From Agathobaculum sp. (GTDB taxonomy: Bacteria; Bacillota; Clostridia; Oscillospirales; Butyricicoccaceae): 64,000 nt of DNA. Shown piece by piece: positions 1 to 64,000 of the stretch. How positions within the stretch are numbered: the stretch's first letter is position 1; the number at the start of each line of letters is the position of its first letter. The notes beneath the pieces were generated by a model. The model had not been told where the DNA came from, made no database searches, and saw only the letters and a list, made by a program, of their open reading frames with translations. The DNA lies in contig NZ_JAXEOA010000011.1 of the NCBI RefSeq assembly GCF_034098985.1, positions 66,302 to 130,301 on the forward strand, read 5' to 3'. The translations under genes were made by a program, and so were the position numbers.

Positions 1-68
1 GCGCCGATCGTCGCAATCGAACTGATCGCGATTGCAGCGGCAAGCAGCTTGGACGCATGCTTTTTCAT
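1..68 (-). CDS. 5' end of a CDS that runs off the window; signal-peptide-like N-terminus
   Basis: The reverse strand from 68 reads MKKHASKLLAAAIAISSIATIG (basic, then hydrophobic). Only 22 codons are visible and the SD is poorly placed. Confidence 0.3.
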   Translation of the reverse strand, partial: MKKHASKLLAAAIAISSIATIG

Positions 69-587
69 AGACATTTGAATGAACACTCCTACAATGGTCG
101 TGAAAACCCGCGAAAGGCGCGGCAGCCGGTGTTACCGGTTTGTTTTCAGGTTGTTACTGATTTGTTGTCGGTCTGTTTCCGATCTGTAACCTATGATACG
201 ATACCACGGCCGGTTTGTCAAACGGTTTTGAGTAATTTAGTGCAAACTGCCTAAGAGTTTTTGTGTGGTGGACGATTCTCTGTCAACCTCTCTAAAGAAT
301 TCAGCAAATTTGACAAGAAAAACAATAGCTGTTGTATATCCCAAAAGTTACAAATCAAGATATTGGGCATAAAATGCCGCCGAGACTATCTACGCTGCGC
401 AAAGCGTTAGGCGGAAACGCGGTATAAGAGGTGCTGGACGCGGTCATACTGTAGAAGTGCAGAAGCGGAAAAACATCTTTACACACAGCAGGGACTGTGT
501 TATTCTAATATATAGTGTTTGCAGGCCGCGTGTGGAATGTGCCGGAAGTTTCCGGTAAAACCGGCTCTGCGCTGTCACTGTGAAATT

Positions 588-623
588 AAGACGGAGGAAC
601 GGGATTTGCGCTTCGTCTTTTTT
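588..623 (+). terminator. Intrinsic-terminator-like hairpin inside the rnj leader
   Basis: AAGACGGAG (588-596) pairs with CTTCGTCTT (611-619) with one G-U pair, followed by a T-run to 623. Confidence 0.55.
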
Positions 624-697
624 GAAATAAGCGGGTGAAAGTCCTGCGTGCATACTTAAATCTGTTGATTGATTAAAAGGAAAGTGATAAACGTATT

Positions 698-2356
698 ATG
701 AAAGAAAAACTGAAAATCATACCGCTTGGCGGCCTCAATGAGATCGGCAAGAACATGACTGTGATCGAGTACGGAAACGACATCATGGTGATCGACTGCG
801 GCTTGGCCTTTCCCGACGACGATATGCTCGGCGTCGATCTGGTCATCCCGGACACGACGTATCTCAAGCGCAACGCGAACAAGCTGCGCGGCTATGTCAT
901 CACCCACGGCCATGAGGACCATATCGGCGCGATCCCGTACGTGCTGCGCGAGTCCAACGCCCCGGTGTATGGCACCAAGCTGACCTGCGGTATCATTGAA
1001 GCCAAGCTGTCGGAGCATAAAATGCCGCAGAAGGTCAAGCTCAACCGTGTCAAAGCGGGCGATACAATCCGTCTGGGCTGCTTCAAGATCGAGTTCATCC
1101 ACACGAACCATTCGATCGCCGATTCGGTCGCGCTCGCGATCACGACGCCGCTCGGCGTACTGCTGCATACAGGCGACTTCAAGATCGACCTGACGCCCGA
1201 TCTGGGTGAGATGATCGATCTGGTGCGCATTGGCGAGCTCGGCAAAAAGGGCATCCTCGCGCTGATGAGCGACTCCACCAATGTGGAGCGCCCCGGCTAC
1301 ACGCCGAGTGAGAAGATCGTTGGCAAGTCGCTTGAGCGGTTCATTAAGGAGAGCGACCAGCGCATCATCATTGCGACGTTTGCGTCCAATGTATCGCGCT
1401 TGCAGCAGATCTTGGACATCGCCGCACGCACGGGCCGTAAGGTCGCGGTGTGCGGACGCAGCATGGAAAAGATCTCGACTGTTGCCGGTGAGCTGGGCTA
1501 TTTAAAGGATACCAGCAAGACGATGATCGATATCGGCGACATCAAACGCTACCGCCGTGACCAGCTTATTATCGTATCGACAGGCTCGCAGGGCGAGACT
1601 ATGTCGGCGCTGTACCGCATGGCTTACGGCAGCCATAAGCAGGTCGAGGTCACCACAGGCGACCGCATCCTGATCGCGGCTTCCGCGATTCCGGGCAATG
1701 AAAAGTCGGTCAACAATATGGTAAACGAACTGTATAAGCAGGGCGCTGAGGTCATTTACGACCGCTCGGCCGCCATCCATGTTTCCGGCCACGCCTGCCA
1801 GGAAGACCTGAAAATGATGCTCGCACTTTGCAAGCCCAAGTACTTCATTCCGGTACACGGCGAATACCGCATGCTGAAAATGCATGCGAACATTGCAAAA
1901 GAAATGGGTGTCAACCCCAAGAATATTATCGTCAGCGAGATCGGCCGTCCCATCGAGATCGGCGAAAGCTCGGCGCGTCTGGCAAATCCCGTGCCGGCCG
2001 GCCGCCTGCTGGTTGACGGCTTCGGTATCGGCGACGTTGGCACCGCGGTCCTGCGCGACCGTAAGCACCTGTCTGAAGACGGCTTGCTGGTCGTCGTAGT
2101 GACGGTGGACGCGACAACCGGCGTGGTCATCGCGGGCCCGGACATTGTGTCGCGCGGCTTTGTCTATGTTAAGGAAGCCGAAGATTTGATGGAGGAACTG
2201 CGCAAACTGTCGCAGGCCGCGCTCGACCGCTGCTCGGCAGAGGGCGCGCGCGATTGGAACACGCTGAAATCGGCCATCAAGGGCGATTTGAGCGATTACC
2301 TGTTCAAAAAGACCAAGCGCAGCCCAATGGTGCTGCCGATCATCATGGAAATTTAA
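698..2356 (+). CDS. rnj: Ribonuclease J
   Basis: 552-aa ORF with the metallo-beta-lactamase motif VITHGHEDHIGAIPYV. Length and layout fit beta-CASP RNase J. Confidence 0.95.
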   Translation: MKEKLKIIPLGGLNEIGKNMTVIEYGNDIMVIDCGLAFPDDDMLGVDLVIPDTTYLKRNANKLRGYVITHGHEDHIGAIPYVLRESNAPVYGTKLTCGIIEAKLSEHKMPQKVKLNRVKAGDTIRLGCFKIEFIHTNHSIADSVALAITTPLGVLLHTGDFKIDLTPDLGEMIDLVRIGELGKKGILALMSDSTNVERPGYTPSEKIVGKSLERFIKESDQRIIIATFASNVSRLQQILDIAARTGRKVAVCGRSMEKISTVAGELGYLKDTSKTMIDIGDIKRYRRDQLIIVSTGSQGETMSALYRMAYGSHKQVEVTTGDRILIAASAIPGNEKSVNNMVNELYKQGAEVIYDRSAAIHVSGHACQEDLKMMLALCKPKYFIPVHGEYRMLKMHANIAKEMGVNPKNIIVSEIGRPIEIGESSARLANPVPAGRLLVDGFGIGDVGTAVLRDRKHLSEDGLLVVVVTVDATTGVVIAGPDIVSRGFVYVKEAEDLMEELRKLSQAALDRCSAEGARDWNTLKSAIKGDLSDYLFKKTKRSPMVLPIIMEI

Positions 2357-2365
2357 ACGCGAACA

Positions 2366-2396
2366 GGCGGCTGTCCGATGGACAGCCGCCTTTTTT
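2366..2396 (+). terminator. Rho-independent terminator after rnj
   Basis: GGCGGCTGTCC-GAT-GGACAGCCGCC followed by TTTTTT. Confidence 0.85.
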
Positions 2397-2437
2397 GCTG
2401 CTATACTGACCTTATCCTATGGAGAGAAGGTTGAAGC

Positions 2438-3253
2438 ATGGAGTTTGCACGCGTATTTGCGATGTATTGGAGCGCGACAGGGACGACGGAAAAAACAGTC
2501 CTGACTGTGGCGCGTGTGCTGGCGCAGGAGCTGAAACTGCCTTGCGAGACGTATGATTTCACACTGCCCGCCGCCCGGCAGTCCTCGCCGGCGTTTTGCG
2601 GGAGCGATCTTGTGGTATTCGGCACGCCGACTTACGCGGGGCGCGTGCCCAACGTCCTGCTGAAATATCTGGACACGCTGCAGGGCGGCGGCGCGGCGGC
2701 GGTGCCGGTCGTCACCTTTGGCAACCGCGATTTTGACGATTCGCTCATCGAGCTGCGCGATATCCTTAGCGGACATGGGTTCGGGCCGTTCGCGGCGGCC
2801 GCATTCGCCTGCCAGCACTCGTTTTCCGAGGTGCTGGGCGCCGGGCGGCCGGATGCAGACGATCTTGCATGCATGGAGCGGTTCGCTGCCGCGGCGGCAG
2901 ACAAGGCGCGCGCGGGGCGTTTTGAGTTGATCGAGGTCGCGGGCACGCCCAAGCCCTACCGCGGCTACTACCAGCCGCGCGACAGGGCGGGAAACCCGAT
3001 CGATATCCGAAAGGTCAAGCCTAAAACACATGATTTTTGCGACGGCGGCGGAAAATGCGCCCGCGTCTGCCCGATGGCCGCGATCAATCCGGACGACGTA
3101 AAGGAAATCCGCGGGATTTGCATCAAGTGCGGCGCGTGCGTGAAAAAATGCCCGCGCGGGGCGAAATATTTTGACGATCCGGGCTACTTATATCATAAGA
3201 CCGAACTCGAGGAGATGTACAAGCGCCGAGCCGAGCCTTCGCTGTTTTTATAA
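2438..3253 (+). CDS. Flavodoxin-like / 4Fe-4S dicluster domain fusion protein
   Basis: The N-terminus is flavodoxin-like (MYWSATGTTEKT). C-terminal Cys motifs are CDGGGKCARVCP and CIKCGACVKKCP. An SD (GGAGAGAAGG) lies upstream. Confidence 0.8.
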   Translation: MEFARVFAMYWSATGTTEKTVLTVARVLAQELKLPCETYDFTLPAARQSSPAFCGSDLVVFGTPTYAGRVPNVLLKYLDTLQGGGAAAVPVVTFGNRDFDDSLIELRDILSGHGFGPFAAAAFACQHSFSEVLGAGRPDADDLACMERFAAAAADKARAGRFELIEVAGTPKPYRGYYQPRDRAGNPIDIRKVKPKTHDFCDGGGKCARVCPMAAINPDDVKEIRGICIKCGACVKKCPRGAKYFDDPGYLYHKTELEEMYKRRAEPSLFL

Positions 3254-3290
3254 AAAAAACCGGACTGTTATCCAGTCCGGTTCTTTTCTT
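3253..3290. terminator. Bidirectional terminator between convergent genes
   Basis: A-run, then ACCGGACTG / CAGTCCGGT stem, then a T-rich tail. Confidence 0.7.
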
Positions 3291-3833
3291 TTACTGTGCC
3301 TGATACATGCCAATTTTTTTCAGTTCGCCTATCATGTCGGGCACGGTCTGTCCGGCGATCTCTAGCCGGCGCGCCTCGCCCGGATGTTCCTCGGAAAACG
3401 TATCCCATACTGTTTGAAGCTGCTCCACGCGCGGCACGTCAAACTGCTTGAGCAAGGGGAAAAAACGCGGCAGATCGGGGGAATACAGCGAAAGCACCTT
3501 GTATTTCTGCACAAATAGCTCTTCCTCGCTCTCGTGCGAAGCGATCGCAAACGAGGAAAGCCCGTCCTGATAGAGCAATTCGCCGTAGCCGTCCAAAATC
3601 ATGGAGAGCTGGCGGCGGGTCATACCGTCCAGATAGTAAACGGTCTCCTCGTCCTCTGCGTCAGGGTGGACAGCGAGGAACAGCGGCTCGGGCAACAGAC
3701 TGTAAAACGCTTCCACAAAGGCGGCGAGCTTTTCATAGCTGAGGTTGACGGTCAGCGTGTCGTCAAGAATCTGATAGCCCTCCTCGATCTGCTCGGGAAA
3801 TGGAATGGTCACGCCGGCGGCGGTTTGGAACAT
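3291..3833 (-). CDS. Hypothetical acidic protein downstream of birA
   Basis: Open frame directly after birA. AAGGAG lies 9 nt before ATG 3833; the alternative ATG 3857 overlaps the birA stop as TAATG. I recognise no family. Confidence 0.6.
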   Translation of the reverse strand: MFQTAAGVTIPFPEQIEEGYQILDDTLTVNLSYEKLAAFVEAFYSLLPEPLFLAVHPDAEDEETVYYLDGMTRRQLSMILDGYGELLYQDGLSSFAIASHESEEELFVQKYKVLSLYSPDLPRFFPLLKQFDVPRVEQLQTVWDTFSEEHPGEARRLEIAGQTVPDMIGELKKIGMYQAQ

Positions 3834-3856
3834 ATTTAAAATCTCCTTTGCATACA

Positions 3857-4831
3857 TTAAAATCGGATGCTGATCTCTCCGGAGGACAGTGTTCGCGTTT
3901 GTCCATCTCCTGTTTGGACAAGCAGGTGACCGCTCTTATCCAGCCCGGTGCATTGCGCCTGATAGCTTCCGGTGGGGCCGGTGACCGTAACCGGACGGCC
4001 GATGCAGCATAGGCGGGAACGGTAGGCTTCGAGCAGCATGTCAGCGCGCCCCTGTTCTAGCAGGGCATAGGCGTCCTCAAACGTTTTGAGCAGCGCCGCC
4101 GCGAGCGCGGCGCGGCGCGGCGGCGTGCCGAAGTCGCTCAAAGCGCCTGCGACTTTCCGCACTTCGTCCGGCCATTCAGGATTTCCGCGCAGGTTGATGC
4201 CGATACCGACAACGGCCGCGCCGACCGCGCCGGTTTCTCCCTCGATGATAGCTTCAGTCAGAATGCCGCAGAGCTTTTTGCCGTCCCGCAGCACGTCGTT
4301 GACCCATTTGATTTGCGGGGAAAAGCCGGCGGTTTGCTCGATCGCTTCGCACACCGCGACTGCCGCCGCGATAGTGACGAATTGGAGCTGGGAAAGTGCA
4401 AACGAGGGATGCAGTAGCAGGCTAATGTACAAGCCGGTCCCCGCGGGCGAAGCGAACGAGCGCCCGAGACGGCCGCGCCCGCCGGTCTGCGCCTCGGCGA
4501 GAAGCGCGAAGCCGTGCGGCTTGTCCAGATAGTCCTGCTTGAGCACGGTATTGGTCGAGCTGAGCGAGGGGACGACAAGCAGCTCGCGTCCAAACGCGCG
4601 GGTCGTCAGCAGCGCGCTGATACCGGCAGCGGTCAGGCTGTCGTCGTCGGATGCCAGACGGTAGCCCTCTCCTGGTACCGCGTCGATAGAAAGCCCCTCC
4701 GCGCGCAGCGCGTCGATCGCTTTCCAAACAGCGGCGCGCGATACACCGAGCGAAGCGGCAAGTGCCCCGCCTGATATCCGTGCGCCCCGTGCGTTTTCGA
4801 GCGCCTGCAAAACCGCGTCTTTCACTGCCAT
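3857..4831 (-). CDS. birA: Bifunctional biotin-[acetyl-CoA-carboxylase] ligase / transcriptional repressor BirA
   Basis: N-terminal HTH (LGVSRAAVWKAIDALRAEG) and ligase motif GGRGRLGRSF. ATG 4831 follows a GGAGG SD; the ORF-track start at 4951 is an upstream extension. Confidence 0.9.
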   Translation of the reverse strand: MAVKDAVLQALENARGARISGGALAASLGVSRAAVWKAIDALRAEGLSIDAVPGEGYRLASDDDSLTAAGISALLTTRAFGRELLVVPSLSSTNTVLKQDYLDKPHGFALLAEAQTGGRGRLGRSFASPAGTGLYISLLLHPSFALSQLQFVTIAAAVAVCEAIEQTAGFSPQIKWVNDVLRDGKKLCGILTEAIIEGETGAVGAAVVGIGINLRGNPEWPDEVRKVAGALSDFGTPPRRAALAAALLKTFEDAYALLEQGRADMLLEAYRSRLCCIGRPVTVTGPTGSYQAQCTGLDKSGHLLVQTGDGQTRTLSSGEISIRF

Positions 4832-4847
4832 GGCGTTTGTTGCCTCC

Positions 4848-4893
4848 TTGTAAACGATATGTCTATTGTAAACCATGCGCGCGGATAGTACAA
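4848..4893. promoter_or_regulatory. Candidate BirA operator-like half-sites in the birA/ylmH-like divergent region
   Basis: TTGTAAAC occurs at 4848-4855 and TTGTAAACC at 4866-4874 as a direct repeat. A weak inverted partner GTACAA lies at 4888-4893. Confidence 0.3.
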
Positions 4894-4914
4894 TGGGGGA
4901 AAGGGGAGAATGCT

Positions 4915-5712
4915 TTGAAATCCAAACAGGAAATTCTGTCCGCGCTCGCACAAACGGAAGACGATAGGGTGCTGCTGGCCGGATTGATGGACAAGGAACA
5001 GACGTGCGTATCGCGCGGATACCTGACCCATAGCCGCTTTCTCGATCTGCGCGAACGCGCGCTCGCGGCCGAAGCCGTGCGGCTGATGGGATCGGCGGGG
5101 CATACGGTGTTCTGGGGCGGGTATGACGACGCTGAGCGGGTGCTCGCGGTGTTTTACCCCGAGTATCTGGAGGAGCCGAGCGCGCGTGAGCAAACGCCGC
5201 TTGCGCTGCTGCGCGCGCATAAGCATCCGGGAGACACGCTTTCCCACCGGGATTATCTGGGCGCGCTGATGGGGCTGCAGATCGACCGCGCGGTGATTGG
5301 GGACATCCTGGTGCACGACGGGGGCGCCGACGTGCTGGTGCTTGAGGATATGGCAGAGTTTATTCTGCTGCATTTCGATAAGGCCGGCCGGAAACGGCTG
5401 ACGCTGTCCCGCGAGCCGCTCGCATCGCTTCGGCAGGCGCAGGCCGGGGAAACGGAAGGCGAAGGCTCGGTCGCGTCGCCGCGGCTGGACGCGGTGCTCG
5501 CGTTGGTGTTCCGCCTGTCCCGCGGCGAGGCGCAGGAACAGATTGCGCGGGGCGCAGTGTTTTTAAACCATGCGCAGTGCCTGAAAGGGGAACGCACGGT
5601 GGCCGAGGGTGACCGCCTGACTCTGCGCGGTATGGGGCGCGTGCGGATCCTGTCGTTCGGCGGGGTGAGCAGGAAAGGGCGTATTTTTATCAAATTTGTC
5701 AAAAGCTGCTGA
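4915..5712 (+). CDS. YlmH-like RNA-binding S4 domain protein
   Basis: C-terminal S4-like segment (LDAVLALVFRLSRGEAQEQIARGAVFLN). TTG 4915 is preceded by AAGGGGAG; the ORF-track start at 4762 overlaps birA. Confidence 0.65.
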   Translation: MKSKQEILSALAQTEDDRVLLAGLMDKEQTCVSRGYLTHSRFLDLRERALAAEAVRLMGSAGHTVFWGGYDDAERVLAVFYPEYLEEPSAREQTPLALLRAHKHPGDTLSHRDYLGALMGLQIDRAVIGDILVHDGGADVLVLEDMAEFILLHFDKAGRKRLTLSREPLASLRQAQAGETEGEGSVASPRLDAVLALVFRLSRGEAQEQIARGAVFLNHAQCLKGERTVAEGDRLTLRGMGRVRILSFGGVSRKGRIFIKFVKSC

Positions 5713-5786
5713 GGAAGATTGGGGATTGTCTCTTTTGCTCGGCTATGGTATACTAAACGCAGGAACAATAAGGGGTGGAGAATCTT

Positions 5787-7877
5787 ATGAAAAAGCGATT
5801 CCTGTCTTTACTGCTCTCGGCAACGCTGCTCGCGGGGCTTGTACCCGGCGCGTTTGCCGCGTCCGATATTGACGGACACTGGGCAAATAAGTTTATTTCA
5901 TACTTGAACGACGAAGGCATCTATAAAGCCAGCGCGACCACGGGGAAATACGAACCCGACCGCGAAATGACGCGCGCCGAGTTTATGCGCTATGTCAACC
6001 GCGCGTTCCATTTCACGCAGACCGCGCCGATTTCGTATACTGACGTCAAAACAAACGCTTGGTATTATGAGACCGTGCAGATCGCGGAAAAGTACGGCTA
6101 CATCAACGGTGTGGGCAACAACAAAATGGACCCGGACGGCAAGGTCACGCGCGAACAGGCGGCCACCATTATCGGCCGCTTGTATAAAGCCGACCCGGGC
6201 AATGTTTCGCCCGCTTCGCTGAGCTTCACCGATAAGGAGCAGGTCTCCAAATGGAGCGCGGGCTATATCAAGGCTGCGGCGGACAAGGGCTTCCTCGCGG
6301 GCTATTCGGATGGTTCGTTCAAGCCGCAAAAGGTTGTTACCCGCGCGGAAGTCGCTAAAATTTTGTATTTTTATTTGGGCACTTCTTTGTCCACCGCCGG
6401 CAAGGCATACACAGGCGGCGATCTCAAAAGCGATACGGCCAACGTGACGATTTCTGAAAACTGTACGCTGTCCGACGCGACGATCACAGGCGACTTGTAC
6501 ATTTCCGAGGGCTTGGCTTCGGACGCGGTCACGCTGACCAACGTTACGGTCGAGGGCTCGATCATCGTGTCCGGCGGCACAGTGACTATGATGAATACGA
6601 CGAGCGACCATATTCTGGTTTCGTCTCCGATGGGGCGCCTGCTGCAGGTAACTGCAACGGGCGCCAGCCACATAAAGACCACTGAGATCCAGTCCGCGGC
6701 GACGCTGTACGAGCGCGGCCTCACAACGGCGGGGTATGAGGGCTTTTCTGATGTCATTGTCGATGGGGATGCGAGCGTATCGCTAACGCTGGACGCCGCG
6801 GTCGCCAATATGCAGATCGACAGCAAGGCCGCGGTCAGTATGACCGCGAATGCTTCGGTCTACCATTTGACTTTTAACGAGGCGGCCACACTGACCGGCT
6901 ACGGCACGGTTTACCAGGCCGACGTTAAAAAGAGCGGTATTTCGATCGCCAAGGATATCACGGTGGCGGGCTATACGCTGGCAAAGGGCGTTTCCGCTGT
7001 GATCAACGGCGGCACGGTAACAACTTCAAGCTCGGCGGGCGTTTCGCCGACTAAGATTGAGGTCGATCTGAATGACCTGACCAAACTGGGGACAGGCGTA
7101 GATATTTCGCTGCCTACCGGTGTGACCGCATCCTCAGTCACCGGCGACGGCATTATCCTTTCGCCCTCCGTAGGCTATACAAAGACTTCGAGTGGGCTGC
7201 GTGTGCTGACCTCGTATCTGGCAACGCTATCCAAGGGCAATCATACGCTGGTCATCACCATGTCGGATGGCAAAAAAGCGAGCGTGGCTGTCAGCGTGGC
7301 CAATTCCAGCGCGAGCGCGGACGCGATCGACCTGTCGTTCGACCGGTACTATAAATCGAGCGGCTTTAAAGATCTGAACGTGCGCGTAAGCGGAGTAAGC
7401 GCGGAAAGCGACATCCGCCGCGTGGTGCTTGGCCTCAGCAATCTGGATTTTGGCTTTAACAGTTCGACCCGCAACCTTGTCCTGCGCCGCGGCGTACTCG
7501 CGCAGCTTCGCGAGGGCAGCTACACGGTCACAGTTGACCTGGCGGACGGCAATTCCCAGATGCTCAGCCTGACCGTCACAGATTCTACGCCCGCGGACGT
7601 TACGACGCTGGTCGGCGAGTATGACACCTATAATCCGGTCGAGCCGGGCTTCACGGTGGATGAACTCAGCCGCCTGTCCGTGCGCAGTGTGACCACGGTC
7701 AAAAGCGGTTCGGTGCAAACGCTGGCTGCAAATACCGATTATACCGTAGGCACGCGGACGCTGACGCTTAAAAAGGCCGCGCTGGAAAAGTACCGCGCGG
7801 CAAAGGGGATTGTTGAATTTACAGTAACGCTGTCGGATAATTCGACAATAACGCTGCTGGTCGATTACATTTCATAA
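5787..7877 (+). CDS. SLH-domain cell-surface protein
   Basis: Signal peptide MKKRFLSLLLSATLLAGLVPGAFA. Three SLH-like repeats (MTRAEFMRYVNRAF, VTREQAATIIGRLY, VTRAEVAKILYFYL) precede a long Thr/Val/Ser-rich region. Confidence 0.85.
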   Translation: MKKRFLSLLLSATLLAGLVPGAFAASDIDGHWANKFISYLNDEGIYKASATTGKYEPDREMTRAEFMRYVNRAFHFTQTAPISYTDVKTNAWYYETVQIAEKYGYINGVGNNKMDPDGKVTREQAATIIGRLYKADPGNVSPASLSFTDKEQVSKWSAGYIKAAADKGFLAGYSDGSFKPQKVVTRAEVAKILYFYLGTSLSTAGKAYTGGDLKSDTANVTISENCTLSDATITGDLYISEGLASDAVTLTNVTVEGSIIVSGGTVTMMNTTSDHILVSSPMGRLLQVTATGASHIKTTEIQSAATLYERGLTTAGYEGFSDVIVDGDASVSLTLDAAVANMQIDSKAAVSMTANASVYHLTFNEAATLTGYGTVYQADVKKSGISIAKDITVAGYTLAKGVSAVINGGTVTTSSSAGVSPTKIEVDLNDLTKLGTGVDISLPTGVTASSVTGDGIILSPSVGYTKTSSGLRVLTSYLATLSKGNHTLVITMSDGKKASVAVSVANSSASADAIDLSFDRYYKSSGFKDLNVRVSGVSAESDIRRVVLGLSNLDFGFNSSTRNLVLRRGVLAQLREGSYTVTVDLADGNSQMLSLTVTDSTPADVTTLVGEYDTYNPVEPGFTVDELSRLSVRSVTTVKSGSVQTLAANTDYTVGTRTLTLKKAALEKYRAAKGIVEFTVTLSDNSTITLLVDYIS

Positions 7878-7880
7878 ACC

Positions 7881-9191
7881 TTATAGCGAACGGAAATGCC
7901 GCGCGGCGTATACGAGCGTCACGCAGAGCGTGGCCGCTTCTACAACCGGAAACGTCGCCCATACGCCGTCCATCCCGAAAAGCGACGAAAGCACGAGTAG
8001 CAGCGGAATAACAGCGACCAATCCGCGCAGGATGGAAATAGTGAAACCTTGCCGCGCCTGCCCGGCCGCGCTGAAAAAGCCTGCGGCTACCACATTGACG
8101 CCGGCGCAGAAAAAGCCGGTGAAATAGATGTGCAAGCCGCGCACTGCGAGCGCGCCAAGAACGGGGTCGTGCTGACTGTTAAAGGCGGCGGCAAGCGGCT
8201 GCGCGAACAGCAGTACGGCTGCGTACAGTGCCGCCGCGATGCTGAGCGCGAGCACGATGGCGTATCGGAACAGGCGCCGCAGCGCGTTTGTATCGCTATG
8301 TCCGAAGCAGCGGCTGACCAGCGGCTGTGCGCCTTGCGCCGCGCCAGTGAAGATTGACGCGCCGACGATTGCCAAATTGGCGACCACGCCGTAAGCGGCA
8401 ACGCCGGTATTGCCGGTAATGCGCAGGATAACCAGATTATACAGCAGCAGTACAAAACCCGTGGCCAGTTCACCGATTAAAGCGGACAGCCCGGGTGCGC
8501 ACACCGCACTGATGAGGCGCGGTTGAACGCGCGTTTTGCGCAACCGGAAGCCGCATGCGCCGCTGCGCAAATGGCGGGAGAGGACCGCAATGCCGATGAG
8601 CGGGGAAAGCCCAGTCGCGAGCGCGGCGCCAAAGATTCCAAGGCCGCAAGGGAAAACCAGCACGTAGTCCAAAATGATGTTGGTCAGACTGCCGAGTAAC
8701 ATACCGAGCATAGCGGTGCGCGGCGCTCCATCGTTTCGAACGAACGCGGTCAATACGTCATTCAGCAGGAACGCGGGCGCAAAGCAAAGCAGCACGCGAA
8801 GATAGGTGACCGTCATCGGCAGCATATCCGTGTCCGCGCCGAGCAGCCGTGCGAGTGGCGTCACGCCGAACACACCGGTCGCTATGCATACTGCACTGAC
8901 ACAAAGCGCAAGCAGCATCGCGTGAAAGAATGCGTGTTGCACGCCTTCGGGATCGTTTTGTGCGCGGCAGACCGCATAGCGCGTCGCACCGCCGATTCCG
9001 GCCATCAGGCCGACACCGTGCATCAGGCTGTAAGCCGGGATCGCGAGGTTGAGAGCGGTCAACCCGGCGGCGCCCGTCCCTTGAGCAATGAAGAACGTAT
9101 CCGCAAGAATATAACAGGACACGCCGAGCATGCCCAAGATATTCAGCATTGCATATTTGGAAAATTCTTGTTTCAGCGTGGTCGTCTGCAT
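7881..9191 (-). CDS. MATE family efflux transporter
   Basis: Polytopic hydrophobic profile with a MATE-type N-terminus (NILGMLGVSCYILADTFFIAQGTG). ATG 9191 follows GGAGGA. Confidence 0.9.
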   Translation of the reverse strand: MQTTTLKQEFSKYAMLNILGMLGVSCYILADTFFIAQGTGAAGLTALNLAIPAYSLMHGVGLMAGIGGATRYAVCRAQNDPEGVQHAFFHAMLLALCVSAVCIATGVFGVTPLARLLGADTDMLPMTVTYLRVLLCFAPAFLLNDVLTAFVRNDGAPRTAMLGMLLGSLTNIILDYVLVFPCGLGIFGAALATGLSPLIGIAVLSRHLRSGACGFRLRKTRVQPRLISAVCAPGLSALIGELATGFVLLLYNLVILRITGNTGVAAYGVVANLAIVGASIFTGAAQGAQPLVSRCFGHSDTNALRRLFRYAIVLALSIAAALYAAVLLFAQPLAAAFNSQHDPVLGALAVRGLHIYFTGFFCAGVNVVAAGFFSAAGQARQGFTISILRGLVAVIPLLLVLSSLFGMDGVWATFPVVEAATLCVTLVYAARHFRSL

Positions 9192-9297
9192 GGTTTCCTC
9201 CAAGAAAAAGCGTCCGGCAGCGCAACACCTGCAATGGCCTGACGGTGTTGTGTCCGAACGCTGATATGACTTTACCCGGCGGCAAAGCGGCGTTTTA

Positions 9298-9870
9298 TTA
9301 TGAATCCAACATGGTTTTGCAGCTGTTCAGGCAGCTGGCCGCGAACAAGGAGAGCAGATGAGCAATTTGCTCGGGCGGTTCGTTGCAATCAGCAAGCAAC
9401 CATTGCTCAATCACGGCAGACGCGCCGCTGGTTGAGAACGCGTAGACCAGCTCGAGCAGGCGTTCTGGCGCCTGCGGGAACAGGCTTCGCCAGTGCTGAA
9501 GAAAGCCTTCGCGCGTGAGCCGCCCCAGCTGTTTGACGAATTGCGGATTGCCGTGTTCGCTCAAAATGGCCAAGCACAGCGGGCGGCGCGCCTGAACTAC
9601 GCAAAGCATGGCCTCGATATGCCCCTGCAGAGAAGCGCTGGGCTGTGTGCTGAACGTACGGCCCATCTCATCGATCAGGTCGTTTTCCATCTGTTCGAGC
9701 AGATCGTAGACATCCTTGTAATGCAGATAAAACGTACTGCGGTTGATGCCGGCGCGCGCGCAGACATCGGTCACAGTGATATGCTTGACCGGTTTTTCCA
9801 GCAGCAGTTCCAGAAGCGCGCAGCGCAGCGCGTCGCGCGTATACTGTACGCGGGGATTTTGCCTGGGCAT
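9298..9870 (-). CDS. TetR/AcrR family transcriptional regulator
   Basis: HTH ITVTDVCARAGINRSTFYLHYKDVYDL, with ATG 9870 and an SD. It lies directly upstream of the MATE gene on the same strand. Confidence 0.9.
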   Translation of the reverse strand: MPRQNPRVQYTRDALRCALLELLLEKPVKHITVTDVCARAGINRSTFYLHYKDVYDLLEQMENDLIDEMGRTFSTQPSASLQGHIEAMLCVVQARRPLCLAILSEHGNPQFVKQLGRLTREGFLQHWRSLFPQAPERLLELVYAFSTSGASAVIEQWLLADCNEPPEQIAHLLSLFAASCLNSCKTMLDS

Positions 9871-9985
9871 GGTGAGAAACCCTCCCTCTGAAGCGATAAC
9901 GGAATTATACCTTATCGGCCGCAGGAAGTCAATTGGATGCGGGGCGTGGGCTGTAAAAAAATCGGGGGTTTTATGAAAAATATTA

Positions 9986-10014
9986 TTGACAACAAGAGCG
10001 GATTTCGATATAAT
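9986..10014 (+). promoter_or_regulatory. Consensus sigma-A-type promoter for the tRNA-Leu pair
   Basis: TTGACA (9986-9991), 17-nt spacer, TATAAT (10009-10014). Confidence 0.7.
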
Positions 10015-10058
10015 ACATATTGTCGCTGACAGTGAAGCGACTCGATGAGAAAGCAAAT

Positions 10059-10143
10059 GCGAGTGTGCTGGAACTGGTAGACAGGCACGTTTGAGGGGCG
10101 TGTGTCAATCGACGTACGGGTTCAAGTCCCGTCACTCGCACCA
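10059..10143 (+). tRNA. tRNA-Leu (anticodon GAG)
   Basis: Acceptor GCGAGTG/CACTCGC, anticodon stem CACGT/GCGTG with loop TTGAGGG, long variable arm, GGTTCAAGTCC T-loop, encoded CCA. Confidence 0.9.
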
Positions 10144-10169
10144 CTCTCTCGGGTGCGAAAATTTCATAT

Positions 10170-10255
10170 GCGGATGTGGCGGAATGGCAGACGCGCTAGC
10201 TTCAGGTGCTAGTGTTCGCAAGGACGTGGGGGTTCAAGTCCCCCCATCCGCACCA
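10170..10255 (+). tRNA. tRNA-Leu (anticodon CAG)
   Basis: Acceptor GCGGATG/CATCCGC, anticodon stem CTAGC/GCTAG with loop TTCAGGT, long variable arm, GGTTCAAGTCC T-loop, encoded CCA. Confidence 0.9.
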
Positions 10256-10260
10256 AGAGA

Positions 10261-10293
10261 AGTACCGATTTTGATAAAAATCGGTACTTTTTC
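10261..10293 (+). terminator. Terminator after the tRNA pair
   Basis: 12-bp stem AGTACCGATTTT / AAAATCGGTACT, 4-nt loop, then TTTTT. Confidence 0.85.
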
Positions 10294-10516
10294 TTATGTT
10301 TAGATTTCCCCTATTTTAACTGATGACAATTTGACGACAAATGCACATTTACTTCACAGCGCATTTGGGATTAGAAAAAGATGGCGCAAACGTATTATAT
10401 CGTCAAGATCGCGCTGGACAACTTCCGATTCGCGCTGATGAAGAACGCGCTGTCAAAGATCGGGTTCGCGCCTGAACTGAAAATTCTGTGGTTGGTGCGG
10501 CCGAGCGACATTATAA

Positions 10517-10690
10517 AGTGCAGCCGGTCATCTGCGAAAGGCGACGGTACAGCAGGGGGCGGTGGTGAAAGCGGGTCAACAGATCGGCGTGATCGGCGGC
10601 ACGGGAAACGTGGAGGCTCCGCACCTGCATTTGAGCGCGTGGAAAAACGGGGAGCCGATTGACCCGGCGACGATGATTCCGGGATTTTAA
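10517..10690 (+). pseudogene. C-terminal remnant of an M23/LytM-family peptidase
   Basis: The frame reads SAAGHLRKATVQQGAVVKAGQQIGVIGGTGNVEAPHLHLSAWKNGEPIDPATMIPGF*. An in-frame TAA lies at 10514 and there is no start codon. Upstream frames show only scrambled similarity. Confidence 0.6.
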
Positions 10691-10790
10691 GCCTTGGATG
10701 AATAGAAACACCCCTCTGGCCGGACGGCTGGAGGGGTGTATGTGCTTTCATCAAGATTGTTTTTCAGCCTGAAGATGTTATAATAAAAAT

Positions 10791-10881
10791 GCGGAAGATG
10801 CTCCAGCGGACGGGTTTGGGGCAACAGGCGAAAGCCGCGTTGTCACCCGGTTACTAGCTCTTCCGTTTTTATTATTTTTTT
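10791..10881 (+). ncRNA. Candidate small structured RNA (class unknown)
   Basis: An extended -10 promoter (TGTTATAAT, 10776-10784) has TTGTTT about 16 nt upstream. An outer helix CGGAAGA(T)GCT / AGCTCTTCCG encloses a GAAA-capped hairpin (CAAC-A-GGC-GAAA-GCC-GC-GTTG), followed by a T-run. No same-strand gene lies downstream. Confidence 0.35.
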
Positions 10882-11190
10882 CCACTCGCCGGGGATAGGT
10901 TGCCTCATGCCTCGCAAAAGAATCCATAGCTGGCAGACAAATGTTTATAATCCGCTAAAATTTTGCACCCACCGACAGGGTTCGACAAAGTAAACACGTT
11001 CAAAGGCATATAGTCTAGGTAGATTCATTCTTCATTGCGAGGGCCGTCCTGAAAGGGGCGGCTTTCGCTTTGCAGGGTTCTAAACATACCGCCTGATAAA
11101 AACGGTTTAATGTTCTGCTGCAAGTGCAGGGAGGCGGTGCAATGGGCTGTAAAATTGTATATAAAAAATTTTCTCCGAGTGAGTTTCGCA

Positions 11191-12984
11191 TTATTCATCT
11201 GAACCATATAGCAGAGCAGATAGGTCATCCACAAGATGATTTTGATCGAAGAACATTAAATAATAATTTGCTAGGCTTGGGTTGTCTGTTACAAGTCCGT
11301 CTGTCCCTAACCGAATGATTTTTTGTATATTGGAGTCGGTATTGGCTGTCCATGCATATATTTTCTTTTGATTACTTTGAATTGCAGTTACCATTTCCAG
11401 AGTTAAAAAACTTGTTTCTACGCTATATCCGTCTACATAGTCAAGGTTAAAATTTTCAGAGAATGCGAGCGAGGTAATATATACAGTCTCAATGGCGGGA
11501 GCGAGCGCCTTACTGCGTTGCAAAAGCTCAAGATTCATGGAGGCGATCATACATTTTTGTTCCATTCCAGCCGCATTGATTTGCCGTACAGTTTCTTCAA
11601 CTAGGTTATGCTCATGACCGGAGGCTTTAAGCTCTATCATAAGCCGAATGCGCCCTTTTGCCGCAGCTAGCATTTCTTCCAGCGTTGGAATGCGTTCCCC
11701 AGCAAAAGCGCGGGAATAAGATGAGCCGGCATCCAAGGTCTGAACCGTAGCAAAGTCGGTTTCCCATACCTCTTGATCGAAGCTAGTGGTACGCAGGAAA
11801 TTAGAATCGTGCATGATGATCAGTATACCATCCCGCGTCTGCTGCACATCGATTTCTGCCATATCAGCGCCTGCCTGAATGGAATTCTCTAAGGCGGCGA
11901 GTGTATTTTCAGGCGCGAATATGGCTCCTGCACGGTGTGCGATCACTTCTGTGCTGGGTCGATATACGGAGTAAAGATTCCCGCCCAATTCCGTTTCACT
12001 AAAGAAAACCAAGAAAACAATGGCCGCCACGACAGCAGCAGAACGAGCCAGCAAATACCGTAGCGTATGCGCGGGTTTCTGTATTGGGGGGATTTCATCT
12101 CCGCGATATTGGTGGTATAAGACTATCACTGACGCATACAAAGAAACTGGAAACAATGCGCTGAAAAAAATCCCGCCGGTGCTGCTCCATCTGGTAAAAT
12201 AAAACTGGAAAAAGCTTCTTCCACCATCTGCTGGGGCTGATACTTTACTGCACATCCATAGCAGCAGAACGCATGCAATAGTAATGATAATTGCAAGTAT
12301 GATAAAAGCAAGCACGCTGCCCAGCAAAGTTACTGCTGTTTTTATGATTTTTCCTTTCATCAGCTTTGCGCTTGAACGAGGGGTTCCGTAATAAGTTTTT
12401 TTCTGTACGATCACATCTGGCAGACAGAACAAATAGAAAAATGCAAGAACATTTAAAACAAGGATACACCCTGCGAATACGATGTGTAGTTTGGGTGAAC
12501 CGCTGATATAATCCAGTATAAATTCAGGTATTTTAAGTTTGTTCATAAAGCCGTAGGTCAAAGGCAAGACGGAAAGGCCGACCAACGGAATAAGCGCTAA
12601 GATAACGGAGAGATTTTTTATACGAAAAAAAGAGATGGAGCGTAAAAAAGCGTTTTTCCAGAGTTGCCATATAGAGATCATATTACCTTGCCATCCGGCC
12701 TCGCAATATAAAATGAGCGCAACGATCTCCAGATAAACATAGTAGACAATGATTAAGACAATGCAAATAAGCAAAAGGATCGCAAGTGGATTTTGAAATA
12801 CCAGTCCAACGTTTTGCTGCCCCAGGAAAGAAACGCCAAGCATATGGAAAATAGACGATTTGATCTGATCGATAAACTCTACAACAAGAACAAATCCAAT
12901 TAACTTATAAGTAATTACGAAAAACAGCAGGGTTATCCAGTTCTTTAGTGTAATGCGTAACCCGGTTTTTATAGCAGATATCAT
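11191..12984 (-). CDS. Membrane-anchored glycerophosphodiester phosphodiesterase
   Basis: The N-terminal ~330 aa are multi-TM. The C-terminal GDPD domain reads VIAHRAGAIFAPENTLAALENSIQAGADMAEIDVQQTRDGILIIMHDSN. The gene is clearly AT-richer than its surroundings. Confidence 0.85.
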   Translation of the reverse strand: MISAIKTGLRITLKNWITLLFFVITYKLIGFVLVVEFIDQIKSSIFHMLGVSFLGQQNVGLVFQNPLAILLLICIVLIIVYYVYLEIVALILYCEAGWQGNMISIWQLWKNAFLRSISFFRIKNLSVILALIPLVGLSVLPLTYGFMNKLKIPEFILDYISGSPKLHIVFAGCILVLNVLAFFYLFCLPDVIVQKKTYYGTPRSSAKLMKGKIIKTAVTLLGSVLAFIILAIIITIACVLLLWMCSKVSAPADGGRSFFQFYFTRWSSTGGIFFSALFPVSLYASVIVLYHQYRGDEIPPIQKPAHTLRYLLARSAAVVAAIVFLVFFSETELGGNLYSVYRPSTEVIAHRAGAIFAPENTLAALENSIQAGADMAEIDVQQTRDGILIIMHDSNFLRTTSFDQEVWETDFATVQTLDAGSSYSRAFAGERIPTLEEMLAAAKGRIRLMIELKASGHEHNLVEETVRQINAAGMEQKCMIASMNLELLQRSKALAPAIETVYITSLAFSENFNLDYVDGYSVETSFLTLEMVTAIQSNQKKIYAWTANTDSNIQKIIRLGTDGLVTDNPSLANYYLMFFDQNHLVDDLSALLYGSDE

Positions 12985-13111
12985 ATGCGTTCACTTCTTA
13001 TCCTTCCGCACAGTTTTGTCGAGCTGTTTACTATCTCTTGCATAATTATAACCTCTTAACCGAAATATATCAACAGAGCTACTATACACAGTGCTAGCGA
13101 TGTGGGGGGAT

Positions 13112-13823
13112 ATGGATAAGATGGATTCCTTGAATAACCAAATGCTTTTTTGGAATACTGATTGGAAAAGAAGGTGATGGTATCCGAGTACCCAAACACA
13201 TTGGCATTATCCCGGATGGAAACAGGCGTTGGGCGCAGAATGCAGGCCTCGAGAAAAAGGATGGATATCGGCATGGGCTGGCACCGGGGCTGGAAGTGCT
13301 GCGGCTAGCTCGGGAGGCTGGCGTCCGGGAGATCACATACTACGGCTTTACAACCGACAACTGCGGCCGCCCGAAAGAACAGGTGGACGCGTTTTCTAAG
13401 GCCTGCGCCGACGCGGTAGAGATGATAGCGGCCGAACCGGTTTCGCTGCTGGTAGTCGGCAACACAAAGGCGTCTGCCTTTCCGGATGCGCTGCGCCCAT
13501 ATACAACGCGAAGCGACCTTCATGGCGGCGGTATGCGGGTTAATTTTCTGGTGAACTACGGCTGGGAATGGGATCTTGCTGATCTAAAAACGCCGGGCAC
13601 TAACCGAAACGAAATTTGTGCAGAGCTTCGCTCGCATGATATTTCACGGGTCGATATGGTAATACGCTGGGGCGGAATGCGCCGGTTATCGGGATTTTTG
13701 CCAGTTCAGGCAGTTTATGCAGATTTTTTTGTAGTAGATAACTTATGGCCGGACTTTCAGGCAAACGACTTTTATGACGCGTTACGCTGGTACCAAAAGC
13801 AAGACGTGACTTTGGGTGGCTAA
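13112..13823 (+). pseudogene. uppS-like cis-prenyltransferase gene with an apparent +1 frameshift at a T6 run
   Basis: UppS-family motifs are present: HIGIIPDGNRRWA (from 13197), NFLVNYGWEWD and RWGGMRRLSGFLPVQAVYADFF. The motif frame is open only from 13134 and has no ATG/GTG/TTG before GTG 13296. SD plus ATG 13112 is in another frame that stops at 13175. The T6 run is at 13146-13151. Confidence 0.65.
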
Positions 13824-13860
13824 AAGTTGCATGCTGTACAGCAGGCCGATGGCTCATTTG

Positions 13861-13900
13861 GAAGGCAGCGCCGGATCCGCCAGGATCCGGCGCTGCCTTC
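13861..13900. terminator. Strong hairpin between convergent uppS-like and rubredoxin genes
   Basis: 18-bp perfect stem GAAGGCAGCGCCGGATCC / GGATCCGGCGCTGCCTTC with a 4-nt loop. There is no clear U-tract. Confidence 0.5.
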
Positions 13901-13903
13901 GCG

Positions 13904-14062
13904 TTAAGCCTCCTCAAACTGATCCTTTCCGACAAAGCAAAGCGGGCAGACCCATTCATCCGGAACGTTTTCCCATTTGGTGCCAGGGGCCACACCATTA
14001 TCCGGATCGCCTGCTTCCTCATCATAAATATAACCGCATATGATACAAACATATTTTTTCAA
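13904..14062 (-). CDS. Rubredoxin
   Basis: (M)[51 protein letters not shown] carries the two CxxC pairs. TTG 14062 lies 7 nt after GGAGGTG. Confidence 0.9.
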
Positions 14063-14328
14063 CGTATTCACCTCCACTGATATATTTAGTATAAACATAA
14101 AAGAAAATTGCATCCTTGGAAACAATGTTACAATTGATAAAAGTATGTGTCGCAATCATGCGGTTTTCTGCGAAAAAAATAGACTTTTGTGTGATATTGT
14201 GTTATACTTTCGATATTGAGTAAAAAATACACTGAAATAAGGTTGTTTGTCTATTTGGTGTAAATATGAATGGGCTTTAATAGAAATCGATATTAATTAA
14301 AAATAATTATTTATTTTTTCAAAACTAC

Positions 14329-14366
14329 TTGACATTAAACATGTTTAATACTATACTAAACATGTT
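14329..14366 (+). promoter_or_regulatory. Promoter with overlapping palindromic operator upstream of the Rrf2 gene
   Basis: TTGACA (14329-14334), 17-nt spacer, TATACT (14352-14357). The spacer holds the perfect palindrome TTAAACATGTTTAA (14335-14348), and a second AAACATGTT lies at 14358-14366. Confidence 0.55.
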
Positions 14367-14391
14367 CCAATTAGAGAAAGGAAGGAACAAC

Positions 14392-14799
14392 GTGAGAATC
14401 ACACATGAAGCGGATTATGCGATTCGTGTGGCCTATTGCCTCGGCCTTGCCGGTGGTAAGCAATGTGCCAAGGATATTTCAGAGATGACCGGCGTGACGC
14501 TTCGCTTTGCGCTTAAGATTCTGCGCAAGCTGACCCAGTCGGGCATTACAAAATCCTATAAAGGCGTGGCAGGAGGCTATGAGCTCAACCGGGCTCCTTC
14601 CGAAATCAGCTTAGGCGAGCTCATTGAATGCATTGACGGGCCGATTGCAATTAACCATTGCTTATCCAATGAGTTTCAATGTACCCGCGTAGGCGATCGG
14701 AATGAATGTGACTTCCACCGCGTTTTTGGAGAAATCAACAAGTCCCTGCGGGATGAACTGTTCTCCATCACCATGGAGCGCTTTCTTCCCAAAACATAA
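14392..14799 (+). CDS. Rrf2 family transcriptional regulator
   Basis: [18 protein letters not shown] is an Rrf2 N-terminal wHTH. A C-terminal Cys cluster ([19 protein letters not shown]) is present. GTG 14392 follows AAAGGAAGG. Confidence 0.9.
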
Positions 14800-14831
14800 T
14801 AAATTCTATTTTACATCAGGAGGAAAAAATC

Positions 14832-15380
14832 ATGAAAAAGTTTGTTTGTTCTGTTTGCGGTTATGTCCACGAGGGCGAAGCTGCCCCGGCTGAGTGCCCC
14901 ATCTGCCATGCGCCTGCCGCGAAGTTCACCGAGCAGTCCGGCGAGAAGACTTGGGCTGCCGAGCACGTAGTTGGCGTTGCGCAGGGCGCTCCTGAAGATA
15001 TTATTAAGGATCTTCGCATGAACTTTGAGGGCGAGTGCTCCGAGGTCGGCATGTATCTGGCGATGAGCCGCGTGGCGCACCGCGAGGGCTATCCGGAAAT
15101 CGGCCTATACTGGGAGAAGGCCGCTTATGAGGAAGCCGAGCACGCCGCCAAGTTCGCCGAACTGCTGGGCGAGGTGGTGACCGACTCCACCAAAAAGAAT
15201 CTCGAAATGCGCGTTGACGCGGAAAACGGCGCGACCGCGGGCAAGTTTGATCTGGCTAAGCGCGCTAAGGCGCTTAATCTGGACGCCATTCACGATACCG
15301 TCCATGAGATGGCACGCGATGAGGCCCGCCATGGCAAGGCCTTCGAGGGCCTGCTGGCTCGTTATTTCGGCAACAAGTAA
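14832..15380 (+). CDS. Reverse rubrerythrin (N-terminal rubredoxin-like domain plus diiron ferritin-like domain)
   Basis: N-terminus [10 protein letters not shown]...CPICHAP, and diiron motifs EGECSE...EEAEHAAKF...[11 protein letters not shown] is AGGAGG. Confidence 0.9.
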
Positions 15381-15396
15381 GGACCATCGGTTGCAG

Positions 15397-15432
15397 CCGG
15401 GAAGCTGGATACAGCTTCCCGGTTTTGGTTTT
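15397..15432 (+). terminator. Terminator after the rubrerythrin gene
   Basis: CCGGGAAGCTG-GATA-CAGCTTCCCGG followed by TTTT. Confidence 0.8.
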
Positions 15433-15641
15433 GGTGACAGATTCCCTTGAGTAGATTATACTTTATTCGCAGAGATAAGCCATGAAAAGCGATGGGAGAA
15501 GAAAAAGAGGGAACTCAAAATGGAAAACGAAGTACCCCAAAAACCAAACTCAAAGCAACCGGCATTTTGTACGTCATCGGCGGCGTGATTAGTCTGATCA
15601 TCAGACGATTGGCGCGAAGCAGAACAAAGACGCGGTACAGC

Positions 15642-15676
15642 AAAAAAAACGCTCCCATATGAGAGCGTTTTTTGTT
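15642..15676. terminator. Bidirectional terminator at the lrgB 3' end
   Basis: A8 run, AACGCTC / GAGCGTT stem, then TTTTTT. Confidence 0.7.
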
Positions 15677-16369
15677 TTATGAGAATATGACCGACCCTAT
15701 TGACACAAGCAGCGCGGTCAGCAGGCCTGAAACCCCGATAGCAAGGCCGCTCATCGCGCCTTCGGTCTCGCCCAGCTCAATTGCGCGTGAGGTGCCGACC
15801 GCGTGCGCCGCTGTGCCGATGGAAAGACCCATCTGCACTGGGTCGCGCACTCCGATCAGCTTGAGGAACGGCGGCAACAGGATCGCGCCGACGATGCCGG
15901 TGAATACGATGGCGATAGCGGTGACCGGCGCGAGGCCTCCCAACATTTCACTAAGCGCAACCCCGATCGGCGTGGTCACCGATTTGGGGACAAGCGAACG
16001 CATGGTAATATCAGAAAGCCCAAACAGGCGGGAAAAACCGATGACGCTGGCGATCGATACCGCTGATCCGACAAACGCACCGGCCAATATGGGGATCCAA
16101 TTGGCTTTCAACACATCCAACTTGCGGTAGATCGGCACGGCGAGCGCGACGGTAGCGGGTGTCAGGAAGAACGAGAGAAGCGAACCAGCCCGGTCGTAGG
16201 TCTCGAAAGAGGTCCCGCTTGCAACCAGCAACACGCCTACGATCAATGAAGCGATAAGCAGGGGATTTAGGAGCGGGGAATTGGTTTTCTGCTGACACCA
16301 CTGGCCGAAGGCGTAAGCCGCGATGGAAACGCCCAGCCAGAGAGCGGGCATGGAGAGCAGTTCAGTCAT
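15677..16369 (-). CDS. lrgB: LrgB family protein
   Basis: 230-aa polytopic protein with a typical LrgB N-terminus (MTELLSMPALWLGVSIAAYAFGQW). Its start overlaps the end of lrgA. Confidence 0.9.
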   Translation of the reverse strand: MTELLSMPALWLGVSIAAYAFGQWCQQKTNSPLLNPLLIASLIVGVLLVASGTSFETYDRAGSLLSFFLTPATVALAVPIYRKLDVLKANWIPILAGAFVGSAVSIASVIGFSRLFGLSDITMRSLVPKSVTTPIGVALSEMLGGLAPVTAIAIVFTGIVGAILLPPFLKLIGVRDPVQMGLSIGTAAHAVGTSRAIELGETEGAMSGLAIGVSGLLTALLVSIGSVIFS

Positions 16370-16739
16370 GATTGGACGCCTCCTTACCGCCGCGGCGCTG
16401 GCGTTTGAAAATCACATGCACGGTCAGCGCGGTCGCGGCGGCGGTGCACAGCGTGGTAAGCACGCAAACAGCAATGATCGCCGCGATTTCGCTTTGGATA
16501 TCCGCAAAAATCTCAAGCACGCCCAGACAAGCGGGCAGAAATAAGAACGCCATGTTTTGCAGCAGGAAGTCGGCCGTGCGCTCGACGTGCGATAGGCGGA
16601 TTACGCCGCATACCAGACAGAGCAGAAGCAGCGCCATCCCCAGCACATTGCCGGGCAGGCGGCGCTGTAGCAGGATAGACAGCGCCTCGCCCGCAATACA
16701 GCAGGCGAGCAAAACGCCGAGTTGCTTTAGGTAGTTCAA
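16362..16739 (-). CDS. lrgA: CidA/LrgA family holin-like protein
   Basis: 125 aa with four TM segments, immediately upstream of and overlapping lrgB. Confidence 0.85.
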   Translation of the reverse strand: MNYLKQLGVLLACCIAGEALSILLQRRLPGNVLGMALLLLCLVCGVIRLSHVERTADFLLQNMAFLFLPACLGVLEIFADIQSEIAAIIAVCVLTTLCTAAATALTVHVIFKRQRRGGKEASNHD

Positions 16740-17284
16740 TGTGATTCTTCTTCCTTTGTATAATCCGCGGTCAGCGCAGAAAGCAGTGTTTGATAGATCT
16801 GCTCGGCACCCGATTTGAAGGTGCGTTCGAGCATGGAGGCCTGCGCGCGGCTGACGACGTTCATTTCAATGGCGAACACCTGATCCATGTCCATACGTAC
16901 GGTCAGGTCGTTTTCGGCGCGCTGCTCGACGCTGGTGTGGATCGCGGCATCCCGCCGGATCTGCCGGACGACGCGGATCGCTGAGCGCTGCGCGGCCTCG
17001 CGCACCGGGAACGGGATCTGCTTTTCAAACACGCGCACGGTCTCGCGGCCCTTTTCGGTGATGCTGTAAGTGGGTTCTTCGCCGTCCTGGTGCTCCTCGA
17101 TGTGCCCGGTCGGCACCATCTCGTAAAACGCCTCGCTCAGCTCGAAATAGCCGAAGCCCTCGTCGCACCAGGTGATGAGATCGACGATGGCCGAAAAATC
17201 GACCGGGAAGGGAAGCAGATCCATTGCGAACAGCACCAGGAACTTGATATCCTCTTTGGAACGGATAAAGCCGTAGCGCACCAT
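16736..17284 (-). CDS. DUF4364-like protein
   Basis: 182 aa. The N-terminus (IRSKEDIKFLVLFAMDLLPFPVDFSAIVDL) resembles the DUF4364 family as I recall it. SD is AAAGGAGG, and the stop overlaps the lrgA start. Confidence 0.55.
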   Translation of the reverse strand: MVRYGFIRSKEDIKFLVLFAMDLLPFPVDFSAIVDLITWCDEGFGYFELSEAFYEMVPTGHIEEHQDGEEPTYSITEKGRETVRVFEKQIPFPVREAAQRSAIRVVRQIRRDAAIHTSVEQRAENDLTVRMDMDQVFAIEMNVVSRAQASMLERTFKSGAEQIYQTLLSALTADYTKEEESH

Positions 17285-17349
17285 ATTAACGCCTCCTTTT
17301 CATCATTTTGCACTAGTCAGTATATCTTAATTCAGCATAAAATACAAGA

Positions 17350-17363
17350 CGAACATTTGTGCG
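17350..17363. promoter_or_regulatory. LexA (Cheo)-box-like site
   Basis: CGAACATTTGTGCG versus consensus CGAAC-N4-GTTCG (one mismatch), 20 nt upstream of the -35 of the GNAT-radC-uvrB string. Confidence 0.35.
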
Positions 17364-17382
17364 ATTTTTGTTGCAAATGCCC

Positions 17383-17411
17383 TTGAAGAAATGATACCGG
17401 TGCAGTATAAT
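17383..17411 (+). promoter_or_regulatory. Sigma-A-type promoter upstream of the GNAT gene
   Basis: TTGAAG, 17-nt spacer, TATAAT. Confidence 0.6.
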
Positions 17412-17447
17412 GAAGAAGTCGTATTTTATCTAAAAGAGGAGTATTTT

Positions 17448-18047
17448 ATGCCCGATTTCACGCTGCGCACCGCGGAAGAGGCCGACGCGCCCGCGATGCT
17501 CGCGCTGTATGCGCCTTATGTGACGGATACCACTGTGTCGTCGGAATACGAGCCGCCGTCGCTTTCGGAGTTTGTCGGACGGATGCGCACCTACGGCGAA
17601 AAGCTGCCGTGGCTGGTGTGCACCTATGGGGACGAGGTGGTCGGCTACGGCTACGCCTCGCCGCACCGGAGGCGCGCAGCCTACCAGTGGTCGTGCGAAA
17701 CGTCGATCTATGTCGCGCGGGATTTCCACCGCCGCGGCATCGCGGGCGCGCTGTATAACGCGCTGTTTGAATTGCTTGCGATGCAGGGATACTATAATAT
17801 CTTTGTCGGCATCACCTCGCCGAATGAAACCTCGATGAAATTTCACAAGGCAATGGGCTTTGTCATCTCGGGCGCCTATCAGGACAGTATGTATAAATTC
17901 GGCAAGTGGCGCGATGTGCTCTGGATGGCCAAAAGCCTGCGTCCGCACGAGGGCGAGCCGCAGCCGACCGTGCCGTTCCCCGCGCTGCGGGAAAGCCCTG
18001 TGGTATCGCGGGTGCTGCGGCAGGCTGGGCAACACATCCGCGGCTGA
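17448..18047 (+). CDS. GNAT family N-acetyltransferase (phosphinothricin-acetyltransferase-like)
   Basis: MPDFTLRTAEEADAPAMLALYAPYV...RRGIAGALYNALFELL...MKFHKAMGF, with SD AGAGGAG. Confidence 0.85.
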   Translation: MPDFTLRTAEEADAPAMLALYAPYVTDTTVSSEYEPPSLSEFVGRMRTYGEKLPWLVCTYGDEVVGYGYASPHRRRAAYQWSCETSIYVARDFHRRGIAGALYNALFELLAMQGYYNIFVGITSPNETSMKFHKAMGFVISGAYQDSMYKFGKWRDVLWMAKSLRPHEGEPQPTVPFPALRESPVVSRVLRQAGQHIRG

Positions 18048-18070
18048 CTGGAACGGAGAGGAGGCCGCAG

Positions 18071-18766
18071 ATGGCAGGACTGCATGACAACCATCGGGAA
18101 CGTGTGTTCAAGAAATTCGAGGAGTATGGGCTGGATGCGTTTGAGGATTACCAAGCGCTGGAGCTGCTGCTGTTTTATTCAATCCCCCGCAAGGATACCA
18201 ACGAGACCGCGCACCGGCTGAAAAACACGTTCGGCTCGCTATCCGGCGTGTTTGATGCGTCCTACGAGGCGCTTTTGCAGGTGGAAGGCGTGGGCGGCCG
18301 CACCGCGGCGCTGGTCTGCCTGCTTAGGGAGCTTGCGGCGCGCGTTGAAAAAGACCGGGCGCGCGTGCAGCAGAACAGCATTCGGCTGACCACGCCTGAA
18401 CTAATCGGCGCCTATTTTGTGCCGCAGTTCACGGGCGCGGCCGAAGAACGCCTGCTCGCGGCTTATCTTGACAATGCGGGACGTGTGCTTCGCTGCACAA
18501 CTGTGGGCGTGGGCAATGTCAACCGGGTCTCGCTCAACATGCGCGGCATTTTGGAATCCGCGTGCCTGCTCAAGGCGGCGGGCGTCGCGCTTGCGCATAA
18601 CCATCCGGGCGGCGACGTTTCGCCGTCCGCCGAGGATATCGAATTGACCAAGCGGGTAGCTGATGGGCTTCGGCTGGCGGATATCCAGCTGGTCGAGCAT
18701 GTGATCGTCGCGGGAGACCGGTTTAACCCAATCGGGAAGCTGTGTTGCGGAAGGAGGAACTACTAA
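18071..18766 (+). CDS. radC: RadC-family JAB/MPN domain protein
   Basis: MAGLHDNHRERVFKKFEEYGLDAF at the N-terminus and JAMM motif LAHNHPGGDVSPSAEDIELT. SD is GGAGAGGAGG. Confidence 0.85.
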   Translation: MAGLHDNHRERVFKKFEEYGLDAFEDYQALELLLFYSIPRKDTNETAHRLKNTFGSLSGVFDASYEALLQVEGVGGRTAALVCLLRELAARVEKDRARVQQNSIRLTTPELIGAYFVPQFTGAAEERLLAAYLDNAGRVLRCTTVGVGNVNRVSLNMRGILESACLLKAAGVALAHNHPGGDVSPSAEDIELTKRVADGLRLADIQLVEHVIVAGDRFNPIGKLCCGRRNY

Positions 18767-18769
18767 CGG

Positions 18770-20715
<1,946 letters not shown>

Positions 20716-20719
<4 letters not shown>

Positions 20720-21012
20720 AGGCCTATTTTATTGTGTCGGTTCAAATTTCCGAGCAGGATAAACGGCCGCTGTACGAGGAATATATCCAGCTTGTGCGGC
20801 CGATTGTCGAGTCCCACGGCGGCGTTTATCTGGTGCGCACGGAAAACATGGAATACAGCCCGGGCGCATGGAGGCCGGACCGCCTGATCGTGATCGAATT
20901 CCCTGACAGAGCCTCACTGGATCGTTGCTTTGCTTCGGAGGAATACCGGGCGGTGGCCGGGCTGCGCATCCAGTCGGTTGAGGCCAGCGCGGTCATTGTG
21001 GAAGGCGAATAG
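20716..21012 (+). CDS. DUF1330 domain protein
   Basis: 98 aa: [42 protein letters not shown]...[24 protein letters not shown]. Its ATG overlaps the uvrB stop (ATGA). Confidence 0.8.
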
Positions 21013-21045
21013 AAAATCAAGCAAAGGAAAGATAAGGATATCAAC

Positions 21046-23883
21046 ATGCACGAATTTATACACGTCAAAGGTGCGCGCGAGCACAACCTGAAAAATATCG
21101 ATATCAAGATCCCGCGCGATAAGCTGACCGTGCTGACCGGCTTGTCCGGTTCGGGCAAATCGTCGCTGGCGTTCGACACGATCTACGCCGAGGGGCAGAG
21201 GCGGTATGTCGAATCGCTTTCCAGCTACGCGCGGATGTTTCTGGGGCAGATGGAAAAGCCCGACGTCGATTATATCGACGGGCTGTCCCCGGCCATTTCG
21301 ATTGACCAGAAGACGACCTCGAAAAACCCGCGATCGACCGTCGGAACGGTTACGGAAATCTACGATTATATGCGCCTGTTGTGGGCGCGCATCGGCACGC
21401 CGCATTGCCCGAAGTGCGGCAAGGAGATCCACCAGCAGACGATCGACCAGATTATTGACCGTTTGATGACGCTGCCTGAAAAGACGCGCGTACAAGTGCT
21501 CGCGCCGGTGATCCGCGGCAAAAAGGGCGAGCATTCCAAGGTGCTTGAGGACGCGCGCAAGGCGGGCTACGTCCGCGTTCGCGTGGACGGGGAGACGCGC
21601 GACCTTTCTGAGGAGATCAAGCTGGCTAAAACGCATAAACACAATATCGAGATCGTGGTAGACCGCATTTCGATAAAGCCTGATGTGCGTGCGCGCCTGA
21701 ACGATTCAGTGGAGACCGCGGCCGCGCTGTCTGGCGGACTGGTGATCGCAGACGTTATCGGCGGCGAACCCATTTTGTTTTCTCAGAACTATGCGTGCGA
21801 GGACTGCGGCATCTCGATCGAAGAACTGACGCCGCGCAGCTTTTCCTTTAATAATCCCTACGGCGCATGTCCGACCTGCACCGGCCTCGGCATGAAGATG
21901 CGCGTCGACCCGGATCGTATCCTGCCGAACCGCAAGCTGTCGCTCAAGGGCGGCGCGGTTCGTGCCTCGGGCTGGGCGGGCTGTGAACCGGGCACGATCG
22001 CATATATGTATTACACCGCGCTTGCAAAGCGTCATGGTTTTACGCTGGACACGCCAGTCGAAGAGATGAGCGAAGATGCGGTGCGCGAACTGCTGTACGG
22101 AACGGGGAAGGACGTGCTCGAGCTGTCGGTCAGCCGGGTATCGGGCGGCGTGATGAAACAGCCGTTCGAGGGTTTAGTCAACAATCTGGAGCGGCGATAT
22201 AAGGAGACCTCGAGCGATTATTCGCGGCAGGAGATCGAGGACTGCATGAGCGAGATCCCTTGTCCGGACTGCGGCGGCCGCCGACTCAAGCCCGAGGTGC
22301 TCGCCGTTACCATTGGCGGGCTAAATATCGCGGAATTTGCTGAAAAATCGGTGGTCAAGGCGATGGAGTTTCTGCATACGCTTGAGCTGACCGAGATGCA
22401 GCATAAAATCGGCGACCGGGTCATCAAGGAAATCATGGATCGTCTGGGTTTCTTGCAGTCCGTCGGCCTGGAATACCTGACGCTGTCGCGCGCTTCCGGC
22501 ACACTGTCAGGCGGCGAAAGCCAGCGCATCCGGCTGGCTACGCAGATTGGGTCTTCGCTGATGGGCGTTTTGTATATCTTGGACGAACCTTCTATCGGTC
22601 TGCACCAGCGCGACAACGACAAGCTGCTCGCGACGCTGGGACGCCTTCGCGATTTGGGCAATACGCTGATTGTCGTTGAGCATGACGAGGATACCATGTA
22701 CGCGGCCGACCATATCATCGACATCGGCCCCGGCGCGGGGCGAAACGGCGGCGAGGTCGTGTTTGAAGGCACGGTGGAAGAGATCGTGAAAGATGAGCGG
22801 TCTATCACCGGGCAATACCTTTCCGGACGCAAATTTATTCCGGTTCCCGCCGTGCGCCGTAAGGGTAACGGCAAGAAGCTGACAGTCAAGGGCTGCGCGG
22901 TCAATAATCTGAAGCATACGGATTTCACTATTCCGCTCGGCACGCTGACCTGCGTGACCGGCGTATCCGGCTCGGGCAAATCCTCATTTGTTAACGAGAT
23001 TTTGTACAAAAAGCTCGCGGCCGAGCTGAACGGCGCCAAGACCCGCGCGGGCGCGTATGAGAAAATGACCGGCCTGTCGTATCTGGATAAGGTCATCAAT
23101 ATCAACCAGTCCCCGATCGGGCGTACACCACGCTCCAACCCGGCGACCTATACCGGCGTGTTCAATGATATCCGCGACCTTTTCGCGCAGACGGCAGACG
23201 CCAAAACGCGCGGCTACGGGCCGGGACGCTTTTCGTTCAATGTCAAGGGCGGACGCTGCGAGGCCTGCATGGGGGACGGCTTGCTCAAGATCGAAATGCA
23301 TTTTCTGCCGGATATTTATGTGCCCTGTGACGTGTGCAAGGGCAGGCGCTATAACAAGGAGACTTTGGAGGTTCGCTATAAGGGCAAAAACATTTACGAA
23401 GTGCTCGATATGACGGTCGACGAGGCGTGTGAGTTCTTTGAAAATGTTCCCAAGATTTCGCGGCGGATGGAAACGATGCGCGAAGTCGGCCTCGGTTACG
23501 TTAAGCTCGGCCAGTCGTCGACGACACTGTCCGGCGGCGAGGCACAGCGCGCCAAGCTGGCGACCGAACTGTCCAAGCGGCCGACAGGTAAAACCATCTA
23601 TATCCTAGACGAGCCGACTACGGGTCTGCACGTTGCGGATGTGCATAAGCTGGTAAATGTCTTGCAGCAGCTGGTGGAGGCGGGGAACACCGTGGTCGTC
23701 ATTGAGCACAATTTGGATGTTATCAAGACGGCGGACTATATCCTCGATCTCGGCCCGGAGGGCGGCGACGCTGGCGGCCGGCTGGTGATCGCGGGCACGC
23801 CGGAGGAAGTCGCGGCGCATGAGGGTTCTTACACCGGGCAGTATCTGAAGCCTTATCTGGAACGTGGCAAACAGACAGAATAA
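21046..23883 (+). CDS. uvrA: Excinuclease ABC subunit A
   Basis: 945 aa with two ABC ATPase modules ([23 protein letters not shown]) and zinc-finger Cys clusters. Confidence 0.97.
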
Positions 23884-23895
23884 AATAGACAGAAA

Positions 23896-23928
23896 ACGGG
23901 TATTTCCGCCGGAAATGCCCGTTTTTTG
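23896..23928 (+). terminator. Terminator after uvrA
   Basis: ACGGGTATTTCCG / CGGAAATGCCCGT followed by TTTTTT. Confidence 0.8.
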
Positions 23929-23967
23929 CATAGTTCATAAAAGTTGTTGAGGTATTGCCTCTGTTTT

Positions 23968-24010
23968 GGAATAATAGTGGCAGTTGAAAGACACGAGCCA
24001 TCCATAAACA
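23968..24010 (+). repeat. Degenerate duplicate of the recJ promoter/leader/start region
   Basis: GGAATAATAGTGGCAGTTGAAAGACACGAGCCATCCATAAACA aligns with 35276-35326. Shared blocks are ATAATAG, CAGTTGAAA, GAG and ATCCAT; ATG is ATA in this copy. Confidence 0.5.
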
Positions 24011-24109
24011 TTTATAGTGTTTATAACGTCTTTTGTGTTAAAATTAAAGCAGTTTAACAACTTTTAAAATCCGTATTTTCCACTGAGTACACTGAATGTT
24101 GTTGTAATT

Positions 24110-24132
24110 GTGGTCAAAATGTTGGTCAAAAA
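24110..24132 (+). repeat. Tandem TGGTCAAA motif, left copy
   Basis: GTGGTCAAAATGTTGGTCAAAAA, near-identical to 35164-35185. A single copy lies at 25766-25773. Confidence 0.5.
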
Positions 24133-24295
24133 TAGTACGATAAATTGCACTATAAACACACATGCATCTTGAATCAGTAATGGCGATAAAGGCCTATAGA
24201 AGCTGCGTATGGTACTATCAAGATAGCCTTAGAATCGCTTAGAACGTCGCTAAGGGACACTAACAGATAAATTCTAGATTCATTAATAACTCCAG

Positions 24296-24334
24296 AAAAA
24301 GCTCTGGCTGCTATTTAAGCAGCCAGAGCTTTTT
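24296..24334. terminator. Orphan bidirectional terminator in ORF-free AT-rich DNA
   Basis: AAAAA-GCTCTGGCTGC-loop-GCAGCCAGAGC-TTTTT. No credible gene ends next to it on either strand. Confidence 0.6.
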
Positions 24335-24468
24335 GCATATAGGGATTTATCGTCATTATAAGAAAAAGAAGATAAAAGGTCACTCTAAAGCGGCGATTGT
24401 CTGGCATCCGCACGGCATGACAAGAAAGACGTTTCGCAAAACAGGCATTGACTATTGGCATAAAATCA

Positions 24469-24486
24469 TATATTGTATACAATATA
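24469..24486. promoter_or_regulatory. 18-bp perfect palindrome, candidate LacI-family operator (autoregulatory)
   Basis: TATATTGTATACAATATA lies about 45 nt upstream of the LacI-type gene, and TTGACT lies at 24448-24453. Confidence 0.55.
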
Positions 24487-24532
24487 AAAGATATAATCAA
24501 AAAGCCTTGAGCGGGAATTGGGGGGAGAGCAG

Positions 24533-25534
24533 ATGTATACGAGACAGGATGTTGCAAAACTGGCGCATGTTTCAGTGGCGACCGTATCAAACGTCTTAAG
24601 CGGGAAGAAATATGTGAGCGCACCGCTGCAAAAACGCGTGCATGATGCAATCGAAGCGCTCGAATATCATCCCAATCAGGCTGCGCGCTGCCTTGCGACA
24701 AAACAGAGCCGGCATTTAGCGATTATCGTAAATGATATTTGCAATCCCCGCTATGCCGAGGTGACGGAAGCGATGCAAAAGGAGGCGGCTTCCCACGGGT
24801 ACATTGTTTCTATCGTCGATATCACGCGTTTTGGGATCGGAAACGGGCAGGTTTTTGATTTAATTGCACGAAACGTAGACGGCATTTTTGTGGCCACCTA
24901 TATTGATGAAATGCGAGCGGATATTGAGCGGGCGATGCAAAGCGGCATCTGTGTGGTTTCAGGGACGAGCGATTTAGGAGCGGTGCTGAAGATTGATTAT
25001 CAAGCGGCAATCGACGAGATGATTGCGGATTTGGCGGGGCTTGGGCATAGAAGCATTGGTTTTATCAGCTGCTACTCCATACACGAAACACAGCATGACA
25101 AATACAAATGCTATTGCCGCGCGCTGCAATCATGCGGCCTGCCGATAAATCCGTCTCTGGTTGTTGATGGCTGCCCGCCGTATCATGCGGATTTGGAAAC
25201 CGGATATGCCGCGACGCGCGAATTGCTTGCGCGCGGCATAGAACTGACGGCGGTATTTGCGGTGAACGATTTGGCGGCGATTGGAGCATGCCGTGCCATT
25301 CGGGAAGCGGGGCTTCGCATCCCACAGGATATCTCCGTGGTGGGATGCGACGATATCGCTTTTTCACAATATACGGAACCAAAGCTGTCCACTATCCATG
25401 TGCCCAAGGCAGAGATGGGCAGAAGAGCCGTACGCATGCTGAATTGCCAGCTGAACGGAGGCTCGTGTGAAAAAGTCTGCATGCCGTCCGGCTATGTGAG
25501 AAGGCAGACGGTGGCGTCCGCCAATGCGGGGTAA
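24533..25534 (+). CDS. LacI family transcriptional regulator
   Basis: MYTRQDVAKLAHVSVATVSNVLSGKKYVS is a LacI HTH, followed by a periplasmic-binding-fold core. SD is GGGGGGAGAG. Confidence 0.9.
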   Translation: MYTRQDVAKLAHVSVATVSNVLSGKKYVSAPLQKRVHDAIEALEYHPNQAARCLATKQSRHLAIIVNDICNPRYAEVTEAMQKEAASHGYIVSIVDITRFGIGNGQVFDLIARNVDGIFVATYIDEMRADIERAMQSGICVVSGTSDLGAVLKIDYQAAIDEMIADLAGLGHRSIGFISCYSIHETQHDKYKCYCRALQSCGLPINPSLVVDGCPPYHADLETGYAATRELLARGIELTAVFAVNDLAAIGACRAIREAGLRIPQDISVVGCDDIAFSQYTEPKLSTIHVPKAEMGRRAVRMLNCQLNGGSCEKVCMPSGYVRRQTVASANAG

Positions 25535-25557
25535 GCGGAATTGTGCGCGGCAAGAAG

Positions 25558-25595
25558 AAAGCGGTTCAGTCCGGAGGGGCTGAGCCGCTTTTTTG
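25558..25595 (+). terminator. Terminator after the LacI-type gene
   Basis: GCGGTTCAG / CTGAGCCGC stem (one G-U pair) followed by TTTTTT. Confidence 0.7.
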
Positions 25596-25805
25596 CGCCA
25601 ATTTGTGAAACAAGGGATAGCGATTGCGGTCCGGTAAAAACAGGCCCGGCACAGGAAAAGGAAAAATATAGAAAATAAATACGGATTAAAATTGATAAAA
25701 TACGCGCGTAACTTTAAAAAGGACGGAGATAGCTGACGAAAACATACAAATTTTCGCTTCATATTTGGTCAAATAATAAAAAATTTTTTATTGCGATAAA
25801 AATTA

Positions 25806-25843
25806 TTGACTTATAAGACTGGTGTGGTAGACTGTATACAATT
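25806..25843 (+). promoter_or_regulatory. Operon promoter with a second copy of the palindromic operator core
   Basis: TTGACT (25806-25811), 16-nt spacer, extended -10 TGGTAGACT. ACTGTATACAATT (25831-25843) shares TGTATACAAT with the palindrome at 24469-24486. Confidence 0.5.
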
Positions 25844-25895
25844 AAAGAGTAATAATCATAAAATAAAAAACGGAATTATATAAAGGGGTGAAGGC

Positions 25896-26528
25896 ATGCC
25901 TCATAAAAAGGTGCTCGAATATATTCCGATGGTCAAGTTTCTGGCACATATTCTGGGAGAGCATTGCGAGATCGTACTGCACGATCTGCAAAATAAAGAC
26001 AGTTCAATTTTGGCGATTGAAAACGGCTATTTAAGCGGCCGTTCCGTCGGCGGCGCGGCAACGGATTTTATCCTGCAAACCGTGCATACGGAAAGCTACA
26101 AAAATCGTGATTTTGAAAGCCGCTACATCGCAAAAACCTACAATAAGACCTTTTTATCGTCCAGTTACTTCATTAAGGATGACAAAGGCGAAATTGTCGG
26201 AACCTTATGTGTGAATATCGACAGCATGCCGTTTCAAAATGCCGTTGAGCTGCTGAATCAGTTTTTGCCGAAGCAGAGCAGCGGCAGAAACGAACCGGTG
26301 GAGCAGCTTTTGGGAGACACGAAGGAAATCGTACAAGCGATGGTCGAGCAAGTGGCGGGCCAGCTGCGGGTGCCGCGCGAGCGTATGTCCGTGCAGGAAA
26401 AAATGGCGGTGGTGAAGGAATTATCCGAGCGCGGCGCCTTTCAGTTACGCGGTGCTACTGGGGAAATCAGCAACGCGCTCGGCGTGTCGGAGCCAACCGT
26501 GTACCGCTATTTGAATAAAGTGAGATAG
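25896..26528 (+). CDS. YheO/DauR-like transcriptional regulator (PAS-like N-terminus plus C-terminal HTH)
   Basis: YIPMVKFLAHILGEHCEIVLHDLQN at the N-terminus, and the C-terminal HTH reads GATGEISNALGVSEPTVYRYLNKV. Confidence 0.8.
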   Translation: MPHKKVLEYIPMVKFLAHILGEHCEIVLHDLQNKDSSILAIENGYLSGRSVGGAATDFILQTVHTESYKNRDFESRYIAKTYNKTFLSSSYFIKDDKGEIVGTLCVNIDSMPFQNAVELLNQFLPKQSSGRNEPVEQLLGDTKEIVQAMVEQVAGQLRVPRERMSVQEKMAVVKELSERGAFQLRGATGEISNALGVSEPTVYRYLNKVR

Positions 26529-26572
26529 TCCGAAAAACGGATCATCATAATAATTTCTAGGAGGATGAAAAA

Positions 26573-27763
26573 ATGAAAAGAAAGACAAGAATTGGTGCGT
26601 TATTGACGGTTTTAGTCCTGATGACGGCGCTGGTATCCGGTTGCGGCGGCGGTGCGGGAGAAAGCGGCGCCGGCGGTTCGGCGGAGGGCAATATAAAAAT
26701 CGGCTTTTTCGCGCCGCTGACAGGCAATATGATGCAGTACGGCGTATCATTCCAAAATGCGATTGATATGAAGGTGGAGGACATCAACGCACAGGGCGGT
26801 ATTGACGGCCGGAAGATTGAAATTGTGCCGTTTGACGATAAGGGAGATCCCAAGGAAGCAGTTAACATTGCAAATAAAATTACGTCCGATCCGGATATCA
26901 AGGTGGCGATCGGTTCGTTTTCCTCGTCGTGTTCCATGGCGGCGGCGCCGGTGTTTGAACAGGCCGGTATCCTGCATTTGGGGCCGACTGCCTCCCATCC
27001 GGATTTCGTAACCATGGGGGATAAGGCCTTTACCATCGCTATGACCATGAAATTTGAAGCGGCGGCGGACGCGAATTATGCCTATCAGAAAACCGGCGGC
27101 AAGGATATGGCCATCATTTACTTAAACAGCGATTACGGCGTGTCCCATGCGAGCGTGCTCAAGGAACAGTACGAGGCGAACGGCGGCAAGGTCGTAGCAT
27201 ATGAGGAATTCATTCCCGGCCAGACCAAGGATTTTACGCCGCTCATCACCAAGGTGAAGCAGAGCAACCCCGGCTCGCTTTTTGTCATTGCGGATTACTC
27301 GGACGGTGCGAATATTTTCAAGCAGGCGCAGAAGCTGGATTTGAAATGCGATCTGATCGGCCCCGGCATGCTGATCAAGGATGAGTTTATCGACGTTGTC
27401 GGCGACGCGGCGGAGGGGCTGCTGATGCTTTCAACGCTGCCGATCTATTCCGAGGACGACCGCGAAAACAAGGACTCCAATAAAGCTGCCTTTGTTTCCG
27501 AGTATCAGGACAAGTACGGTGTAATTCCGGACGGTTTCCCGGCAAACGCCTATGACTGCATTACGCTGCTCACCAACATGATCGCGGAGGTTGGCTACGA
27601 TACGGATGCGCTGGCCGAGCAGTTCCGCCAGCTTGGCCGGTATGAGGGCGTTTCCGGCAACATCACGATTGATCCGGAGACAAAGGAAGTAAAGCGCGAC
27701 CTGATGGTCTACACCATTCAGGACGGGAAATATGTGATCGACGAGGTCGTTCCTGCTTCATAA
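26573..27763 (+). CDS. ABC transporter substrate-binding lipoprotein (LivK / branched-chain amino-acid type)
   Basis: Lipobox LVSGCGG. Type-I PBP pattern IKIGFFAPLTGNMMQYG...GGIDGRKIEIVPFDDKGDPKEA. Confidence 0.9.
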   Translation: MKRKTRIGALLTVLVLMTALVSGCGGGAGESGAGGSAEGNIKIGFFAPLTGNMMQYGVSFQNAIDMKVEDINAQGGIDGRKIEIVPFDDKGDPKEAVNIANKITSDPDIKVAIGSFSSSCSMAAAPVFEQAGILHLGPTASHPDFVTMGDKAFTIAMTMKFEAAADANYAYQKTGGKDMAIIYLNSDYGVSHASVLKEQYEANGGKVVAYEEFIPGQTKDFTPLITKVKQSNPGSLFVIADYSDGANIFKQAQKLDLKCDLIGPGMLIKDEFIDVVGDAAEGLLMLSTLPIYSEDDRENKDSNKAAFVSEYQDKYGVIPDGFPANAYDCITLLTNMIAEVGYDTDALAEQFRQLGRYEGVSGNITIDPETKEVKRDLMVYTIQDGKYVIDEVVPAS

Positions 27764-27817
27764 GCAGGTCTGCGCATACCAATGTCATGCGCGGTGAATC
27801 CGTAAGGGAGGGAAAAT

Positions 27818-28696
27818 ATGTTTTTTCAACAGGTCGTCAACGGTTTGACCATAGGCAGCATGTATGCGTTGGTTGCGATTGGCTATACAATGGTATTCGG
27901 CGTTTTAAAGCTGGTCAATTTCTCACATGGCTCCGTGTTTATGGTGGGCGCATACTTGACCCTACAGCTCAGTATCGCGCTCGGCGGACACTTCTTTTTG
28001 GCGGCGGCGCTCAGCCTGCTGCTGACCGGCGTGCTTGGCGTGGCGATTGACCGCTGCGCGCTGCGCCGTCTGCGCGAAAAGAAAGCGGATCGCATTACCG
28101 CGCTGATTTCCACGCTGGGCGTCGCCACAATTTTGGACAATGGCGTGATGATCGCGTTCGGCTCGGAGACTAAGGCGTTTCCGAATGTGCTGCAGCTGGG
28201 TAAATTTACGATCGGCGGCACCGTCGTCAGTTGGGTGCAGATCATTATTCTGCTTTTGGCGCTGGTGCTGATGGGAGCGATGAGCATTGTCGTTTACCGC
28301 ACCAAAATGGGACGCGCCATGCGCGCCACCTCGCAGAATGCGGACGCCGCGAAGCTAATGGGCATCAATGTAAATTATGTCGTGGCGTTCACGTTTTTTG
28401 TGGGCTCGCTGCTGGCCTCGGTCGCCGGCACGATGTACGGCATGTATTACGAGGCGATCGACCCGCTGATGGGCTCGGTCATCAGCATGAAAACCTTCGC
28501 CTGCGTGGTGCTGGGCGGCGTCGGCGTGCTGCCGGGCGCTATGCTGGGCGGGCTGCTGATCGGCGTGGTCGAAGCGGTTGGTGCGAGCTACATCAGCTCG
28601 GGATACCGGGACGCGATTGCGTTTGCAATTCTGATTTTGGTGCTCGTGCTTCGCCCGCAGGGCATCCTTGGCAAAAAAGTTGCCGATAAGATTTAA
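27818..28696 (+). CDS. Branched-chain amino-acid-type ABC permease (LivH-like)
   Basis: MFFQQVVNGLTIGSMYALVAIGYTMVFGVLKLVNFSHG is the canonical LivH N-terminus. Confidence 0.9.
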   Translation: MFFQQVVNGLTIGSMYALVAIGYTMVFGVLKLVNFSHGSVFMVGAYLTLQLSIALGGHFFLAAALSLLLTGVLGVAIDRCALRRLREKKADRITALISTLGVATILDNGVMIAFGSETKAFPNVLQLGKFTIGGTVVSWVQIIILLLALVLMGAMSIVVYRTKMGRAMRATSQNADAAKLMGINVNYVVAFTFFVGSLLASVAGTMYGMYYEAIDPLMGSVISMKTFACVVLGGVGVLPGAMLGGLLIGVVEAVGASYISSGYRDAIAFAILILVLVLRPQGILGKKVADKI

Positions 28697-28710
28697 GGAG
28701 GGGAGAGAAT

Positions 28711-29724
28711 ATGATGAATACCATTTATGCGCTCATGGCGAAAAAGCAAAAGCTGATTCAGCTGGTGCTTTTGGCCGCCGCAATCGTGTTTCCGCTGGCG
28801 GTTAAAAACCCATATGCAATCCGCTTGGCTATTTTGTCGGGTATCTTCGTGATTCTGTCCCTGAGCCTCAATCTGCTCACCGGCTTCGCGGGTCAAATTT
28901 CGCTGGGACATATCGCATTCTACGGGATTGGCGCGTACACCGCTGCGATCCTTTCCAAAAATTTCGGCGTGAATTTTATTCTGTGCATGCTGGCGGCCAT
29001 GGTGACCGCAGGGCTGTTCGGTTTTCTGCTGGGTCTGCCTACCTTGAAGCTGGGGGGTTACTATTTGGCCATTGTCACGCTCGGTTTTTCGGAAATTGTC
29101 CGTTTGGTGGAAATCAACTGGATGGAATTGACAAATGGGCCGTTGGGTATCAACGGCATTCCGAAGCCGGCGCTGTTTGGACTGAAATTATCCTCGCCGT
29201 CCGCCTATTACTTTATTTGCCTGCTTTTGGTGGTGCTGACGTTGGTGGTTATCCGCAATATCCTCAACTCCAGAATCGGCTATGCGCTGGGCACCGTCCG
29301 CGGGGACGATAACGCGGCGAAATTTATGGGGGTTAATGTATTTCGATATAAAATTTTGGCCTTTGTCATTTCGGCTGCGTTCGCCGGTTTGGCGGGCGCG
29401 TTCTTTGCACAGTACGTTACCTTTATCGACCCGACCAGCTTTGCGTCCGATCAATCGACGCTGATTTTGATTATGATAATCTTCGGCGGCATCGGCTCGC
29501 TGCCCGGCAGCATCATTGGCGCGGTCGTGCTGACGCTGGTGCCCGAGCTGTTGCGCGATCTGATGGAATACCGCATGCTGATTTACGGCGTGGTGCTGGT
29601 ATTTATGATGCTGGTACGGCCTGAAGGTCTGCTGGGAAAGATAAACTTTAAGCATATACGGCAGCAGGCCTCGGTCGGACGGCTGGGCGCCGCAAAACTT
29701 GGGAAGGACGGGGATGCCGCATGA
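28711..29724 (+). CDS. Branched-chain amino-acid-type ABC permease (LivM-like)
   Basis: LNLLTGFAGQISLGHIAFYGIGAYTAA is a LivM signature. Confidence 0.9.
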   Translation: MMNTIYALMAKKQKLIQLVLLAAAIVFPLAVKNPYAIRLAILSGIFVILSLSLNLLTGFAGQISLGHIAFYGIGAYTAAILSKNFGVNFILCMLAAMVTAGLFGFLLGLPTLKLGGYYLAIVTLGFSEIVRLVEINWMELTNGPLGINGIPKPALFGLKLSSPSAYYFICLLLVVLTLVVIRNILNSRIGYALGTVRGDDNAAKFMGVNVFRYKILAFVISAAFAGLAGAFFAQYVTFIDPTSFASDQSTLILIMIIFGGIGSLPGSIIGAVVLTLVPELLRDLMEYRMLIYGVVLVFMMLVRPEGLLGKINFKHIRQQASVGRLGAAKLGKDGDAA

Positions 29725-30488
29725 GCGAGACGATATTGCAAACACAGGATGTGGTGCAGCGCTTCGGCGGTCTGACCGCAGTCAACCGGGTTAGCATGAA
29801 GATCGAGAAAAACCAGATCGTCGGCTTGATCGGCCCCAACGGCGCCGGGAAAACGACTTTTTTCAACGTGATCACGGGCGTCAACACGCCGACGGAAGGA
29901 AGCGTTGCGTTTAAGGGGCGGATGATAACGGGACTTCCGGCCCATCAAATTGTGGAGCATGGGATTGCGCGCACCTTTCAAAACATCCGTCTGTTTAAGA
30001 ATATGACCGCACAGGAAAACGTCATCGCGGGCATGCATTCCAGAACGAAATCAACGCTGCTTGACTGCATTTTTCGAACCCCGCGCCACAGAAAAGAGAC
30101 GAGGGAGTGCGAGGCGCGGGCGGATGAGCTGCTGCGGCTGGTCGGTCTGTATGAATACCGCTTTGATTTGGCGACCAGCCTGCCGTACGGACACCAGCGG
30201 CGTTTGGAAATTGCCCGCGCACTGGCCAGCGATCCGGTATTGCTGCTGCTCGACGAACCGGCGGCCGGTATGAACGAGCAGGAGACGGCGGAGCTTCTTT
30301 CGTTCATCTGCCAAATTCGGGACATGGGATACACGATCCTGCTGATCGAGCACGATATGAAATTGGTGATGAGCGTTTGCGAAAATATTTACGTGCTCGA
30401 CCACGGAGAGCTGATCGCGCAGGGCGAACCCGAGCAAATCAAGAACGACGCGCGCGTCATCGAAGCATATCTTGGAAAGGAGGCTTGA
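29721..30488 (+). CDS. ABC transporter ATP-binding protein (LivG-like)
   Basis: Walker A GPNGAGKTTFFN, signature LPYGHQRRLEIARAL, and a LivG-type C-terminus (VIEAYLG). Confidence 0.9.
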   Translation: MSETILQTQDVVQRFGGLTAVNRVSMKIEKNQIVGLIGPNGAGKTTFFNVITGVNTPTEGSVAFKGRMITGLPAHQIVEHGIARTFQNIRLFKNMTAQENVIAGMHSRTKSTLLDCIFRTPRHRKETRECEARADELLRLVGLYEYRFDLATSLPYGHQRRLEIARALASDPVLLLLDEPAAGMNEQETAELLSFICQIRDMGYTILLIEHDMKLVMSVCENIYVLDHGELIAQGEPEQIKNDARVIEAYLGKEA

Positions 30489-30490
30489 GC

Positions 30491-31198
30491 ATGGCGTTTC
30501 TCAAAATTGAAAACCTGCACGTCCATTATGGCGCGATCCACGCACTGAAAGGAATCAGCTTGGAAGTCAATCAGGGTGAAATCGTCACGCTGATCGGCTC
30601 TAACGGCGCGGGTAAAACGACGACGATGTACACGGCTGCGGGTATACTCAAGCCGTCCGCCGGTAAAATCATTTTCGAGGACGAAGATATCACAAAGCTG
30701 GACGCGCCGCATATTGTCCAGCGTGGAATTTGCCTGTCTCCGGAGGGCAGACAGGTGTTTCCTGAGCTCACCGTTAAGGAAAATTTGGATTTGGGCGCGT
30801 TTTTACGCACCTCCCGCGAGCGGGACGAAACGCTGGAGGTGGTATACGAGCTGTTTCCGCGCATTAAGGAGCGCATGCATCAGGCGGCGGGCACGCTGTC
30901 GGGCGGGGAGCAGCAAATGCTTGCGGTTGGCCGCGCGCTGATGGGCAAGCCCAAGCTGCTGATGCTGGACGAGCCATCGCTCGGTCTGGCGCCGATCATC
31001 ATTCAGGAGATTTTCAACCTGATCGTGCGGATCAATAAATTGGGAACCACCATTTTACTTGTCGAACAGAACGCAAAAATGGCGCTGCGCATATCGAGCC
31101 GCGGGTACGTACTGGAAACCGGTAAAATCGTGCTCAGCGATCGGGCGGATGCTTTGCTGACAAGCGAAAAGGTTCGCGCCGCGTATTTGGGAGGTTAA
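30491..31198 (+). CDS. ABC transporter ATP-binding protein (LivF-like)
   Basis: MAFLKIENLHVHYG, Walker A GSNGAGKTTT, signature LSGGEQQMLAVGRAL. ATG 30491 follows the livG-like stop. Confidence 0.9.
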   Translation: MAFLKIENLHVHYGAIHALKGISLEVNQGEIVTLIGSNGAGKTTTMYTAAGILKPSAGKIIFEDEDITKLDAPHIVQRGICLSPEGRQVFPELTVKENLDLGAFLRTSRERDETLEVVYELFPRIKERMHQAAGTLSGGEQQMLAVGRALMGKPKLLMLDEPSLGLAPIIIQEIFNLIVRINKLGTTILLVEQNAKMALRISSRGYVLETGKIVLSDRADALLTSEKVRAAYLGG

Positions 31199-31201
31199 AC
31201 G

Positions 31202-32491
31202 GTGGAAACATTGACGAATCAAGAGCGTTTCCTCAAAATCATGGAAAAAGAAATGGTTCCCGCGGTTGGCTGCACGGAACCGATAGCCGTTTGCTATACG
31301 GCGGCTGTCGCGCGGAAGCATGCGCCCGACAAGGTGAAAAAGGTGCGCTGCCGCGCCAGCGTCAATATTATTAAAAACGTGGCTTCGGTCACGATTCCCG
31401 GAACGCACGGCAGAAACGGCATGAAACTGGCCTGCGCGCTTGGCGTTGCAAAGCCCGATGTGGATCGCAAGCTGGAAATCCTCGACGGCTTGACGGAGGA
31501 ACAGCTTCAAACGGCTGTTTCTCTGGTGGAGGAGGGGCTGGTCGAGGTGGAAATGGCTGACGTGAAGTGCGCGCTCTACATTGAAGTCGAGATCGAGACG
31601 GAGCTGCACAAGGTCAGGACGATCACGCAGTATGCGCATGTAAACACCACGCTGCTTGAAGTAGACGGAAAACTTGAGCATACGTTAAACGAGGGGGAGC
31701 GGACGGAGCAGACGGACGAGCTCTATCAGGCGCTGAATTTAAAGACAATTTTGGATTTTTCCAATACGGTTCCCATGAAAGATTTGTCCATTGTGCAAAA
31801 CGCCATCAAAACGAATACGGCAATTGCAAAGGATGGCCTTGCGCGGGAGTATGGCTTGCAGGTTGGGAAAACGCTTTCCGAATCGGTGGACAAGCTGATG
31901 CTGTCGAACGATTTGGCGACCTATGCGATGATGCTGGCGTCCGCAGGGTCGGACGCCAGAATGGCGGGAAGCTCGCTGCCGGCCTATTCCAACTCGGGTT
32001 CCGGCAATCAAGGAATCACGGCGACCATGCCCGTCGCCGCCGCGGCGGAGAAGCTGAACGCCACGGAAGAGCAGACCGTCCGCGCCTGCGCGATCAGCAA
32101 TTTGACGGCTATTTTCATTAAGCATAAGCTGGGAAAGCTTTCCTCGGTATGCGGCGCGATTGTCGCGGCGACAGGAGCCGCCTGCGGAATCGTCTATTTG
32201 ATGGGCGGAAAATTGCCGGAAACGGTCAGCGCGGTCAAAAACATGCTGGGAAACGTGGCGGGAATGTTTTGCGACGGCGCGAAGGCAAGCTGCGCGCTGA
32301 AGGTATCCACCTGCGCCAACGCGGCGGTGCAGGCGGCGATTCTAGCGATGAACACGCATTATATCAAGGGAACCGACGGCATTGTCGGCAATACGGCGGA
32401 TGAAACCGTGGCAAATTACTGCCGCATTTTGTCGGAAGGCGTACCGGAACTTGATAAAACGCTTTTGGATATAATCATCAGCAAGGAATAA
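31202..32491 (+). CDS. UPF0597 / CyuA (YhaM)-like protein, related to serine dehydratase alpha chain and L-cysteine desulfidase
   Basis: VPAVGCTEPIAVCYTAAVA near the N-terminus, ~430 aa, Cys-containing C-terminal region (GMFCDGAKASCALK). GTG 31202 lies 7 nt after GGAGG. Confidence 0.75.
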   Translation: METLTNQERFLKIMEKEMVPAVGCTEPIAVCYTAAVARKHAPDKVKKVRCRASVNIIKNVASVTIPGTHGRNGMKLACALGVAKPDVDRKLEILDGLTEEQLQTAVSLVEEGLVEVEMADVKCALYIEVEIETELHKVRTITQYAHVNTTLLEVDGKLEHTLNEGERTEQTDELYQALNLKTILDFSNTVPMKDLSIVQNAIKTNTAIAKDGLAREYGLQVGKTLSESVDKLMLSNDLATYAMMLASAGSDARMAGSSLPAYSNSGSGNQGITATMPVAAAAEKLNATEEQTVRACAISNLTAIFIKHKLGKLSSVCGAIVAATGAACGIVYLMGGKLPETVSAVKNMLGNVAGMFCDGAKASCALKVSTCANAAVQAAILAMNTHYIKGTDGIVGNTADETVANYCRILSEGVPELDKTLLDIIISKE

Positions 32492-32561
32492 GAACGAAGG
32501 CGGCGGGCGCCCGTTGAAGAACGCCGCCGCAATCGCATTATAAACGGAAAGGAAGTATGAA

Positions 32562-33584
32562 ATGACAGCAACTCAGCGGATGAAAGCCATGGTAAACGGA
32601 CAGCCGGTCGACCGTGTCGGTGTGTCGGCGTGGAAGCATATTTATTTGGAGGACCGGCATCCGGTTGATTTTGTAAAGCGTACCTGCTCCTTCCAGCAGG
32701 ATAATGATTGGGATTTCGTCAAAGTAAGCTACAACGGATATTTGATGCCCGAAGCATTCGGCGCTGATATCGCATGGAGTCCGGATTCCAATACGTTTCC
32801 AACGATGCTAAAACATAACGTCAATCATCCGGCGGAGTGGGCGGAGCTCAAACCGGCCAGCGTTACCGAGGGTGCGCTGCGGCGTGAAATCGACGCAACG
32901 GCGCGCATGGTTGAGCATTTTAAGGGAGAGGTTCCGATTCTGCCGACGATTTTCAGCCCGTTAACCGCAGCGCAGGAAATGTCGTGCGGCTGGCTGAACC
33001 CTTGGCCGCTGATGGCCGATATGCAATACAGCCCGAGCGAACTGCATCAGGGCTTGGAAATCATTGCGGAGACGACGGCGCGGTTTATGGAGGAACTGGT
33101 CAAGGTCGGCGTCGACGGTGTGTTTTTCGCCACGCAGCTTGCGTGCTATAACCGCGCGACGAAGGAGCAGTATGACGAATTCGGCCGCAAGTACGATCTT
33201 AAGCTGCTCGACGCGATTCAGGATAAAACTTGGCTGAATATGGTGCATATCCATGGCGCGGAGCAGCTGTTCTTCACGGAAATCGAGGATTATCCGGTGC
33301 AGGCCTTTAACTGGGAGGATATCAATAGCAATATTTCGCTTGCGTACGCGCGTGCGCATACGGATAAGATTCTTTGCGCGGGCATTGAGCATGTACATGA
33401 CTTTTACGAACCCGATCGCGCGGTATTAAAGGAAAAGCTGCGCGCGCGCGTCCAAACGGCGATCGCAGCCGCCGGCAAGGAAAAGCTGGTGATCGGGCCG
33501 GGCTGCGTTGTGCCGACGGATGTGCCGGAATACCGCCTTACCGTGCTGAAGGAAGTCGTTGAGGAGATGGGTGCAAATGGCTGA
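32562..33584 (+). CDS. Uroporphyrinogen decarboxylase (URO-D) fold family protein
   Basis: 340 aa. The N-terminus (MTATQRMKAMVNGQPVDRVGVSAW) and overall pattern resemble URO-D/MtaA-like proteins. No corrinoid-protein gene lies nearby. Confidence 0.7.
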   Translation: MTATQRMKAMVNGQPVDRVGVSAWKHIYLEDRHPVDFVKRTCSFQQDNDWDFVKVSYNGYLMPEAFGADIAWSPDSNTFPTMLKHNVNHPAEWAELKPASVTEGALRREIDATARMVEHFKGEVPILPTIFSPLTAAQEMSCGWLNPWPLMADMQYSPSELHQGLEIIAETTARFMEELVKVGVDGVFFATQLACYNRATKEQYDEFGRKYDLKLLDAIQDKTWLNMVHIHGAEQLFFTEIEDYPVQAFNWEDINSNISLAYARAHTDKILCAGIEHVHDFYEPDRAVLKEKLRARVQTAIAAAGKEKLVIGPGCVVPTDVPEYRLTVLKEVVEEMGANG

Positions 33585-34611
33585 TACGGCGAAAAAGGCG
33601 CGGATCGGCATTCTGGGCTGCGGGCAGATCGTCAAGATCCGGCATGCGCCCGAGCTGGCCGCGTGCCGGTGGGCGGAGCCCGCGGGTTTCTATGATTTTT
33701 ATCCTGAACGCGCGGAAGAATACGCCGCCCAATATGGCGGCAGGGCATATGCGGATTATCATGATATGCTCGCCGACCCCACTGTTGACGGCGTGGTCGT
33801 CTGCACGGCAAACAATGCGCATGCCGCCATGTCCATTGAAGCGCTGCAAGCCGGGAAATATGTATTGTGCGAGAAACCCATGGCTACGACGCGGGAGGAC
33901 GCCGAACGGATTTTGCGGGTGGAAAAAGAGAGCGCCGGCTTTTTTATGGCGGCGCACAATCAGCGGTTTACGCTGGCACACAAAACGGCCAAAGCGCTGC
34001 TGGCGAGCGGAGAAATGGGAAAGGTGCTGTCCTTTCGCTGCACCTTGGCGCATCCGGGTCCAGAGCGGTTTAGCGTAAACCGTTCAAATGCGACTTGGTA
34101 TTTTAACAAAGCGGCCTCCGGTTTGGGCTGCGTGTCCGATCTGGGCATTCATAAATGCGATGTTTTAATGCATATCCTTGGCGAGCCGATCACATCGGTT
34201 GGCGCGATTGCCGGCACGCGCGATAAACGGGACGAAAGCGGAAAGCTCGCCGCAATTTATGATAACGCGGTATGTGTGCTGGAAACGGCTTCGGGTATCA
34301 TGGGAACACTCAGTCTGTCCTATACCAATTACGGTGGAATGGAGAATACGACCGTATATTACTGCGAAAAAGGCGTGCTTCGCGTACAATACCATCCGGA
34401 CTGTGCGCTGGAGGTCGTCATGGACGGGGGACAAACGACCCGCTATTATGACGTTCCGAATCCACGTTCAGGCGTCGTAGATGCTTTTGCCGAAGCGATT
34501 GTGACAGAAAAAGCGTCGCCGATAGCGGCCGCGCAGGCCTTTCAGGCAATGAAAACCGTTTTTGCGATTGATGAAGCCGCGCGCAGCGGGTCGTTTGTGA
34601 AAATAGGGTAA
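33577..34611 (+). CDS. Gfo/Idh/MocA family oxidoreductase
   Basis: ARIGILGCGQIVKIRHAPEL is a Rossmann N-terminus and CEKPMATT is the family motif. ATG 33577 overlaps the preceding stop by 8 nt. Confidence 0.85.
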   Translation: MADTAKKARIGILGCGQIVKIRHAPELAACRWAEPAGFYDFYPERAEEYAAQYGGRAYADYHDMLADPTVDGVVVCTANNAHAAMSIEALQAGKYVLCEKPMATTREDAERILRVEKESAGFFMAAHNQRFTLAHKTAKALLASGEMGKVLSFRCTLAHPGPERFSVNRSNATWYFNKAASGLGCVSDLGIHKCDVLMHILGEPITSVGAIAGTRDKRDESGKLAAIYDNAVCVLETASGIMGTLSLSYTNYGGMENTTVYYCEKGVLRVQYHPDCALEVVMDGGQTTRYYDVPNPRSGVVDAFAEAIVTEKASPIAAAQAFQAMKTVFAIDEAARSGSFVKIG

Positions 34612-34619
34612 GGCAAGAT

Positions 34620-34877
34620 GACAGACAATCCCCTATATATCTCCTTCTGCATCGTCGGCCGGTATAAATCCCATGCGGGACGGCTGCATCCTGTTACAGG
34701 GAAAGCATCGAAGTCTTTGGCTTCGGTGCTTTTCACTCTTTTCTTAAATATGGCGCATTTCTATAATGCAGTTTTTGCACACGATCTTCCTCTTGTAGTT
34801 CACAAGGTCATCGGACATCCGCAGAATATGCAATTCGGCATATATTTTTTAAGACGACGTTTTCAGTGGATTTCATA
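34620..34877 (-). pseudogene. Gene remnant: good SD plus ATG but the frame breaks after 22 codons
   Basis: On the reverse strand AGGAGTG, a 7-nt spacer, then ATG at 34877 gives MKSTENVVLKNICRIAYSADVR*. Coding-like stretches continue in other frames (DDLVNYKRKIVCKNCIIEMRHI*). I recognise no family. Confidence 0.3.
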
Positions 34878-34984
34878 ATAAGTACACTCCTAAATAAATT
34901 TTACATGTTTTAAGTGATCTACATTCTTCGACATTGATCTACCATTCCTCCCCATCTCTTTTCATATTTATCATATATGCGTTT

Positions 34985-35017
34985 AAAATATGGCTGCCAT
35001 CTTGGCAGCCATATTTT
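34985..35017. terminator. Orphan bidirectional terminator at the right island edge
   Basis: 15-bp perfect stem AAAATATGGCTGCCA / TGGCAGCCATATTTT with a 3-nt loop. Confidence 0.6.
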
Positions 35018-35163
35018 CATGCCGTTTCATCGATCGCCGTCATAAGAAAGGAAGATAATTGTTTTAAACTTACGCTGGATGTATATGCAAAATCAACCTC
35101 GAGCATGAAGGAAGAATCGGTAAGAAAGTTCGAAAATATGATTGCGCTCTCGTCAATCCAATA

Positions 35164-35185
35164 GTGGTCAAATATTGGTCAAAAA
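35164..35185 (+). repeat. Tandem TGGTCAAA motif, right copy
   Basis: GTGGTCAAATATTGGTCAAAAA; compare 24110-24132. Confidence 0.5.
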
Positions 35186-35254
35186 CATAATGACTTAATA
35201 ATTTTGGAGTTTATCATGATGTTTTGTTTCTAAAACCCTCAAATTTCAAACTTA

Positions 35255-35283
35255 TTGCGAATCTATTCGCGCTATGGTATAAT
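35255..35283 (+). promoter_or_regulatory. recJ promoter with an overlapping palindrome
   Basis: TTGCGA (35255-35260), 17-nt spacer, TGGTATAAT (35275-35283). The inverted repeat GCGAAT-CT-ATTCGC lies at 35257-35270. Confidence 0.55.
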
Positions 35284-35317
35284 AATAGCAGTTGAAAATA
35301 AAAATGAGGGAGTATCC

Positions 35318-37390
35318 ATGAAAACAAAACGATGGGTAGTCGCCGCTCCGGATCGGGAACGCGTGCGCGCGTTGACCCAACAGGGCGGGTTTGCACCGCT
35401 GACTGCGGCGGTGCTTGCCGCCCGCGGCATCGACACGCCGGAGGCCGCCGCGGACTATCTGAGCTGTGAAACGTCTGGTCTGCACGACCCGATGCTGCTC
35501 GCCGATATGGACCGGGCGGTCGCCGTCATCCGGGGGGCGCTGCAGCGGGAAGAACGGATCGTCGTGTATGGCGACTACGATGTGGACGGTATCACGGCGA
35601 CCTGCATCTTGGTGCGCTATCTGCGCTCGGTGGGCGCCGTGTGCGATTATTATATTCCAAACCGTTTGAGCGAGGGCTACGGCCTGACACGCGAATCCAT
35701 GACCGAGCTGTATGAAAAGGGTACGCGCCTGCTGATCACTGTTGATTCGGGCATTACAGCTAATGAGGAGATCGACATAGCGCGGGCGCTTGGCATGCGT
35801 GTGGTGGTTACCGATCACCACGAGTGCCACGATACGCTGCCCGCCGCGGACGCGGTGGTCGACTATAAGAGGCCGGGCTGTTCGTACCCGTTCTGCCATC
35901 TGGCAGGCGTGGGCGTTGCATTCAAGCTGGTGTGCGCGCTGTCGGGCGACGCAGAGGGCATGCTGAAACAATATGCCGACCTGATTGCCCTCGGCACGGT
36001 GGCCGACGTGATGCCCATTGTGGGCGAAAACCGCGTCATTGTGGCCGCGGGCCTGCGCAGGATGGCGGAAACGAGCAACCTCGGCCTGGAAATGCTGTTG
36101 CGGGAAGCCGGTATGAAAAACAGGCGGCTTACCAGCTCGACAATCAGCTTCGTGCTCGCCCCGCGCATCAACGCCGCCGGGCGTATGGGCAAGGCCGAGC
36201 TCGCCGCCGAATTGTTCCTGACGGACGCCGCCGTGCGCGCGCAGGAGCTTGCCGCCGAGCTCTGCGAGCAGAACAAGCTGCGGCAGAACGAGGAAAACCA
36301 GATTTTAGAGCAGGCGCTTTTGCGCCTGCGCGCCGAATATAATCCCATGGAGGACCGCATCATCGTGCTCGCGGGCGAAAACTGGCACCATGGCGTGATC
36401 GGCATCGTGTGTTCGCGCCTGTGCGACCGGTACGGTTGTCCGGTCGTGCTGATCGCGCTCGACGAGCATACGGGCAAGGGATCGGGACGGTCGGTCAAGG
36501 GCTTTAACCTGTTTGAGGCGCTCGCTTCGTGTGAAGATCTGCTGGAAAAATACGGTGGGCATGAGCTTGCCGCCGGACTGACGGTCTCGCGCGGGCAGGT
36601 CGAAACGCTGCGCGCACGGCTCAAAGCCTATGCGGAAGACCGGGTGGACGCGGCGGACATCCAGCCGCAGCTGCATATCGACTGCGCAATCGAGCCTGCG
36701 TGGATCACCGAGCAGAATATTGAGAGCCTCAGCGTGCTCGAACCCTACGGCATGCAGAACGCCGAGCCGGTCTTCTGTATGAAAGATATGACAGTCGAGG
36801 AGATCACGCCCATCTCGAGCGACCGCCACGTGCGGCTAACGCTGTCCAAGGGCGGCTCTAGATGGACGGCGATGCTGTTCGGCACTGGTGTGGGCGGATG
36901 CGGCTTTGTGGAGGGCAACACGGTAGACGCGGCGTTTCATTTGGAGATCAACGAGTTTCGAAGCAGGCGCACGGTGCAGCTCACGCTGTGTGATGTTCGG
37001 CTGAGCGAATGTGAAAACCTGGCCGATCAGAAGCTTTTGAACCTATACAATACTTACATGGCCGACGGCCCGCTGACCGCGCCAGAGGCGCGCGTGTTGC
37101 TGCCCGACCGGGCCGATCTGGTCGCGGTGTGGCGGCATGTCGTGTGCCGCGCGGAGGACGGGCGGCTGACCGTGCCGTCAAACGCGCTTTCGCGCCGCAT
37201 CGCGTGGGAGAGCCGGAGAAGCATCAACATTGGCAAGCTGTTTGTCTGCCTGGATGTATTTTCTGAGTCGCAGCTCATCAGCTACCATTTCAAAGAAGGC
37301 ATGCTCAACATCATTCTCAAGCACTATGAGGGCAAGGCCGATATATCGGGCTCGGTCGTGCTGGCCACACTGCAAAGCATGGCGGGCTGA
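35318..37390 (+). CDS. recJ: Single-stranded-DNA-specific exonuclease RecJ
   Basis: DHH motifs (VYGDYDVDGITA, VVVTDHHEC) and a DHHA1 region. ATG 35318 follows GAGGGAG. Confidence 0.95.
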   Translation: MKTKRWVVAAPDRERVRALTQQGGFAPLTAAVLAARGIDTPEAAADYLSCETSGLHDPMLLADMDRAVAVIRGALQREERIVVYGDYDVDGITATCILVRYLRSVGAVCDYYIPNRLSEGYGLTRESMTELYEKGTRLLITVDSGITANEEIDIARALGMRVVVTDHHECHDTLPAADAVVDYKRPGCSYPFCHLAGVGVAFKLVCALSGDAEGMLKQYADLIALGTVADVMPIVGENRVIVAAGLRRMAETSNLGLEMLLREAGMKNRRLTSSTISFVLAPRINAAGRMGKAELAAELFLTDAAVRAQELAAELCEQNKLRQNEENQILEQALLRLRAEYNPMEDRIIVLAGENWHHGVIGIVCSRLCDRYGCPVVLIALDEHTGKGSGRSVKGFNLFEALASCEDLLEKYGGHELAAGLTVSRGQVETLRARLKAYAEDRVDAADIQPQLHIDCAIEPAWITEQNIESLSVLEPYGMQNAEPVFCMKDMTVEEITPISSDRHVRLTLSKGGSRWTAMLFGTGVGGCGFVEGNTVDAAFHLEINEFRSRRTVQLTLCDVRLSECENLADQKLLNLYNTYMADGPLTAPEARVLLPDRADLVAVWRHVVCRAEDGRLTVPSNALSRRIAWESRRSINIGKLFVCLDVFSESQLISYHFKEGMLNIILKHYEGKADISGSVVLATLQSMAG

Positions 37391-37411
37391 CCGGGGACGG
37401 GGGAGAACAGT

Positions 37412-39592
37412 ATGCAAGATAAATTGGATTTTTTGCTGGAGCGCGTAAAGAAACAAAACCCGCAGGCCAATATCAAGAAGATACGCGCCGCCTATGAGTG
37501 CGCGACCGCCGCGCACGAGGGTCAGAAACGGAAAAACGGCGAGCCGTATATCATCCATCCGGTCTCGGTGGCTGAAATCATTATCGAAATGGGGCTGGAC
37601 ACGGATTCCATCTGCGCCGGCCTGCTGCACGACTGCATTGAGGATACCCAGTTTGGCTACCGAGAGATCGAGAATAAATTCGGCACCCCGGTGGCGGAGT
37701 TGGTCGACGGCGTGACCCGCCTGGGTATGCTGCGCTATTCCAAGGAGCAGGAGCAGTTTGAGGATCTGCGCAAGATGTTTTTGGCGATGGCAAAGGATAT
37801 CCGCGTCATCCTCATCAAGCTGGCCGACCGTCTGCACAACATGCGCACCATCCAATACCTTCCCGAGCGTAAGCAGCGCGACAAAGCGCTCGAAACCATG
37901 GAAATTTACGCACCGATCGCGCACCGTCTCGGTATGCAGCGCGTCAAGTGGGAGCTGGAGGACCTGTCCCTGAAATGTCTGGATCCTATCGGCTACAACG
38001 AGATCGTCGAGGGTCTGCGCGCGCAGAGCGACCAGCATGAAGAGTTTTTACAGGGTATTACCGCGCGCATCAGCGGCAAGCTTAGGGAAGCGGGCATCGA
38101 AAACCATATTTCAGCGCGCGTCAAGCACATTTATTCGATCTACCGCAAAATGTACGCCCAGCATAAGACCATCAATGAGATTTACGATATCTGCGCAGTG
38201 CGCGTGATCGTAGACACTGTGGCAGACTGCTATAACGTGCTCGGCTATGTGCACGATCTGTATAAGCCCATTCCCGGACGCTTTAAGGACTATATTTCAA
38301 CGCCCAAGCCCAATGGCTACCAGTCACTGCACACGACGGTTATCGGCCGCGCGGGCATTCCGTTTGAAATCCAGATCCGCACGGCGGAAATGCACAAAAC
38401 AGCGGAATACGGCGTCGCGGCGCACTGGAAATACAAGCAGGGGCTGGATAAGGCGGGCAACGAGCAGGCTTTCGCGTGGATTCGCCAGCTTCTCGAAGCG
38501 CAGCAGGACACCGAGGCAGAGGATTTCATTAAAAACATCAAGGTCGACCTGTTTGCCGACGAGGTGTTCGTCTTCACGCCCAAAGGGGACGTGGTCAACA
38601 TGCCGGCCGGAGCGACGCCGATCGACCTTGCGTATGCGATCCACTCGGCGGTCGGCAACCGTATGACCGGCTGCAAGGTAAACGGCCGCATCGCGCCGAT
38701 CGACAGCCAGCTCAAAAACGGCGACATCGTCGAGATTTTGACCTCCAAGGAAGCGCGCGGCCCGTCGCGCGATTGGGTCAAGATCGTCAAGACGACCGAG
38801 GCGCGCAATAAGATCAAGCAGTGGTTCAAAAAGGAATGCCGCGAGGAGAACATCGTCAACGGCCGCGACGACCTAGATCGCGAGCTGCGCGCCAATCTGC
38901 TTTATAACGGTTTTTATGAAAACGAGGACGTGCGCAAAAACGCGCTCAACAAGTTTTCTTTCAACACGCTCGACGAGCTTTACGCCGCGATCGGCTACGG
39001 CGGCATCACGCTGACCAAGGTCATTAACAAGATCAAGGACGATGTGGGCCGCATCCGCCGCCAGCATGAGCTGACCGACCGGGTCAACCAGCCGCCGCAG
39101 AGCGAGCCGCGCCGCCCGTCCAAAAGCCATTCGGGCGTCATCGTCGAGGGCATCGATAACTGCTTAGTCAAGTTCGCGCGGTGCTGTACGCCGATCCCGG
39201 GCGATGAGATCGTCGGCTTTGTCACACGTGGATACGGCGTATCCATCCACAGGCGCGACTGCGTCAACGTCCATATCGAGGAGGACCCGGATCGTTGGGT
39301 CAACGCCTGGTGGGACGAGGGGCTGGCGATCAGTGACCGCAGCAGCCGGTTCTCTACCGGCTTGCAGATCTCGACCCGCAGCCGCATCGGCGTACTGAGC
39401 GACGTGACGGCGGTGCTCGCCGCCTGCAAGATCAATGTGCACGAGATTTCGGCGCGCGACCTGAATGATGGCTTTGGCGTGATCAACGCGATGGTCGACG
39501 TGGCGGGCGTGCACCAGCTAGACAATCTCATCAGCCGCCTGCGCTCGATCAAGGGTGTGCTCGATGTGACGCGCACAGTGGATACGAATTAA
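37412..39592 (+). CDS. relA: Bifunctional (p)ppGpp synthetase/hydrolase RelA/SpoT family
   Basis: 726 aa with an HD hydrolase domain (HPVSVAEII...LHDCIEDT), synthetase, TGS and ACT-like domains. Confidence 0.95.
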   Translation: MQDKLDFLLERVKKQNPQANIKKIRAAYECATAAHEGQKRKNGEPYIIHPVSVAEIIIEMGLDTDSICAGLLHDCIEDTQFGYREIENKFGTPVAELVDGVTRLGMLRYSKEQEQFEDLRKMFLAMAKDIRVILIKLADRLHNMRTIQYLPERKQRDKALETMEIYAPIAHRLGMQRVKWELEDLSLKCLDPIGYNEIVEGLRAQSDQHEEFLQGITARISGKLREAGIENHISARVKHIYSIYRKMYAQHKTINEIYDICAVRVIVDTVADCYNVLGYVHDLYKPIPGRFKDYISTPKPNGYQSLHTTVIGRAGIPFEIQIRTAEMHKTAEYGVAAHWKYKQGLDKAGNEQAFAWIRQLLEAQQDTEAEDFIKNIKVDLFADEVFVFTPKGDVVNMPAGATPIDLAYAIHSAVGNRMTGCKVNGRIAPIDSQLKNGDIVEILTSKEARGPSRDWVKIVKTTEARNKIKQWFKKECREENIVNGRDDLDRELRANLLYNGFYENEDVRKNALNKFSFNTLDELYAAIGYGGITLTKVINKIKDDVGRIRRQHELTDRVNQPPQSEPRRPSKSHSGVIVEGIDNCLVKFARCCTPIPGDEIVGFVTRGYGVSIHRRDCVNVHIEEDPDRWVNAWWDEGLAISDRSSRFSTGLQISTRSRIGVLSDVTAVLAACKINVHEISARDLNDGFGVINAMVDVAGVHQLDNLISRLRSIKGVLDVTRTVDTN

Positions 39593-39604
39593 GGGGAACA
39601 GGCA

Positions 39605-40057
39605 ATGAGAGCACTGATTCAGCGTGTGTCGCGCGCGTCGGTCACGATCGGCGGCGTGGTGCGCGGACAGATCGGGCGGGGCTTTTTGGTGCTGCTCGGT
39701 ATCACGGACGGCGACACCGTGGAGGATGCACAGTATCTGGCGGATAAAGCCGTCAAGCTGCGCGTGTTTACCGATGAAAACGATAAAATGAACCGCGCGC
39801 TTGCCGATGTGGACGGCGCGATGCTGGTCGTATCGCAGTTCACGCTGTACGGCGACTGCAAAAAGGGCAACCGGCCGAGCTTTATCCGCGCGGCTCGGCC
39901 GGAGACCGCGGTCCCGCTGTATGAGGCGTATATCGCGCGCTGCCGGGAGAGCGGGCTCAACGTCGAGACCGGCGAGTTTGGAGCGGATATGCAGGTCGAG
40001 CTGCTCAACGACGGCCCGGTGACCCTTTGGATGGACACGGCCGATATGAGAGGATAA
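39605..40057 (+). CDS. dtd: D-aminoacyl-tRNA deacylase
   Basis: [13 protein letters not shown]...[21 protein letters not shown]...GPVTLWMD. Confidence 0.95.
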
Positions 40058-40068
40058 GGAGAAGACCC

Positions 40069-40701
40069 ATGAAGATCATTCAGCTTCGTGTCGGCATGGT
40101 CGGCACCAATTGCTATATTGTTTACGATGAGGCGAGCCGCGACGCCGCGGTCATCGATCCGGGAGACAACGCCCCCTCTATTTTAAAAGCGGTGGAGGAG
40201 GAAAACCTCAAAGTGCGCTATGTGCTTTTGACACACGCCCATTTTGACCATATCCTTGCCGCGCACGCGGTGCTGGAGACCACGGGGGCAAAATACGTCG
40301 TGCCCGAGGGCGACACGTGGCTGCTGAAGCGTGAAAACATGGGCGAGTTCCGCGCGTTTGCAAATGGCTATACCGAGGACGCGCCAGATATTTTGGCAGG
40401 CGAGGGTACCAAGGTATCCTTTGGCGGTCTGATCGCCGAATATATGAATACCCCGGGACACACGCCCGGCTCGTCGGTCATCCGAATCGGGGATTGCCTG
40501 TTTACGGGCGACACACTGTTCCGTCATGAATGTGGGCGCTGCGACCTTGAGGGCGGCGATTTTGGGCAAATGCTGGCCTCGCTTAAGCGCCTGCACGACC
40601 TTGAGGGCGATTATAAGGTTCTGCCTGGGCATGAGGGCATTTCGACGCTGGCCGACGAGCGTGCACACAACCCGTATATGCTGCAGGCGACCGGACGATG
40701 A
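40069..40701 (+). CDS. MBL-fold metallo-hydrolase
   Basis: LLTHAHFDHI motif. ATG 40069 follows AAGGAGAAG. Confidence 0.85.
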   Translation: MKIIQLRVGMVGTNCYIVYDEASRDAAVIDPGDNAPSILKAVEEENLKVRYVLLTHAHFDHILAAHAVLETTGAKYVVPEGDTWLLKRENMGEFRAFANGYTEDAPDILAGEGTKVSFGGLIAEYMNTPGHTPGSSVIRIGDCLFTGDTLFRHECGRCDLEGGDFGQMLASLKRLHDLEGDYKVLPGHEGISTLADERAHNPYMLQATGR

Positions 40702-42164
40702 TCTATATTCTGCAAGGGCACGAGCTTAAGCACGCGGCCGAGGAAATGCTGTTCCATCTGCTGCCCACGCAGACGCTTTCACGCGGCCCGTCGGTTCCGG
40801 AAGACGGGGATTACTGCCTTTCTTCGCTCATCGAACGGGACGGCGCCGTAACCGTTCGCGCGGAAACGAGATTAGACGGCGTTACGCGCTATTCCGTACA
40901 GCAGGCACCGGTTGACGGTCTCGATGCGCTTTCGCGGAAGCGCGCTGATACCGAACTGGTAAAGCTGACGATTTATGAATCTGTGGTTCCGGCACTGCGG
41001 CAAGCGCCTGTTTGGGGGGCTTTGACCGGCGTGCGTCCGGCCAAGCTCGCGCGGGGGCTGATCGAACGCGGTATGAGCCGTGGCGAGACAGCCCAGCATC
41101 TGCGCGGGCATTTTTTCGTTTCTCCCGCCCGCGCCGCGCTGGCCATTCGCGCCGCCACGACTGCCATTGAGCTGGACCGGCGCATCGGGCCGCAGGACGT
41201 CTCGCTGTATGTGGGTATCCCATTTTGCCCGTCTCGCTGCTATTACTGTTCGTTCGTCTCATCGACGACAGCGCAGTCGGGGCATTTGATCGAGCCTTAT
41301 CTGGACGCGCTGTGCCAAGAGATTGAAGAGACTGCCGCGCTTCTCCGCGAGGCGGGCAAACGGGTGCAGAGCGTGTATATCGGCGGCGGTACGCCCACCA
41401 CGCTGTCCGAGACACAGCTTGCGCGGCTGCTGGATGTGCTTTCTCGCGCGTTTGATTTTTCCGCGCTTTGTGAATATACTGTGGAAGCGGGCCGGCCGGA
41501 TACGATCACCCGCGGTAAGCTGCGGACGCTTCGAACGGCAGGCGTCGGCCGCGTCAGCATCAACCCGCAGTCGATGGATGATCAGGTGCTCGCACAGATC
41601 GGGCGGAAACACTCGGCGGACGATGTGCTGCGCGCGTTCGCGCAGGCGAGGGAGGCTGGATTTGGCATCGTGAATATGGATGTGATCGCCGGCCTTTCGG
41701 GCGATTCGGCGGACAGCTTCGCCCGGACGGTCGAACGGCTAATCGAGCTTTCGCCGGAAAATATCACCGTGCACACGCTTGCCATCAAGCGCGGCGCTGA
41801 TCTGACCGACAAAGCCGCCGCCTCCGCGCAGCGGCAGACGGTATCCGCTATGCTGGACAGTGCTAACAACGCGCTTCAAATGGCTGGATATGGGCCATAC
41901 TACTTGTATCGGCAGAAATTCACGGCCGGAGGCTTTGAGAATGTCGGCTGGTGCAAGGCGGATACCGCGTGCTTTTACAATGTCGCGATGATGGAAGAAC
42001 TGCAAACCATCCTGTCGCTCGGCGCGGGCGGCGTATCCAAGCGCGTCGACCGGGGCACCGGATGGATCGAACGTTTCAACAATCCCAAGTACCCGCTGGA
42101 ATATATCCGGGCGGGGGACCGCCTGACGGCGGGGAAACGAAAGCTGCTGTTGCCCGCACCATAG
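40698..42164 (+). CDS. hemZ: Radical SAM coproporphyrinogen dehydrogenase HemZ-like protein
   Basis: Radical SAM CxxxCxxC (GIPFCPSRCYYCSF), ~490 aa with a HemZ-like N-terminal extension. ATGA overlap with the upstream gene. Confidence 0.8.
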   Translation: MIYILQGHELKHAAEEMLFHLLPTQTLSRGPSVPEDGDYCLSSLIERDGAVTVRAETRLDGVTRYSVQQAPVDGLDALSRKRADTELVKLTIYESVVPALRQAPVWGALTGVRPAKLARGLIERGMSRGETAQHLRGHFFVSPARAALAIRAATTAIELDRRIGPQDVSLYVGIPFCPSRCYYCSFVSSTTAQSGHLIEPYLDALCQEIEETAALLREAGKRVQSVYIGGGTPTTLSETQLARLLDVLSRAFDFSALCEYTVEAGRPDTITRGKLRTLRTAGVGRVSINPQSMDDQVLAQIGRKHSADDVLRAFAQAREAGFGIVNMDVIAGLSGDSADSFARTVERLIELSPENITVHTLAIKRGADLTDKAAASAQRQTVSAMLDSANNALQMAGYGPYYLYRQKFTAGGFENVGWCKADTACFYNVAMMEELQTILSLGAGGVSKRVDRGTGWIERFNNPKYPLEYIRAGDRLTAGKRKLLLPAP

Positions 42165-42180
42165 AGAAGGAGGGAGTATT

Positions 42181-43104
42181 ATGGCAGAATTTACGCTCAA
42201 ATATATCAACCACCGCGCGCACTATGAAGCGGCTGCGTTTATCATGGACTGCGAAACCCATTACCGGAAACAGGTTTCCATGGTGGCGGATGAGATCGCT
42301 GCGAACAGCAGCCAAAAGCCAATCGTGCTGCTTAACGGGCCATCTTCGAGCGGTAAGACAACGACCAACGACCGCCTATGCCGCGCGCTCGAACGCCGCG
42401 GCATTCACGCGGAGACCATCTCGATGGATGATTACTACCGTACAGTCGGCACCTATGAGGTGCCGCGCGATACCGAAAACGACGTGCCAGATCTGGAAAG
42501 CCCCGAGTGCATGAATCTGCCGCTGCTGAGCCAGCATCTGGCGCGGCTGGCGGCGGGAGAGGAGATCGAGGTGCCGCGGTTTGACTTTGAAACGCGCACC
42601 TTTATCCCGGACACGCGGGCGCTGCGCCTCGACCCGGATGAGGTCGTGCTCATCGAAGGCATCCATGCGTTTAACCCGGTCATCATGGGCGATCTCGCGC
42701 ACGCGGCGACCAGCGTTTACCTGTCGGTCGCAAGCACGGTGGTGCCGCAGGAGGGGGCAAGGCTAGAGCCTTATATGCTGCGCTTCCTGCGCCGCGCACT
42801 GCGGGACCGGCTGTTCCGCAACTCTCCGGTTGCGGAGACGCTGGGGCAATGGAAGTCGGTGCGTCGGGGCGAACGGCTCTATATCCGGCCTTTCCGCGGC
42901 CAGGCAAATCTGACGGTAGATACCTTTTTGCCCTATGAAATCTGTATTTTGATGCAGAAATTATCGGATGATCTTCAAAACCAGCAGGAAGCACTGCAAA
43001 AGGCCGATTTGGCCCCTGTTTATGCGGTTCTGGGTAATATCGAGCCCATTGAGTACAAAAACATCATCCCGGAAGACTCGGTTCTGCATGAGTTCATCGG
43101 CTAA
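42181..43104 (+). CDS. Uridine-kinase-family P-loop nucleoside kinase
   Basis: P-loop LLNGPSSSGKTTT and a PRK/udk-like layout. SD is GAAGGAGGGAG. Confidence 0.7.
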   Translation: MAEFTLKYINHRAHYEAAAFIMDCETHYRKQVSMVADEIAANSSQKPIVLLNGPSSSGKTTTNDRLCRALERRGIHAETISMDDYYRTVGTYEVPRDTENDVPDLESPECMNLPLLSQHLARLAAGEEIEVPRFDFETRTFIPDTRALRLDPDEVVLIEGIHAFNPVIMGDLAHAATSVYLSVASTVVPQEGARLEPYMLRFLRRALRDRLFRNSPVAETLGQWKSVRRGERLYIRPFRGQANLTVDTFLPYEICILMQKLSDDLQNQQEALQKADLAPVYAVLGNIEPIEYKNIIPEDSVLHEFIG

Positions 43105-43203
43105 AAAGGCCGCAAAGCCGCATTATAGCTTGCTTTTTGGCAAGTGTTGATTTATAATAAGGCCAATGTCAGGCGATAGGAACGCCGAAAGGAGCGACAC
43201 GCG

Positions 43204-43596
43204 ATGGACGCAACCGTACAGACCTTGCTGGACAAGATCAGAGTCGTCGCGGACAAAACCAGCAAAGCGGCAGGCCGCGCGGCGGACGCCGCAGGCAAAA
43301 AAGCCACCGAGCTGGCAAGCGCGACCCGCATCAACCTGCAAATTTTTGATTTAAATACCGAATGCGAGGTGCTCTATAAGGAGATCGGCAGGATGGTGTA
43401 CGAGGTGCACCAAGGCGCTGAGATCGCAAACGATGAGATCGACGGCCGCATCGGGCAGGTCGATGAAAAGCAGGCAAAGATTGCTTCTCTCCGCGAGGAG
43501 CTGTCCGGCATGAAGTCGTTTGTCACCTGCCCGAGCTGCGGCAGGCAATGCAGCAAGGATGATTCTTTCTGCTCCAGCTGCGGCGGCGCGCTGTAA
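43204..43596 (+). CDS. Zinc-ribbon domain protein
   Basis: Coiled-coil-like N-terminus with C-terminal CPSCGRQCSKDDSFCSSCG. Confidence 0.7.
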   Translation: MDATVQTLLDKIRVVADKTSKAAGRAADAAGKKATELASATRINLQIFDLNTECEVLYKEIGRMVYEVHQGAEIANDEIDGRIGQVDEKQAKIASLREELSGMKSFVTCPSCGRQCSKDDSFCSSCGGAL

Positions 43597-43661
43597 AAGC
43601 GCATATTTTGCATCGCCCGGCCATACGGTTAGTAACAGATTAGACGAAGGGCGTGCATAGC

Positions 43662-45248
43662 TTGCAGCGTAAAAAACAGAACTTTATCCAAGGCGCGATG
43701 ATTTTGGTGATTGCAAGCGCACTTGTTAAAATTATCGGCGCGTTTTATAAGATCCCGCTTAAAAATATTGTTGGCAGCGAGGGTATGGGCCTGTTTTCTG
43801 TTGCTTACCAGTTATACAATGTGATGCTGGTGGTCGCAACGGTTGGGCTGCCCGTTGCGCTGTCCAAAATGGTCGCCGAGGCGGTCACGCTGGGCAAGAT
43901 GCGCGAGGTGCGCCGCATCGTCAAGGTTGGCGCCGCGGTCTTTGTGCCGATCGGCGTGGTTTGCTCGGTGTTGCTGTTCGCGTTTGCGGAGCCGCTCGCT
44001 GTTGCATTCGGCAACGGGGATGCAGCGCTCGCCGTGGTCGCGATTGCGCCGAGCGTGCTGCTGGTCGCGGTCATTTCGGTATTTCGCGGGTATTACCAAG
44101 GCCTTTCCAACATGGTGCCGACCGCGGTTTCGCAGGTCATTGAAGCGCTGTGCAAGCTGTGCATCGGTCTGGTATTAGCCTCGATGGCGCTCCGGCGGGG
44201 CATGGCTATGCCGGTCGTCGCCGCGATGGCGATTCTGGGCGTTACGCTCGGCGAAGCGTTTTCCGCGCTTTACCTGATCGTCCGTTCTCTGTTCGCCCGG
44301 ACGAAAGAACGCGCACCCGTCCTGAACGACAGCATGCGCTCGTGGAAAGAGCTTGTGAAAACGCTGCTCATGCTGGCCATTCCGGTAACGGTGAGTAATT
44401 CGGTCATGAGCCTGACCAACCTGATCGATACCGCGCTCGTCATGAACCGGCTGCAGGACGTGGGACTCAGTCAGGTGGCAGCCACCGAACTGTATGGCAT
44501 CTATAACACGATGCCGGTCGCTCTGTTCGGCTTGCCGCAGACGCTTATCACTGCGCTTTCTGTCAGCATCCTGCCTGCGGTAGCAGGTGCGGTCGCCGCA
44601 CAGAATTTCACCAAAGCCAGCAAGACCATCGGCACTTCGCTTCGGCTGGGCATGCTGATCTCGCTGCCGGCCGGCGTTGGGCTTGGCGTCCTTGCCGGGC
44701 CGATCCTGCGCCTGCTGTATTCAAAGGATACGGTCGCCGCCACGCCCATGCTTCAGATTCTCAGCGTCGCGGTCCCGTTTGTCGCAGTCGTTGCGCTGAC
44801 CAATTCGATCCTACAAGGGCTGGGACGGGCCGATCTATCGCTTATCAGCATGTTTGTCGGCGCGATGCTCAAGCTGATTTCTGAATATCAGCTGCTGGGC
44901 AACCCGGATGTGCAGATCCTCGGCGCGCCGGTTAGCACGGTGCTGTGCTATTTTGCCGTTGTCATCGTCAATATCGTGAATATCGGCAGGCTGTCCGGCG
45001 CGCTGCCGCCGTTGTCCGGCACGGTGCTGCGTCCGCTGGCCGCTGCGGCCGGTATGGGGGCGTGCGCCTATATCCTGCACACAGTGCTGGCGGGCGTCGC
45101 CGGCGATACACTCGCTACGATCGGCGCGATCTGCATCGCGGCTGCCGTTTATCTGGTGTTGCTGCTGTTGCTGCGCGCGGTTGACCGGGACGATGTGCTG
45201 CTTTTGCCATATGGCCAAAAAATTGCGGACGTTTTGCGTCTGCGTTGA
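43662..45248 (+). CDS. MOP/MurJ-superfamily flippase (SpoVB / YabM-like)
   Basis: Polytopic, with N-terminus (M)QRKKQNFIQGAMILVIASALVKIIGAFYKIPL. It sits ahead of mazG as in the B. subtilis yabM block. TTG 43662 lies 10 nt after GAAGGG; the ORF-track GTG is at 43653. Confidence 0.8.
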   Translation: MQRKKQNFIQGAMILVIASALVKIIGAFYKIPLKNIVGSEGMGLFSVAYQLYNVMLVVATVGLPVALSKMVAEAVTLGKMREVRRIVKVGAAVFVPIGVVCSVLLFAFAEPLAVAFGNGDAALAVVAIAPSVLLVAVISVFRGYYQGLSNMVPTAVSQVIEALCKLCIGLVLASMALRRGMAMPVVAAMAILGVTLGEAFSALYLIVRSLFARTKERAPVLNDSMRSWKELVKTLLMLAIPVTVSNSVMSLTNLIDTALVMNRLQDVGLSQVAATELYGIYNTMPVALFGLPQTLITALSVSILPAVAGAVAAQNFTKASKTIGTSLRLGMLISLPAGVGLGVLAGPILRLLYSKDTVAATPMLQILSVAVPFVAVVALTNSILQGLGRADLSLISMFVGAMLKLISEYQLLGNPDVQILGAPVSTVLCYFAVVIVNIVNIGRLSGALPPLSGTVLRPLAAAAGMGACAYILHTVLAGVAGDTLATIGAICIAAAVYLVLLLLLRAVDRDDVLLLPYGQKIADVLRLR

Positions 45249-45263
45249 CAGGGAAGTATATAA

Positions 45264-46052
45264 ATGGTTGATTTTCAGCAGAAAGATAAATATGATTTTA
45301 ACGACCTGCTCCGCATCATGGAGATCCTGCGTGCGCCGGATGGCTGCATGTGGGATCGCGAGCAGGATCACCACACGATTCGCCGCAATTTTATTGAGGA
45401 GACTTACGAAGTCTGCGAGGCGATTGACGAAGAGGACGCCGAGCACCTCAAAGAGGAATTGGGCGACGTGCTACTCCAAGTCGTGTTTCACACGGAGATG
45501 GAGCGGGAAAAGGGCGTTTTTGACATTGGCGACGTGGCGGACGGCATCTGCAAAAAGCTGATCTATCGCCACCCGCATATTTTTGCAAATACTGAGGTTT
45601 CGTCGTCTGACGAGATCCTCAGCAACTGGGACAAGCTCAAGCGCCGCGAAAAGCATCAGGAGACGGATACCGATGCGCTGCAAAGCGTGGCGCGGTCGCT
45701 GCCCGGCCTGATACGCGCCGAAAAGCTTCAGAAGAAAGCCGCCAAGGTCGGCTTCGACTGGAACGGCGTCGAAGGCGCTTTGGATAAAGTCACTGAGGAA
45801 CTGGACGAGGTGCGCCAAGCAATGGCGGGACAGGGGGACGTTGAGGAAGAACTCGGCGATCTGCTGTTTTCAGCCGTTAACGTGGCGCGGTTCGCGAAAG
45901 TCGACCCGGAACGGGCGCTGGAAAAGTCCAGCGATAAATTTATCCGCCGGTTTGCGCAAATGGAAAAGCTGGCGGCCGAACAAGGCAAGGTGCTGTCTGA
46001 TCTGAGCCTTTCAGAGATGGACTCGCTTTGGAATATATCGAAAAAGATATAA
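45264..46052 (+). CDS. mazG: Nucleoside triphosphate pyrophosphohydrolase MazG
   Basis: Tandem MazG domains: EETYEVCEAIDEED...EELGDVLLQVVFH and TEELDEV...EELGDLLFSAVNVARF. Confidence 0.9.
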   Translation: MVDFQQKDKYDFNDLLRIMEILRAPDGCMWDREQDHHTIRRNFIEETYEVCEAIDEEDAEHLKEELGDVLLQVVFHTEMEREKGVFDIGDVADGICKKLIYRHPHIFANTEVSSSDEILSNWDKLKRREKHQETDTDALQSVARSLPGLIRAEKLQKKAAKVGFDWNGVEGALDKVTEELDEVRQAMAGQGDVEEELGDLLFSAVNVARFAKVDPERALEKSSDKFIRRFAQMEKLAAEQGKVLSDLSLSEMDSLWNISKKI

Positions 46053-46067
46053 ACGGAGGTAAAAAAC

Positions 46068-46346
46068 ATGAAAAAGAGCGATTTTGTGACCCTGGTAGCC
46101 GAGAAGACAGGCATGTCGAAGAAGGACACTGAGAAGACGATCGACGCTGTTTTCGCGGCGATGAGCGACGTTCTGGCCGAGGGCGACAAGCTGCAGATGA
46201 GCGGCTTCGGCACTTTTGAGACCAAAACCCGCGCTGCCCGCACCGGTCACAATCCGCGCACTGGCGAATCTATCGAGATCGCTGCTGCCACCATCCCGAC
46301 ATTCAAGCCTGGTAAGGCGCTGAAGGACAGAGTCAACGCCAAGTGA
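46068..46346 (+). CDS. hup: HU family DNA-binding protein
   Basis: MKKSDFVTLVAEKTGMSKKDTEKTIDAVF...FGTFETKTRAARTGHNPRTGESIEIAA. Confidence 0.95.
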   Translation: MKKSDFVTLVAEKTGMSKKDTEKTIDAVFAAMSDVLAEGDKLQMSGFGTFETKTRAARTGHNPRTGESIEIAAATIPTFKPGKALKDRVNAK

Positions 46347-46588
46347 GACTGGATAAATACCTAAAGGTATCCCGGCTTATCAAACGTCGCACGGTTGCGA
46401 ACGACGCGTGCGACGCTGCGCGCATCACGGTGAACGATAAGCCGGCCAAGGCCTCCTATCAGGTCAAGGTCGGCGACGTAATCGAGATCGCGTTCGGCCA
46501 GCGCACCGTCAAGGTGGAGGTGCTCGGACTATCCGAGCACGCGCTCAAAGCGGACGCGGCGGCTATGTACCGAGAGCTTCAGTCATAA
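46343..46588 (+). CDS. RNA-binding S4 domain protein (YabO-like)
   Basis: (M)RLDKYLKVSRLIKRRTVANDACDAARITVNDKPAK. GTG 46343 overlaps the hup stop. Confidence 0.85.
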   Translation: MRLDKYLKVSRLIKRRTVANDACDAARITVNDKPAKASYQVKVGDVIEIAFGQRTVKVEVLGLSEHALKADAAAMYRELQS

Positions 46589-46652
46589 AATATCCCGCTC
46601 CATCGTATGATGAATGGAGCGGGACGTTTTATTTTAAGGGAGGTCATGGTGC

Positions 46653-46937
46653 ATGGCAGGCGAAGAACGCATGAAAGATATGCCGCATACGATCATTCTG
46701 GAGGGACGGGAAAAGCTGTCTGTCTCCGGCGTGATCGATGTGCAGAGCTTTGATGAAGAGCAGGTGCTGCTCGAAACCGTGCGCGGTATGCTCGTCGTGC
46801 GGGGACAAGGGCTGCATGTCGAGCGGCTGCAGCTCGAAGCGGGCGAGCTGATCGTAGAGGGGGAGGTCGGCTGCTTAGAATATGACGACAGCGTGCAGCC
46901 AAGGGGCGGCTGGCTGTCGCGGCTGTTCGGCAGGTGA
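46653..46937 (+). CDS. yabP: Sporulation protein YabP
   Basis: HTIILEGREKLSVSGVIDVQSFDEEQVLLETVRGMLVVRGQGLHVERL. An alternative ATG lies at 46671. Confidence 0.85.
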   Translation: MAGEERMKDMPHTIILEGREKLSVSGVIDVQSFDEEQVLLETVRGMLVVRGQGLHVERLQLEAGELIVEGEVGCLEYDDSVQPRGGWLSRLFGR

Positions 46938-46944
46938 GCGGCCT

Positions 46945-47400
46945 ATGTTTTTGCCGCTTCAGGAGCAGGCGCTCACAGTGCTGCAAAGCGTGTTGCTAGG
47001 TGTGGGGATCGGATTTTACTATGATGTGCTACGGGCATTCCGGCGGCATGTGCGCGCGGGCGCGGCACTGACCGCGCTGTGCGACGCACTGTTCTGGCTC
47101 GGCCTGCTCGCCGCTCTGTTTGAGTTCAGCCTGGTGTTCGCGCCCGGGCAGAACCGGTATTATGTGCTCGCGGGCGCGGCTGTCGGCGGGCTTTTGTATT
47201 TTGCCCTGCCAAGCGAGTTGGTGCTCGGCCTGCTCAGCCTCGTTCTGGACGCGCTGTCGTTTGTCCGTAAAAAGATCGTGCAGGCTGCACGCTGGGTGCG
47301 CGCGCTGGCAGTACGGCTTGAGATACGCAAAAAAATTCGGGGATTTGTAAAAAAGTTTGAAAAAAGCTCTTCCATTTTTCGCAAAAAGGGTATAAAATAA
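46945..47400 (+). CDS. yabQ: Spore cortex biosynthesis protein YabQ
   Basis: MFLPLQEQALTVLQSVLLGVGIGFYYDVLRAFRR. Membrane protein directly after yabP. Confidence 0.75.
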   Translation: MFLPLQEQALTVLQSVLLGVGIGFYYDVLRAFRRHVRAGAALTALCDALFWLGLLAALFEFSLVFAPGQNRYYVLAGAAVGGLLYFALPSELVLGLLSLVLDALSFVRKKIVQAARWVRALAVRLEIRKKIRGFVKKFEKSSSIFRKKGIK

Positions 47401-47447
47401 TAGCCGTATCAGTTGAAAAGTGTGGACTGGAGCGAGGTGAGCGCAGC

Positions 47448-47729
47448 ATGACGAAAAGGCAAATGCCTTGGCTGGTCAAGATAGCCATGCTGGCGTTTCT
47501 GCTTTACGCAGTTGTCACGATTGTCAACTTGCACGCGCAGATTGCGGAAAAGAAAGCGCAGCTTGGCACGCTGGACAGGCGGGTTGAGGAATACCAGGCG
47601 TCGAATGACGCGGTGCGCGAGGAGCTGAAAGGCGGCGTTTCGGATGAGGATATCAGCGAGATTGCCCGCACGGAGCTCGGCTATGCGGAGCCAGGCGAGC
47701 GTGTCTTTGTCGACACGTCGAGCAGATAG
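47448..47729 (+). CDS. divIC: Septum formation initiator family protein (FtsB/DivIC)
   Basis: Single TM segment, then a coiled coil (AQIAEKKAQLGTLDRRVEEYQASNDAV) and ARTELGYAEPGERVF. Confidence 0.8.
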   Translation: MTKRQMPWLVKIAMLAFLLYAVVTIVNLHAQIAEKKAQLGTLDRRVEEYQASNDAVREELKGGVSDEDISEIARTELGYAEPGERVFVDTSSR

Positions 47730-47761
47730 GTAAACCAAATAACGGAGGCAAAACAATTTAT

Positions 47762-48205
47762 ATGGATTTGGCAGTGGGATCGATCGTGGACGGCAAGGTG
47801 ACCGGTATCACCAAATTCGGCGCGTTTGTGGCATTGCCCGAGGGCAAATCGGGTATGGTGCACATTTCGGAGGTCGCGTCGAGTTTCGTCAATGACATCA
47901 AGGATTTTTTGCAGGAAGGCCAGGAAGTGAAGGTCAAGATCATTGGGATTGATCAGGCCGGACGCATTAACCTGTCCATCAAAAAAGCGCAGGCGCCCCA
48001 GCAGGGGCCGGGGAACTTTGTCCCGCGCCAGCCGCGTTTTTCGCGTCCATCCGCGCCGCGGGGACGCGCGGCGCAGCCGCCCAAGGATCCTGCGAGCATG
48101 ACGTTTGAGGATAAGCTCAAGGCATTCATGTCGGACAGCGAGACCCGGCAGGCTGACGTGCGCCATGCGACTGACCGCAAGAACGGCTCACGCCGCCGTA
48201 AATAG
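47762..48205 (+). CDS. S1 RNA-binding domain protein (YabR-like)
   Basis: VGSIVDGKVTGITKFGAFVALPEGKSGMVHISEV is an S1 domain. The C-terminus is basic. Confidence 0.9.
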   Translation: MDLAVGSIVDGKVTGITKFGAFVALPEGKSGMVHISEVASSFVNDIKDFLQEGQEVKVKIIGIDQAGRINLSIKKAQAPQQGPGNFVPRQPRFSRPSAPRGRAAQPPKDPASMTFEDKLKAFMSDSETRQADVRHATDRKNGSRRRK

Positions 48206-48208
48206 GAT

Positions 48209-48240
48209 AAAAACCGAGGCTTGCCTCGGTTTTCCTTTTA
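48209..48240 (+). terminator. Terminator after the yabR-like gene
   Basis: CCGAGGC-TT-GCCTCGG followed by TTTT. Confidence 0.8.
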
Positions 48241-48406
48241 TCCCATAGAAAAAAGAGGGCGTCCTGCCGCTTGCCGCGGCCGGACGCCAAAAATAGGATT
48301 GTGGGGATAAAGATATGAACGGTGCATGGCAGCATTTCTGCTACCATGGTTAATATACCATAAATTACAAATAATGTCAATTACTTTTTTAAAAAAGAGG
48401 AATCGG

Positions 48407-49582
48407 ATGAAGCGTACACTGATAAAAAACGTGACGGTGGTCACCATGAATGAAAAAGACGAGCGGTTTCCCGGTTGGATCGTGTTGGAGGGTGGAAAGT
48501 TTGGCGCGCTCGGCGCGGGGCTGCCCCCGGCGGACGCGTTTGATGAAACCGTGGATGGGCAGGGCGGGTATCTGCTGCCCGGCTTGATCGATGTGCACTC
48601 CCACCTCGGCCTATATGAGGACGGCCTCGGCTTCGAGGGAGCGGACGGCAATGAGGACACGGATCCGATTACACCGCAGCTGCGCGCGATTGACGGTGTG
48701 AACCCGATGGATCAGGCTTTCCGGGAGGCGCTCGATGCGGGCGTGACCACGGTGGCGGTCAGCCCGGGCAGCGCAAATCCTATTGGCGGGCAGGTCGCGC
48801 TGGTCAAAACGGCGGGCCGGCGGATCGACGACATGGTGCTGAAAGCGCCGCTCGCGGTGAAATTTGCTTTTGGCGAAAACCCTAAGTCGGTCTATCATGA
48901 TAAGGATGAGACGCCTGTGACACGGATGGCCACGGCGGCGCTTATCCGTGAGCAGCTCTATAAGGCTAAGGAATATCTCTGGCGAAAGGAGCGCGCACAG
49001 GCTGACCCCGATGAGGACGAGCCTGATTACGACATGAAGCTGGAGGCGCTCGTGCCGCTGCTGCGGGGCGAGATCACGGCGCATTTCCATGCGCACCGCG
49101 CGGACGATATTTTCACCGCGCTGCGGATTGCAAAGGAATTTGAGTTGCGCCCGGTCATCGTGCATGGCACCGAGGCACACATGGTGGCTGATCTGCTGGC
49201 AGGGGAAAACGTACCAGTGGTAAACGGGCCGTATATGACCGACCGTTCCAAGCCGGAATTAAAGAACCTGACTGAGCGCGCCCCCGCGCTGCTGCGGGAG
49301 GCCGGCATCGAGACTGCGATCACGGTCGACCATCCGGAGATCCCGCTCCGGCTGCTGCTGACGGCTGTGCAGCTTGCTGTGCGCGCGGGCATGGATGAAA
49401 CCGACGCGCTGCGTGCCGTCACCTCGGTACCCGCACACATTGCGGGCATGGGCGACCGCTTAGGTATGCTGAAACCCGGTATGGACGCTGACCTTGTACT
49501 GTTTTCCGGGCATCCGCTCGATTGGAAAAGCCGTGTGCAGGCCGTCTGGGTGGACGGCGAAACGCAGGTTAGGAGGATGTAA
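48407..49582 (+). CDS. Amidohydrolase family protein
   Basis: MKRTLIKNVTVVTMNE...LLPGLIDVHSHLG (HxH metal motif). ATG 48407 follows AGAGGA. Confidence 0.85.
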   Translation: MKRTLIKNVTVVTMNEKDERFPGWIVLEGGKFGALGAGLPPADAFDETVDGQGGYLLPGLIDVHSHLGLYEDGLGFEGADGNEDTDPITPQLRAIDGVNPMDQAFREALDAGVTTVAVSPGSANPIGGQVALVKTAGRRIDDMVLKAPLAVKFAFGENPKSVYHDKDETPVTRMATAALIREQLYKAKEYLWRKERAQADPDEDEPDYDMKLEALVPLLRGEITAHFHAHRADDIFTALRIAKEFELRPVIVHGTEAHMVADLLAGENVPVVNGPYMTDRSKPELKNLTERAPALLREAGIETAITVDHPEIPLRLLLTAVQLAVRAGMDETDALRAVTSVPAHIAGMGDRLGMLKPGMDADLVLFSGHPLDWKSRVQAVWVDGETQVRRM

Positions 49583-50425
49583 ATGAAAACTATTGATGTA
49601 AAAGATGTGACCGCGCTCGTGCGTAAGCTGTGCATCAACGCAAACTATTACCTGCCCGCCGACCTGCGGCAGGCGTTTATCGAGGGTGAGAAAGCCGAAC
49701 AGTCGCCGCTGGGCAAGGAGATCTTCGGAGAGATGATCGCAAACTGTGACCTTGCGCGGCAGAACGACGTACCGGTCTGCCAGGACACGGGAATGGCGGT
49801 CATTTTCGCGGAGATTGGACAGGACGTGCATCTGGTGGGCGGCGATTTTGAGGCCGCGGTCAACGAAGGCGTGCGCCGGGGCTACATCGACGGCTATCTG
49901 CGCCTGTCGGTCGTTGGCGACCCACTACGCCGCGAGAATACGAATGACAATACGCCCGCGATCTTGTATACATCGATCGTGCAGGGCGAGCAGGTCAAGA
50001 TTACGGTCGCGCCCAAGGGCTTCGGCTCGGAGAATATGTCGGCGATGAAGATGTTTACGCCGGCCGCTGCTAAAGAAGATATTGTAAAATTTGTGACCGA
50101 TGCCTGTGTGAACGCGGGTTCCAACCCCTGCCCGCCCATCGTGATCGGCGTGGGACTGGGCGGCACGTCGGACAAGGCGGCCTACCTCGCCAAGCGCGCG
50201 TTGCTGCGTCCGGTAGGCGTGCATCACAGCGATCCGCTTTATGCCGAAATGGAGCAGGAAATATTAGAGCAGGTAAACGCCTCGGGCGTTGGCCCGCAGG
50301 GGCTGGGCGGCACGGTCACCGCGCTTTCGTGTGCGATCGAGCCGTTTGGCACGCATATCGCGGGGTTGCCGTGCGTGGTCAATATTTCATGCCATGTCAC
50401 CCGTCATGCAGAGGGGATCCTTTAA
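49583..50425 (+). CDS. Fe-S type hydro-lyase alpha subunit (class I fumarate hydratase / tartrate dehydratase alpha type)
   Basis: 280 aa with QDTGMAVIFAEIG and GLGGTS motifs. The ATG abuts the amidohydrolase stop, with AGGAGG inside the upstream gene's end. Confidence 0.85.
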   Translation: MKTIDVKDVTALVRKLCINANYYLPADLRQAFIEGEKAEQSPLGKEIFGEMIANCDLARQNDVPVCQDTGMAVIFAEIGQDVHLVGGDFEAAVNEGVRRGYIDGYLRLSVVGDPLRRENTNDNTPAILYTSIVQGEQVKITVAPKGFGSENMSAMKMFTPAAAKEDIVKFVTDACVNAGSNPCPPIVIGVGLGGTSDKAAYLAKRALLRPVGVHHSDPLYAEMEQEILEQVNASGVGPQGLGGTVTALSCAIEPFGTHIAGLPCVVNISCHVTRHAEGIL

Positions 50426-50563
50426 GGTTTCTTGGGGAAAATGCTGAACAAAATGTAAAAATATCGAAAATATATTGGACAATATAGATAAAGACGTGGT
50501 ATACTAATGGTAGCAAATCCCCATATAGTAACAAGGGCCCGCGGCCCGTTAGGAGATGATGTT

Positions 50564-51091
50564 ATGAAGTTCACCATCGTCGAGAGAAAAATGAAGATTG
50601 AAGATGATCTGCGGGAGTACGCGCTGCGCAAGGTCGAAAAGCTCGATCGGTATTTCCATCAGGATTCCGATGCGACGCTGACTTTCAGCGAGCTGCGCGG
50701 TAGGCAGACGGTGGAAATTACGGTGCGCCAGAGCGGTCTGGTTATCCGTGCCGAGGAAACCACGACGGACATGTTCGCTTCGGTGGACGGCGCGATCAGC
50801 AGCATCGAACGCCAGATTCGCAAGCACAAGACCCGCTTGGAGAAACGGTTGCGCGAGGGAGCCTTTGATAAGGCCGCTGAGCAGCAGGCTGCGCTTGCCG
50901 AGGAGGATTTCGATATCGTGCGGCGCAAGCGCTTTGACGTAAAGCCGATGAGCGTGGACGAAGCTGTGCTGCAGATGAACCTGCTCGACCATCAGTTCTA
51001 TTTCTTCCGTAACGCGGACAACGACAACCTGCACGCCGTTGTGTACAAGCGCGCTTCGGGCGGATATGGCCTAATCGAAGGCGAAGAATAA
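50564..51091 (+). CDS. hpf: Ribosome hibernation promoting factor (long HPF)
   Basis: MKFTIVERKMKIEDDLREYALRKVEKLDRYF and the C-terminal dimerisation domain VRRKRFDVKPMSVDEAVLQMNLLDHQFYFFRN. Confidence 0.95.
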   Translation: MKFTIVERKMKIEDDLREYALRKVEKLDRYFHQDSDATLTFSELRGRQTVEITVRQSGLVIRAEETTTDMFASVDGAISSIERQIRKHKTRLEKRLREGAFDKAAEQQAALAEEDFDIVRRKRFDVKPMSVDEAVLQMNLLDHQFYFFRNADNDNLHAVVYKRASGGYGLIEGEE

Positions 51092-51103
51092 ATAGGAAAA
51101 CGG

Positions 51104-51141
51104 ACAGGCCGGCAGCGCACGTGCGTTGCCGGCCTGTTTTG
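51104..51141 (+). terminator. Terminator after hpf
   Basis: ACAGGCCGGCA...TGCCGGCCTGT long hairpin followed by TTTT. Confidence 0.8.
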
Positions 51142-51162
51142 TGAGAAGACGGAGAAGACAAG

Positions 51163-52026
51163 ATGGGACTTTGCGATATACATGACATTCGGGCGATTCT
51201 GGGCCGTCACGGCTTTCATTTTTCCAAATCGCTCGGACAGAATTTTTTAACGGACCCGTCGGTACCTGCAGGCATCGCGGAGGCGAGCGGTGCGGCGGAA
51301 ACGCGGAACGTTATTGAGGTCGGCCCCGGCATGGGATGCCTGACTGCTGAGCTGTGCCGGCGGGCGGACAAGGTGGTCGCGGTCGAGCTGGACCGCGCGT
51401 TGCTGCCGGTCCTGGAAGAGACCCTTGCCGGATTTGACAATATTGAGGTCGTGCAGGGCGATGTGCTCGCGCTTGACCTGAAAGCGCTGTGCCGCGAAAA
51501 ATTTGGAGACGCGCCCGCTGCCGCGTGCGCCAATCTGCCATATTATATCACAACGCCGGCTATCACCGCGCTGCTGGAAAGCGGGGCATTCACACGCATT
51601 ACGGTCATGGTGCAGCGTGAGGTCGCGCGGCGCATCTGCGCCAAACCGGGAACACCGGATTATTCGGCGTTTTCCATCTATGTGCAGTACCACGCGGCTG
51701 CGGAGATCCTGTTTGATGTGCCCGCAGACTGCTTTGTGCCGCAGCCCAAAGTGGATTCGGCTGTGCTGCAGCTGACGCCGCTTGCAAAGCCTCCCGTCGA
51801 AACCCGGGATGAAAAACTGTTTTTCGCTCTGGTCCGCGCAGCGTTCAACATGCGCCGCAAAACGCTGGTCAATGCACTCGGCCCGGTGCTGGGCAGTCGA
51901 ATAGGGAAAGCGGAGATTACGGCGCTGGTCGAGTCGGTCGGTCTGGACGTGCGCGTGCGCGGCGAACGCCTGTCGCTCGCGGATTTCGCAAAGCTGGCCG
52001 ATGCGGTGTGTGAAAAGGGGGCGTGA
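51163..52026 (+). CDS. rsmA: 16S rRNA (adenine1518/1519-N6)-dimethyltransferase
   Basis: FSKSLGQNFL, VIEVGPGMGCLT, ANLPYYITTP. Confidence 0.95.
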   Translation: MGLCDIHDIRAILGRHGFHFSKSLGQNFLTDPSVPAGIAEASGAAETRNVIEVGPGMGCLTAELCRRADKVVAVELDRALLPVLEETLAGFDNIEVVQGDVLALDLKALCREKFGDAPAAACANLPYYITTPAITALLESGAFTRITVMVQREVARRICAKPGTPDYSAFSIYVQYHAAAEILFDVPADCFVPQPKVDSAVLQLTPLAKPPVETRDEKLFFALVRAAFNMRRKTLVNALGPVLGSRIGKAEITALVESVGLDVRVRGERLSLADFAKLADAVCEKGA

Positions 52027-52031
52027 AAGCC

Positions 52032-52376
52032 ATGGCATCTACGCTGGAATTTGTACAGTATGTGTGCGACCAGTTGTCCGAGGCGGGGACCATCACGTTT
52101 AAACGCATGTTCGGTGAGTTTGGCCTTTACTGCGACGGTAAGTTTTTTGCAACCGTCGAGGATGACCAACTCTGCCTGAAAATGACTGAAGCAGGCAAGG
52201 AGTTGCTGGGCGAACCTGTGGTCATCGAGCCGCACGAGGGCGCGCACTACTTTTATATTGAAAATCTGGACGACCGCACATTTCTCGGCAGGCTTGTCCG
52301 CGCAACCTGCGGCGCGCTGCCCGCACGAAAGCCGCGAAAACGGAAAAAGGCATCTGAGCAAGGCTCAGATGCCTAA
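52032..52376 (+). CDS. TfoX/Sxy N-terminal domain protein
   Basis: MASTLEFVQYVCDQLSEAGTITFKRMFGEFGLYCDGKFFATVEDDQLCLKM. ATG 52032 is preferred over GTG 52023. Confidence 0.8.
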   Translation: MASTLEFVQYVCDQLSEAGTITFKRMFGEFGLYCDGKFFATVEDDQLCLKMTEAGKELLGEPVVIEPHEGAHYFYIENLDDRTFLGRLVRATCGALPARKPRKRKKASEQGSDA

Positions 52377-52378
52377 AA
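52344..52378. terminator. Hairpin spanning the overlapping 3' ends of tfoX-like and the convergent small-protein operon
   Basis: GGCATCTGAGC-AAG-GCTCAGATGCC (52349-52373), flanked by A-rich runs. Confidence 0.55.
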
Positions 52379-52667
52379 TGAGCAGCGCCCCGATCATCAG
52401 CAGAAGATCCCAGTCCAAATCCTCGCCGTCGGACAGCAAAAACCATACGACGACGAGCACCAGGATCGTATCCATGTCCAGCTTAATGTTTTGCAGCCGT
52501 CCGGTCAGCAGGCGCGGGATCCCGGAAAAGACCGACGCGGAACCGGGCGGCGTTTGCTCGCCCGCGTGCTGCTGAGGAGGTTCAGGTTCGGCAGCAGGGG
52601 GGCTGGTATGTACCGGGGGCTGCTGTTGGGGTGCTGCGGCTGACGAAGCCAGATAGCGGTTGTACAA
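52365..52667 (-). CDS. Hypothetical small membrane protein (third gene of the small-protein operon)
   Basis: TTG start 7 nt after AGGGAGAG. The N-terminal half is Pro/Gln/Ala-rich and the C-terminus is hydrophobic (ILVLVVVWFLLSDGEDLDWDLLLMIGALLILGI). I recognise no family. Confidence 0.6.
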   Translation of the reverse strand: MYNRYLASSAAAPQQQPPVHTSPPAAEPEPPQQHAGEQTPPGSASVFSGIPRLLTGRLQNIKLDMDTILVLVVVWFLLSDGEDLDWDLLLMIGALLILGI

Positions 52668-52685
52668 GAAGAATCTCTCCCTTGC

Positions 52686-53090
52686 TTAAAGCGATTGCGT
52701 GCCGTCTGGCGGCGCGTCTTTTTTTTGCCCGACCTGGCCGAGCGCGGCGCGCGCCATCCGCGCCATGCTGACTAGCCGCATCGCGTGGTCGAAGTGCCCT
52801 GCGACCTGGTCGGTGACAAAGGGCTTGACAGCATTCAAAAGCGCGCGTTTTTCCGGCCCTACCGCCGTTTGTCCGCTCTGCACGATGCTGCTGATAACGG
52901 GGAGTGCGCGCTCCATCAACTCCTGAGACGGGTCGTAATCCCGGCTGGGGGAGGGGGCGCCCATCCCGGGCGGAGCACTGCTTCCCGCGCTTGGCATCGT
53001 GCCGCCGCCCAGCATATCGGACGCCATTTTCATGGCGCTTTGCAGCTTCTCCGGGTCGTTAAACAGCGAAGAAAGCATATCATTGTCCAT
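52686..53090 (-). CDS. Hypothetical protein (second gene of the small-protein operon)
   Basis: ATG lies 8 nt after GGAGG. N-terminus MDNDMLSSLFNDPEKLQSAMKMASDMLGG, a low-complexity middle, and a helical C-terminus (KRALLNAVKPFVTDQVAGHFDHAMRLVSMARMARAAL). Confidence 0.6.
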   Translation of the reverse strand: MDNDMLSSLFNDPEKLQSAMKMASDMLGGGTMPSAGSSAPPGMGAPSPSRDYDPSQELMERALPVISSIVQSGQTAVGPEKRALLNAVKPFVTDQVAGHFDHAMRLVSMARMARAALGQVGQKKDAPPDGTQSL

Positions 53091-53104
53091 TGGACAGTCC
53101 TCCT

Positions 53105-53383
53105 TTATTTAGGGAATAGCATGCTGCGGATCTGGTTGGCGAGCGTCGCACCCTCGCCGGTCTGCATCAATTGGTTGGCCAACCGGGCGGCTTCAGCCAT
53201 GTCGCCGCGCTGGACGGCCTGCGCCGCGCGTTCGAGCGCATCGGCGTTCTGGGATGAAATGATTTTGGCGGCTTTCTGTCCGTCGGGCGAGGAAAGCGCG
53301 GCGCGCAGTTTTTCCATGGTTTGGTCGCCGCCGGCCTGGTTGGCGAGCTGTCGGGCGATCTCATTAAAATCGGGCATTGGCAT
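53105..53383 (-). CDS. Hypothetical small helical protein (first gene of the small-protein operon)
   Basis: GGAGGG SD, then ATG 53383. The protein is MPMPDFNEIARQLANQAGGDQTMEKLRAALSSPDGQKAAKIISSQN... (92 aa). The longer ORF-track start lacks support. Confidence 0.55.
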   Translation of the reverse strand: MPMPDFNEIARQLANQAGGDQTMEKLRAALSSPDGQKAAKIISSQNADALERAAQAVQRGDMAEAARLANQLMQTGEGATLANQIRSMLFPK

Positions 53384-53510
53384 ATCCCTCCGCAAGTCTT
53401 GATGCTGCATTATATGCGCGAGACCGCGGGAAATGTGAAAACGCGGGTTTACAACTTGGTTCAGCCGGTGTAGAATACGACATGTAACACGGTAAAGGAG
53501 TGGCAGTCGC

Positions 53511-54020
53511 ATGAAGATCGTGGTTTTCGCGGATTCTCACGGGCGGAACGCGGGGATGTTTTATGTCATCGAACGGGAACGGCCCGATTCGGTCATCCAT
53601 CTGGGCGATTACGCGGAGGACGCGGACGAGCTGGCTCGGGCGTATCCGGCGCTGCCGGTCTACCGGGTGCGCGGCAATAATGATTATGCTTCGGACGCGC
53701 CGCTCAATGCGGTCGTCACGCCGGATAACGTGCCGCTTTACCTGACGCACGGCCACAAGGAGCGGGTCTCGATGCTGTCGCCAGGCCATGTGGCAAGGCG
53801 GGCGCGGGAGGAAAAATGTGCGGTTGCGTTTTATGGGCATACGCATCGCGCACTGCTTGAACGGTCGGAAGGCGGCGTGTGGGTATGTAACCCAGGCAGC
53901 ATCAGCCTGCCGCGCGGAGGCCCCGCGAGCTATGCTCGGCTCGTCATCGAAGACCATAAAGCGCGGCTTTTAGAGCTGCTGGACGAGGACGGGGAACGAA
54001 TCGGCGCGGAGCGGCTGTAA
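53511..54020 (+). CDS. YfcE/MJ0936-family metallophosphoesterase
   Basis: MKIVVFADSHG...HLGDY...VRGNND...LTHGH...YGHTH. Confidence 0.85.
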   Translation: MKIVVFADSHGRNAGMFYVIERERPDSVIHLGDYAEDADELARAYPALPVYRVRGNNDYASDAPLNAVVTPDNVPLYLTHGHKERVSMLSPGHVARRAREEKCAVAFYGHTHRALLERSEGGVWVCNPGSISLPRGGPASYARLVIEDHKARLLELLDEDGERIGAERL

Positions 54021-54043
54021 ACCAACATGAAAGGGAATCAGAC

Positions 54044-54871
54044 ATGCTTTTGGCAATTGACGTGGGCAATACCAATATGGTATTCGGCCTTTATGAAGGG
54101 AAGACGCTGCGGGGGGCGTTCCGTATTTCGACCAACGCCGAGCGCACCTCGGACGAGCTTGGTATGCAGATCATCCAATATTTTCAGTTTTTGAAAATGG
54201 ATCCCGAGCAGACGCGTGCGGTGCTGATCGCGTCGGTCGTGCCGCAGGTCATGTATACGCTAGTCAACGCGATCCGCAAATATTTGCGTGTGCAGCCGCT
54301 GATGGCTGGGCGCGATGTCGACATTGGCGTGCCCAACCGCTATTCCAACCCGCGGGAAGTTGGTATCGACCGGTTGGTCAATGCGGTGAGCGCGGTCGAG
54401 GAATACGGAAAGCCGCTCGTGATCGTCGATATCGGCACGGCGACCACATTTGACGCAATCGATGCAAACGGCGCCTATCAGGGCGGCGCAATTTTTCCGG
54501 GCATCAAGGTCGCTATGGAAGCGCTGTTCCTGAAAGCCTCCAAGCTGCCGCGCGTCGATATCGAGCGGCCGGAGCACGCAATCGGCAAAACGACCGTGCA
54601 GTCGATGCAGTCGGGCGCGGTGCGCGGCTATGTCGGCGCGCTGACCGGCATCATCACCGATATCCAGCAGGAGCTTGGCGGGCAGGCGCGCGTCGTCGCA
54701 ACAGGCGGCATGGGGCGCATGATGGCACAGTACTGTGACTTGATCGACGTAGTCGCTCCAAATCTGACGCTGGACGGACTGCAGCTTTTGTATGAGCGGA
54801 ACCGATCGGCATTTCCGGGACAAAAGCTTGGAAACGGGGAACAGCCGATAGAAGTCAGCGAGGAGACTTGA
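54044..54871 (+). CDS. coaX: Type III pantothenate kinase
   Basis: MLLAIDVGNTNMVFG, VGIDRLVNAV, LVIVDIGTATTFD. Confidence 0.9.
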   Translation: MLLAIDVGNTNMVFGLYEGKTLRGAFRISTNAERTSDELGMQIIQYFQFLKMDPEQTRAVLIASVVPQVMYTLVNAIRKYLRVQPLMAGRDVDIGVPNRYSNPREVGIDRLVNAVSAVEEYGKPLVIVDIGTATTFDAIDANGAYQGGAIFPGIKVAMEALFLKASKLPRVDIERPEHAIGKTTVQSMQSGAVRGYVGALTGIITDIQQELGGQARVVATGGMGRMMAQYCDLIDVVAPNLTLDGLQLLYERNRSAFPGQKLGNGEQPIEVSEET

Positions 54872-54899
54872 GCATTGAAGCAGAATCAATACGACCGAC

Positions 54900-55307
54900 G
54901 TGGTAATGAGTTCGCTCGCGTTTCACTACATCGCCTCCTTTGACGAAATGGCCAGACGGATATACCGCTGGCTTACGCCGGGAGGCACATTCGTTTTTTC
55001 TTGCGAACATCCGGTGTTTACCGCGCAGGGACCTCAACAGTGGCATACCGGGGCGGATGGGGAAATCCTGCATTTTCCGGTCGACCGCTATATTGAAGAG
55101 GGCGCGCGCGACGCGACATTTCTTGGTGAGCAGGTGACCAAATATCACCGGACGCTGACGAGCTACATCGGCGCGCTGCTGCAAAATGGCTTTTCGCTGA
55201 CTGGGCTAACGGAACCGCAGCCCCCGCAGGAATTGATCGACACGGTGCCCGGCATGGCGGACGAGCTTCGCCGTCCAATGATGCTCATTCTTTCCGCAAA
55301 AAAATAA
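54900..55307 (+). pseudogene. 5'-truncated class I SAM-dependent methyltransferase
   Basis: Only the C-terminal ~135 aa are present (VVMSSLAFHYIASFDEMARRIYRWLTPGGTFVFSCEHP). The SAM-binding N-terminal part is absent, and the coaX stop lies 28 nt upstream. Confidence 0.65.
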
Positions 55308-55337
55308 AAAAGAGCCTGCATAGTGCAGGCTCTTTTC
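55306..55337. terminator. Bidirectional terminator between the methyltransferase remnant and nth
   Basis: AAAAA-AGAGCCTGCA-TAG-TGCAGGCTCT-TTT. Confidence 0.75.
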
Positions 55338-55343
55338 GTTTGC

Positions 55344-55982
55344 TTATTTCCCGATGGGGAACGAGGGACACACGGCCGCGAGCGGGCAGTTTTGGCATTT
55401 GGGGCTTCTCGCGGTGCAGCATTCGCGGCCGTGCAGCACTAAACGGTGGCAGAAATCTGAGGACTCTTTGGGGTCGAGCAGCTTGCGAAGCGCGGTTTCA
55501 ACTTTCAGAGGGTCTTTCTCGTCTTTGACAAATCCCAGCCGGTTTGACAGACGGATGCAGTGTGTGTCGGTGACGACGGCAGGCTGGCCGTAAATGTCGC
55601 CCAGAATCAAGTTGGCCGTTTTGCGGCCGATACCGGGCAGCTTCAGCAGATCCTCCATATTGTCCGGCACCTTGCCGCCAAAGTCGGCAAGCAGCATGAC
55701 GGCGCAGGCCTTGAGGTCGCGCGCTTTGGTATGAAAAAGGCCGCAGGTCTTGATACCCGCTTCGATCTCATCGAGTGGCGCTTCTGCAAAGCTCTCAAGC
55801 GTCGGAAAAGTCTGAAACAGCTCTTTGGTCACGAGGTTTACACGCGCGTCTGTGCACTGGGCGGAAAGCCGCGTGGCGAACAGCAGTTCATAATCATGGG
55901 TGTATTGTAGGGCGCAGACAGCGTCAGGATAGGCTTCTTTGAGAAGCGTGGTCACCGCAGCGGCGCGTTCCTTTCTGGTCAT
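55344..55982 (-). CDS. nth: Endonuclease III
   Basis: HhH-GPD motif (LPGIGRKTANLILG) and a C-terminal 4Fe-4S cluster (CTARSPKCQNCPLAAVC). ATG 55982 follows GGGAGA. Confidence 0.9.
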   Translation of the reverse strand: MTRKERAAAVTTLLKEAYPDAVCALQYTHDYELLFATRLSAQCTDARVNLVTKELFQTFPTLESFAEAPLDEIEAGIKTCGLFHTKARDLKACAVMLLADFGGKVPDNMEDLLKLPGIGRKTANLILGDIYGQPAVVTDTHCIRLSNRLGFVKDEKDPLKVETALRKLLDPKESSDFCHRLVLHGRECCTARSPKCQNCPLAAVCPSFPIGK

Positions 55983-56198
55983 ATCTATCATCTCCCGTAT
56001 TTGTCGATATTCTGTCATCATCATATCATAATCGACAGAAAATGCAAGCGGCGCGGCCGCTTTTAACAAATTTAACATAAAGAAGTGTGAAAGCGCTCTA
56101 AAATCTATCTGTTTGACGGTAGTAAAGCCCTATGAATTATGGTTTAATTAGTTTAAAGCAATGTGCAGATATTTGATGTGTTTGATGGAGGTTGCAAA

Positions 56199-57440
56199 AT
56201 GGTTCGCGAAGCAATGGAATTTGTAAAAGCCTACGATCCCGAACTCGGCAAGATGATGCAGGCGGAATACGACCGCCAGTCCCGCAATATCGAGCTAATC
56301 GCATCGGAAAACATCGTCAGCGAGGCGGTCATGGCCGCGATGGGCTCGGTTCTGACCAACAAGTATGCCGAGGGGTATCCGGGCAAGCGCTACTACGGCG
56401 GCTGCGAATGCGTCGACGAAGTGGAGCTCCTCGCTATCAAACGCGTTTGTGAGGTGTTTGGCGCGAAATATGCCAATGTGCAGCCCCATTCGGGCGCGCA
56501 GGCCAACATGGCGGTGTATCAGGCGCTGGTTAAGCCGGGCGATACCGTGCTCGGTATGAGCCTTGATAACGGCGGCCACCTGACGCATGGTTCACCGGTC
56601 AACCAGTCCGGCCTTTTGTACCATATTGTGCCATACGGCGTCGATGCGAACGGCTATATCGATTACGATGCGCTGCGCGGACTTGCCAAAAAAGAGCAGC
56701 CCAAAATGATCATTGCGGGTGCCTCCGCTTATCCGCGCGCGATTGATTTTGCCAAGTTTGCCGAGATCGCGCACGAGGTTGGCGCATACCTGTTCGTTGA
56801 CATGGCGCATATCGCGGGCCTGGTCGCTGCCGGCCTGCACATGAACCCGCTGCCGTATGCCGACGTTGTAACGACTACAACGCACAAGACCCTGCGCGGC
56901 CCACGCGGCGGCGTGATCCTGTCGAACAACGAAGAGCTGGGCAAGAAATTCAACAAGGCGATCTTCCCGGGCACCCAGGGCGGCCCGCTGATGCACGTCA
57001 TTGCGGCTAAGGCCGTCTGTTTCGGCGAAGCGCTCAAGCCCGAGTTTAAGGCATATCAGAAGCAGGTCGTCACCAACGCCAAGGTGCTGGCGGACGCGCT
57101 CATCAAGCAGGGCTTCGATCTGGTTTCGGGCGGCACGGATAACCACCTGATGCTGGTTGATCTGCGCAAGACCGGCGTGACGGGCAAGGAATTGCAGCAC
57201 CGCCTGGACGAGGTCTACATCACCGCGAACAAGAATGCCATCCCGAACGATCCCGAAAGTCCGTTCGTCACCTCCGGCCAGCGTATTGGCACGCCTGCGG
57301 TCACCGCGCGCGGCTTTGGAGAGCCCGAAATGCTGCGCATTGCCGAGTTTATCTGGCAGACCGCGACAGACTTCGAGAATAAGGCCGACGAGATTCGCCA
57401 CAACGTCACTGAAATCTGCGCCAATTTCCCGATTTATTAA
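56199..57440 (+). CDS. glyA: Serine hydroxymethyltransferase
   Basis: [24 protein letters not shown], and PLP-Lys motif [17 protein letters not shown] 56199 follows GGAGG. Confidence 0.97.
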
Positions 57441-57447
57441 TAAGTTT

Positions 57448-57491
57448 AAAAGCCGTCTTTCTGTAAGAGGAAAGGCGGCTTTTTGCTTTTT
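57448..57491 (+). terminator. Terminator after glyA
   Basis: AAAGCCGTCTTTC / GAAAGGCGGCTTT followed by TTTT. Confidence 0.75.
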
Positions 57492-57651
57492 GTCAGCTGA
57501 GCGTATATCAGGTTGGTTTATGAAAAGTTGCTGTATGTATGTGTCGAAATTGGGGAGAATTTGTAGGAACTAAACAAATATCTTGCGATTTTCAGCTTGT
57601 ATGGTATACTGGATGAAGAGGGACGACAATAAACAGGAAGGGGACATAACC

Positions 57652-58983
57652 ATGGCAATCGAACTGAAACTAACCGGGCTCAAAGGCTTTGTAGGAGGGG
57701 ACGAGCTTCAAAACCTTGCGCCGATGACGGCCGCTGCTCAGGAGCTGCTACATAGCGGCAAGGGCGCGGGCAATGATTATCTGGGTTGGGTTGAGCTGCC
57801 GAACAACTATGACCGCGAAGAGTTTGACCGGATCAAGAAAGCCGCCAAGAAGATCCAGCAGTCCTGCGATGTGCTTGTGGTCATTGGAATAGGCGGGTCC
57901 TATCTGGGTGCGCGTGCGGCCGTTGAATTCGTGGGCGGCCAGATGTACAATGGCGTCCGGCCCGCGGGCATTCCCGAGGTCTATTTTGTGGGCAACAATA
58001 TATCCTCCTCTTATTTGAACGATATCGTCCAAATCATTGGTGAGCGCGATTTTTGCGTCAACGTTATTTCCAAATCCGGAACGACGACTGAACCCGCGAT
58101 TGCATTTCGCATTTTTAAGAAGAAGATTGAAGAGAAATACGGCAAGCAGGGCGCGAAAGACCGCATTTTTGCCACGACCGACAAGGCTCGCGGCGCGCTG
58201 AAAAAGCTGGCGGACGACGAAGGATATGAGACCTTTGTCGTGCCGGATGACGTGGGTGGACGGTTTTCAGTGCTGACGGCGGTTGGTCTGCTGCCTATGG
58301 CGGCGGCGGGCGTCGATATTGACGCGGTGATGGCGGGCGCCAAGGCGGCGTACGACGCATACGCCTCAGGCACCGACCACGACTGCGCCCGATATGCCGC
58401 GCTTCGCAATATCCTATACCGTAAGGGCAAGGGTATGGAGATTTTGGTCAACTATGAGCCTGCGCTCGTCATGCTGGGCGAGTGGTTCAAGCAATTGTTT
58501 GACGAATCCGAGGGCAAGGATCATAAGGGTATCTTTGCCACCTCGGCCAACTTCTCGACCGATCTGCATTCTATCGGCCAGTTTATTCAGGACGGTGCGC
58601 GCAACCTGTTTGAAACCGTGGTCTGGGTCAAGGAGCCGCGCGCGGAAAGCCTGATTGAAGAGGCGGAGGCCGATATTGACGGGCTGAATTATTTAGCCGG
58701 CAAGAGTGTGCAATTCGTCAACTCCAAGGCATATCAAGGCACGCTGATCGCGCATATGGACGGCGGCACGCCCAACATCCTGCTGGAGATCGACCGGGCG
58801 GATGCTTGGCATTTCGGCTATCTTGTTTATTTCTTTGAGAAGGCCTGCGGCATTTCGGGTTACCTGCTGGGCGTTAATCCGTTTAACCAGCCGGGCGTAG
58901 AGGCATATAAGAAAAACATGTTTGCGCTGCTCGGTAAGCCGGGCTTTGAAGAACGGAAAAAGGAACTGGAAGCGCGGCTGTAA
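57652..58983 (+). CDS. pgi: Glucose-6-phosphate isomerase
   Basis: 443 aa with [24 protein letters not shown] and [17 protein letters not shown] 57652. Confidence 0.95.
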
Positions 58984-58996
58984 GCAACTGCGTGCA

Positions 58997-59024
58997 AGGG
59001 CGGGAGATTCCCGCCCTTTTCCTT
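58997..59024 (+). terminator. Terminator after pgi
   Basis: GGGCGGGA-GAT-TCCCGCCC followed by TTTTCCTTT. Confidence 0.6.
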
Positions 59025-59069
59025 TGCCCGCACTTGTGGTACAATACTGGGGAAAGCGAGGAGGGCAAC

Positions 59070-59363
59070 ATGAAACTTTCCAGAAAACAGGGCAAACAGA
59101 TCGTCGGCAGTATCCTGCTGGGAGCGGTGCTGCTGCTGGCGGCATGCGCGTTGGCGAGGCAGCTTTGGGCCAGATGGATCACGCTGGCGCTCCTGCTGGT
59201 CGGGCTGGTGCTGGCGGGGTCTGGCATGGTGCGGTTTTACCACTTTGCGCGGTGTCCGCGCTGCAAGAAATTTATGGGATTCCGCATCCCATGGCCATGG
59301 AGTTATCATTCCATGTTTTGTAGCATTTGCGGCGGTTTGATCGATTATGAAGACGATGATTGA
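59070..59363 (+). CDS. Small membrane protein with a C-terminal zinc ribbon
   Basis: Two TM segments, then CPRCKKF...CSICGG. ATG 59070 follows GAGGAGGG. Confidence 0.6.
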   Translation: MKLSRKQGKQIVGSILLGAVLLLAACALARQLWARWITLALLLVGLVLAGSGMVRFYHFARCPRCKKFMGFRIPWPWSYHSMFCSICGGLIDYEDDD

Positions 59364-59396
59364 ACTTACGGCGCGTAAAAGGAAGGGAATATTGTA

Positions 59397-59849
59397 TTGA
59401 AAAAAATTTATCTGGCAGGGTTCGATGTGTTTGCACCCGACGCTTTACAGCGCGGCGCAAAAATGAAAATGATGTGTGCGGAGCGCGGCTTTGTCGGCCT
59501 CTATCCGTTTGATAACGAGGCGGACAGCGCTTCCGGGATTTTCGAGGGTAACTGCGGCCTGATCGACCAGGCCGACATTGTAATCGCCAATTTAAATCCG
59601 TTCCGCGGGGACGAGCCGGACAGCGGCACGTGCTTTGAGGTCGGTTATGCGTATGCAAGAGGTAAAACGGTATACGCCTATTTATCCGATGCGCGTACGA
59701 TGCGGGAGAAGCTGGGCGAAAACGACCAATACGGTTTTGCAGTCGAAAATTTTGGAAAGCCGCTCAATCTGATGCTGGCAAGCGCGGCTACGGTTGTCGA
59801 GGGCGGTTTTGCGCAGGCGCTTGCTCGCTGTGCGGCAGAACAGGCATAA
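59397..59849 (+). CDS. Nucleoside 2-deoxyribosyltransferase family protein
   Basis: (M)KKIYLAGFDVF...DSGTCFEVGYAYARGK. TTG 59397 follows AAGGAAGGG. Confidence 0.8.
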   Translation: MKKIYLAGFDVFAPDALQRGAKMKMMCAERGFVGLYPFDNEADSASGIFEGNCGLIDQADIVIANLNPFRGDEPDSGTCFEVGYAYARGKTVYAYLSDARTMREKLGENDQYGFAVENFGKPLNLMLASAATVVEGGFAQALARCAAEQA

Positions 59850-59880
59850 ACCGCCGCGCTTTCAGGCACAATAAATTCCG

Positions 59881-60252
59881 GTGATGCAAATGAGAAAAAA
59901 CTCAGCGGGATTATTTTTGTTCGGCGCGGCTGGATATGCCGCGCTTGAAGTGCTGTGGCGCGGCTACACCCATTGGACGATGGCGCTGACCGGCGGCGCG
60001 GTGCTGGTCGCATTGGATAAGCTGAAAAACGAGGTGCGCCATGCAAAGCCGCTGTCCCGCTGCGCGGCGGGCGCGGCGCTTATCACGACCGCCGAATTTG
60101 TTGTCGGCTGTACGGTCAACCGGCGTTACCGCATGGCGGTCTGGGATTATTCGGACGAGCCGTTCAACGTGAAAGGGCAGGTCTGCCCGAAGTATGCTGC
60201 GCTCTGGCTTGCTTTGGCCGCGCCCATCATGCTGCCGCAGGGCGGAAAATAG
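59881..60252 (+). CDS. Hypothetical membrane protein
   Basis: Hydrophobic 123-aa ORF (GLFLFGAAGYAALEVLWRGYTHWTMALTGGAV). The start is uncertain (GTG 59881, ATG 59884 or ATG 59890) and the SD is weak. Confidence 0.5.
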   Translation: MMQMRKNSAGLFLFGAAGYAALEVLWRGYTHWTMALTGGAVLVALDKLKNEVRHAKPLSRCAAGAALITTAEFVVGCTVNRRYRMAVWDYSDEPFNVKGQVCPKYAALWLALAAPIMLPQGGK

Positions 60253-60320
60253 CGCTTGCAATGCGAGGCGGGATACCGTATAATGGCCTTGGCAAATGCC
60301 GAAAGAGAGGAAACCATATC

Positions 60321-61091
60321 ATGCTGATTGCAGTAAACGCAGGCAACAGCCACGTCCGTTTGGGAGGCTATGAGGAAGACGCGCGGGTTTTTGCCGCTTC
60401 TATCGCCGCCGATCCCAAGCAGACTGGGGATTCCTATGCCTGCACGCTGCGGCAGATTTTTTCCTTGTATGGTGTGGAAGAACAACAGATCAGCGGCGCG
60501 GTCATCAGCTCGGTTGTGCCCGGGATGACGCCCGTGCTCGAACAGGCGCTTTTATTGCTCGGCGTAACCGACGTGCTCGAAGTAGGCAGCGGCCTGAAAA
60601 CCGGTTTGAACATCCGTTCCGAGCAGCCGCGGCAGGTCGGGAGCGACCGTGTGGCCTGCGCGGTCGCGGCGCGTGCGAAAGGGAAACTTCCCTGTGTGGT
60701 CGTTTCGCTTGGCACGGCGACCACTTTCACCGTGCTGGACGGCGAGGGCGCGCTCGTCGGTTCGGCGATCACCGCGGGCGTGCAGCTCAGTCTGGCCGCC
60801 TTGCGCGGGCAGGCGGCGCAGCTGCCTATGGTATCGCTTGACGCACGGGACGACGGCCTGCTGGCACGGAACACTGCGGACGCGATGCGTGTCGGCGTGG
60901 TCGTGGGCGCGGCGGCAATGGTCGACGGTATGATCGAACGCTATGCGGAAACGCTGGGACAAATGCCGCACGTCGTCGTTACAGGCGACGCGGCGGCGCT
61001 CATCCAGCCCTATCTGCGCGCTACCTGCGAGCACGACGAAAGCCTGCTGCTCGACGGCCTGCACCTGATTTGGAAGAGAAACCGCACTTAA
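60321..61091 (+). CDS. Divergent type III pantothenate kinase (CoaX) paralog
   Basis: MLIAVNAGNSHVRLGG, VGSDRVACAV, VVVSLGTATTFT. This is a CoaX fold, but Asn and Ser replace the first and third conserved Asp. Confidence 0.75.
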   Translation: MLIAVNAGNSHVRLGGYEEDARVFAASIAADPKQTGDSYACTLRQIFSLYGVEEQQISGAVISSVVPGMTPVLEQALLLLGVTDVLEVGSGLKTGLNIRSEQPRQVGSDRVACAVAARAKGKLPCVVVSLGTATTFTVLDGEGALVGSAITAGVQLSLAALRGQAAQLPMVSLDARDDGLLARNTADAMRVGVVVGAAAMVDGMIERYAETLGQMPHVVVTGDAAALIQPYLRATCEHDESLLLDGLHLIWKRNRT

Positions 61092-61158
61092 AATTCGGCA
61101 GACGCCCAATTAGCCCTGTACCCGACGAAAGGGCGGGACGGGAGCAGGAGGAATACAT

Positions 61159-61815
61159 ATGCAAACAAAGAAGATGGATGTGCGTCTGTTGGCGCAGCTT
61201 GCTCTGCTGGCGGCGATTGAGATCGTCATGAAGCTGGTGGGGTTGGGAAGCGTCCCGGTAGGGCCGCTTTACATGTCGTTTTTGACTGTGCCGATTGCAG
61301 TCGGCGCCATGCTGCTCGGTCCGGCGGCCGGTGCGGTATTGGGCGGCGTGTTCGGCTTGGTCAGCATGAAGGATGCGATTACGGGCGCGTCAGTCATGAC
61401 GGGCGCGCTGTTTCAGGTCAGCCCCGTGCATACGTTCGTGCTGTGCGTCGTGATGCGCGTGCTGATGGGCTGGTGTGTCGGCCTGCTGTTTCAGGGGCTG
61501 CGCAGGCTCGATAAAAAGGGCGGCTGGAGCTACTTTCTCGGCGCGCTGTCCGCGCCGCTGCTCAATACGCTGTTCTTTATGGGATATATCGTGCTCGTGT
61601 TTTATCAGTGCGATTTCATTCAAAACCTCGTCGCTACCAACGGCGCGGCCAACCCGCTTATGTTCGTCGTGCTGTTGGTCGGCGTGCAGGGGCTGATCGA
61701 GGCGGTCGTCTGCTGCGCAGCGGGCGGTGTGATCACCAAGGCTGTGGCGTCGTTTTTTCGTGCACGGGTAGCGGTTCCGACCGCGAAGCCCGTCGAGGCG
61801 CCGGCGCAAAAGTAA
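61159..61815 (+). CDS. ECF transporter S component
   Basis: About six TM segments. The N-terminus LAQLALLAAIEIVMKLVGLGSVPVGPLYMSFLTVPIAVGAMLLGP is typical of ECF substrate-capture subunits. SD is GGAGG. Confidence 0.75.
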   Translation: MQTKKMDVRLLAQLALLAAIEIVMKLVGLGSVPVGPLYMSFLTVPIAVGAMLLGPAAGAVLGGVFGLVSMKDAITGASVMTGALFQVSPVHTFVLCVVMRVLMGWCVGLLFQGLRRLDKKGGWSYFLGALSAPLLNTLFFMGYIVLVFYQCDFIQNLVATNGAANPLMFVVLLVGVQGLIEAVVCCAAGGVITKAVASFFRARVAVPTAKPVEAPAQK

Positions 61816-61822
61816 ATAAACT

Positions 61823-61852
61823 AGAGGGCTGCGCAAGCGCAGCCCTCTTTTT
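61823..61852 (+). terminator. Terminator after the ECF S-component gene
   Basis: AGAGGGCTGCGC-AA-GCGCAGCCCTCT followed by TTTT. Confidence 0.85.
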
Positions 61853-61982
61853 ACCGCATGTGCGAAAATGGCGTCTGCTTAGCCGAATATGGTTGATTTT
61901 CCACGATGGCAGTTTTATACTAAAGTTATCAGAAATTGGACGTGCACTGTTTCGTCCTTGGCAAAATCAGAGGGGGATAATT

Positions 61983-62687
61983 ATGAAAAAATTGATTGCG
62001 GAATTCGTCGGCACGGCGGTGCTGGTCATCTTTGGCTGCGGCAGCGCGGTGGCGGCAAACACGCTGCTCACCAACATCGGGCAGGGAAACGGCCCGCTGG
62101 CGTTTTCCACGCTGCTGATCGCATTCGCGTTCGGTCTAGTCATTGTGGCGATGGCTTATTCGATCGGCAACGTGTCCGGCTGCCATATCAACCCGGCGGT
62201 TTCGCTCGGTATGCTGGTCGCTGGACGTATGGAGGTCAAGGAATTCGCGCGCTATCTGGCCGCACAGTTCTTGGGCGGCATTGCGGGCGCGGCGGTGCTG
62301 ATCGTCATGCTGGGCAGCAATGCGGCGCTGGGCACTAACGGATACGGTGCCGCAAGCGCGTTGGGAATTGGTGTGGGACAGGCGCTGATCGTTGAGATTG
62401 TACTGACCTTTGTGTTCGTTCTCGCCGTGTTGGGCGTAACGAGCAAGGTCGAGAACAGTTCGGTTGCCGGCTTGGTTATCGGGCTTACGCTGACGCTGGT
62501 ACACATTCTTGGCATCCCTTTCACTGGCACATCGGTCAATCCGGCGCGCTCTTTCGGGCCCGCGTTGCTGTGCGCAGACGGTTCGATCAAGCAGGTTTGG
62601 GTATTTATTGTCGCCCCGCTGGTCGGCGCGGCGCTTGCCGGGCTGTTTTATAAGGTGATCTCCTCGCCTGACAAAAGCGAAGCATAA
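61983..62687 (+). CDS. MIP family channel (aquaporin-type)
   Basis: Two NPA boxes (CHINPAVSLG, SVNPARSFGPAL). ATG 61983 follows AGAGGGGG; the ORF-track start at 61608 overlaps the previous gene. Confidence 0.9.
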   Translation: MKKLIAEFVGTAVLVIFGCGSAVAANTLLTNIGQGNGPLAFSTLLIAFAFGLVIVAMAYSIGNVSGCHINPAVSLGMLVAGRMEVKEFARYLAAQFLGGIAGAAVLIVMLGSNAALGTNGYGAASALGIGVGQALIVEIVLTFVFVLAVLGVTSKVENSSVAGLVIGLTLTLVHILGIPFTGTSVNPARSFGPALLCADGSIKQVWVFIVAPLVGAALAGLFYKVISSPDKSEA

Positions 62688-62708
62688 TAAAAACAAGTAA
62701 AAATCAGA

Positions 62709-62756
62709 AAAAGCGGTGCTTTCTTCCGGGATTCCGGTGGAAAGCGCCGCTTTTCT
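62709..62756 (+). terminator. Terminator after the aquaporin gene
   Basis: AAGCGGTGCTTTCC...GGAAAGCGCCGCTT followed by TTTCTCGTTT. Confidence 0.7.
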
Positions 62757-62876
62757 CGTTTGGCGAAATATGTTTTGCCAAAGTGGGGGCGTTTTCGCTA
62801 AAAGTTCATGGGAATAGCAAAGGTTCACAGTCCGCAAAAGCTGTTTGCGTGGCATAGTAAACGTGGAGGTGATGAA

Positions 62877-63884
62877 GTGAGGGCAACAAAAAGAATCGCG
62901 ATTTCCCTAATTTTGACATTGACAATGTTGTTCAGTGCCCAAGCGGCGGAGATAACGTCGCTGATCCCAATTGGACACACTGTCGGTATCAAAATGAGCG
63001 CGGACGGCGTGCTGGTCGTCCGGTTCAATGAAGTGCAGACCCCGGATGGCCCCGTATGTCCCGCCCGTGACGCTGGACTGAGCGAAGGAGACCTGATCAT
63101 TTCAGTCAACGGTACGGCGATCGACTCAAACGATGCGCTGCAAAAGCAAATCGCTTTATCGGGGGGACAGCCCGTCGCGCTCGTCGTGGAGCGTGATGGA
63201 GGAGAACAGACGATAACGGCTACGCCGAAAGCAGACGAAAACGGCGTTTATCGAATCGGCGTGCTGGCGCGTGACAGTATGGCAGGCATTGGCACGCTGA
63301 CCTATGTTGATCCGGAGACCGGCGCATACGGCTCGCTCGGCCATGGTATTTGCGAAAGCGAGACCGGTGTGCTGCTTCCACTAAAGGAAGGCAGCCTGCT
63401 GTATTCTGTAGTCGGTGCGGTGCAAAAGGGCAAGATTGGTGAGCCGGGCGCACTGCAGGGTGAATTCCAGGGGGAAAGCTCGCTTGGTTCCGTCAATGAA
63501 AACACCGAGAGCGGTATCTTCGGTACGCTGACCGACACATCGTTATATGATTCTTTAGAAAGCGTACCAGTCGCGCAGGCCAGTGAAATCAAGGTTGGTG
63601 ACGCGGAGATCCTAGCGAATGTTGAGGGGGATACCGTTCAGCATTATGCTGTGCAGGTGGTCAAGATTTATCCGGAGAACGATGAGTATGGCCGTGGCAT
63701 GATGCTGCGCGTCACCGACCCGGAGCTGCTTGAAAAAACAGGCGGCATTGTGCAGGGCATGTCGGGCAGCCCGGTGCTGCAAAATGGCAAGCTGATTGGC
63801 GCGGTAACACACGTGCTGGTAAACGATCCTACCTGTGGCTACGCCATCAACATCGGCCGGATGATTGATGAAATGACAAACTAA
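62877..63884 (+). CDS. spoIVB: SpoIVB peptidase (S55, PDZ-containing sporulation signalling protease)
   Basis: TM anchor, a PDZ region (AGLSEGDLIISVNG), GIGTLTYVDPETGAYGSLGHGI and the catalytic region GMSGSPVLQNGKLIGAVTHV. GTG 62877 lies 7 nt after GGAGG. Confidence 0.9.
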   Translation: MRATKRIAISLILTLTMLFSAQAAEITSLIPIGHTVGIKMSADGVLVVRFNEVQTPDGPVCPARDAGLSEGDLIISVNGTAIDSNDALQKQIALSGGQPVALVVERDGGEQTITATPKADENGVYRIGVLARDSMAGIGTLTYVDPETGAYGSLGHGICESETGVLLPLKEGSLLYSVVGAVQKGKIGEPGALQGEFQGESSLGSVNENTESGIFGTLTDTSLYDSLESVPVAQASEIKVGDAEILANVEGDTVQHYAVQVVKIYPENDEYGRGMMLRVTDPELLEKTGGIVQGMSGSPVLQNGKLIGAVTHVLVNDPTCGYAINIGRMIDEMTN

Positions 63885-64000
63885 AACCGCGGAAAAACAG
63901 GAGAAAGCGCGGTCTCTGTCGGAAAAAGAACTGTGAAAATATGGATTTTTTTGACAAAGGACTTGCAATTATTGGTAAGATATGGTAAATTAATACCAAG

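Follow-up and report, generated by a model that had tools for sequence, protein, structure and literature searches.

The 64,000-nucleotide stretch of Agathobaculum sp. DNA analyzed here (hereafter the window) raises the question of how an 11-kb block of genes came to lie between uvrA and recJ. The left chromosomal flank is uvrA (21046-23883, forward strand), a 945-aa ORF with 85-91% identity to UvrA of Agathobaculum loci, and the right one is recJ (35318-37390, forward strand), followed by relA/spoT at 37412-39592. The gap between uvrA and recJ is 11.4 kb here and only 140-390 bp in approximately 26 Agathobaculum-type loci of a genome collection composed of species representatives (one genome per species), in approximately 20 metagenome contigs, and in the Butyricicoccus and Intestinibacillus outgroups. 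The island genes are absent from this spacer in every relative compared, be it genome locus, metagenome contig or outgroup. The preliminary description had proposed that an island of about 11 kb splits the two genes, and this was borne out, as relatives show uvrA and recJ adjacent without the block. The latter spans 23990-35274 (11.3 kb) and is lineage-specific. No tRNA or other RNA genes were found at its junctions, and a search for integrated elements upstream of recJ in distant genera, where uvrA does not lie beside it, returned metabolic genes only.

The reading that we prefer, with a probability of about one half for the whole of it, is that the block is a fossil integrative island, similar to a cis-mobilizable element (CIME), that was acquired by one gut Agathobaculum lineage and entered an att-like site in the recJ promoter of an Agathobaculum-like bacterium. 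It could instead be argued that the lineage of the window preserves an ancestral island, which all relatives lost through recombination between the repeats at its ends, since deletion between direct repeats is easy and this lineage sits on a long branch, no other RecJ exceeding 81% identity with its own. Nevertheless, with a short spacer in all sampled Agathobaculum species and in the outgroup genera, such a history would demand many independent precise losses or an implausible root; identity ranks suggest that the lineage of the window lies within Agathobaculum, the outgroups have no island, island GC is lower and the island edges are unique. We regard an ancestral island as very improbable. 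The contigs of this species are all 100% identical, exact-protein matches being such contigs only, from three sequencing runs, and no RecJ of identity between 81% and 100% was found among the species-representative genomes, the metagenome contigs or the protein database. Because the closest other genome in these databases has only 81% RecJ identity, the true empty site and the crossover point are not fixed.

Regarding its content, the island carries a LacI-family regulator (24533-25534, forward strand; Pfam LacI and Peripla_BP_3) and nine further genes, all ten with Pfam assignments to families other than recombinases. A LacI regulator with an operon of ten genes had been described earlier; regulator and operon are indeed present, but nine genes follow lacI, and the operon has a separate terminator (34700-34734, forward strand; 16-pair stem, -23.2 kcal/mol). 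No NCBIfam equivalog scored above its cut-off for the LacI regulator. A candidate LacI operator palindrome, ATATTGTATACAATAT (24470-24485), is located in the lacI promoter, and a second operator-like palindrome of the same repeat family (D9), ACTGTATACAAT (25831-25842), lies upstream of the operon. The operon, entirely on the forward strand, starts with a YheO-like regulator composed of PAS_6 and HTH_22 (25896-26528), and continues with a Liv-type ABC importer (26573-31198) and three enzymes (31202-34611), both assigned through Pfam and NCBIfam. The importer is made up of a binding protein (26573-27763), two permeases (27818-28696 and 28711-29724) and two ATPases (29721-30488 and 30491-31198), while the enzymes belong to the SDH_alpha (31202-32491), URO-D (32562-33584) and Gfo/Idh/MocA oxidoreductase (33577-34611) families. 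With these candidate operators, the LacI repressor may act on the same palindrome at its own promoter and at that of the operon, which would make the cargo a self-contained unit, predicted to serve the uptake and breakdown of some small nitrogen- or sugar-containing compound. The cargo operon was also found elsewhere with unrelated flanks, at 71-91% amino-acid identity, and its stretch from livJ to gfo shares 74% nucleotide identity with contigs L166 and L169. The composition of the island was compared with that of its flanks and differs: GC is lower in island genes than in the other genes of the window (0.541 versus 0.580, Mann-Whitney p = 3e-4), a modest difference, and GC3 is 0.654 versus 0.691 (p = 0.06).

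The limits of the island are marked by a 23-bp direct repeat, P, on the forward strand. Its left copy, an attL-like core (TGGAATAATAGTGGCAGTTGAAA, 23967-23989, with a possible extension to 24010), is identical at 20 of 23 positions to the right copy, an attR-like core (TGGTATAATAATAGCAGTTGAAA, 35275-35297) that continues to 35330 through the ancestral leader, SD and ATG. The two copies are the sole matches at three or fewer mismatches in the whole window, against a chance expectation of none. In relatives, the single uvrA-recJ spacer aligns with both, and alignment with ten of these relatives showed that the island junctions coincide exactly with the limits of homology to their spacer: the left junction retains the ancestral uvrA terminator, -35 box and spacer, and the right junction the ancestral -10 box, leader, SD and ATG. 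Moreover, CAGTTGAAA is common to both P copies and absent from the 24 relatives' spacers compared; the copies are therefore related to each other, and not only to the ancestral spacer. Read from these alignments, the P copies are chimeric relative to the ancestral spacer, which is an attL/attR pattern and not only the decay of a true duplicate. An earlier proposal of target duplication followed by decay holds as far as the presence of repeats at both junctions is concerned, and needs refinement as to their descent, with the left copy ancestral on its upstream side and the right one on its downstream side. Similarly, of the decayed duplicate of the recJ promoter and start region formerly placed at the edges, the 23 bp are firm, while the extension through GAG, ATCCAT and AAACA is weak. 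When this extension (to 24010 and 35326) was aligned with both ends anchored, it scored 2.5 as compared to -4.3 +/- 2.1 for shuffled sequences, with 8 of 3000 shuffles reaching 2.5 and with endpoints picked post hoc; with free end gaps it was not significant. A repeat of about 45-50 bp is weakly supported by these alignments. P-right resembles the -10 box of relatives more than P-left does, so that a pure att model would call either for a very close imitation of it on the element or for P-left to have mutated later.

The position of P has consequences for the promoter of recJ. Downstream of uvrA, the ancestral terminator hairpin (23890-23929, forward strand; -25.9 kcal/mol, z = -7) aligns with that of relatives, and is followed by what we take for the remnant of the original recJ promoter (23947-23975, forward strand), with a -35 box TTGAGG, a 17-nt spacer and a weakened -10 box AATAAT (9/12 in the promoter scan, with TG). 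This -35 box and its spacer can be aligned with those of relatives, and the T of TATAAT that is constant in 10 of 10 aligned relatives and in all 24 compared spacers is an A in this left copy. The present recJ promoter, identified by promoter scan (10/12) and alignment with relatives, is located at 35255-35283 on the forward strand, and comprises TTGCGA, 17 nt, and TATAAT with TG. The island supplies its -35 box and spacer, and its -10 box falls within P-right; recJ is now predicted to rely on a hybrid promoter that takes its -35 box from the island and its -10 box from the repeat. As part of the preferred reading, and with the same roughly even odds, the island entered the recJ promoter at a short site overlapping the promoter's -10 box and transcription start region.

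Two further repeat pairs, likewise on the forward strand, lie between the P copies. The first, R2, consists of a tandem TGGTCAAAA-N3-TGGTCAAAA on the left (24106-24132), a candidate arm-type recombinase binding site, and of TGGTCAAAT-N2-TGGTCAAAA on the right (35160-35185). This is the second shared motif formerly noticed at 24110-24132 and 35164-35185, and it proved significant, with a local score of 37 against a best of 32 in 500 shuffles. The second pair, R3 (24296-24375 and 34985-35058), comprises a bidirectional terminator hairpin on each side (24296-24334, -29.7 kcal/mol, and 34985-35017, -22.1 kcal/mol; z about -7 for both), each with a tail (24349-24375, A/G-rich, and 35033-35058). The preliminary description had listed these hairpins as orphan bidirectional terminators; they are strong hairpins, but with their tails of approximately 27 nt they are also copies of each other (24305-24375 and 34991-35058; score 21, with no score above 20 among 400 shuffles), which brings the repeat pairs to three instead of two. 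The edge terminators would shield the island from uvrA read-through, and recJ from the operon. In the comparison of the edges with shuffled controls, which the preliminary description had suggested, all three pairs exceeded the shuffles: R3, R2 and P scored 21, 19 and 17, respectively, while the best score per shuffle had a mean of 12.8, a 95th percentile of 16, a 99th of 18 and a maximum of 20, placing R2 and R3 beyond the 99th percentile and P beyond the 95th. It is true that functional motifs such as -10 boxes, A-tracts and GC-rich hairpins are of low complexity, and that the similarity upstream (-35) and downstream (SD/ATG) is only marginal, as would be expected if the repeats were chance or convergent promoter- and terminator-like sequence in AT-rich DNA and the block had no defined junction. 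However, this is largely refuted by the shuffle percentiles, by the P 23-mer occurring exactly twice in 64 kb and by the coincidence of junctions and homology limits, and we find it hardly credible.

The copies of all three pairs, which are 87-89% identical for P and R2 and roughly two-thirds identical over about 70 nt for R3, are on the same strand and in mirrored nested order, R2 being located 116 bp to the right of P-left and 89 bp to the left of P-right. Such an order could be accounted for by a series of successive insertions, of P, then R2, then R3, each into the insert before it and each duplicating 23-70 bp of its target. In A. hominis, a 206-bp repeated element occupies the same spacer, with the uvrA terminator hairpin duplicated perfectly, over 28 bp, at its two sides, and insertions with long duplications at hairpins therefore occur in the genus; R3 is likewise a duplicated terminator hairpin. 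Nevertheless, R3 as the innermost pair should then be the youngest, and yet its copies match least well. The second copy of the 206-bp element lacks a flanking duplication, and a history of three independent events at a single spot is not parsimonious. In addition, we know of no enzyme that makes target duplications of such variable length, and successive insertions are altogether unlikely. Within Agathobaculum, insertions appear to recur in the uvrA-recJ spacer.

The island was also searched for genes that could have moved it. Its edges are AT-rich (GC 0.34-0.46) and contain no ORF with a Pfam or PHROG family match, in agreement with their earlier description as AT-rich and ORF-free. The island, its edges and the main ORFs of the window showed no integrase, excisionase, relaxase or transposase gene and no detectable remnant of one; the reported lack of integrase and transposase was upheld, and a dedicated search of both edges for recombinase remnants was likewise negative. 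Phage-related genes (integrase, repressor, replication, packaging) were not detected in the island or edges with Pfam and PHROG, nor was any ICE/IME backbone remnant or related intact element in the phage, plasmid and viral collections or in the relatives' loci compared. Terminal inverted repeats were not found, the best inverted edge alignment (score 27) being within the shuffle range and located in the lacI operator region. Comparison of the edges with phage and plasmid collections gave short chance DNA matches or none, and viral contigs contained neither the hairpin motif of the edges nor the 20-mer predicted for the attP junction. The end of an ORF at 35040-35164 (...FKLTLDVYAKSTSSMKEESVRKFENMIALSSIQ*) was considered as the C-terminus of a tyrosine integrase, from a resemblance and from the position expected for the end of int, but this was unsupported: it had no Pfam or PHROG match, no tblastn match in phages at E <= 10, and no candidate in a search of 5.8 billion proteins. 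That R2 might be the conserved 3' end of an integrase gene was also considered and rejected, its 20-mer occurring in five viral contigs in unrelated contexts; the tandem R2 was found in no relative, and its motif led to no related integrase-carrying element.

The lack of any detectable recombinase or remnant favours an insertion that needed none, in which a foreign fragment, circular or linear, with a recJ-promoter-like stretch (from transformation or an aborted element, for example) entered by Campbell-type homologous or homology-facilitated illegitimate recombination. In that case P would have been duplicated, and R2 and R3 would be unrelated internal repeats of the incoming DNA. The lineage-specific CAGTTGAAA, and possibly ATCCAT, shared by the copies and absent in relatives, would be expected if the DNA carried the lineage's own promoter. 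Moreover, the cargo is about as diverged from that of L166 and L169 (71-91% amino-acid identity) as Agathobaculum housekeeping genes are from each other (80-91%), and therefore a donor within the family is plausible. On the other hand, 23-50 bp of imperfect homology is a poor RecA substrate, and neither the presence of R2 and R3 on both sides of P, at spacings that are roughly alike (for R2, about 90 bp and 116 bp), nor the sharp switch between a left copy ancestral upstream and a right copy ancestral downstream is explained. We consider such an insertion possible, though doubtful.

Returning to the fossil integrative island, the earlier claim that the block was inserted into the recJ 5' region, by site-specific or illegitimate recombination, is supported by the empty site, the junctions, the repeats and the GC content, and we infer recombination as the mechanism. 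A circular element would have been inserted by conservative site-specific recombination, most likely by a lambda-type tyrosine integrase, with P-left and P-right as the attL and attR cores. Circularised on P, the island reads R3-101 nt-R2-89 nt-P-116 nt-R2-172 nt-R3, and this junction would resemble attP, with tandem TGGTCAAAA repeats on both arms where arm-type integrase sites lie. From position only, we infer that R2 is such a site, while R3 as an attP component is ad hoc. The integrase module may have been deleted later, or may always have been supplied in trans only, and what remains would be an island like a CIME.

Direct repeats of 10-60 bp are typical of the att sites of integrative elements (PMC5812530), and CIMEs by definition have kept attL and attR and lost integration and transfer genes (PMC5704250). 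Like the CIMEs that represent decayed integrative elements in Firmicutes (PMC5704250), the island is cargo without integration and transfer genes, bounded by att-like direct repeats, with the site intact in relatives; unlike them, it has no detectable ICE/IME backbone remnant, cognate integrase or related ICE, and its target is a promoter and not the 3' end of a tRNA or protein gene. In lambda, attP is about 240 bp long, with integrase binding sites on its arms (PMC4111918). The two ends of the island similarly share a direct repeat of 23 bp (up to about 50 bp); on both arms, short repeats in tandem, with a periodicity of 11-12 bp, lie about 90-120 bp from the core, and the reconstructed junction measures about 270 bp between the R2 copies. 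However, the island has no integrase, leaving the arm sites as candidates only, and the outer R3 pair has no lambda counterpart. Composite transposons and IS-mediated islands also are accessory gene blocks with repeats at both ends, but the island has neither transposase nor terminal inverted repeats, and its duplication of at least 23 bp is far longer than usual target-site duplications. The SpyCI phage-like chromosomal islands of Streptococcus pyogenes occupy the 5' end of mutL, a repair gene, encode an integrase along with phage-like genes, and excise dynamically; in SpyCIM5 downstream gene expression is rescued by a promoter within decayed element DNA (PMC3430984, PMC4689407). Here, too, the island lies at the 5' control region of a DNA-repair gene, and the -35 box of recJ comes from island DNA; in contrast to SpyCI, it carries metabolic genes and regulators only, and a switching of recJ is conjecture.

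It is improbable, in our view, that the locus holds more than this, either as an integrase-less island that is mobile in trans through functional P/R2/R3 att arms, or as the product of an undescribed insertion process in this genus leaving 23-70 bp duplications. If the former were true, the -35 half of the recJ promoter would be exchanged as the island excised and integrated anew, and a gut commensal would have a switch similar to SpyCI on one of its DNA-repair genes; if the latter, the process would target promoter and terminator sequences, and would include the 28-bp duplication around the 206-bp element of A. hominis. Otherwise, the island is a well-documented and fairly ordinary fossil genomic island, an element of a known type, which opens no new mechanism unless the nested repeat architecture is functional. 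Overall, it offers a well-bounded example of a gut Firmicute gaining a regulated nutrient-uptake operon, and indicates that integrase-less islands can still be delimited to the base through comparison with relatives. The recJ promoter, serving an essential function, survived being split, and is now half host and half island DNA.

Among 185,579 species-representative genomes, metagenome contigs and 5.8 billion proteins, no other RecJ is more than 81% identical to the protein encoded at 35318-37390. Its closest matches come from Agathobaculum species (80-81%), A. butyriciproducens (77%) and A. hominis (72%), with Butyricicoccus and Intestinibacillus at approximately 60-69%. The window therefore represents an unsampled Agathobaculum-like lineage, which exact-protein look-ups located nowhere but in a single project, in three sequencing runs (SRR21357902, SRR21357913 and SRR21357761). 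Contigs from these runs match the window at 100% identity, so that the lineage is effectively known from one clone. In all Agathobaculum-type loci whose sequence covers the DNA upstream of recJ (approximately 26 from the genome collection and 20 from metagenomes), 140-390 bp, usually about 160 bp, separate the end of uvrA from the recJ ATG, and both genes are likewise close together in the Butyricicoccus and Intestinibacillus outgroups. The window has its uvrA stop at 23883 and its recJ start at 35318, and none of the ten genes in between was present within 6-10 kb of the uvrA-recJ site of these relatives, outgroups included. The relatives' empty, single-copy site bears out the proposal of the preliminary description that a block was inserted between the two genes. 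That the island is instead ancestral and was lost in the relatives is very improbable, one gain in the window's lineage being a much simpler history than a large number of precise losses.

The spacer of the relatives has a fixed order, namely the uvrA terminator, GCATAAAAATGTTGAGC as the -35 box, a spacer of 15-17 nt, TGGTATAAT, and AAT-GTAAT-AAAATAAATGAGGGAG-N4-6-ATGAAAACA. The left edge of the island (23884-23989) retains the terminator, TTGAGG as the -35 box, a spacer of ancestral appearance and TGGAATAATAGTGGCAGTTGAAA, after which homology to the relatives stops; at the right edge it resumes at TGGTATAATAATAGCAGTTGAAA (35275) and extends over leader, SD and ATG into recJ. Since homology ends on the left at 23989 and resumes on the right at 35275, the junctions overlap by a 23-bp direct repeat, P (23967-23989 and 35275-35297), which spans the recJ promoter's -10 box and start region, with 20 of 23 positions identical. 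We conclude that DNA was inserted into the recJ 5' region, as previously claimed, and that its exact limits are 23990 and 35274. Allowing up to three mismatches, the P 23-mer occurs at exactly two places in the window, where none is expected, and both copies contain CAGTTGAAA, absent from the 24 relatives' spacers compared. The claimed duplicate of the recJ promoter and start stands for these 23 bp, but support for its reach to the GAG, ATCCAT and AAACA blocks is modest: in an alignment anchored at endpoints picked post hoc, the observed score is reached in 8 of 3000 shuffles, and with free ends the extension is not significant. In the 29 nt upstream of P, 13 positions match between the edges (p ~0.02), which could reflect a true extension or convergence of -35 boxes.

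Two further repeat pairs are common to the edges: R2 (24106-24132 and 35160-35185), a tandem TGGTCAAAA with an 11-12 bp period, and R3 (24305-24375 and 34991-35058), a terminator hairpin with a 27-nt A/G-rich tail. P, R2 and R3 scored 17, 19 and 21, against best scores in 400 dinucleotide-preserving shuffles with a mean of 12.8, 95th and 99th percentiles of 16 and 18, and a maximum of 20. Separate alignment tests of the edges agree, and chance is a very improbable explanation for the repeats. The second shared motif noticed earlier (R2) is thus retained, and the two bidirectional terminators described as orphans are strong hairpins (-29.7 and -22.1 kcal/mol) which, lying within R3, are copies of each other. 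A weak fourth pair (24007-24043 and 35197-35235) is consistent in order but not significant; it is overlapped by a five-codon stub with a ribosome-binding site (35206-35233; GGAG, 6 nt, ATGATGTTTTGTTTCTAA), between the right-hand copies of R2 and P. On the minus strand at 34612-34876, AGGAG and, after 10 nt, an ATG at 34876 open a 22-codon ORF, MKSTENVVLKNICRIAYSADVR. Its reading runs on in two other frames, so a pseudogene disrupted by frameshifts may lie here, between the operon and right-hand R3; the ORF had no convincing family match, the best being a PHROG family of unknown function (E = 0.37).

All three pairs lie on the same strand in mirrored order (P-R2-R3 on the left, R3-R2-P on the right), and edge-versus-edge alignment did not find the edges to be inverted repeats of each other. 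Such mirroring would suit a nested series of insertions, as would the A. hominis locus (L024), where a repeated element of about 206 bp (9654-9915) occupies the same spacer, with a perfect 28-bp copy of the uvrA terminator hairpin on either side. The innermost pair has diverged most, which counts against that reading, and we regard it as unlikely. The A. hominis element includes a small conserved ORF (MGTFGRPC...) along with a hairpin and a ribosome-binding site, and has no Rfam match. It recurs in the comparison loci (L024:513-715, L026:1374-1592, L110:1-104, L117:5694-5771, L125:234-297, L130:1760-1823, L008:12089-12174 and L009:6165-6236) as diverged copies, which several relatives have in this spacer too and which also lie elsewhere; the second L024 copy is without the flanking duplication.

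By Pfam, the ten island genes encode a LacI regulator, a YheO-like regulator (PAS_6/HTH_22), a Peripla_BP_6 binding protein, two BPD_transp_2 permeases, two ABC ATPases, and SDH_alpha, URO-D and Gfo/Idh/MocA enzymes; no NCBIfam equivalog scored above cut-off. The stretch from the binding protein to the Gfo/Idh/MocA gene (26699-34583) shares 74% nucleotide and 71-91% amino-acid identity with two gut metagenome contigs (L166:1-11029 and L169:1-11029), in which the flanks are unrelated to those of the window. These eight genes, a Liv-type ABC importer with the three enzymes, are thus a conserved cluster in other gut bacteria, preceded in both contigs by genes for an M20 peptidase, a short-chain dehydrogenase and a protein of 388 aa to which Pfam assigns no family. 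Neither contig has a counterpart of lacI, the yheO-like gene or the island edges. A more distant cluster (L172:2195-13223; Gfo 62%, LacI 52% and URO-D 34% amino-acid identity to the island proteins), with an M20 peptidase, sits a few kb upstream of a UvrA-like paralogue approximately 41-45% identical to the window's UvrA. At the lacI promoter lies a palindrome, ATTGTATACAAT at 24472 within ATATTGTATACAATAT (24470-24485), with a one-mismatch copy of its core at 25831-25842, before the yheO-like operon; no shuffle reached this match count. It is probably the operator of the island LacI, and its two positions suggest that LacI controls its own gene and the operon.

In composition, which the preliminary description proposed to compare, the difference is modest, GC being 0.541 in island genes and 0.580 in the other genes (p = 3e-4), with GC3 at 0.654 and 0.691 (p = 0.06). 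Elsewhere in the window, within 10059-12984, a minus-strand gene of markedly low GC (11191-12984; 0.425, against about 0.58) comes after a pair of neighboring tRNA-Leu genes (10059-10143 and 10170-10255). It encodes a membrane glycerophosphodiester phosphodiesterase and may be another acquired gene beside a tRNA, and no integrase lies nearby. Two type III pantothenate kinase (Pan_kinase) paralogues (54044-54871 and 60261-61091) lie less than 6 kb apart.

The reported lack of an integrase or transposase was confirmed: Pfam assigned all ten island genes to other families, and a scan of 56 main ORFs throughout the 64-kb window, and of uvrA, uvrB and recJ, detected no recombinase domain. The contig on which the island and recJ proteins are recorded is about 142 kb long, and the scan covered the 64 kb of it that form the window. 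No recombinase remnant was detected at either edge, where small ORFs had no Pfam or PHROG match and the DNA had no meaningful similarity in phages, plasmids, viral contigs or any fetched locus. One ORF end (35040-35164) resembling a tyrosine integrase C-terminus was discarded, being unsupported by family scans, phage tblastn and the 5.8-billion-protein search.

We favor, with a probability of about 0.5, site-specific integration of a circular element, which would have entered at P through a lambda-type tyrosine integrase whose module was later lost, or which was provided in trans. The predicted circle junction (attP) would read ...CGCGCTATGGTATAATAATAGCAGTTGAAAGACACGAGCCATCC... and the empty site (attB) ...CTCTGTTTTGGAATAATAGTGGCAGTTGAAAATAAAAATGAGGGAG.... 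In favor are the chimeric attL/attR pattern at the junctions and the length of P, which falls within the usual 10-60 bp of att direct repeats (PMC5812530). Circularization on P would give R3-101 nt-R2-89 nt-P-116 nt-R2-172 nt-R3, placing the R2 tandem repeats, as candidate arm-type sites, on both arms at distances typical of such sites in an attP of about 240 bp (PMC4111918). Against it, neither an integrase, a remnant nor a related element was found, and the -10 box of the right copy is nearer to the relatives' sequence than that of the left. A Campbell-type or illegitimate insertion, proceeding without a recombinase, is a doubtful second explanation. Under site-specific integration, the outcome fits the definition of a cis-mobilizable element, or CIME (PMC5704250): att repeats and an empty site are present, but integrase and backbone remnants are not, and we therefore file the island, which resembles a decayed integrative element, as CIME-like rather than as a proven member.

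The insertion also bears on recJ expression. The operon terminator (34700-34734) and then right-hand R3 lie before recJ, so that it should be insulated from the operon. Upstream of recJ, the top promoter prediction (35255-35283) reads TTGCGA-17 nt-TATAAT and has an extended TG; in it, the -10 box lies within the right copy of P, while the -35 box and spacer are island DNA. The left copy (23947-23975) still has TTGAGG-17 nt-AATAAT, having lost the T of TATAAT kept by every relative examined, and a strong terminator follows 300 bp downstream. SpyCI islands of S. pyogenes similarly occupy the 5' end of a repair gene, mutL, and in one decayed case expression of what lies downstream is rescued by a promoter within the dead int gene (PMC3430984). 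In the window, island DNA is likewise predicted to give part of a repair gene's promoter, although this island is without phage-like genes and shows no sign of switching. A perfect 14-bp palindrome of island-derived DNA, GCGAAT-CT-ATTCGC (35257-35270), fills the spacer between the recJ -35 and -10 boxes and could be a regulator site over recJ.

Follow-up and report, generated by a model that had tools for sequence, protein, structure and literature searches.

We propose that the operon running from yheO to gfo in the window, by which we mean the whole 64-kb stretch of DNA analyzed here, serves the catabolism or salvage of a cysteine adduct taken up from outside the cell, from which a URO-D-like enzyme would liberate cysteine, a reading that we favor with a confidence just short of even. 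The adduct would resemble an amino acid, with a sugar- or aldehyde-derived group masking the sulfur of the cysteine and perhaps its nitrogen too. Within that overall confidence, the largest share goes to a thiazolidine-type adduct (thiazolidine-4-carboxylate formed from cysteine and sugars or aldehydes), the favored class and itself a tentative choice; a clearly smaller share goes to a thioether-type S-(hydroxyalkyl/glyceryl/glycosyl)-cysteine as second choice, and only a sliver to other cysteine adducts. We infer the substrate from the neighboring genes only, and the comparative evidence points the same way as the first-pass annotation, which had guessed at a sulfur-containing amino-acid derivative. 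The ten genes described there proved to be real, all on the + strand and with the positions and domains then assigned (Pfam, NCBIfam), and their description as a coherent uptake-plus-conversion unit is supported. The features are as follows.

24111-24132, + strand: left copy of a direct repeat of 21-22 nt, TGGTCAAAATGTTGGTCAAAAA
24455-24503, + strand: lacI promoter, in which the perfect palindrome ATTGTATACAAT at 24472-24483 overlaps the -10 hexamer
24533-25534, + strand: LacI-family regulator (Pfam LacI and Peripla_BP_3; best NCBIfam scores far under the cut-offs)
25806-25864, + strand: operon promoter region, a promoter-like site with the near-palindrome CTGTATACAAT at 25832-25842
25896-26528, + strand: YheO/DauR-type regulator, first gene of the operon (Pfam PAS_6 and HTH_22)
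26573-27763, + strand: lipoprotein substrate-binding protein (SBP) of LivJ/K (HAAT) type (Pfam Peripla_BP_6; lipobox LVSGC)
27818-28696, + strand: LivH-like permease (Pfam BPD_transp_2, NCBIfam)
28711-29724, + strand: LivM-like permease (Pfam BPD_transp_2, NCBIfam)
29721-30488, + strand: LivG-like ATPase (Pfam, NCBIfam)
30491-31198, + strand: LivF-like ATPase (Pfam, NCBIfam)
31202-32491, + strand: CyuA-type [4Fe-4S] L-cysteine desulfidase (SDH_alpha/UPF0597, PF03313)
32562-33584, + strand: URO-D-fold, MtaA-like protein with the motif His229-x-His231...Cys315 (PF01208)
33577-34611, + strand: Gfo/Idh/MocA NAD(P) oxidoreductase (GFO; Pfam GFO_IDH_MocA)
34700-34734, + strand: strong intrinsic terminator of the operon, with a stem of 16 pairs and then a T-rich tail
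35165-35185, + strand: right copy of the direct repeat, TGGTCAAATATTGGTCAAAAA

The regulator, the SBP, the LivHMGF-like importer, and the three enzymes form a single operon (25896-34611), in which the intergenic gaps are at most 70 nt or the genes overlap, by 4 nt for livM/livG and by 8 nt for uroD-like/gfo, where the gfo start precedes the uroD-like stop codon. The livF start ATG at 30491 lies 3′ of the ribosome-binding site GGAAAGGAGG, and that of lacI at 24533 lies 3′ of GGGGAGAG. The lacI gene ends in its own hairpin and T-run (about 25560-25595, 300 nt upstream of yheO) and is therefore a separate transcription unit. LacI had been counted as a member of the module, a claim that did not hold, as a LacI gene occurs in one of the 85 non-redundant, species-level loci holding the URO-D-like family that form our comparison set (neighbors within 8 kb), and its link to the operon is the promoter palindrome only: ATTGTATACAAT is common to both promoters, with the near-palindrome as the operon version, and a 35-nt segment of the lacI promoter is 77% identical to its operon counterpart. 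The YheO-type regulator, also found in loci of Paenibacillus (L006) and Spirochaetaceae (L020, L047), would control expression of the operon, and the LacI-type regulator probably does so as well through the shared operator. The direct-repeat copies flank the block of lacI and operon and are the sole two matches within the 64-kb window (chance expectation 0). A point against the cysteine-adduct reading is the lack of any sulfur-responsive leader, whether S-box, T-box, or another type. None of the module proteins reaches an NCBIfam equivalog cut-off, so the label "uncharacterized" is fair; likewise, the NCBIfam models gave no curated pathway match and no paper describing the module was found.

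The full cassette is conserved in Butyricicoccus-like genomes, and the whole of it is kept in L001-L003, L014, L018, and L096, so the earlier concern that the neighborhood might be conserved nowhere else falls away. A cysteine-degrading enzyme lies within 8 kb in 30 of the 85 loci and belongs to three unrelated types: CyuA (25 loci) and, in the place of the desulfidase, Cys_Met_Meta_PP (2 loci, Paenibacillus L006 and Lachnospiraceae L054) and PatB/MalY-like proteins (4 loci, L020, L047, L034, and L054). The loci with a CyuA-like gene span Oscillospirales, Lachnospiraceae, Erysipelotrichaceae, and Synergistaceae and five transporter types, and their number is far above chance for a single-copy gene (estimated at <1% per locus). 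The partnership of the URO-D-like protein with GFO is kept in L001, L004, L006, L010, L014, L018, and L021-L023, including Maledivibacter (L004), where the pair is joined by an AlaDh_PNT enzyme with no desulfidase; outside the closest clade, GFO is absent or gives way to an aldo-keto reductase or another dehydrogenase. Of the three enzymes grouped at first, the conserved core is the pairing of the URO-D-like protein with a cysteine-degrading enzyme; the Gfo/Idh/MocA member is limited to the closest clade.

The importer shares its five-component architecture and protein families with the E. coli LivJ/LivKHMGF branched-chain amino-acid importer, but all its scores are under the equivalog cut-offs. 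The SBP matches LivJ/LivK in the PDB at about 1e-32 and is 27% identical to LivJ, with the counterparts of Tyr18 and Ser79 kept and that of Thr102 changed to Ser. The counterpart of Glu226, which is presumably the ligand of the substrate alpha-ammonium group in LivJ, is Gly in the SBP and its close relatives, suggesting a ligand that has no free primary amine or is bound differently. Amino-acid-type importers recur across the related loci (Liv, MetNIQ, SBP_bac_3, and TRAP).

The URO-D fold assigned at the first pass was borne out, but the protein is not HemE-like; it resembles MtaA and has a variant zinc site. Its AF2 model (pLDDT 95.4) has 4AY8/4AY7 as best Foldseek matches, and MtaA is the nearest relative of the family by sequence profile and by fold, sharing the URO-D TIM-barrel and the position of the zinc site, for which sulfur chemistry has been proposed. 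In the profile alignment, HiH/GC lines up with the MtaA zinc ligands HIC/GC; all 85 primary copies keep His229 and His231, 84 of the 85 keep Cys315, and one of 15 second copies has Cys in place of His231. This His2Cys site differs from the classic His-Cys-Cys of S-methyltransferases (PMC10418091), and the ligand set alone is no proof of sulfur binding. We propose from these features that the protein may be a cysteine-releasing C-S hydrolase or lyase. Unlike in MtaA-type systems, its partners are a desulfidase and an oxidoreductase, and no second methyltransferase accompanies it in the window. As noted before, there is no corrinoid protein: Pfam shows none among the flanking genes at 17391-43104, and scanning the entire window crudely for B12 motifs gave none either. 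Neither it nor a reductive (RACE) activase turned up in the window or the Pfam annotation of related contigs L001-L013, and a pterin-binding methyltransferase was likewise missing from the window and from those related loci that were examined.

These absences weigh against methyl-sulfur metabolism, in which an MT2-type URO-D-like protein would demethylate S-methyl-L-cysteine or a methionine-type compound, with the help of free cobalamin or of a corrinoid protein whose gene lies elsewhere, and pass cysteine to CyuA. The relationship to MtaA, the proposal of methyl-sulfur or methyl-selenium substrates for UroD-superfamily Mlp clusters (PMC10418091), the MetNIQ-type importers in Lachnospiraceae loci, and the desulfidase as a downstream step all speak for it, but the zinc sphere departs from that of S-methyltransferases, the score against the MtaA/MtbA models is 67 bits for a cut-off of 244, and the conserved oxidoreductase, Dak, PfkB, ATC_hydrolase, and M20 partners are left unexplained, so that we consider it unlikely.

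The relatives of the UPF0597 protein had been described as cysteine desulfidase or serine-dehydratase-like enzymes, and only the first half of that description stands for the protein itself. Over its full length it shares 38% identity with E. coli CyuA (E 1e-83), with no real similarity to the serine deaminase TdcG, and alignment to structure 9he0 shows the Cys/Glu dyad (GCTEP), Arg, Asn, three cluster Cys, and Lys to be kept, that is, every catalytic residue defined for CyuA (PMC12647591). Conversion of L-cysteine into pyruvate, NH4+, and H2S by this protein is well supported by such residue-level conservation. Like the CyuP-CyuA cysteine fermentation module of E. coli and Salmonella and the Methanococcus maripaludis CyuA (PDB 9HE0/9FSL), the window encodes a CyuA-type [4Fe-4S] desulfidase, which is co-transcribed with an importer as in CyuP-CyuA. 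However, that importer is a five-component Liv-type ABC system instead of the CyuP permease, the regulators are of YheO and LacI types instead of CyuR, and there are two extra enzymes, URO-D-like and GFO, always co-encoded within the window's clade.

A sulfur-free sugar, inositol, or hydroxy-amino-acid pathway, in which a polyol or amino-sugar acid is oxidized by GFO and then decarboxylated or isomerized by the URO-D-fold protein, and the SDH_alpha protein acts as a dehydratase or deaminase on a serine-like intermediate, would suit the best GFO matches (sugar and inositol dehydrogenases), the adjoining LacI-type regulator, the sugar kinases and isomerases in related loci, and the decarboxylase activity of URO-D proper. 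It is rather improbable given the CyuA-specific dyad and CyuA identity, the replacement of SDH_alpha elsewhere by PLP C-S lyases and not dehydratases, and the HemE score of 19.9 bits (cut-off 303) with an MT2-like zinc motif. We think it very unlikely that the ABC system and CyuA serve the uptake and fermentation of cysteine or some other common amino acid, in analogy to CyuP-CyuA, with URO-D-like and GFO an unrelated pair co-transcribed by happenstance, even though E. coli pairs CyuA with an importer only (see also PMC9040844) and URO-D-like and GFO occur together without a desulfidase in L004, L021, and L022, as the recurrence of CyuA-like genes across four lineages and the tight spacing and gene overlaps of the operon argue against it.

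Under cysteine-adduct catabolism, the SBP and the LivHMGF-like system, whose transporter type is evident, would import the adduct as their putative ligand. Zinc on His229, His231, and Cys315 would bind the sulfur and the URO-D-fold enzyme would break the sulfur-masking bond to give free L-cysteine, the reverse of MT2/MetE-type enzymes, whose zinc activates a thiol for alkylation. The translationally coupled GFO may process the sugar or aldehyde part, either by oxidizing the adduct immediately ahead of cleavage (from thiazolidine to thiazoline or from hydroxyalkyl to oxoalkyl) or by oxidizing the aldose once released, and the desulfidase would then degrade the cysteine.

ATC hydrolase and an M20-type amidohydrolase are the known ATC-to-cysteine enzyme pair, and in Pseudomonas the ATC hydrolase AtcB and the N-carbamoyl-L-cysteine amidohydrolase AtcC convert ATC to L-cysteine, the end product that the window module would also yield. 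Of the 85 loci, 12 have ATC_hydrolase and 9 have M20 amidohydrolase, and P5C-reductase-like genes lie in L017, L043, and L051; the ATC_hydrolase loci include those of the two closest relatives (L014 and L018), with the gene directly 5′ of that for the SBP. The sugar or carbonyl partners vary: GFO or AKR, Dak1/Dak2, PfkB, RpiB, a Hyi-like protein together with 2-Hacid_dh and a TPP enzyme, or GH42 accompanied by a sugar ABC system. ProC oxidizes thioproline (PMC12899673), and an anaerobic gut organism naturally stores cysteine as thiazolidine-4-carboxylates (PMC4222106). Related loci thus share ATC_hydrolase with the Pseudomonas route, and some place M20 or P5C-reductase-like genes beside the URO-D-like gene, whereas the window has no P5C-reductase-like gene and the ATC and ProC-PutA pathways have no URO-D-like or Gfo-type enzyme. 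The thiazoline argument rests on relatives, since the window holds no ATC_hydrolase, M20, SDR, Dak, or AKR gene.

The thioether variant has a mechanistic analogy in Xanthobacter, which uses epoxyalkane:CoM transferase, 2-hydroxypropyl-CoM dehydrogenase, and 2-ketopropyl-CoM carboxylase. There, a zinc enzyme of the MetE/URO-D superfamily acts on a thiol or thioether and an alcohol dehydrogenase oxidizes the hydroxyalkyl thioether before C-S cleavage, but the thiol is coenzyme M instead of cysteine, the zinc enzyme forms the thioether and does not cleave it, and the sequence relationship is no closer than superfamily. Amino-acid ABC import of an S-modified cysteine and its conversion to cysteine is also the logic of aerobic S-conjugate salvage in Bacillus subtilis, by the yxe operon for S-(2-succino)cysteine and by CmoO/CmoJ for S-alkylcysteine (PMC9706529, PMC10863075, PMC12757645), and the M20 deacylases of several related loci add to the likeness. 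The B. subtilis routes depend on flavin monooxygenases that need O2, or on a lyase whose paper mentions neither uroporphyrinogen decarboxylase nor zinc, whereas the module occurs in strict anaerobes, has no oxygenase, and would degrade cysteine, not merely salvage it. As no cysteine-degrading gene lies within 8 kb in 55 of the 85 loci, mostly distant homologues (33-36% identity) of Chloroflexota and Armatimonadota beside peptide-type ABC systems, the URO-D-like family may have more than one function.

The genes that the first-pass annotation had listed at this locus were all found on the plus strand, by ORF listing and by Pfam and NCBIfam scans, and none of the module proteins reached an NCBIfam equivalog cut-off.

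Genes and control elements in window coordinates (all genes assigned by ORF listing and Pfam/NCBIfam)
24533-25534, plus strand, LacI-family regulator
25806-25864, promoter-like region of the operon
25896-26528, plus strand, YheO-type regulator (PAS_6 and HTH_22)
26573-27763, plus strand, lipoprotein substrate-binding protein (SBP; Peripla_BP_6)
27818-28696, plus strand, LivH-like permease
28711-29724, plus strand, LivM-like permease
29721-30488, plus strand, LivG-like ATPase
30491-31198, plus strand, LivF-like ATPase
31202-32491, plus strand, SDH_alpha/UPF0597 protein
32562-33584, plus strand, URO-D protein
33577-34611, plus strand, Gfo/Idh/MocA oxidoreductase (GFO)
34700-34734, operon terminator with a 16-bp stem

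From yheO to gfo, genes are separated by at most 70 nt or overlap, with the gfo ATG overlapping the uroD-like stop within ATGGCTGA. This tight spacing, together with the promoter-like region and the terminator, argues that the nine genes form one operon. A hairpin and T-run of its own close lacI roughly 300 nt ahead of yheO, so we treat it as a separate unit.

The SDH_alpha/UPF0597 protein has the SDH_alpha fold (PF03313, 189 bits, residues 89-422) and aligns over its full length with the Methanococcus maripaludis CyuA structure (9HE0) and with E. coli CyuA, to which it is 38% identical over the full length (E 1e-83). The key CyuA residues (Cys287, Cys329, Cys336 and Lys339; Cys23/Glu25; Arg223 and Asn239 in M. 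maripaludis) have been defined (PMC12647591). The [4Fe-4S] cysteines and the lysine are kept (SSVCGA and FCDGAKASCALK in the window, SSMCGA and ICDGGKVGCALK in 9HE0), as are the N-terminal Cys/Glu catalytic dyad (GCTEP versus GCTEV), the anion-site arginine (daRMaG versus ntRMiG) and the anion-site asparagine (SGNQGI versus SGNMGI). Judged by these residues, the protein is predicted to be a CyuA-type L-cysteine desulfidase. Its relatives had initially been described both as CyuA-like desulfidases and as serine-dehydratase-like enzymes, and only the former description stood: E. coli TdcG scored just 23.5 bits over 67 residues in BLASTP, there was no SDH_beta match, and an L-serine dehydratase of the SdaA/TdcG type was rejected.

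We compared the neighbourhood across 85 non-redundant loci (79 GTDB species and 6 contigs) holding homologues of the URO-D-like protein, using mechanical ORF calling, phmmer and HMM searches, and Pfam checks, and counted genes within 8 kb of the URO-D-like gene. The gene set, for which a random juxtaposition had been considered, is conserved elsewhere: an identical SBP-LivHMGF-CyuA-UROD-GFO cassette, with URO-D-like homologues at 80-84% identity, is carried by three MAGs (L001-L003), by the GTDB Clostridiaceae bacterium strain 9 (L014) and Butyricicoccus sp. (L018), and by a metagenome contig (L096). The genomes closest to the window are Clostridia resembling Butyricicoccus. When metagenomes were scanned reciprocally, using the CyuA-like protein as query, L096 alone was returned, which is frameshift-ridden and has the same operon. 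In Paenibacillus forsythiae, whose URO-D-like protein is 52% identical, the order is UROD-GFO-YheO-SBP-LivHMGF, and a Cys_Met_Meta_PP enzyme takes the place of the window's desulfidase.

Loci, out of 85, with the named gene within 8 kb of the URO-D-like gene
CyuA-like desulfidase, 25
Cys_Met_Meta_PP enzyme, 2
PatB/MalY-like C-S lyase, 4
Any of the preceding three, 30
ATC_hydrolase, 12
M20 amidohydrolase, 9
GFO, 9
Aldo-keto reductase (AKR), 9
Dak1/Dak2, 6
Liv-type ABC, 16
MetQ/NlpA-type ABC, 6
TRAP, 9

By our estimate, chance would put a single-copy gene within 8 kb of some other specified gene in well under 1% of genomes, so we regard the association between the URO-D-like protein and cysteine-degrading enzymes as real. 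There was no cysteine-degrading gene nearby in 55 of the 85 loci, and the more distant homologues may therefore do something else. The CyuA-linked loci belong to Oscillospirales, Lachnospiraceae (Dorea, Enterocloster citroniae, strain 3-2), Erysipelotrichaceae, Flavonifractor and Synergistaceae, and their regulators differ (YheO, IclR, sigma-54 activators, AraC, GntR and two-component systems).

The URO-D-like protein is a URO-D TIM-barrel (PF01208; AF2 model with pLDDT 95.4), and Foldseek placed the model closest to MtaA (4AY8/4AY7, TM 0.79), followed by HemE and then MetE. MtaA (4AY7) was also the best solved relative found with a 24-sequence family profile, in which the invariant LHiHG and PGC motifs align with LHICG and PGC, the zinc ligands of MtaA. 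Asp31, Asp51, Lys54, Arg6, His26, Trp24 and Trp251 are likewise invariant. All 85 primary copies have His229 and His231, and 84/85 have Cys315; the motif is kept in 15 second copies too, one of which has Cys for His231 (His231 in 14/15). The aligned positions thus read His-x-His...Cys and do not match the His-x-Cys...Cys ligand pattern of MT2 enzymes. Within the UroD superfamily, S-methyltransferases use His-Cys-Cys and O-methyltransferases use carboxylates (PMC10418091), and the predicted His-His-Cys sphere corresponds to neither pattern.

The first-pass annotation had seen no corrinoid protein here, and its absence is borne out: Pfam annotation of the window genes at 17391-43104 and of 13 related loci (L001-L013) contained no corrinoid protein, MT1 or reductive activase, and a crude B12-motif scan of the whole window gave 0 matches. 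The MT2 models scored far below their cut-offs (PRK06252, 67.3 versus 244; TIGR01463, 55.2 versus 235; NCBIfam). We rejected assigning the module to a corrinoid methyltransferase system on these scores, on the different zinc sphere and on the lack of a corrinoid, RACE or pterin-binding partner. A type 1 mlp gene cluster is defined by at least two Mlp paralogues, a corrinoid protein plus an activase of the Ram/RACE type (Kountz & Balskus), and was rejected since the module has a single URO-D-like gene with neither a corrinoid protein nor an activase. Uroporphyrinogen decarboxylase (HemE) was dismissed at 19.9 bits against a TIGR01464 cut-off of 302.95.

The GFO protein has an N-terminal Rossmann and a C-terminal alpha/beta domain (PF01408, PF22725, PF02894). 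Its best NCBIfam model was IolG (134.8 bits against a cut-off of 355), with other specificities lower, so it cannot be assigned to IolG, levoglucosan dehydrogenase, xylose dehydrogenase or glycoside 3-dehydrogenase, all of which were below cut-off. Its best PDB match was DgpA (2.8e-27). On sequence grounds it is a generic sugar/inositol-type dehydrogenase, in agreement with its original description. The HAAT (Liv-type) importer is complete, comprising a Peripla_BP_6 SBP, a pair of BPD_transp_2 permeases, and one ATPase each of the LivG and LivF types. At the positions that we take to bind the alpha-amino and alpha-carboxylate groups in LivJ (Tyr18, Ser79, Thr102, Tyr202 and Glu226, the last presumably the ligand of the alpha-ammonium group), the SBP has invariant Tyr18 and Ser79, Ser for Thr102, Tyr202 offset by one residue and Gly for Glu226. 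The glycine would fit an amino-acid ligand that is N-substituted or contains a ring, but as evidence this is weak.

The remaining partners vary among relatives. In the two closest (L014 and L018), ATC_hydrolase and SDR genes lie directly ahead of the SBP gene, and L014 has an M20 amidohydrolase upstream as well. The known two-step route from 2-aminothiazoline-4-carboxylate (ATC) to L-cysteine consists of ATC hydrolase and an M20-type amidohydrolase; both are absent from the whole window, which places the module outside the AtcB/AtcC pathway, and the SDR of the relatives is likewise missing. An ABC system of the SBP_bac_3 type accompanies the URO-D-like gene in Enterobacter, Raoultella and one Clostridium MAG, together with genes for ATC_hydrolase, Glyoxalase_3 and P5C-reductase-like proteins; thioproline is oxidized by ProC (PMC12899673). 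A compact variant in Erysipelotrichaceae (L033, L040-L042, L044, L046 and L050) combines a two-component system of the YesM/YesN type with ATC_hydrolase, Liv ABC, UROD, CyuA and a further UROD. Neither an oxidoreductase nor a corrinoid protein is present in these loci, and the variant would be a good minimal experimental system. Other partners are Dak1/Dak2 with AKR (L012 and Lachnospiraceae loci), PfkB (L010, L052), RpiB (L052, L064), a Hyi-like isomerase with a 2-hydroxyacid dehydrogenase and a TPP enzyme (E. citroniae, L036), a fumarate-reductase-like flavoprotein (L048), and GH42 with a sugar ABC system (L008). The constant part is the URO-D-like zinc enzyme with a cysteine-degrading enzyme, and the variable part handles small sugars or carbonyl compounds. 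Between the GFO and M20 genes of a Maledivibacter locus (L004, 13123-14289) and a Lachnospiraceae locus (L023, 4658-5851), we also observed a multi-pass membrane protein of about 390 aa with no Pfam match, which may be an undescribed transporter in place of the ABC system.

Gene identities, residue conservation and co-occurrence are what the data show, and the simplest model built on them is that the URO-D-like family would liberate cysteine from adducts with a sugar, an aldehyde or an activated alkyl group. The Liv-type system would import the adduct, the translationally coupled GFO and URO-D-like pair would convert it to L-cysteine and an oxidized sugar-derived product, and CyuA would then break cysteine down to pyruvate, NH4+ and H2S. 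The role of zinc would be to bind the sulfur and stabilize the departing thiolate, whereas the defining chemistry of MT2/MetE enzymes, thiol activation, runs in the reverse sense. As substrates we favor thiazolidine-4-carboxylate-type products of cysteine-carbonyl condensation; an anaerobic organism of the gut contains thiazolidine-4-carboxylates naturally (PMC4222106). The main alternative would be thioether conjugates (S-glyceryl- or S-hydroxyalkyl-cysteine), oxidized first and then eliminated. Bacillithiol/mycothiol-type Cys-sugar amides, S-ribosylhomocysteine and opine-like compounds were also considered, and nothing specific points to any of them. Returning to cysteine adducts, we tentatively suggest that the distinct His-x-His...Cys clade of the UroD/MT2 superfamily could be a corrinoid-free, zinc-dependent "cysteine-releasing" C-S hydrolase/lyase; it might define an O2-independent route by which anaerobes, including gut Clostridia, take cysteine from Maillard-type or aldehyde adducts (thiazolidine-4-carboxylates) or S-conjugates to pyruvate and H2S.

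The YheO/DauR-type regulator has the expected architecture of a PAS_6 sensor and HTH_22. A LacI homologue was present within 8 kb of the URO-D-like gene in 1/85 loci, and the LacI-type repressor, at first counted as a module member, is better left out of it: it has its own transcription unit, and only a palindrome shared between the promoters ties it to the operon. The two promoters have a common 35-nt segment with 77% identity, centered on ATTGTATACAAT in the lacI promoter (24472-24483) and CTGTATACAAT in the operon promoter (25832-25842). The palindrome recurs as AATTGTATACAATT in Pseudogracilibacillus (L030, 9847-9858), 155 nt upstream of the URO-D-like gene, and as ATTGTATACAAT in L096 (2272-2283), immediately upstream of the SBP gene. 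Since a search of 1.5 Mb of fetched related loci that allowed up to one mismatch gave only these two matches, and both lie upstream of module genes, ATTGTATACAAT is probably a conserved operator of the module. No riboswitch or T-box was found: at the Rfam gathering threshold the window contained only tRNAs, and nothing was found near the module in 14 related loci.

The 11-kb block of lacI and the operon sits between uvrA and recJ among housekeeping genes: uvrB and uvrA lie upstream, recJ and relA lie downstream, and RNase J, SHMT and PGI are farther away. Two copies of a direct repeat of 21-22 nt, TGGTCAAA(A/T)..TTGGTCAAAAA, flank the block at 24111-24132 and 35165-35185 and are the only ones in the window, against 0 expected; immediately upstream of the operon promoter, at 25765-25775, is a half copy, TTGGTCAAATA. 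The repeat could be an att-like insertion scar or a regulator site. This repeat, the location between uvrA and recJ, and the other genomic contexts of the cassette in relatives suggest that the block was acquired as a unit.

Several other features were observed around the block. The 23930-24520 region between uvrA and lacI is about 600 bp of AT-rich, non-coding DNA, with a perfect 17-bp inverted repeat (24296-24334) beside A and T runs that resembles a bidirectional terminator; the opposite flank of the block has a similar hairpin, GGCTGC...GCAGCC (~34985-35017). Between the operon terminator and recJ are ORFs of 86 aa (34618-34878, plus strand) and 22-29 aa (34744-34876, minus strand) without a family match. 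An ORF tail at 35021-35164 (plus strand), ...CFKLTLDVYAKSTSSMKEESVRKFENMIALSSIQ*, resembles a tyrosine-recombinase C terminus and is possibly a mobile-element remnant; tblastn against phage genomes gave no match. Farther away, G+C falls to 0.46-0.49 at 10001-16000, against ~0.57-0.60 elsewhere, directly after two tRNA genes (10059-10140 and 10170-10252). This segment, which may have been separately acquired, contains genes for a membrane-anchored glycerophosphodiester phosphodiesterase (11191-12984) and an LrgB-like protein (15677-16369), both on the minus strand.

The module has a desulfidase in common with the CyuPA system, a fold and a zinc position in common with MT2 methyltransferases and mlp clusters, and follows the same logic as the aerobic yxe/Cmo salvage of cysteine conjugates, but it falls outside the definition of each. 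The S-(2-succino) lyase paper mentions neither uroporphyrinogen decarboxylase nor zinc. We found no description of the module in curated models or in the literature located on UPF0597, cysteine desulfidase, the URO-D family and thiazolidine catabolism. The first-pass annotation had known of no pathway combining these enzymes, and that view is upheld by scores below the NCBIfam cut-offs and by the lack of a description in that literature. We regard the module as a substrate-specific catabolic operon with a probably new enzyme activity.

If this is true, it would give a first function to a sizeable unannotated branch of the uroporphyrinogen-decarboxylase/methyltransferase superfamily, namely the URO-D-like family with its about 759 clusters at 50% identity (E <= 1e-30 among 1.84 billion representatives), and would improve the annotation of hundreds of "uroporphyrinogen decarboxylase family protein" genes. 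Corrinoid-independent, zinc-assisted thiol release would be a reaction type new for the fold, and the operon would be an anaerobic counterpart of the O2-dependent salvage of cysteine S-conjugates in Bacillus. For butyrate-producing gut Clostridia, cysteine-sugar and cysteine-aldehyde adducts from food processing and anaerobic metabolism would then be an unrecognized dietary or host-derived source of H2S and pyruvate.
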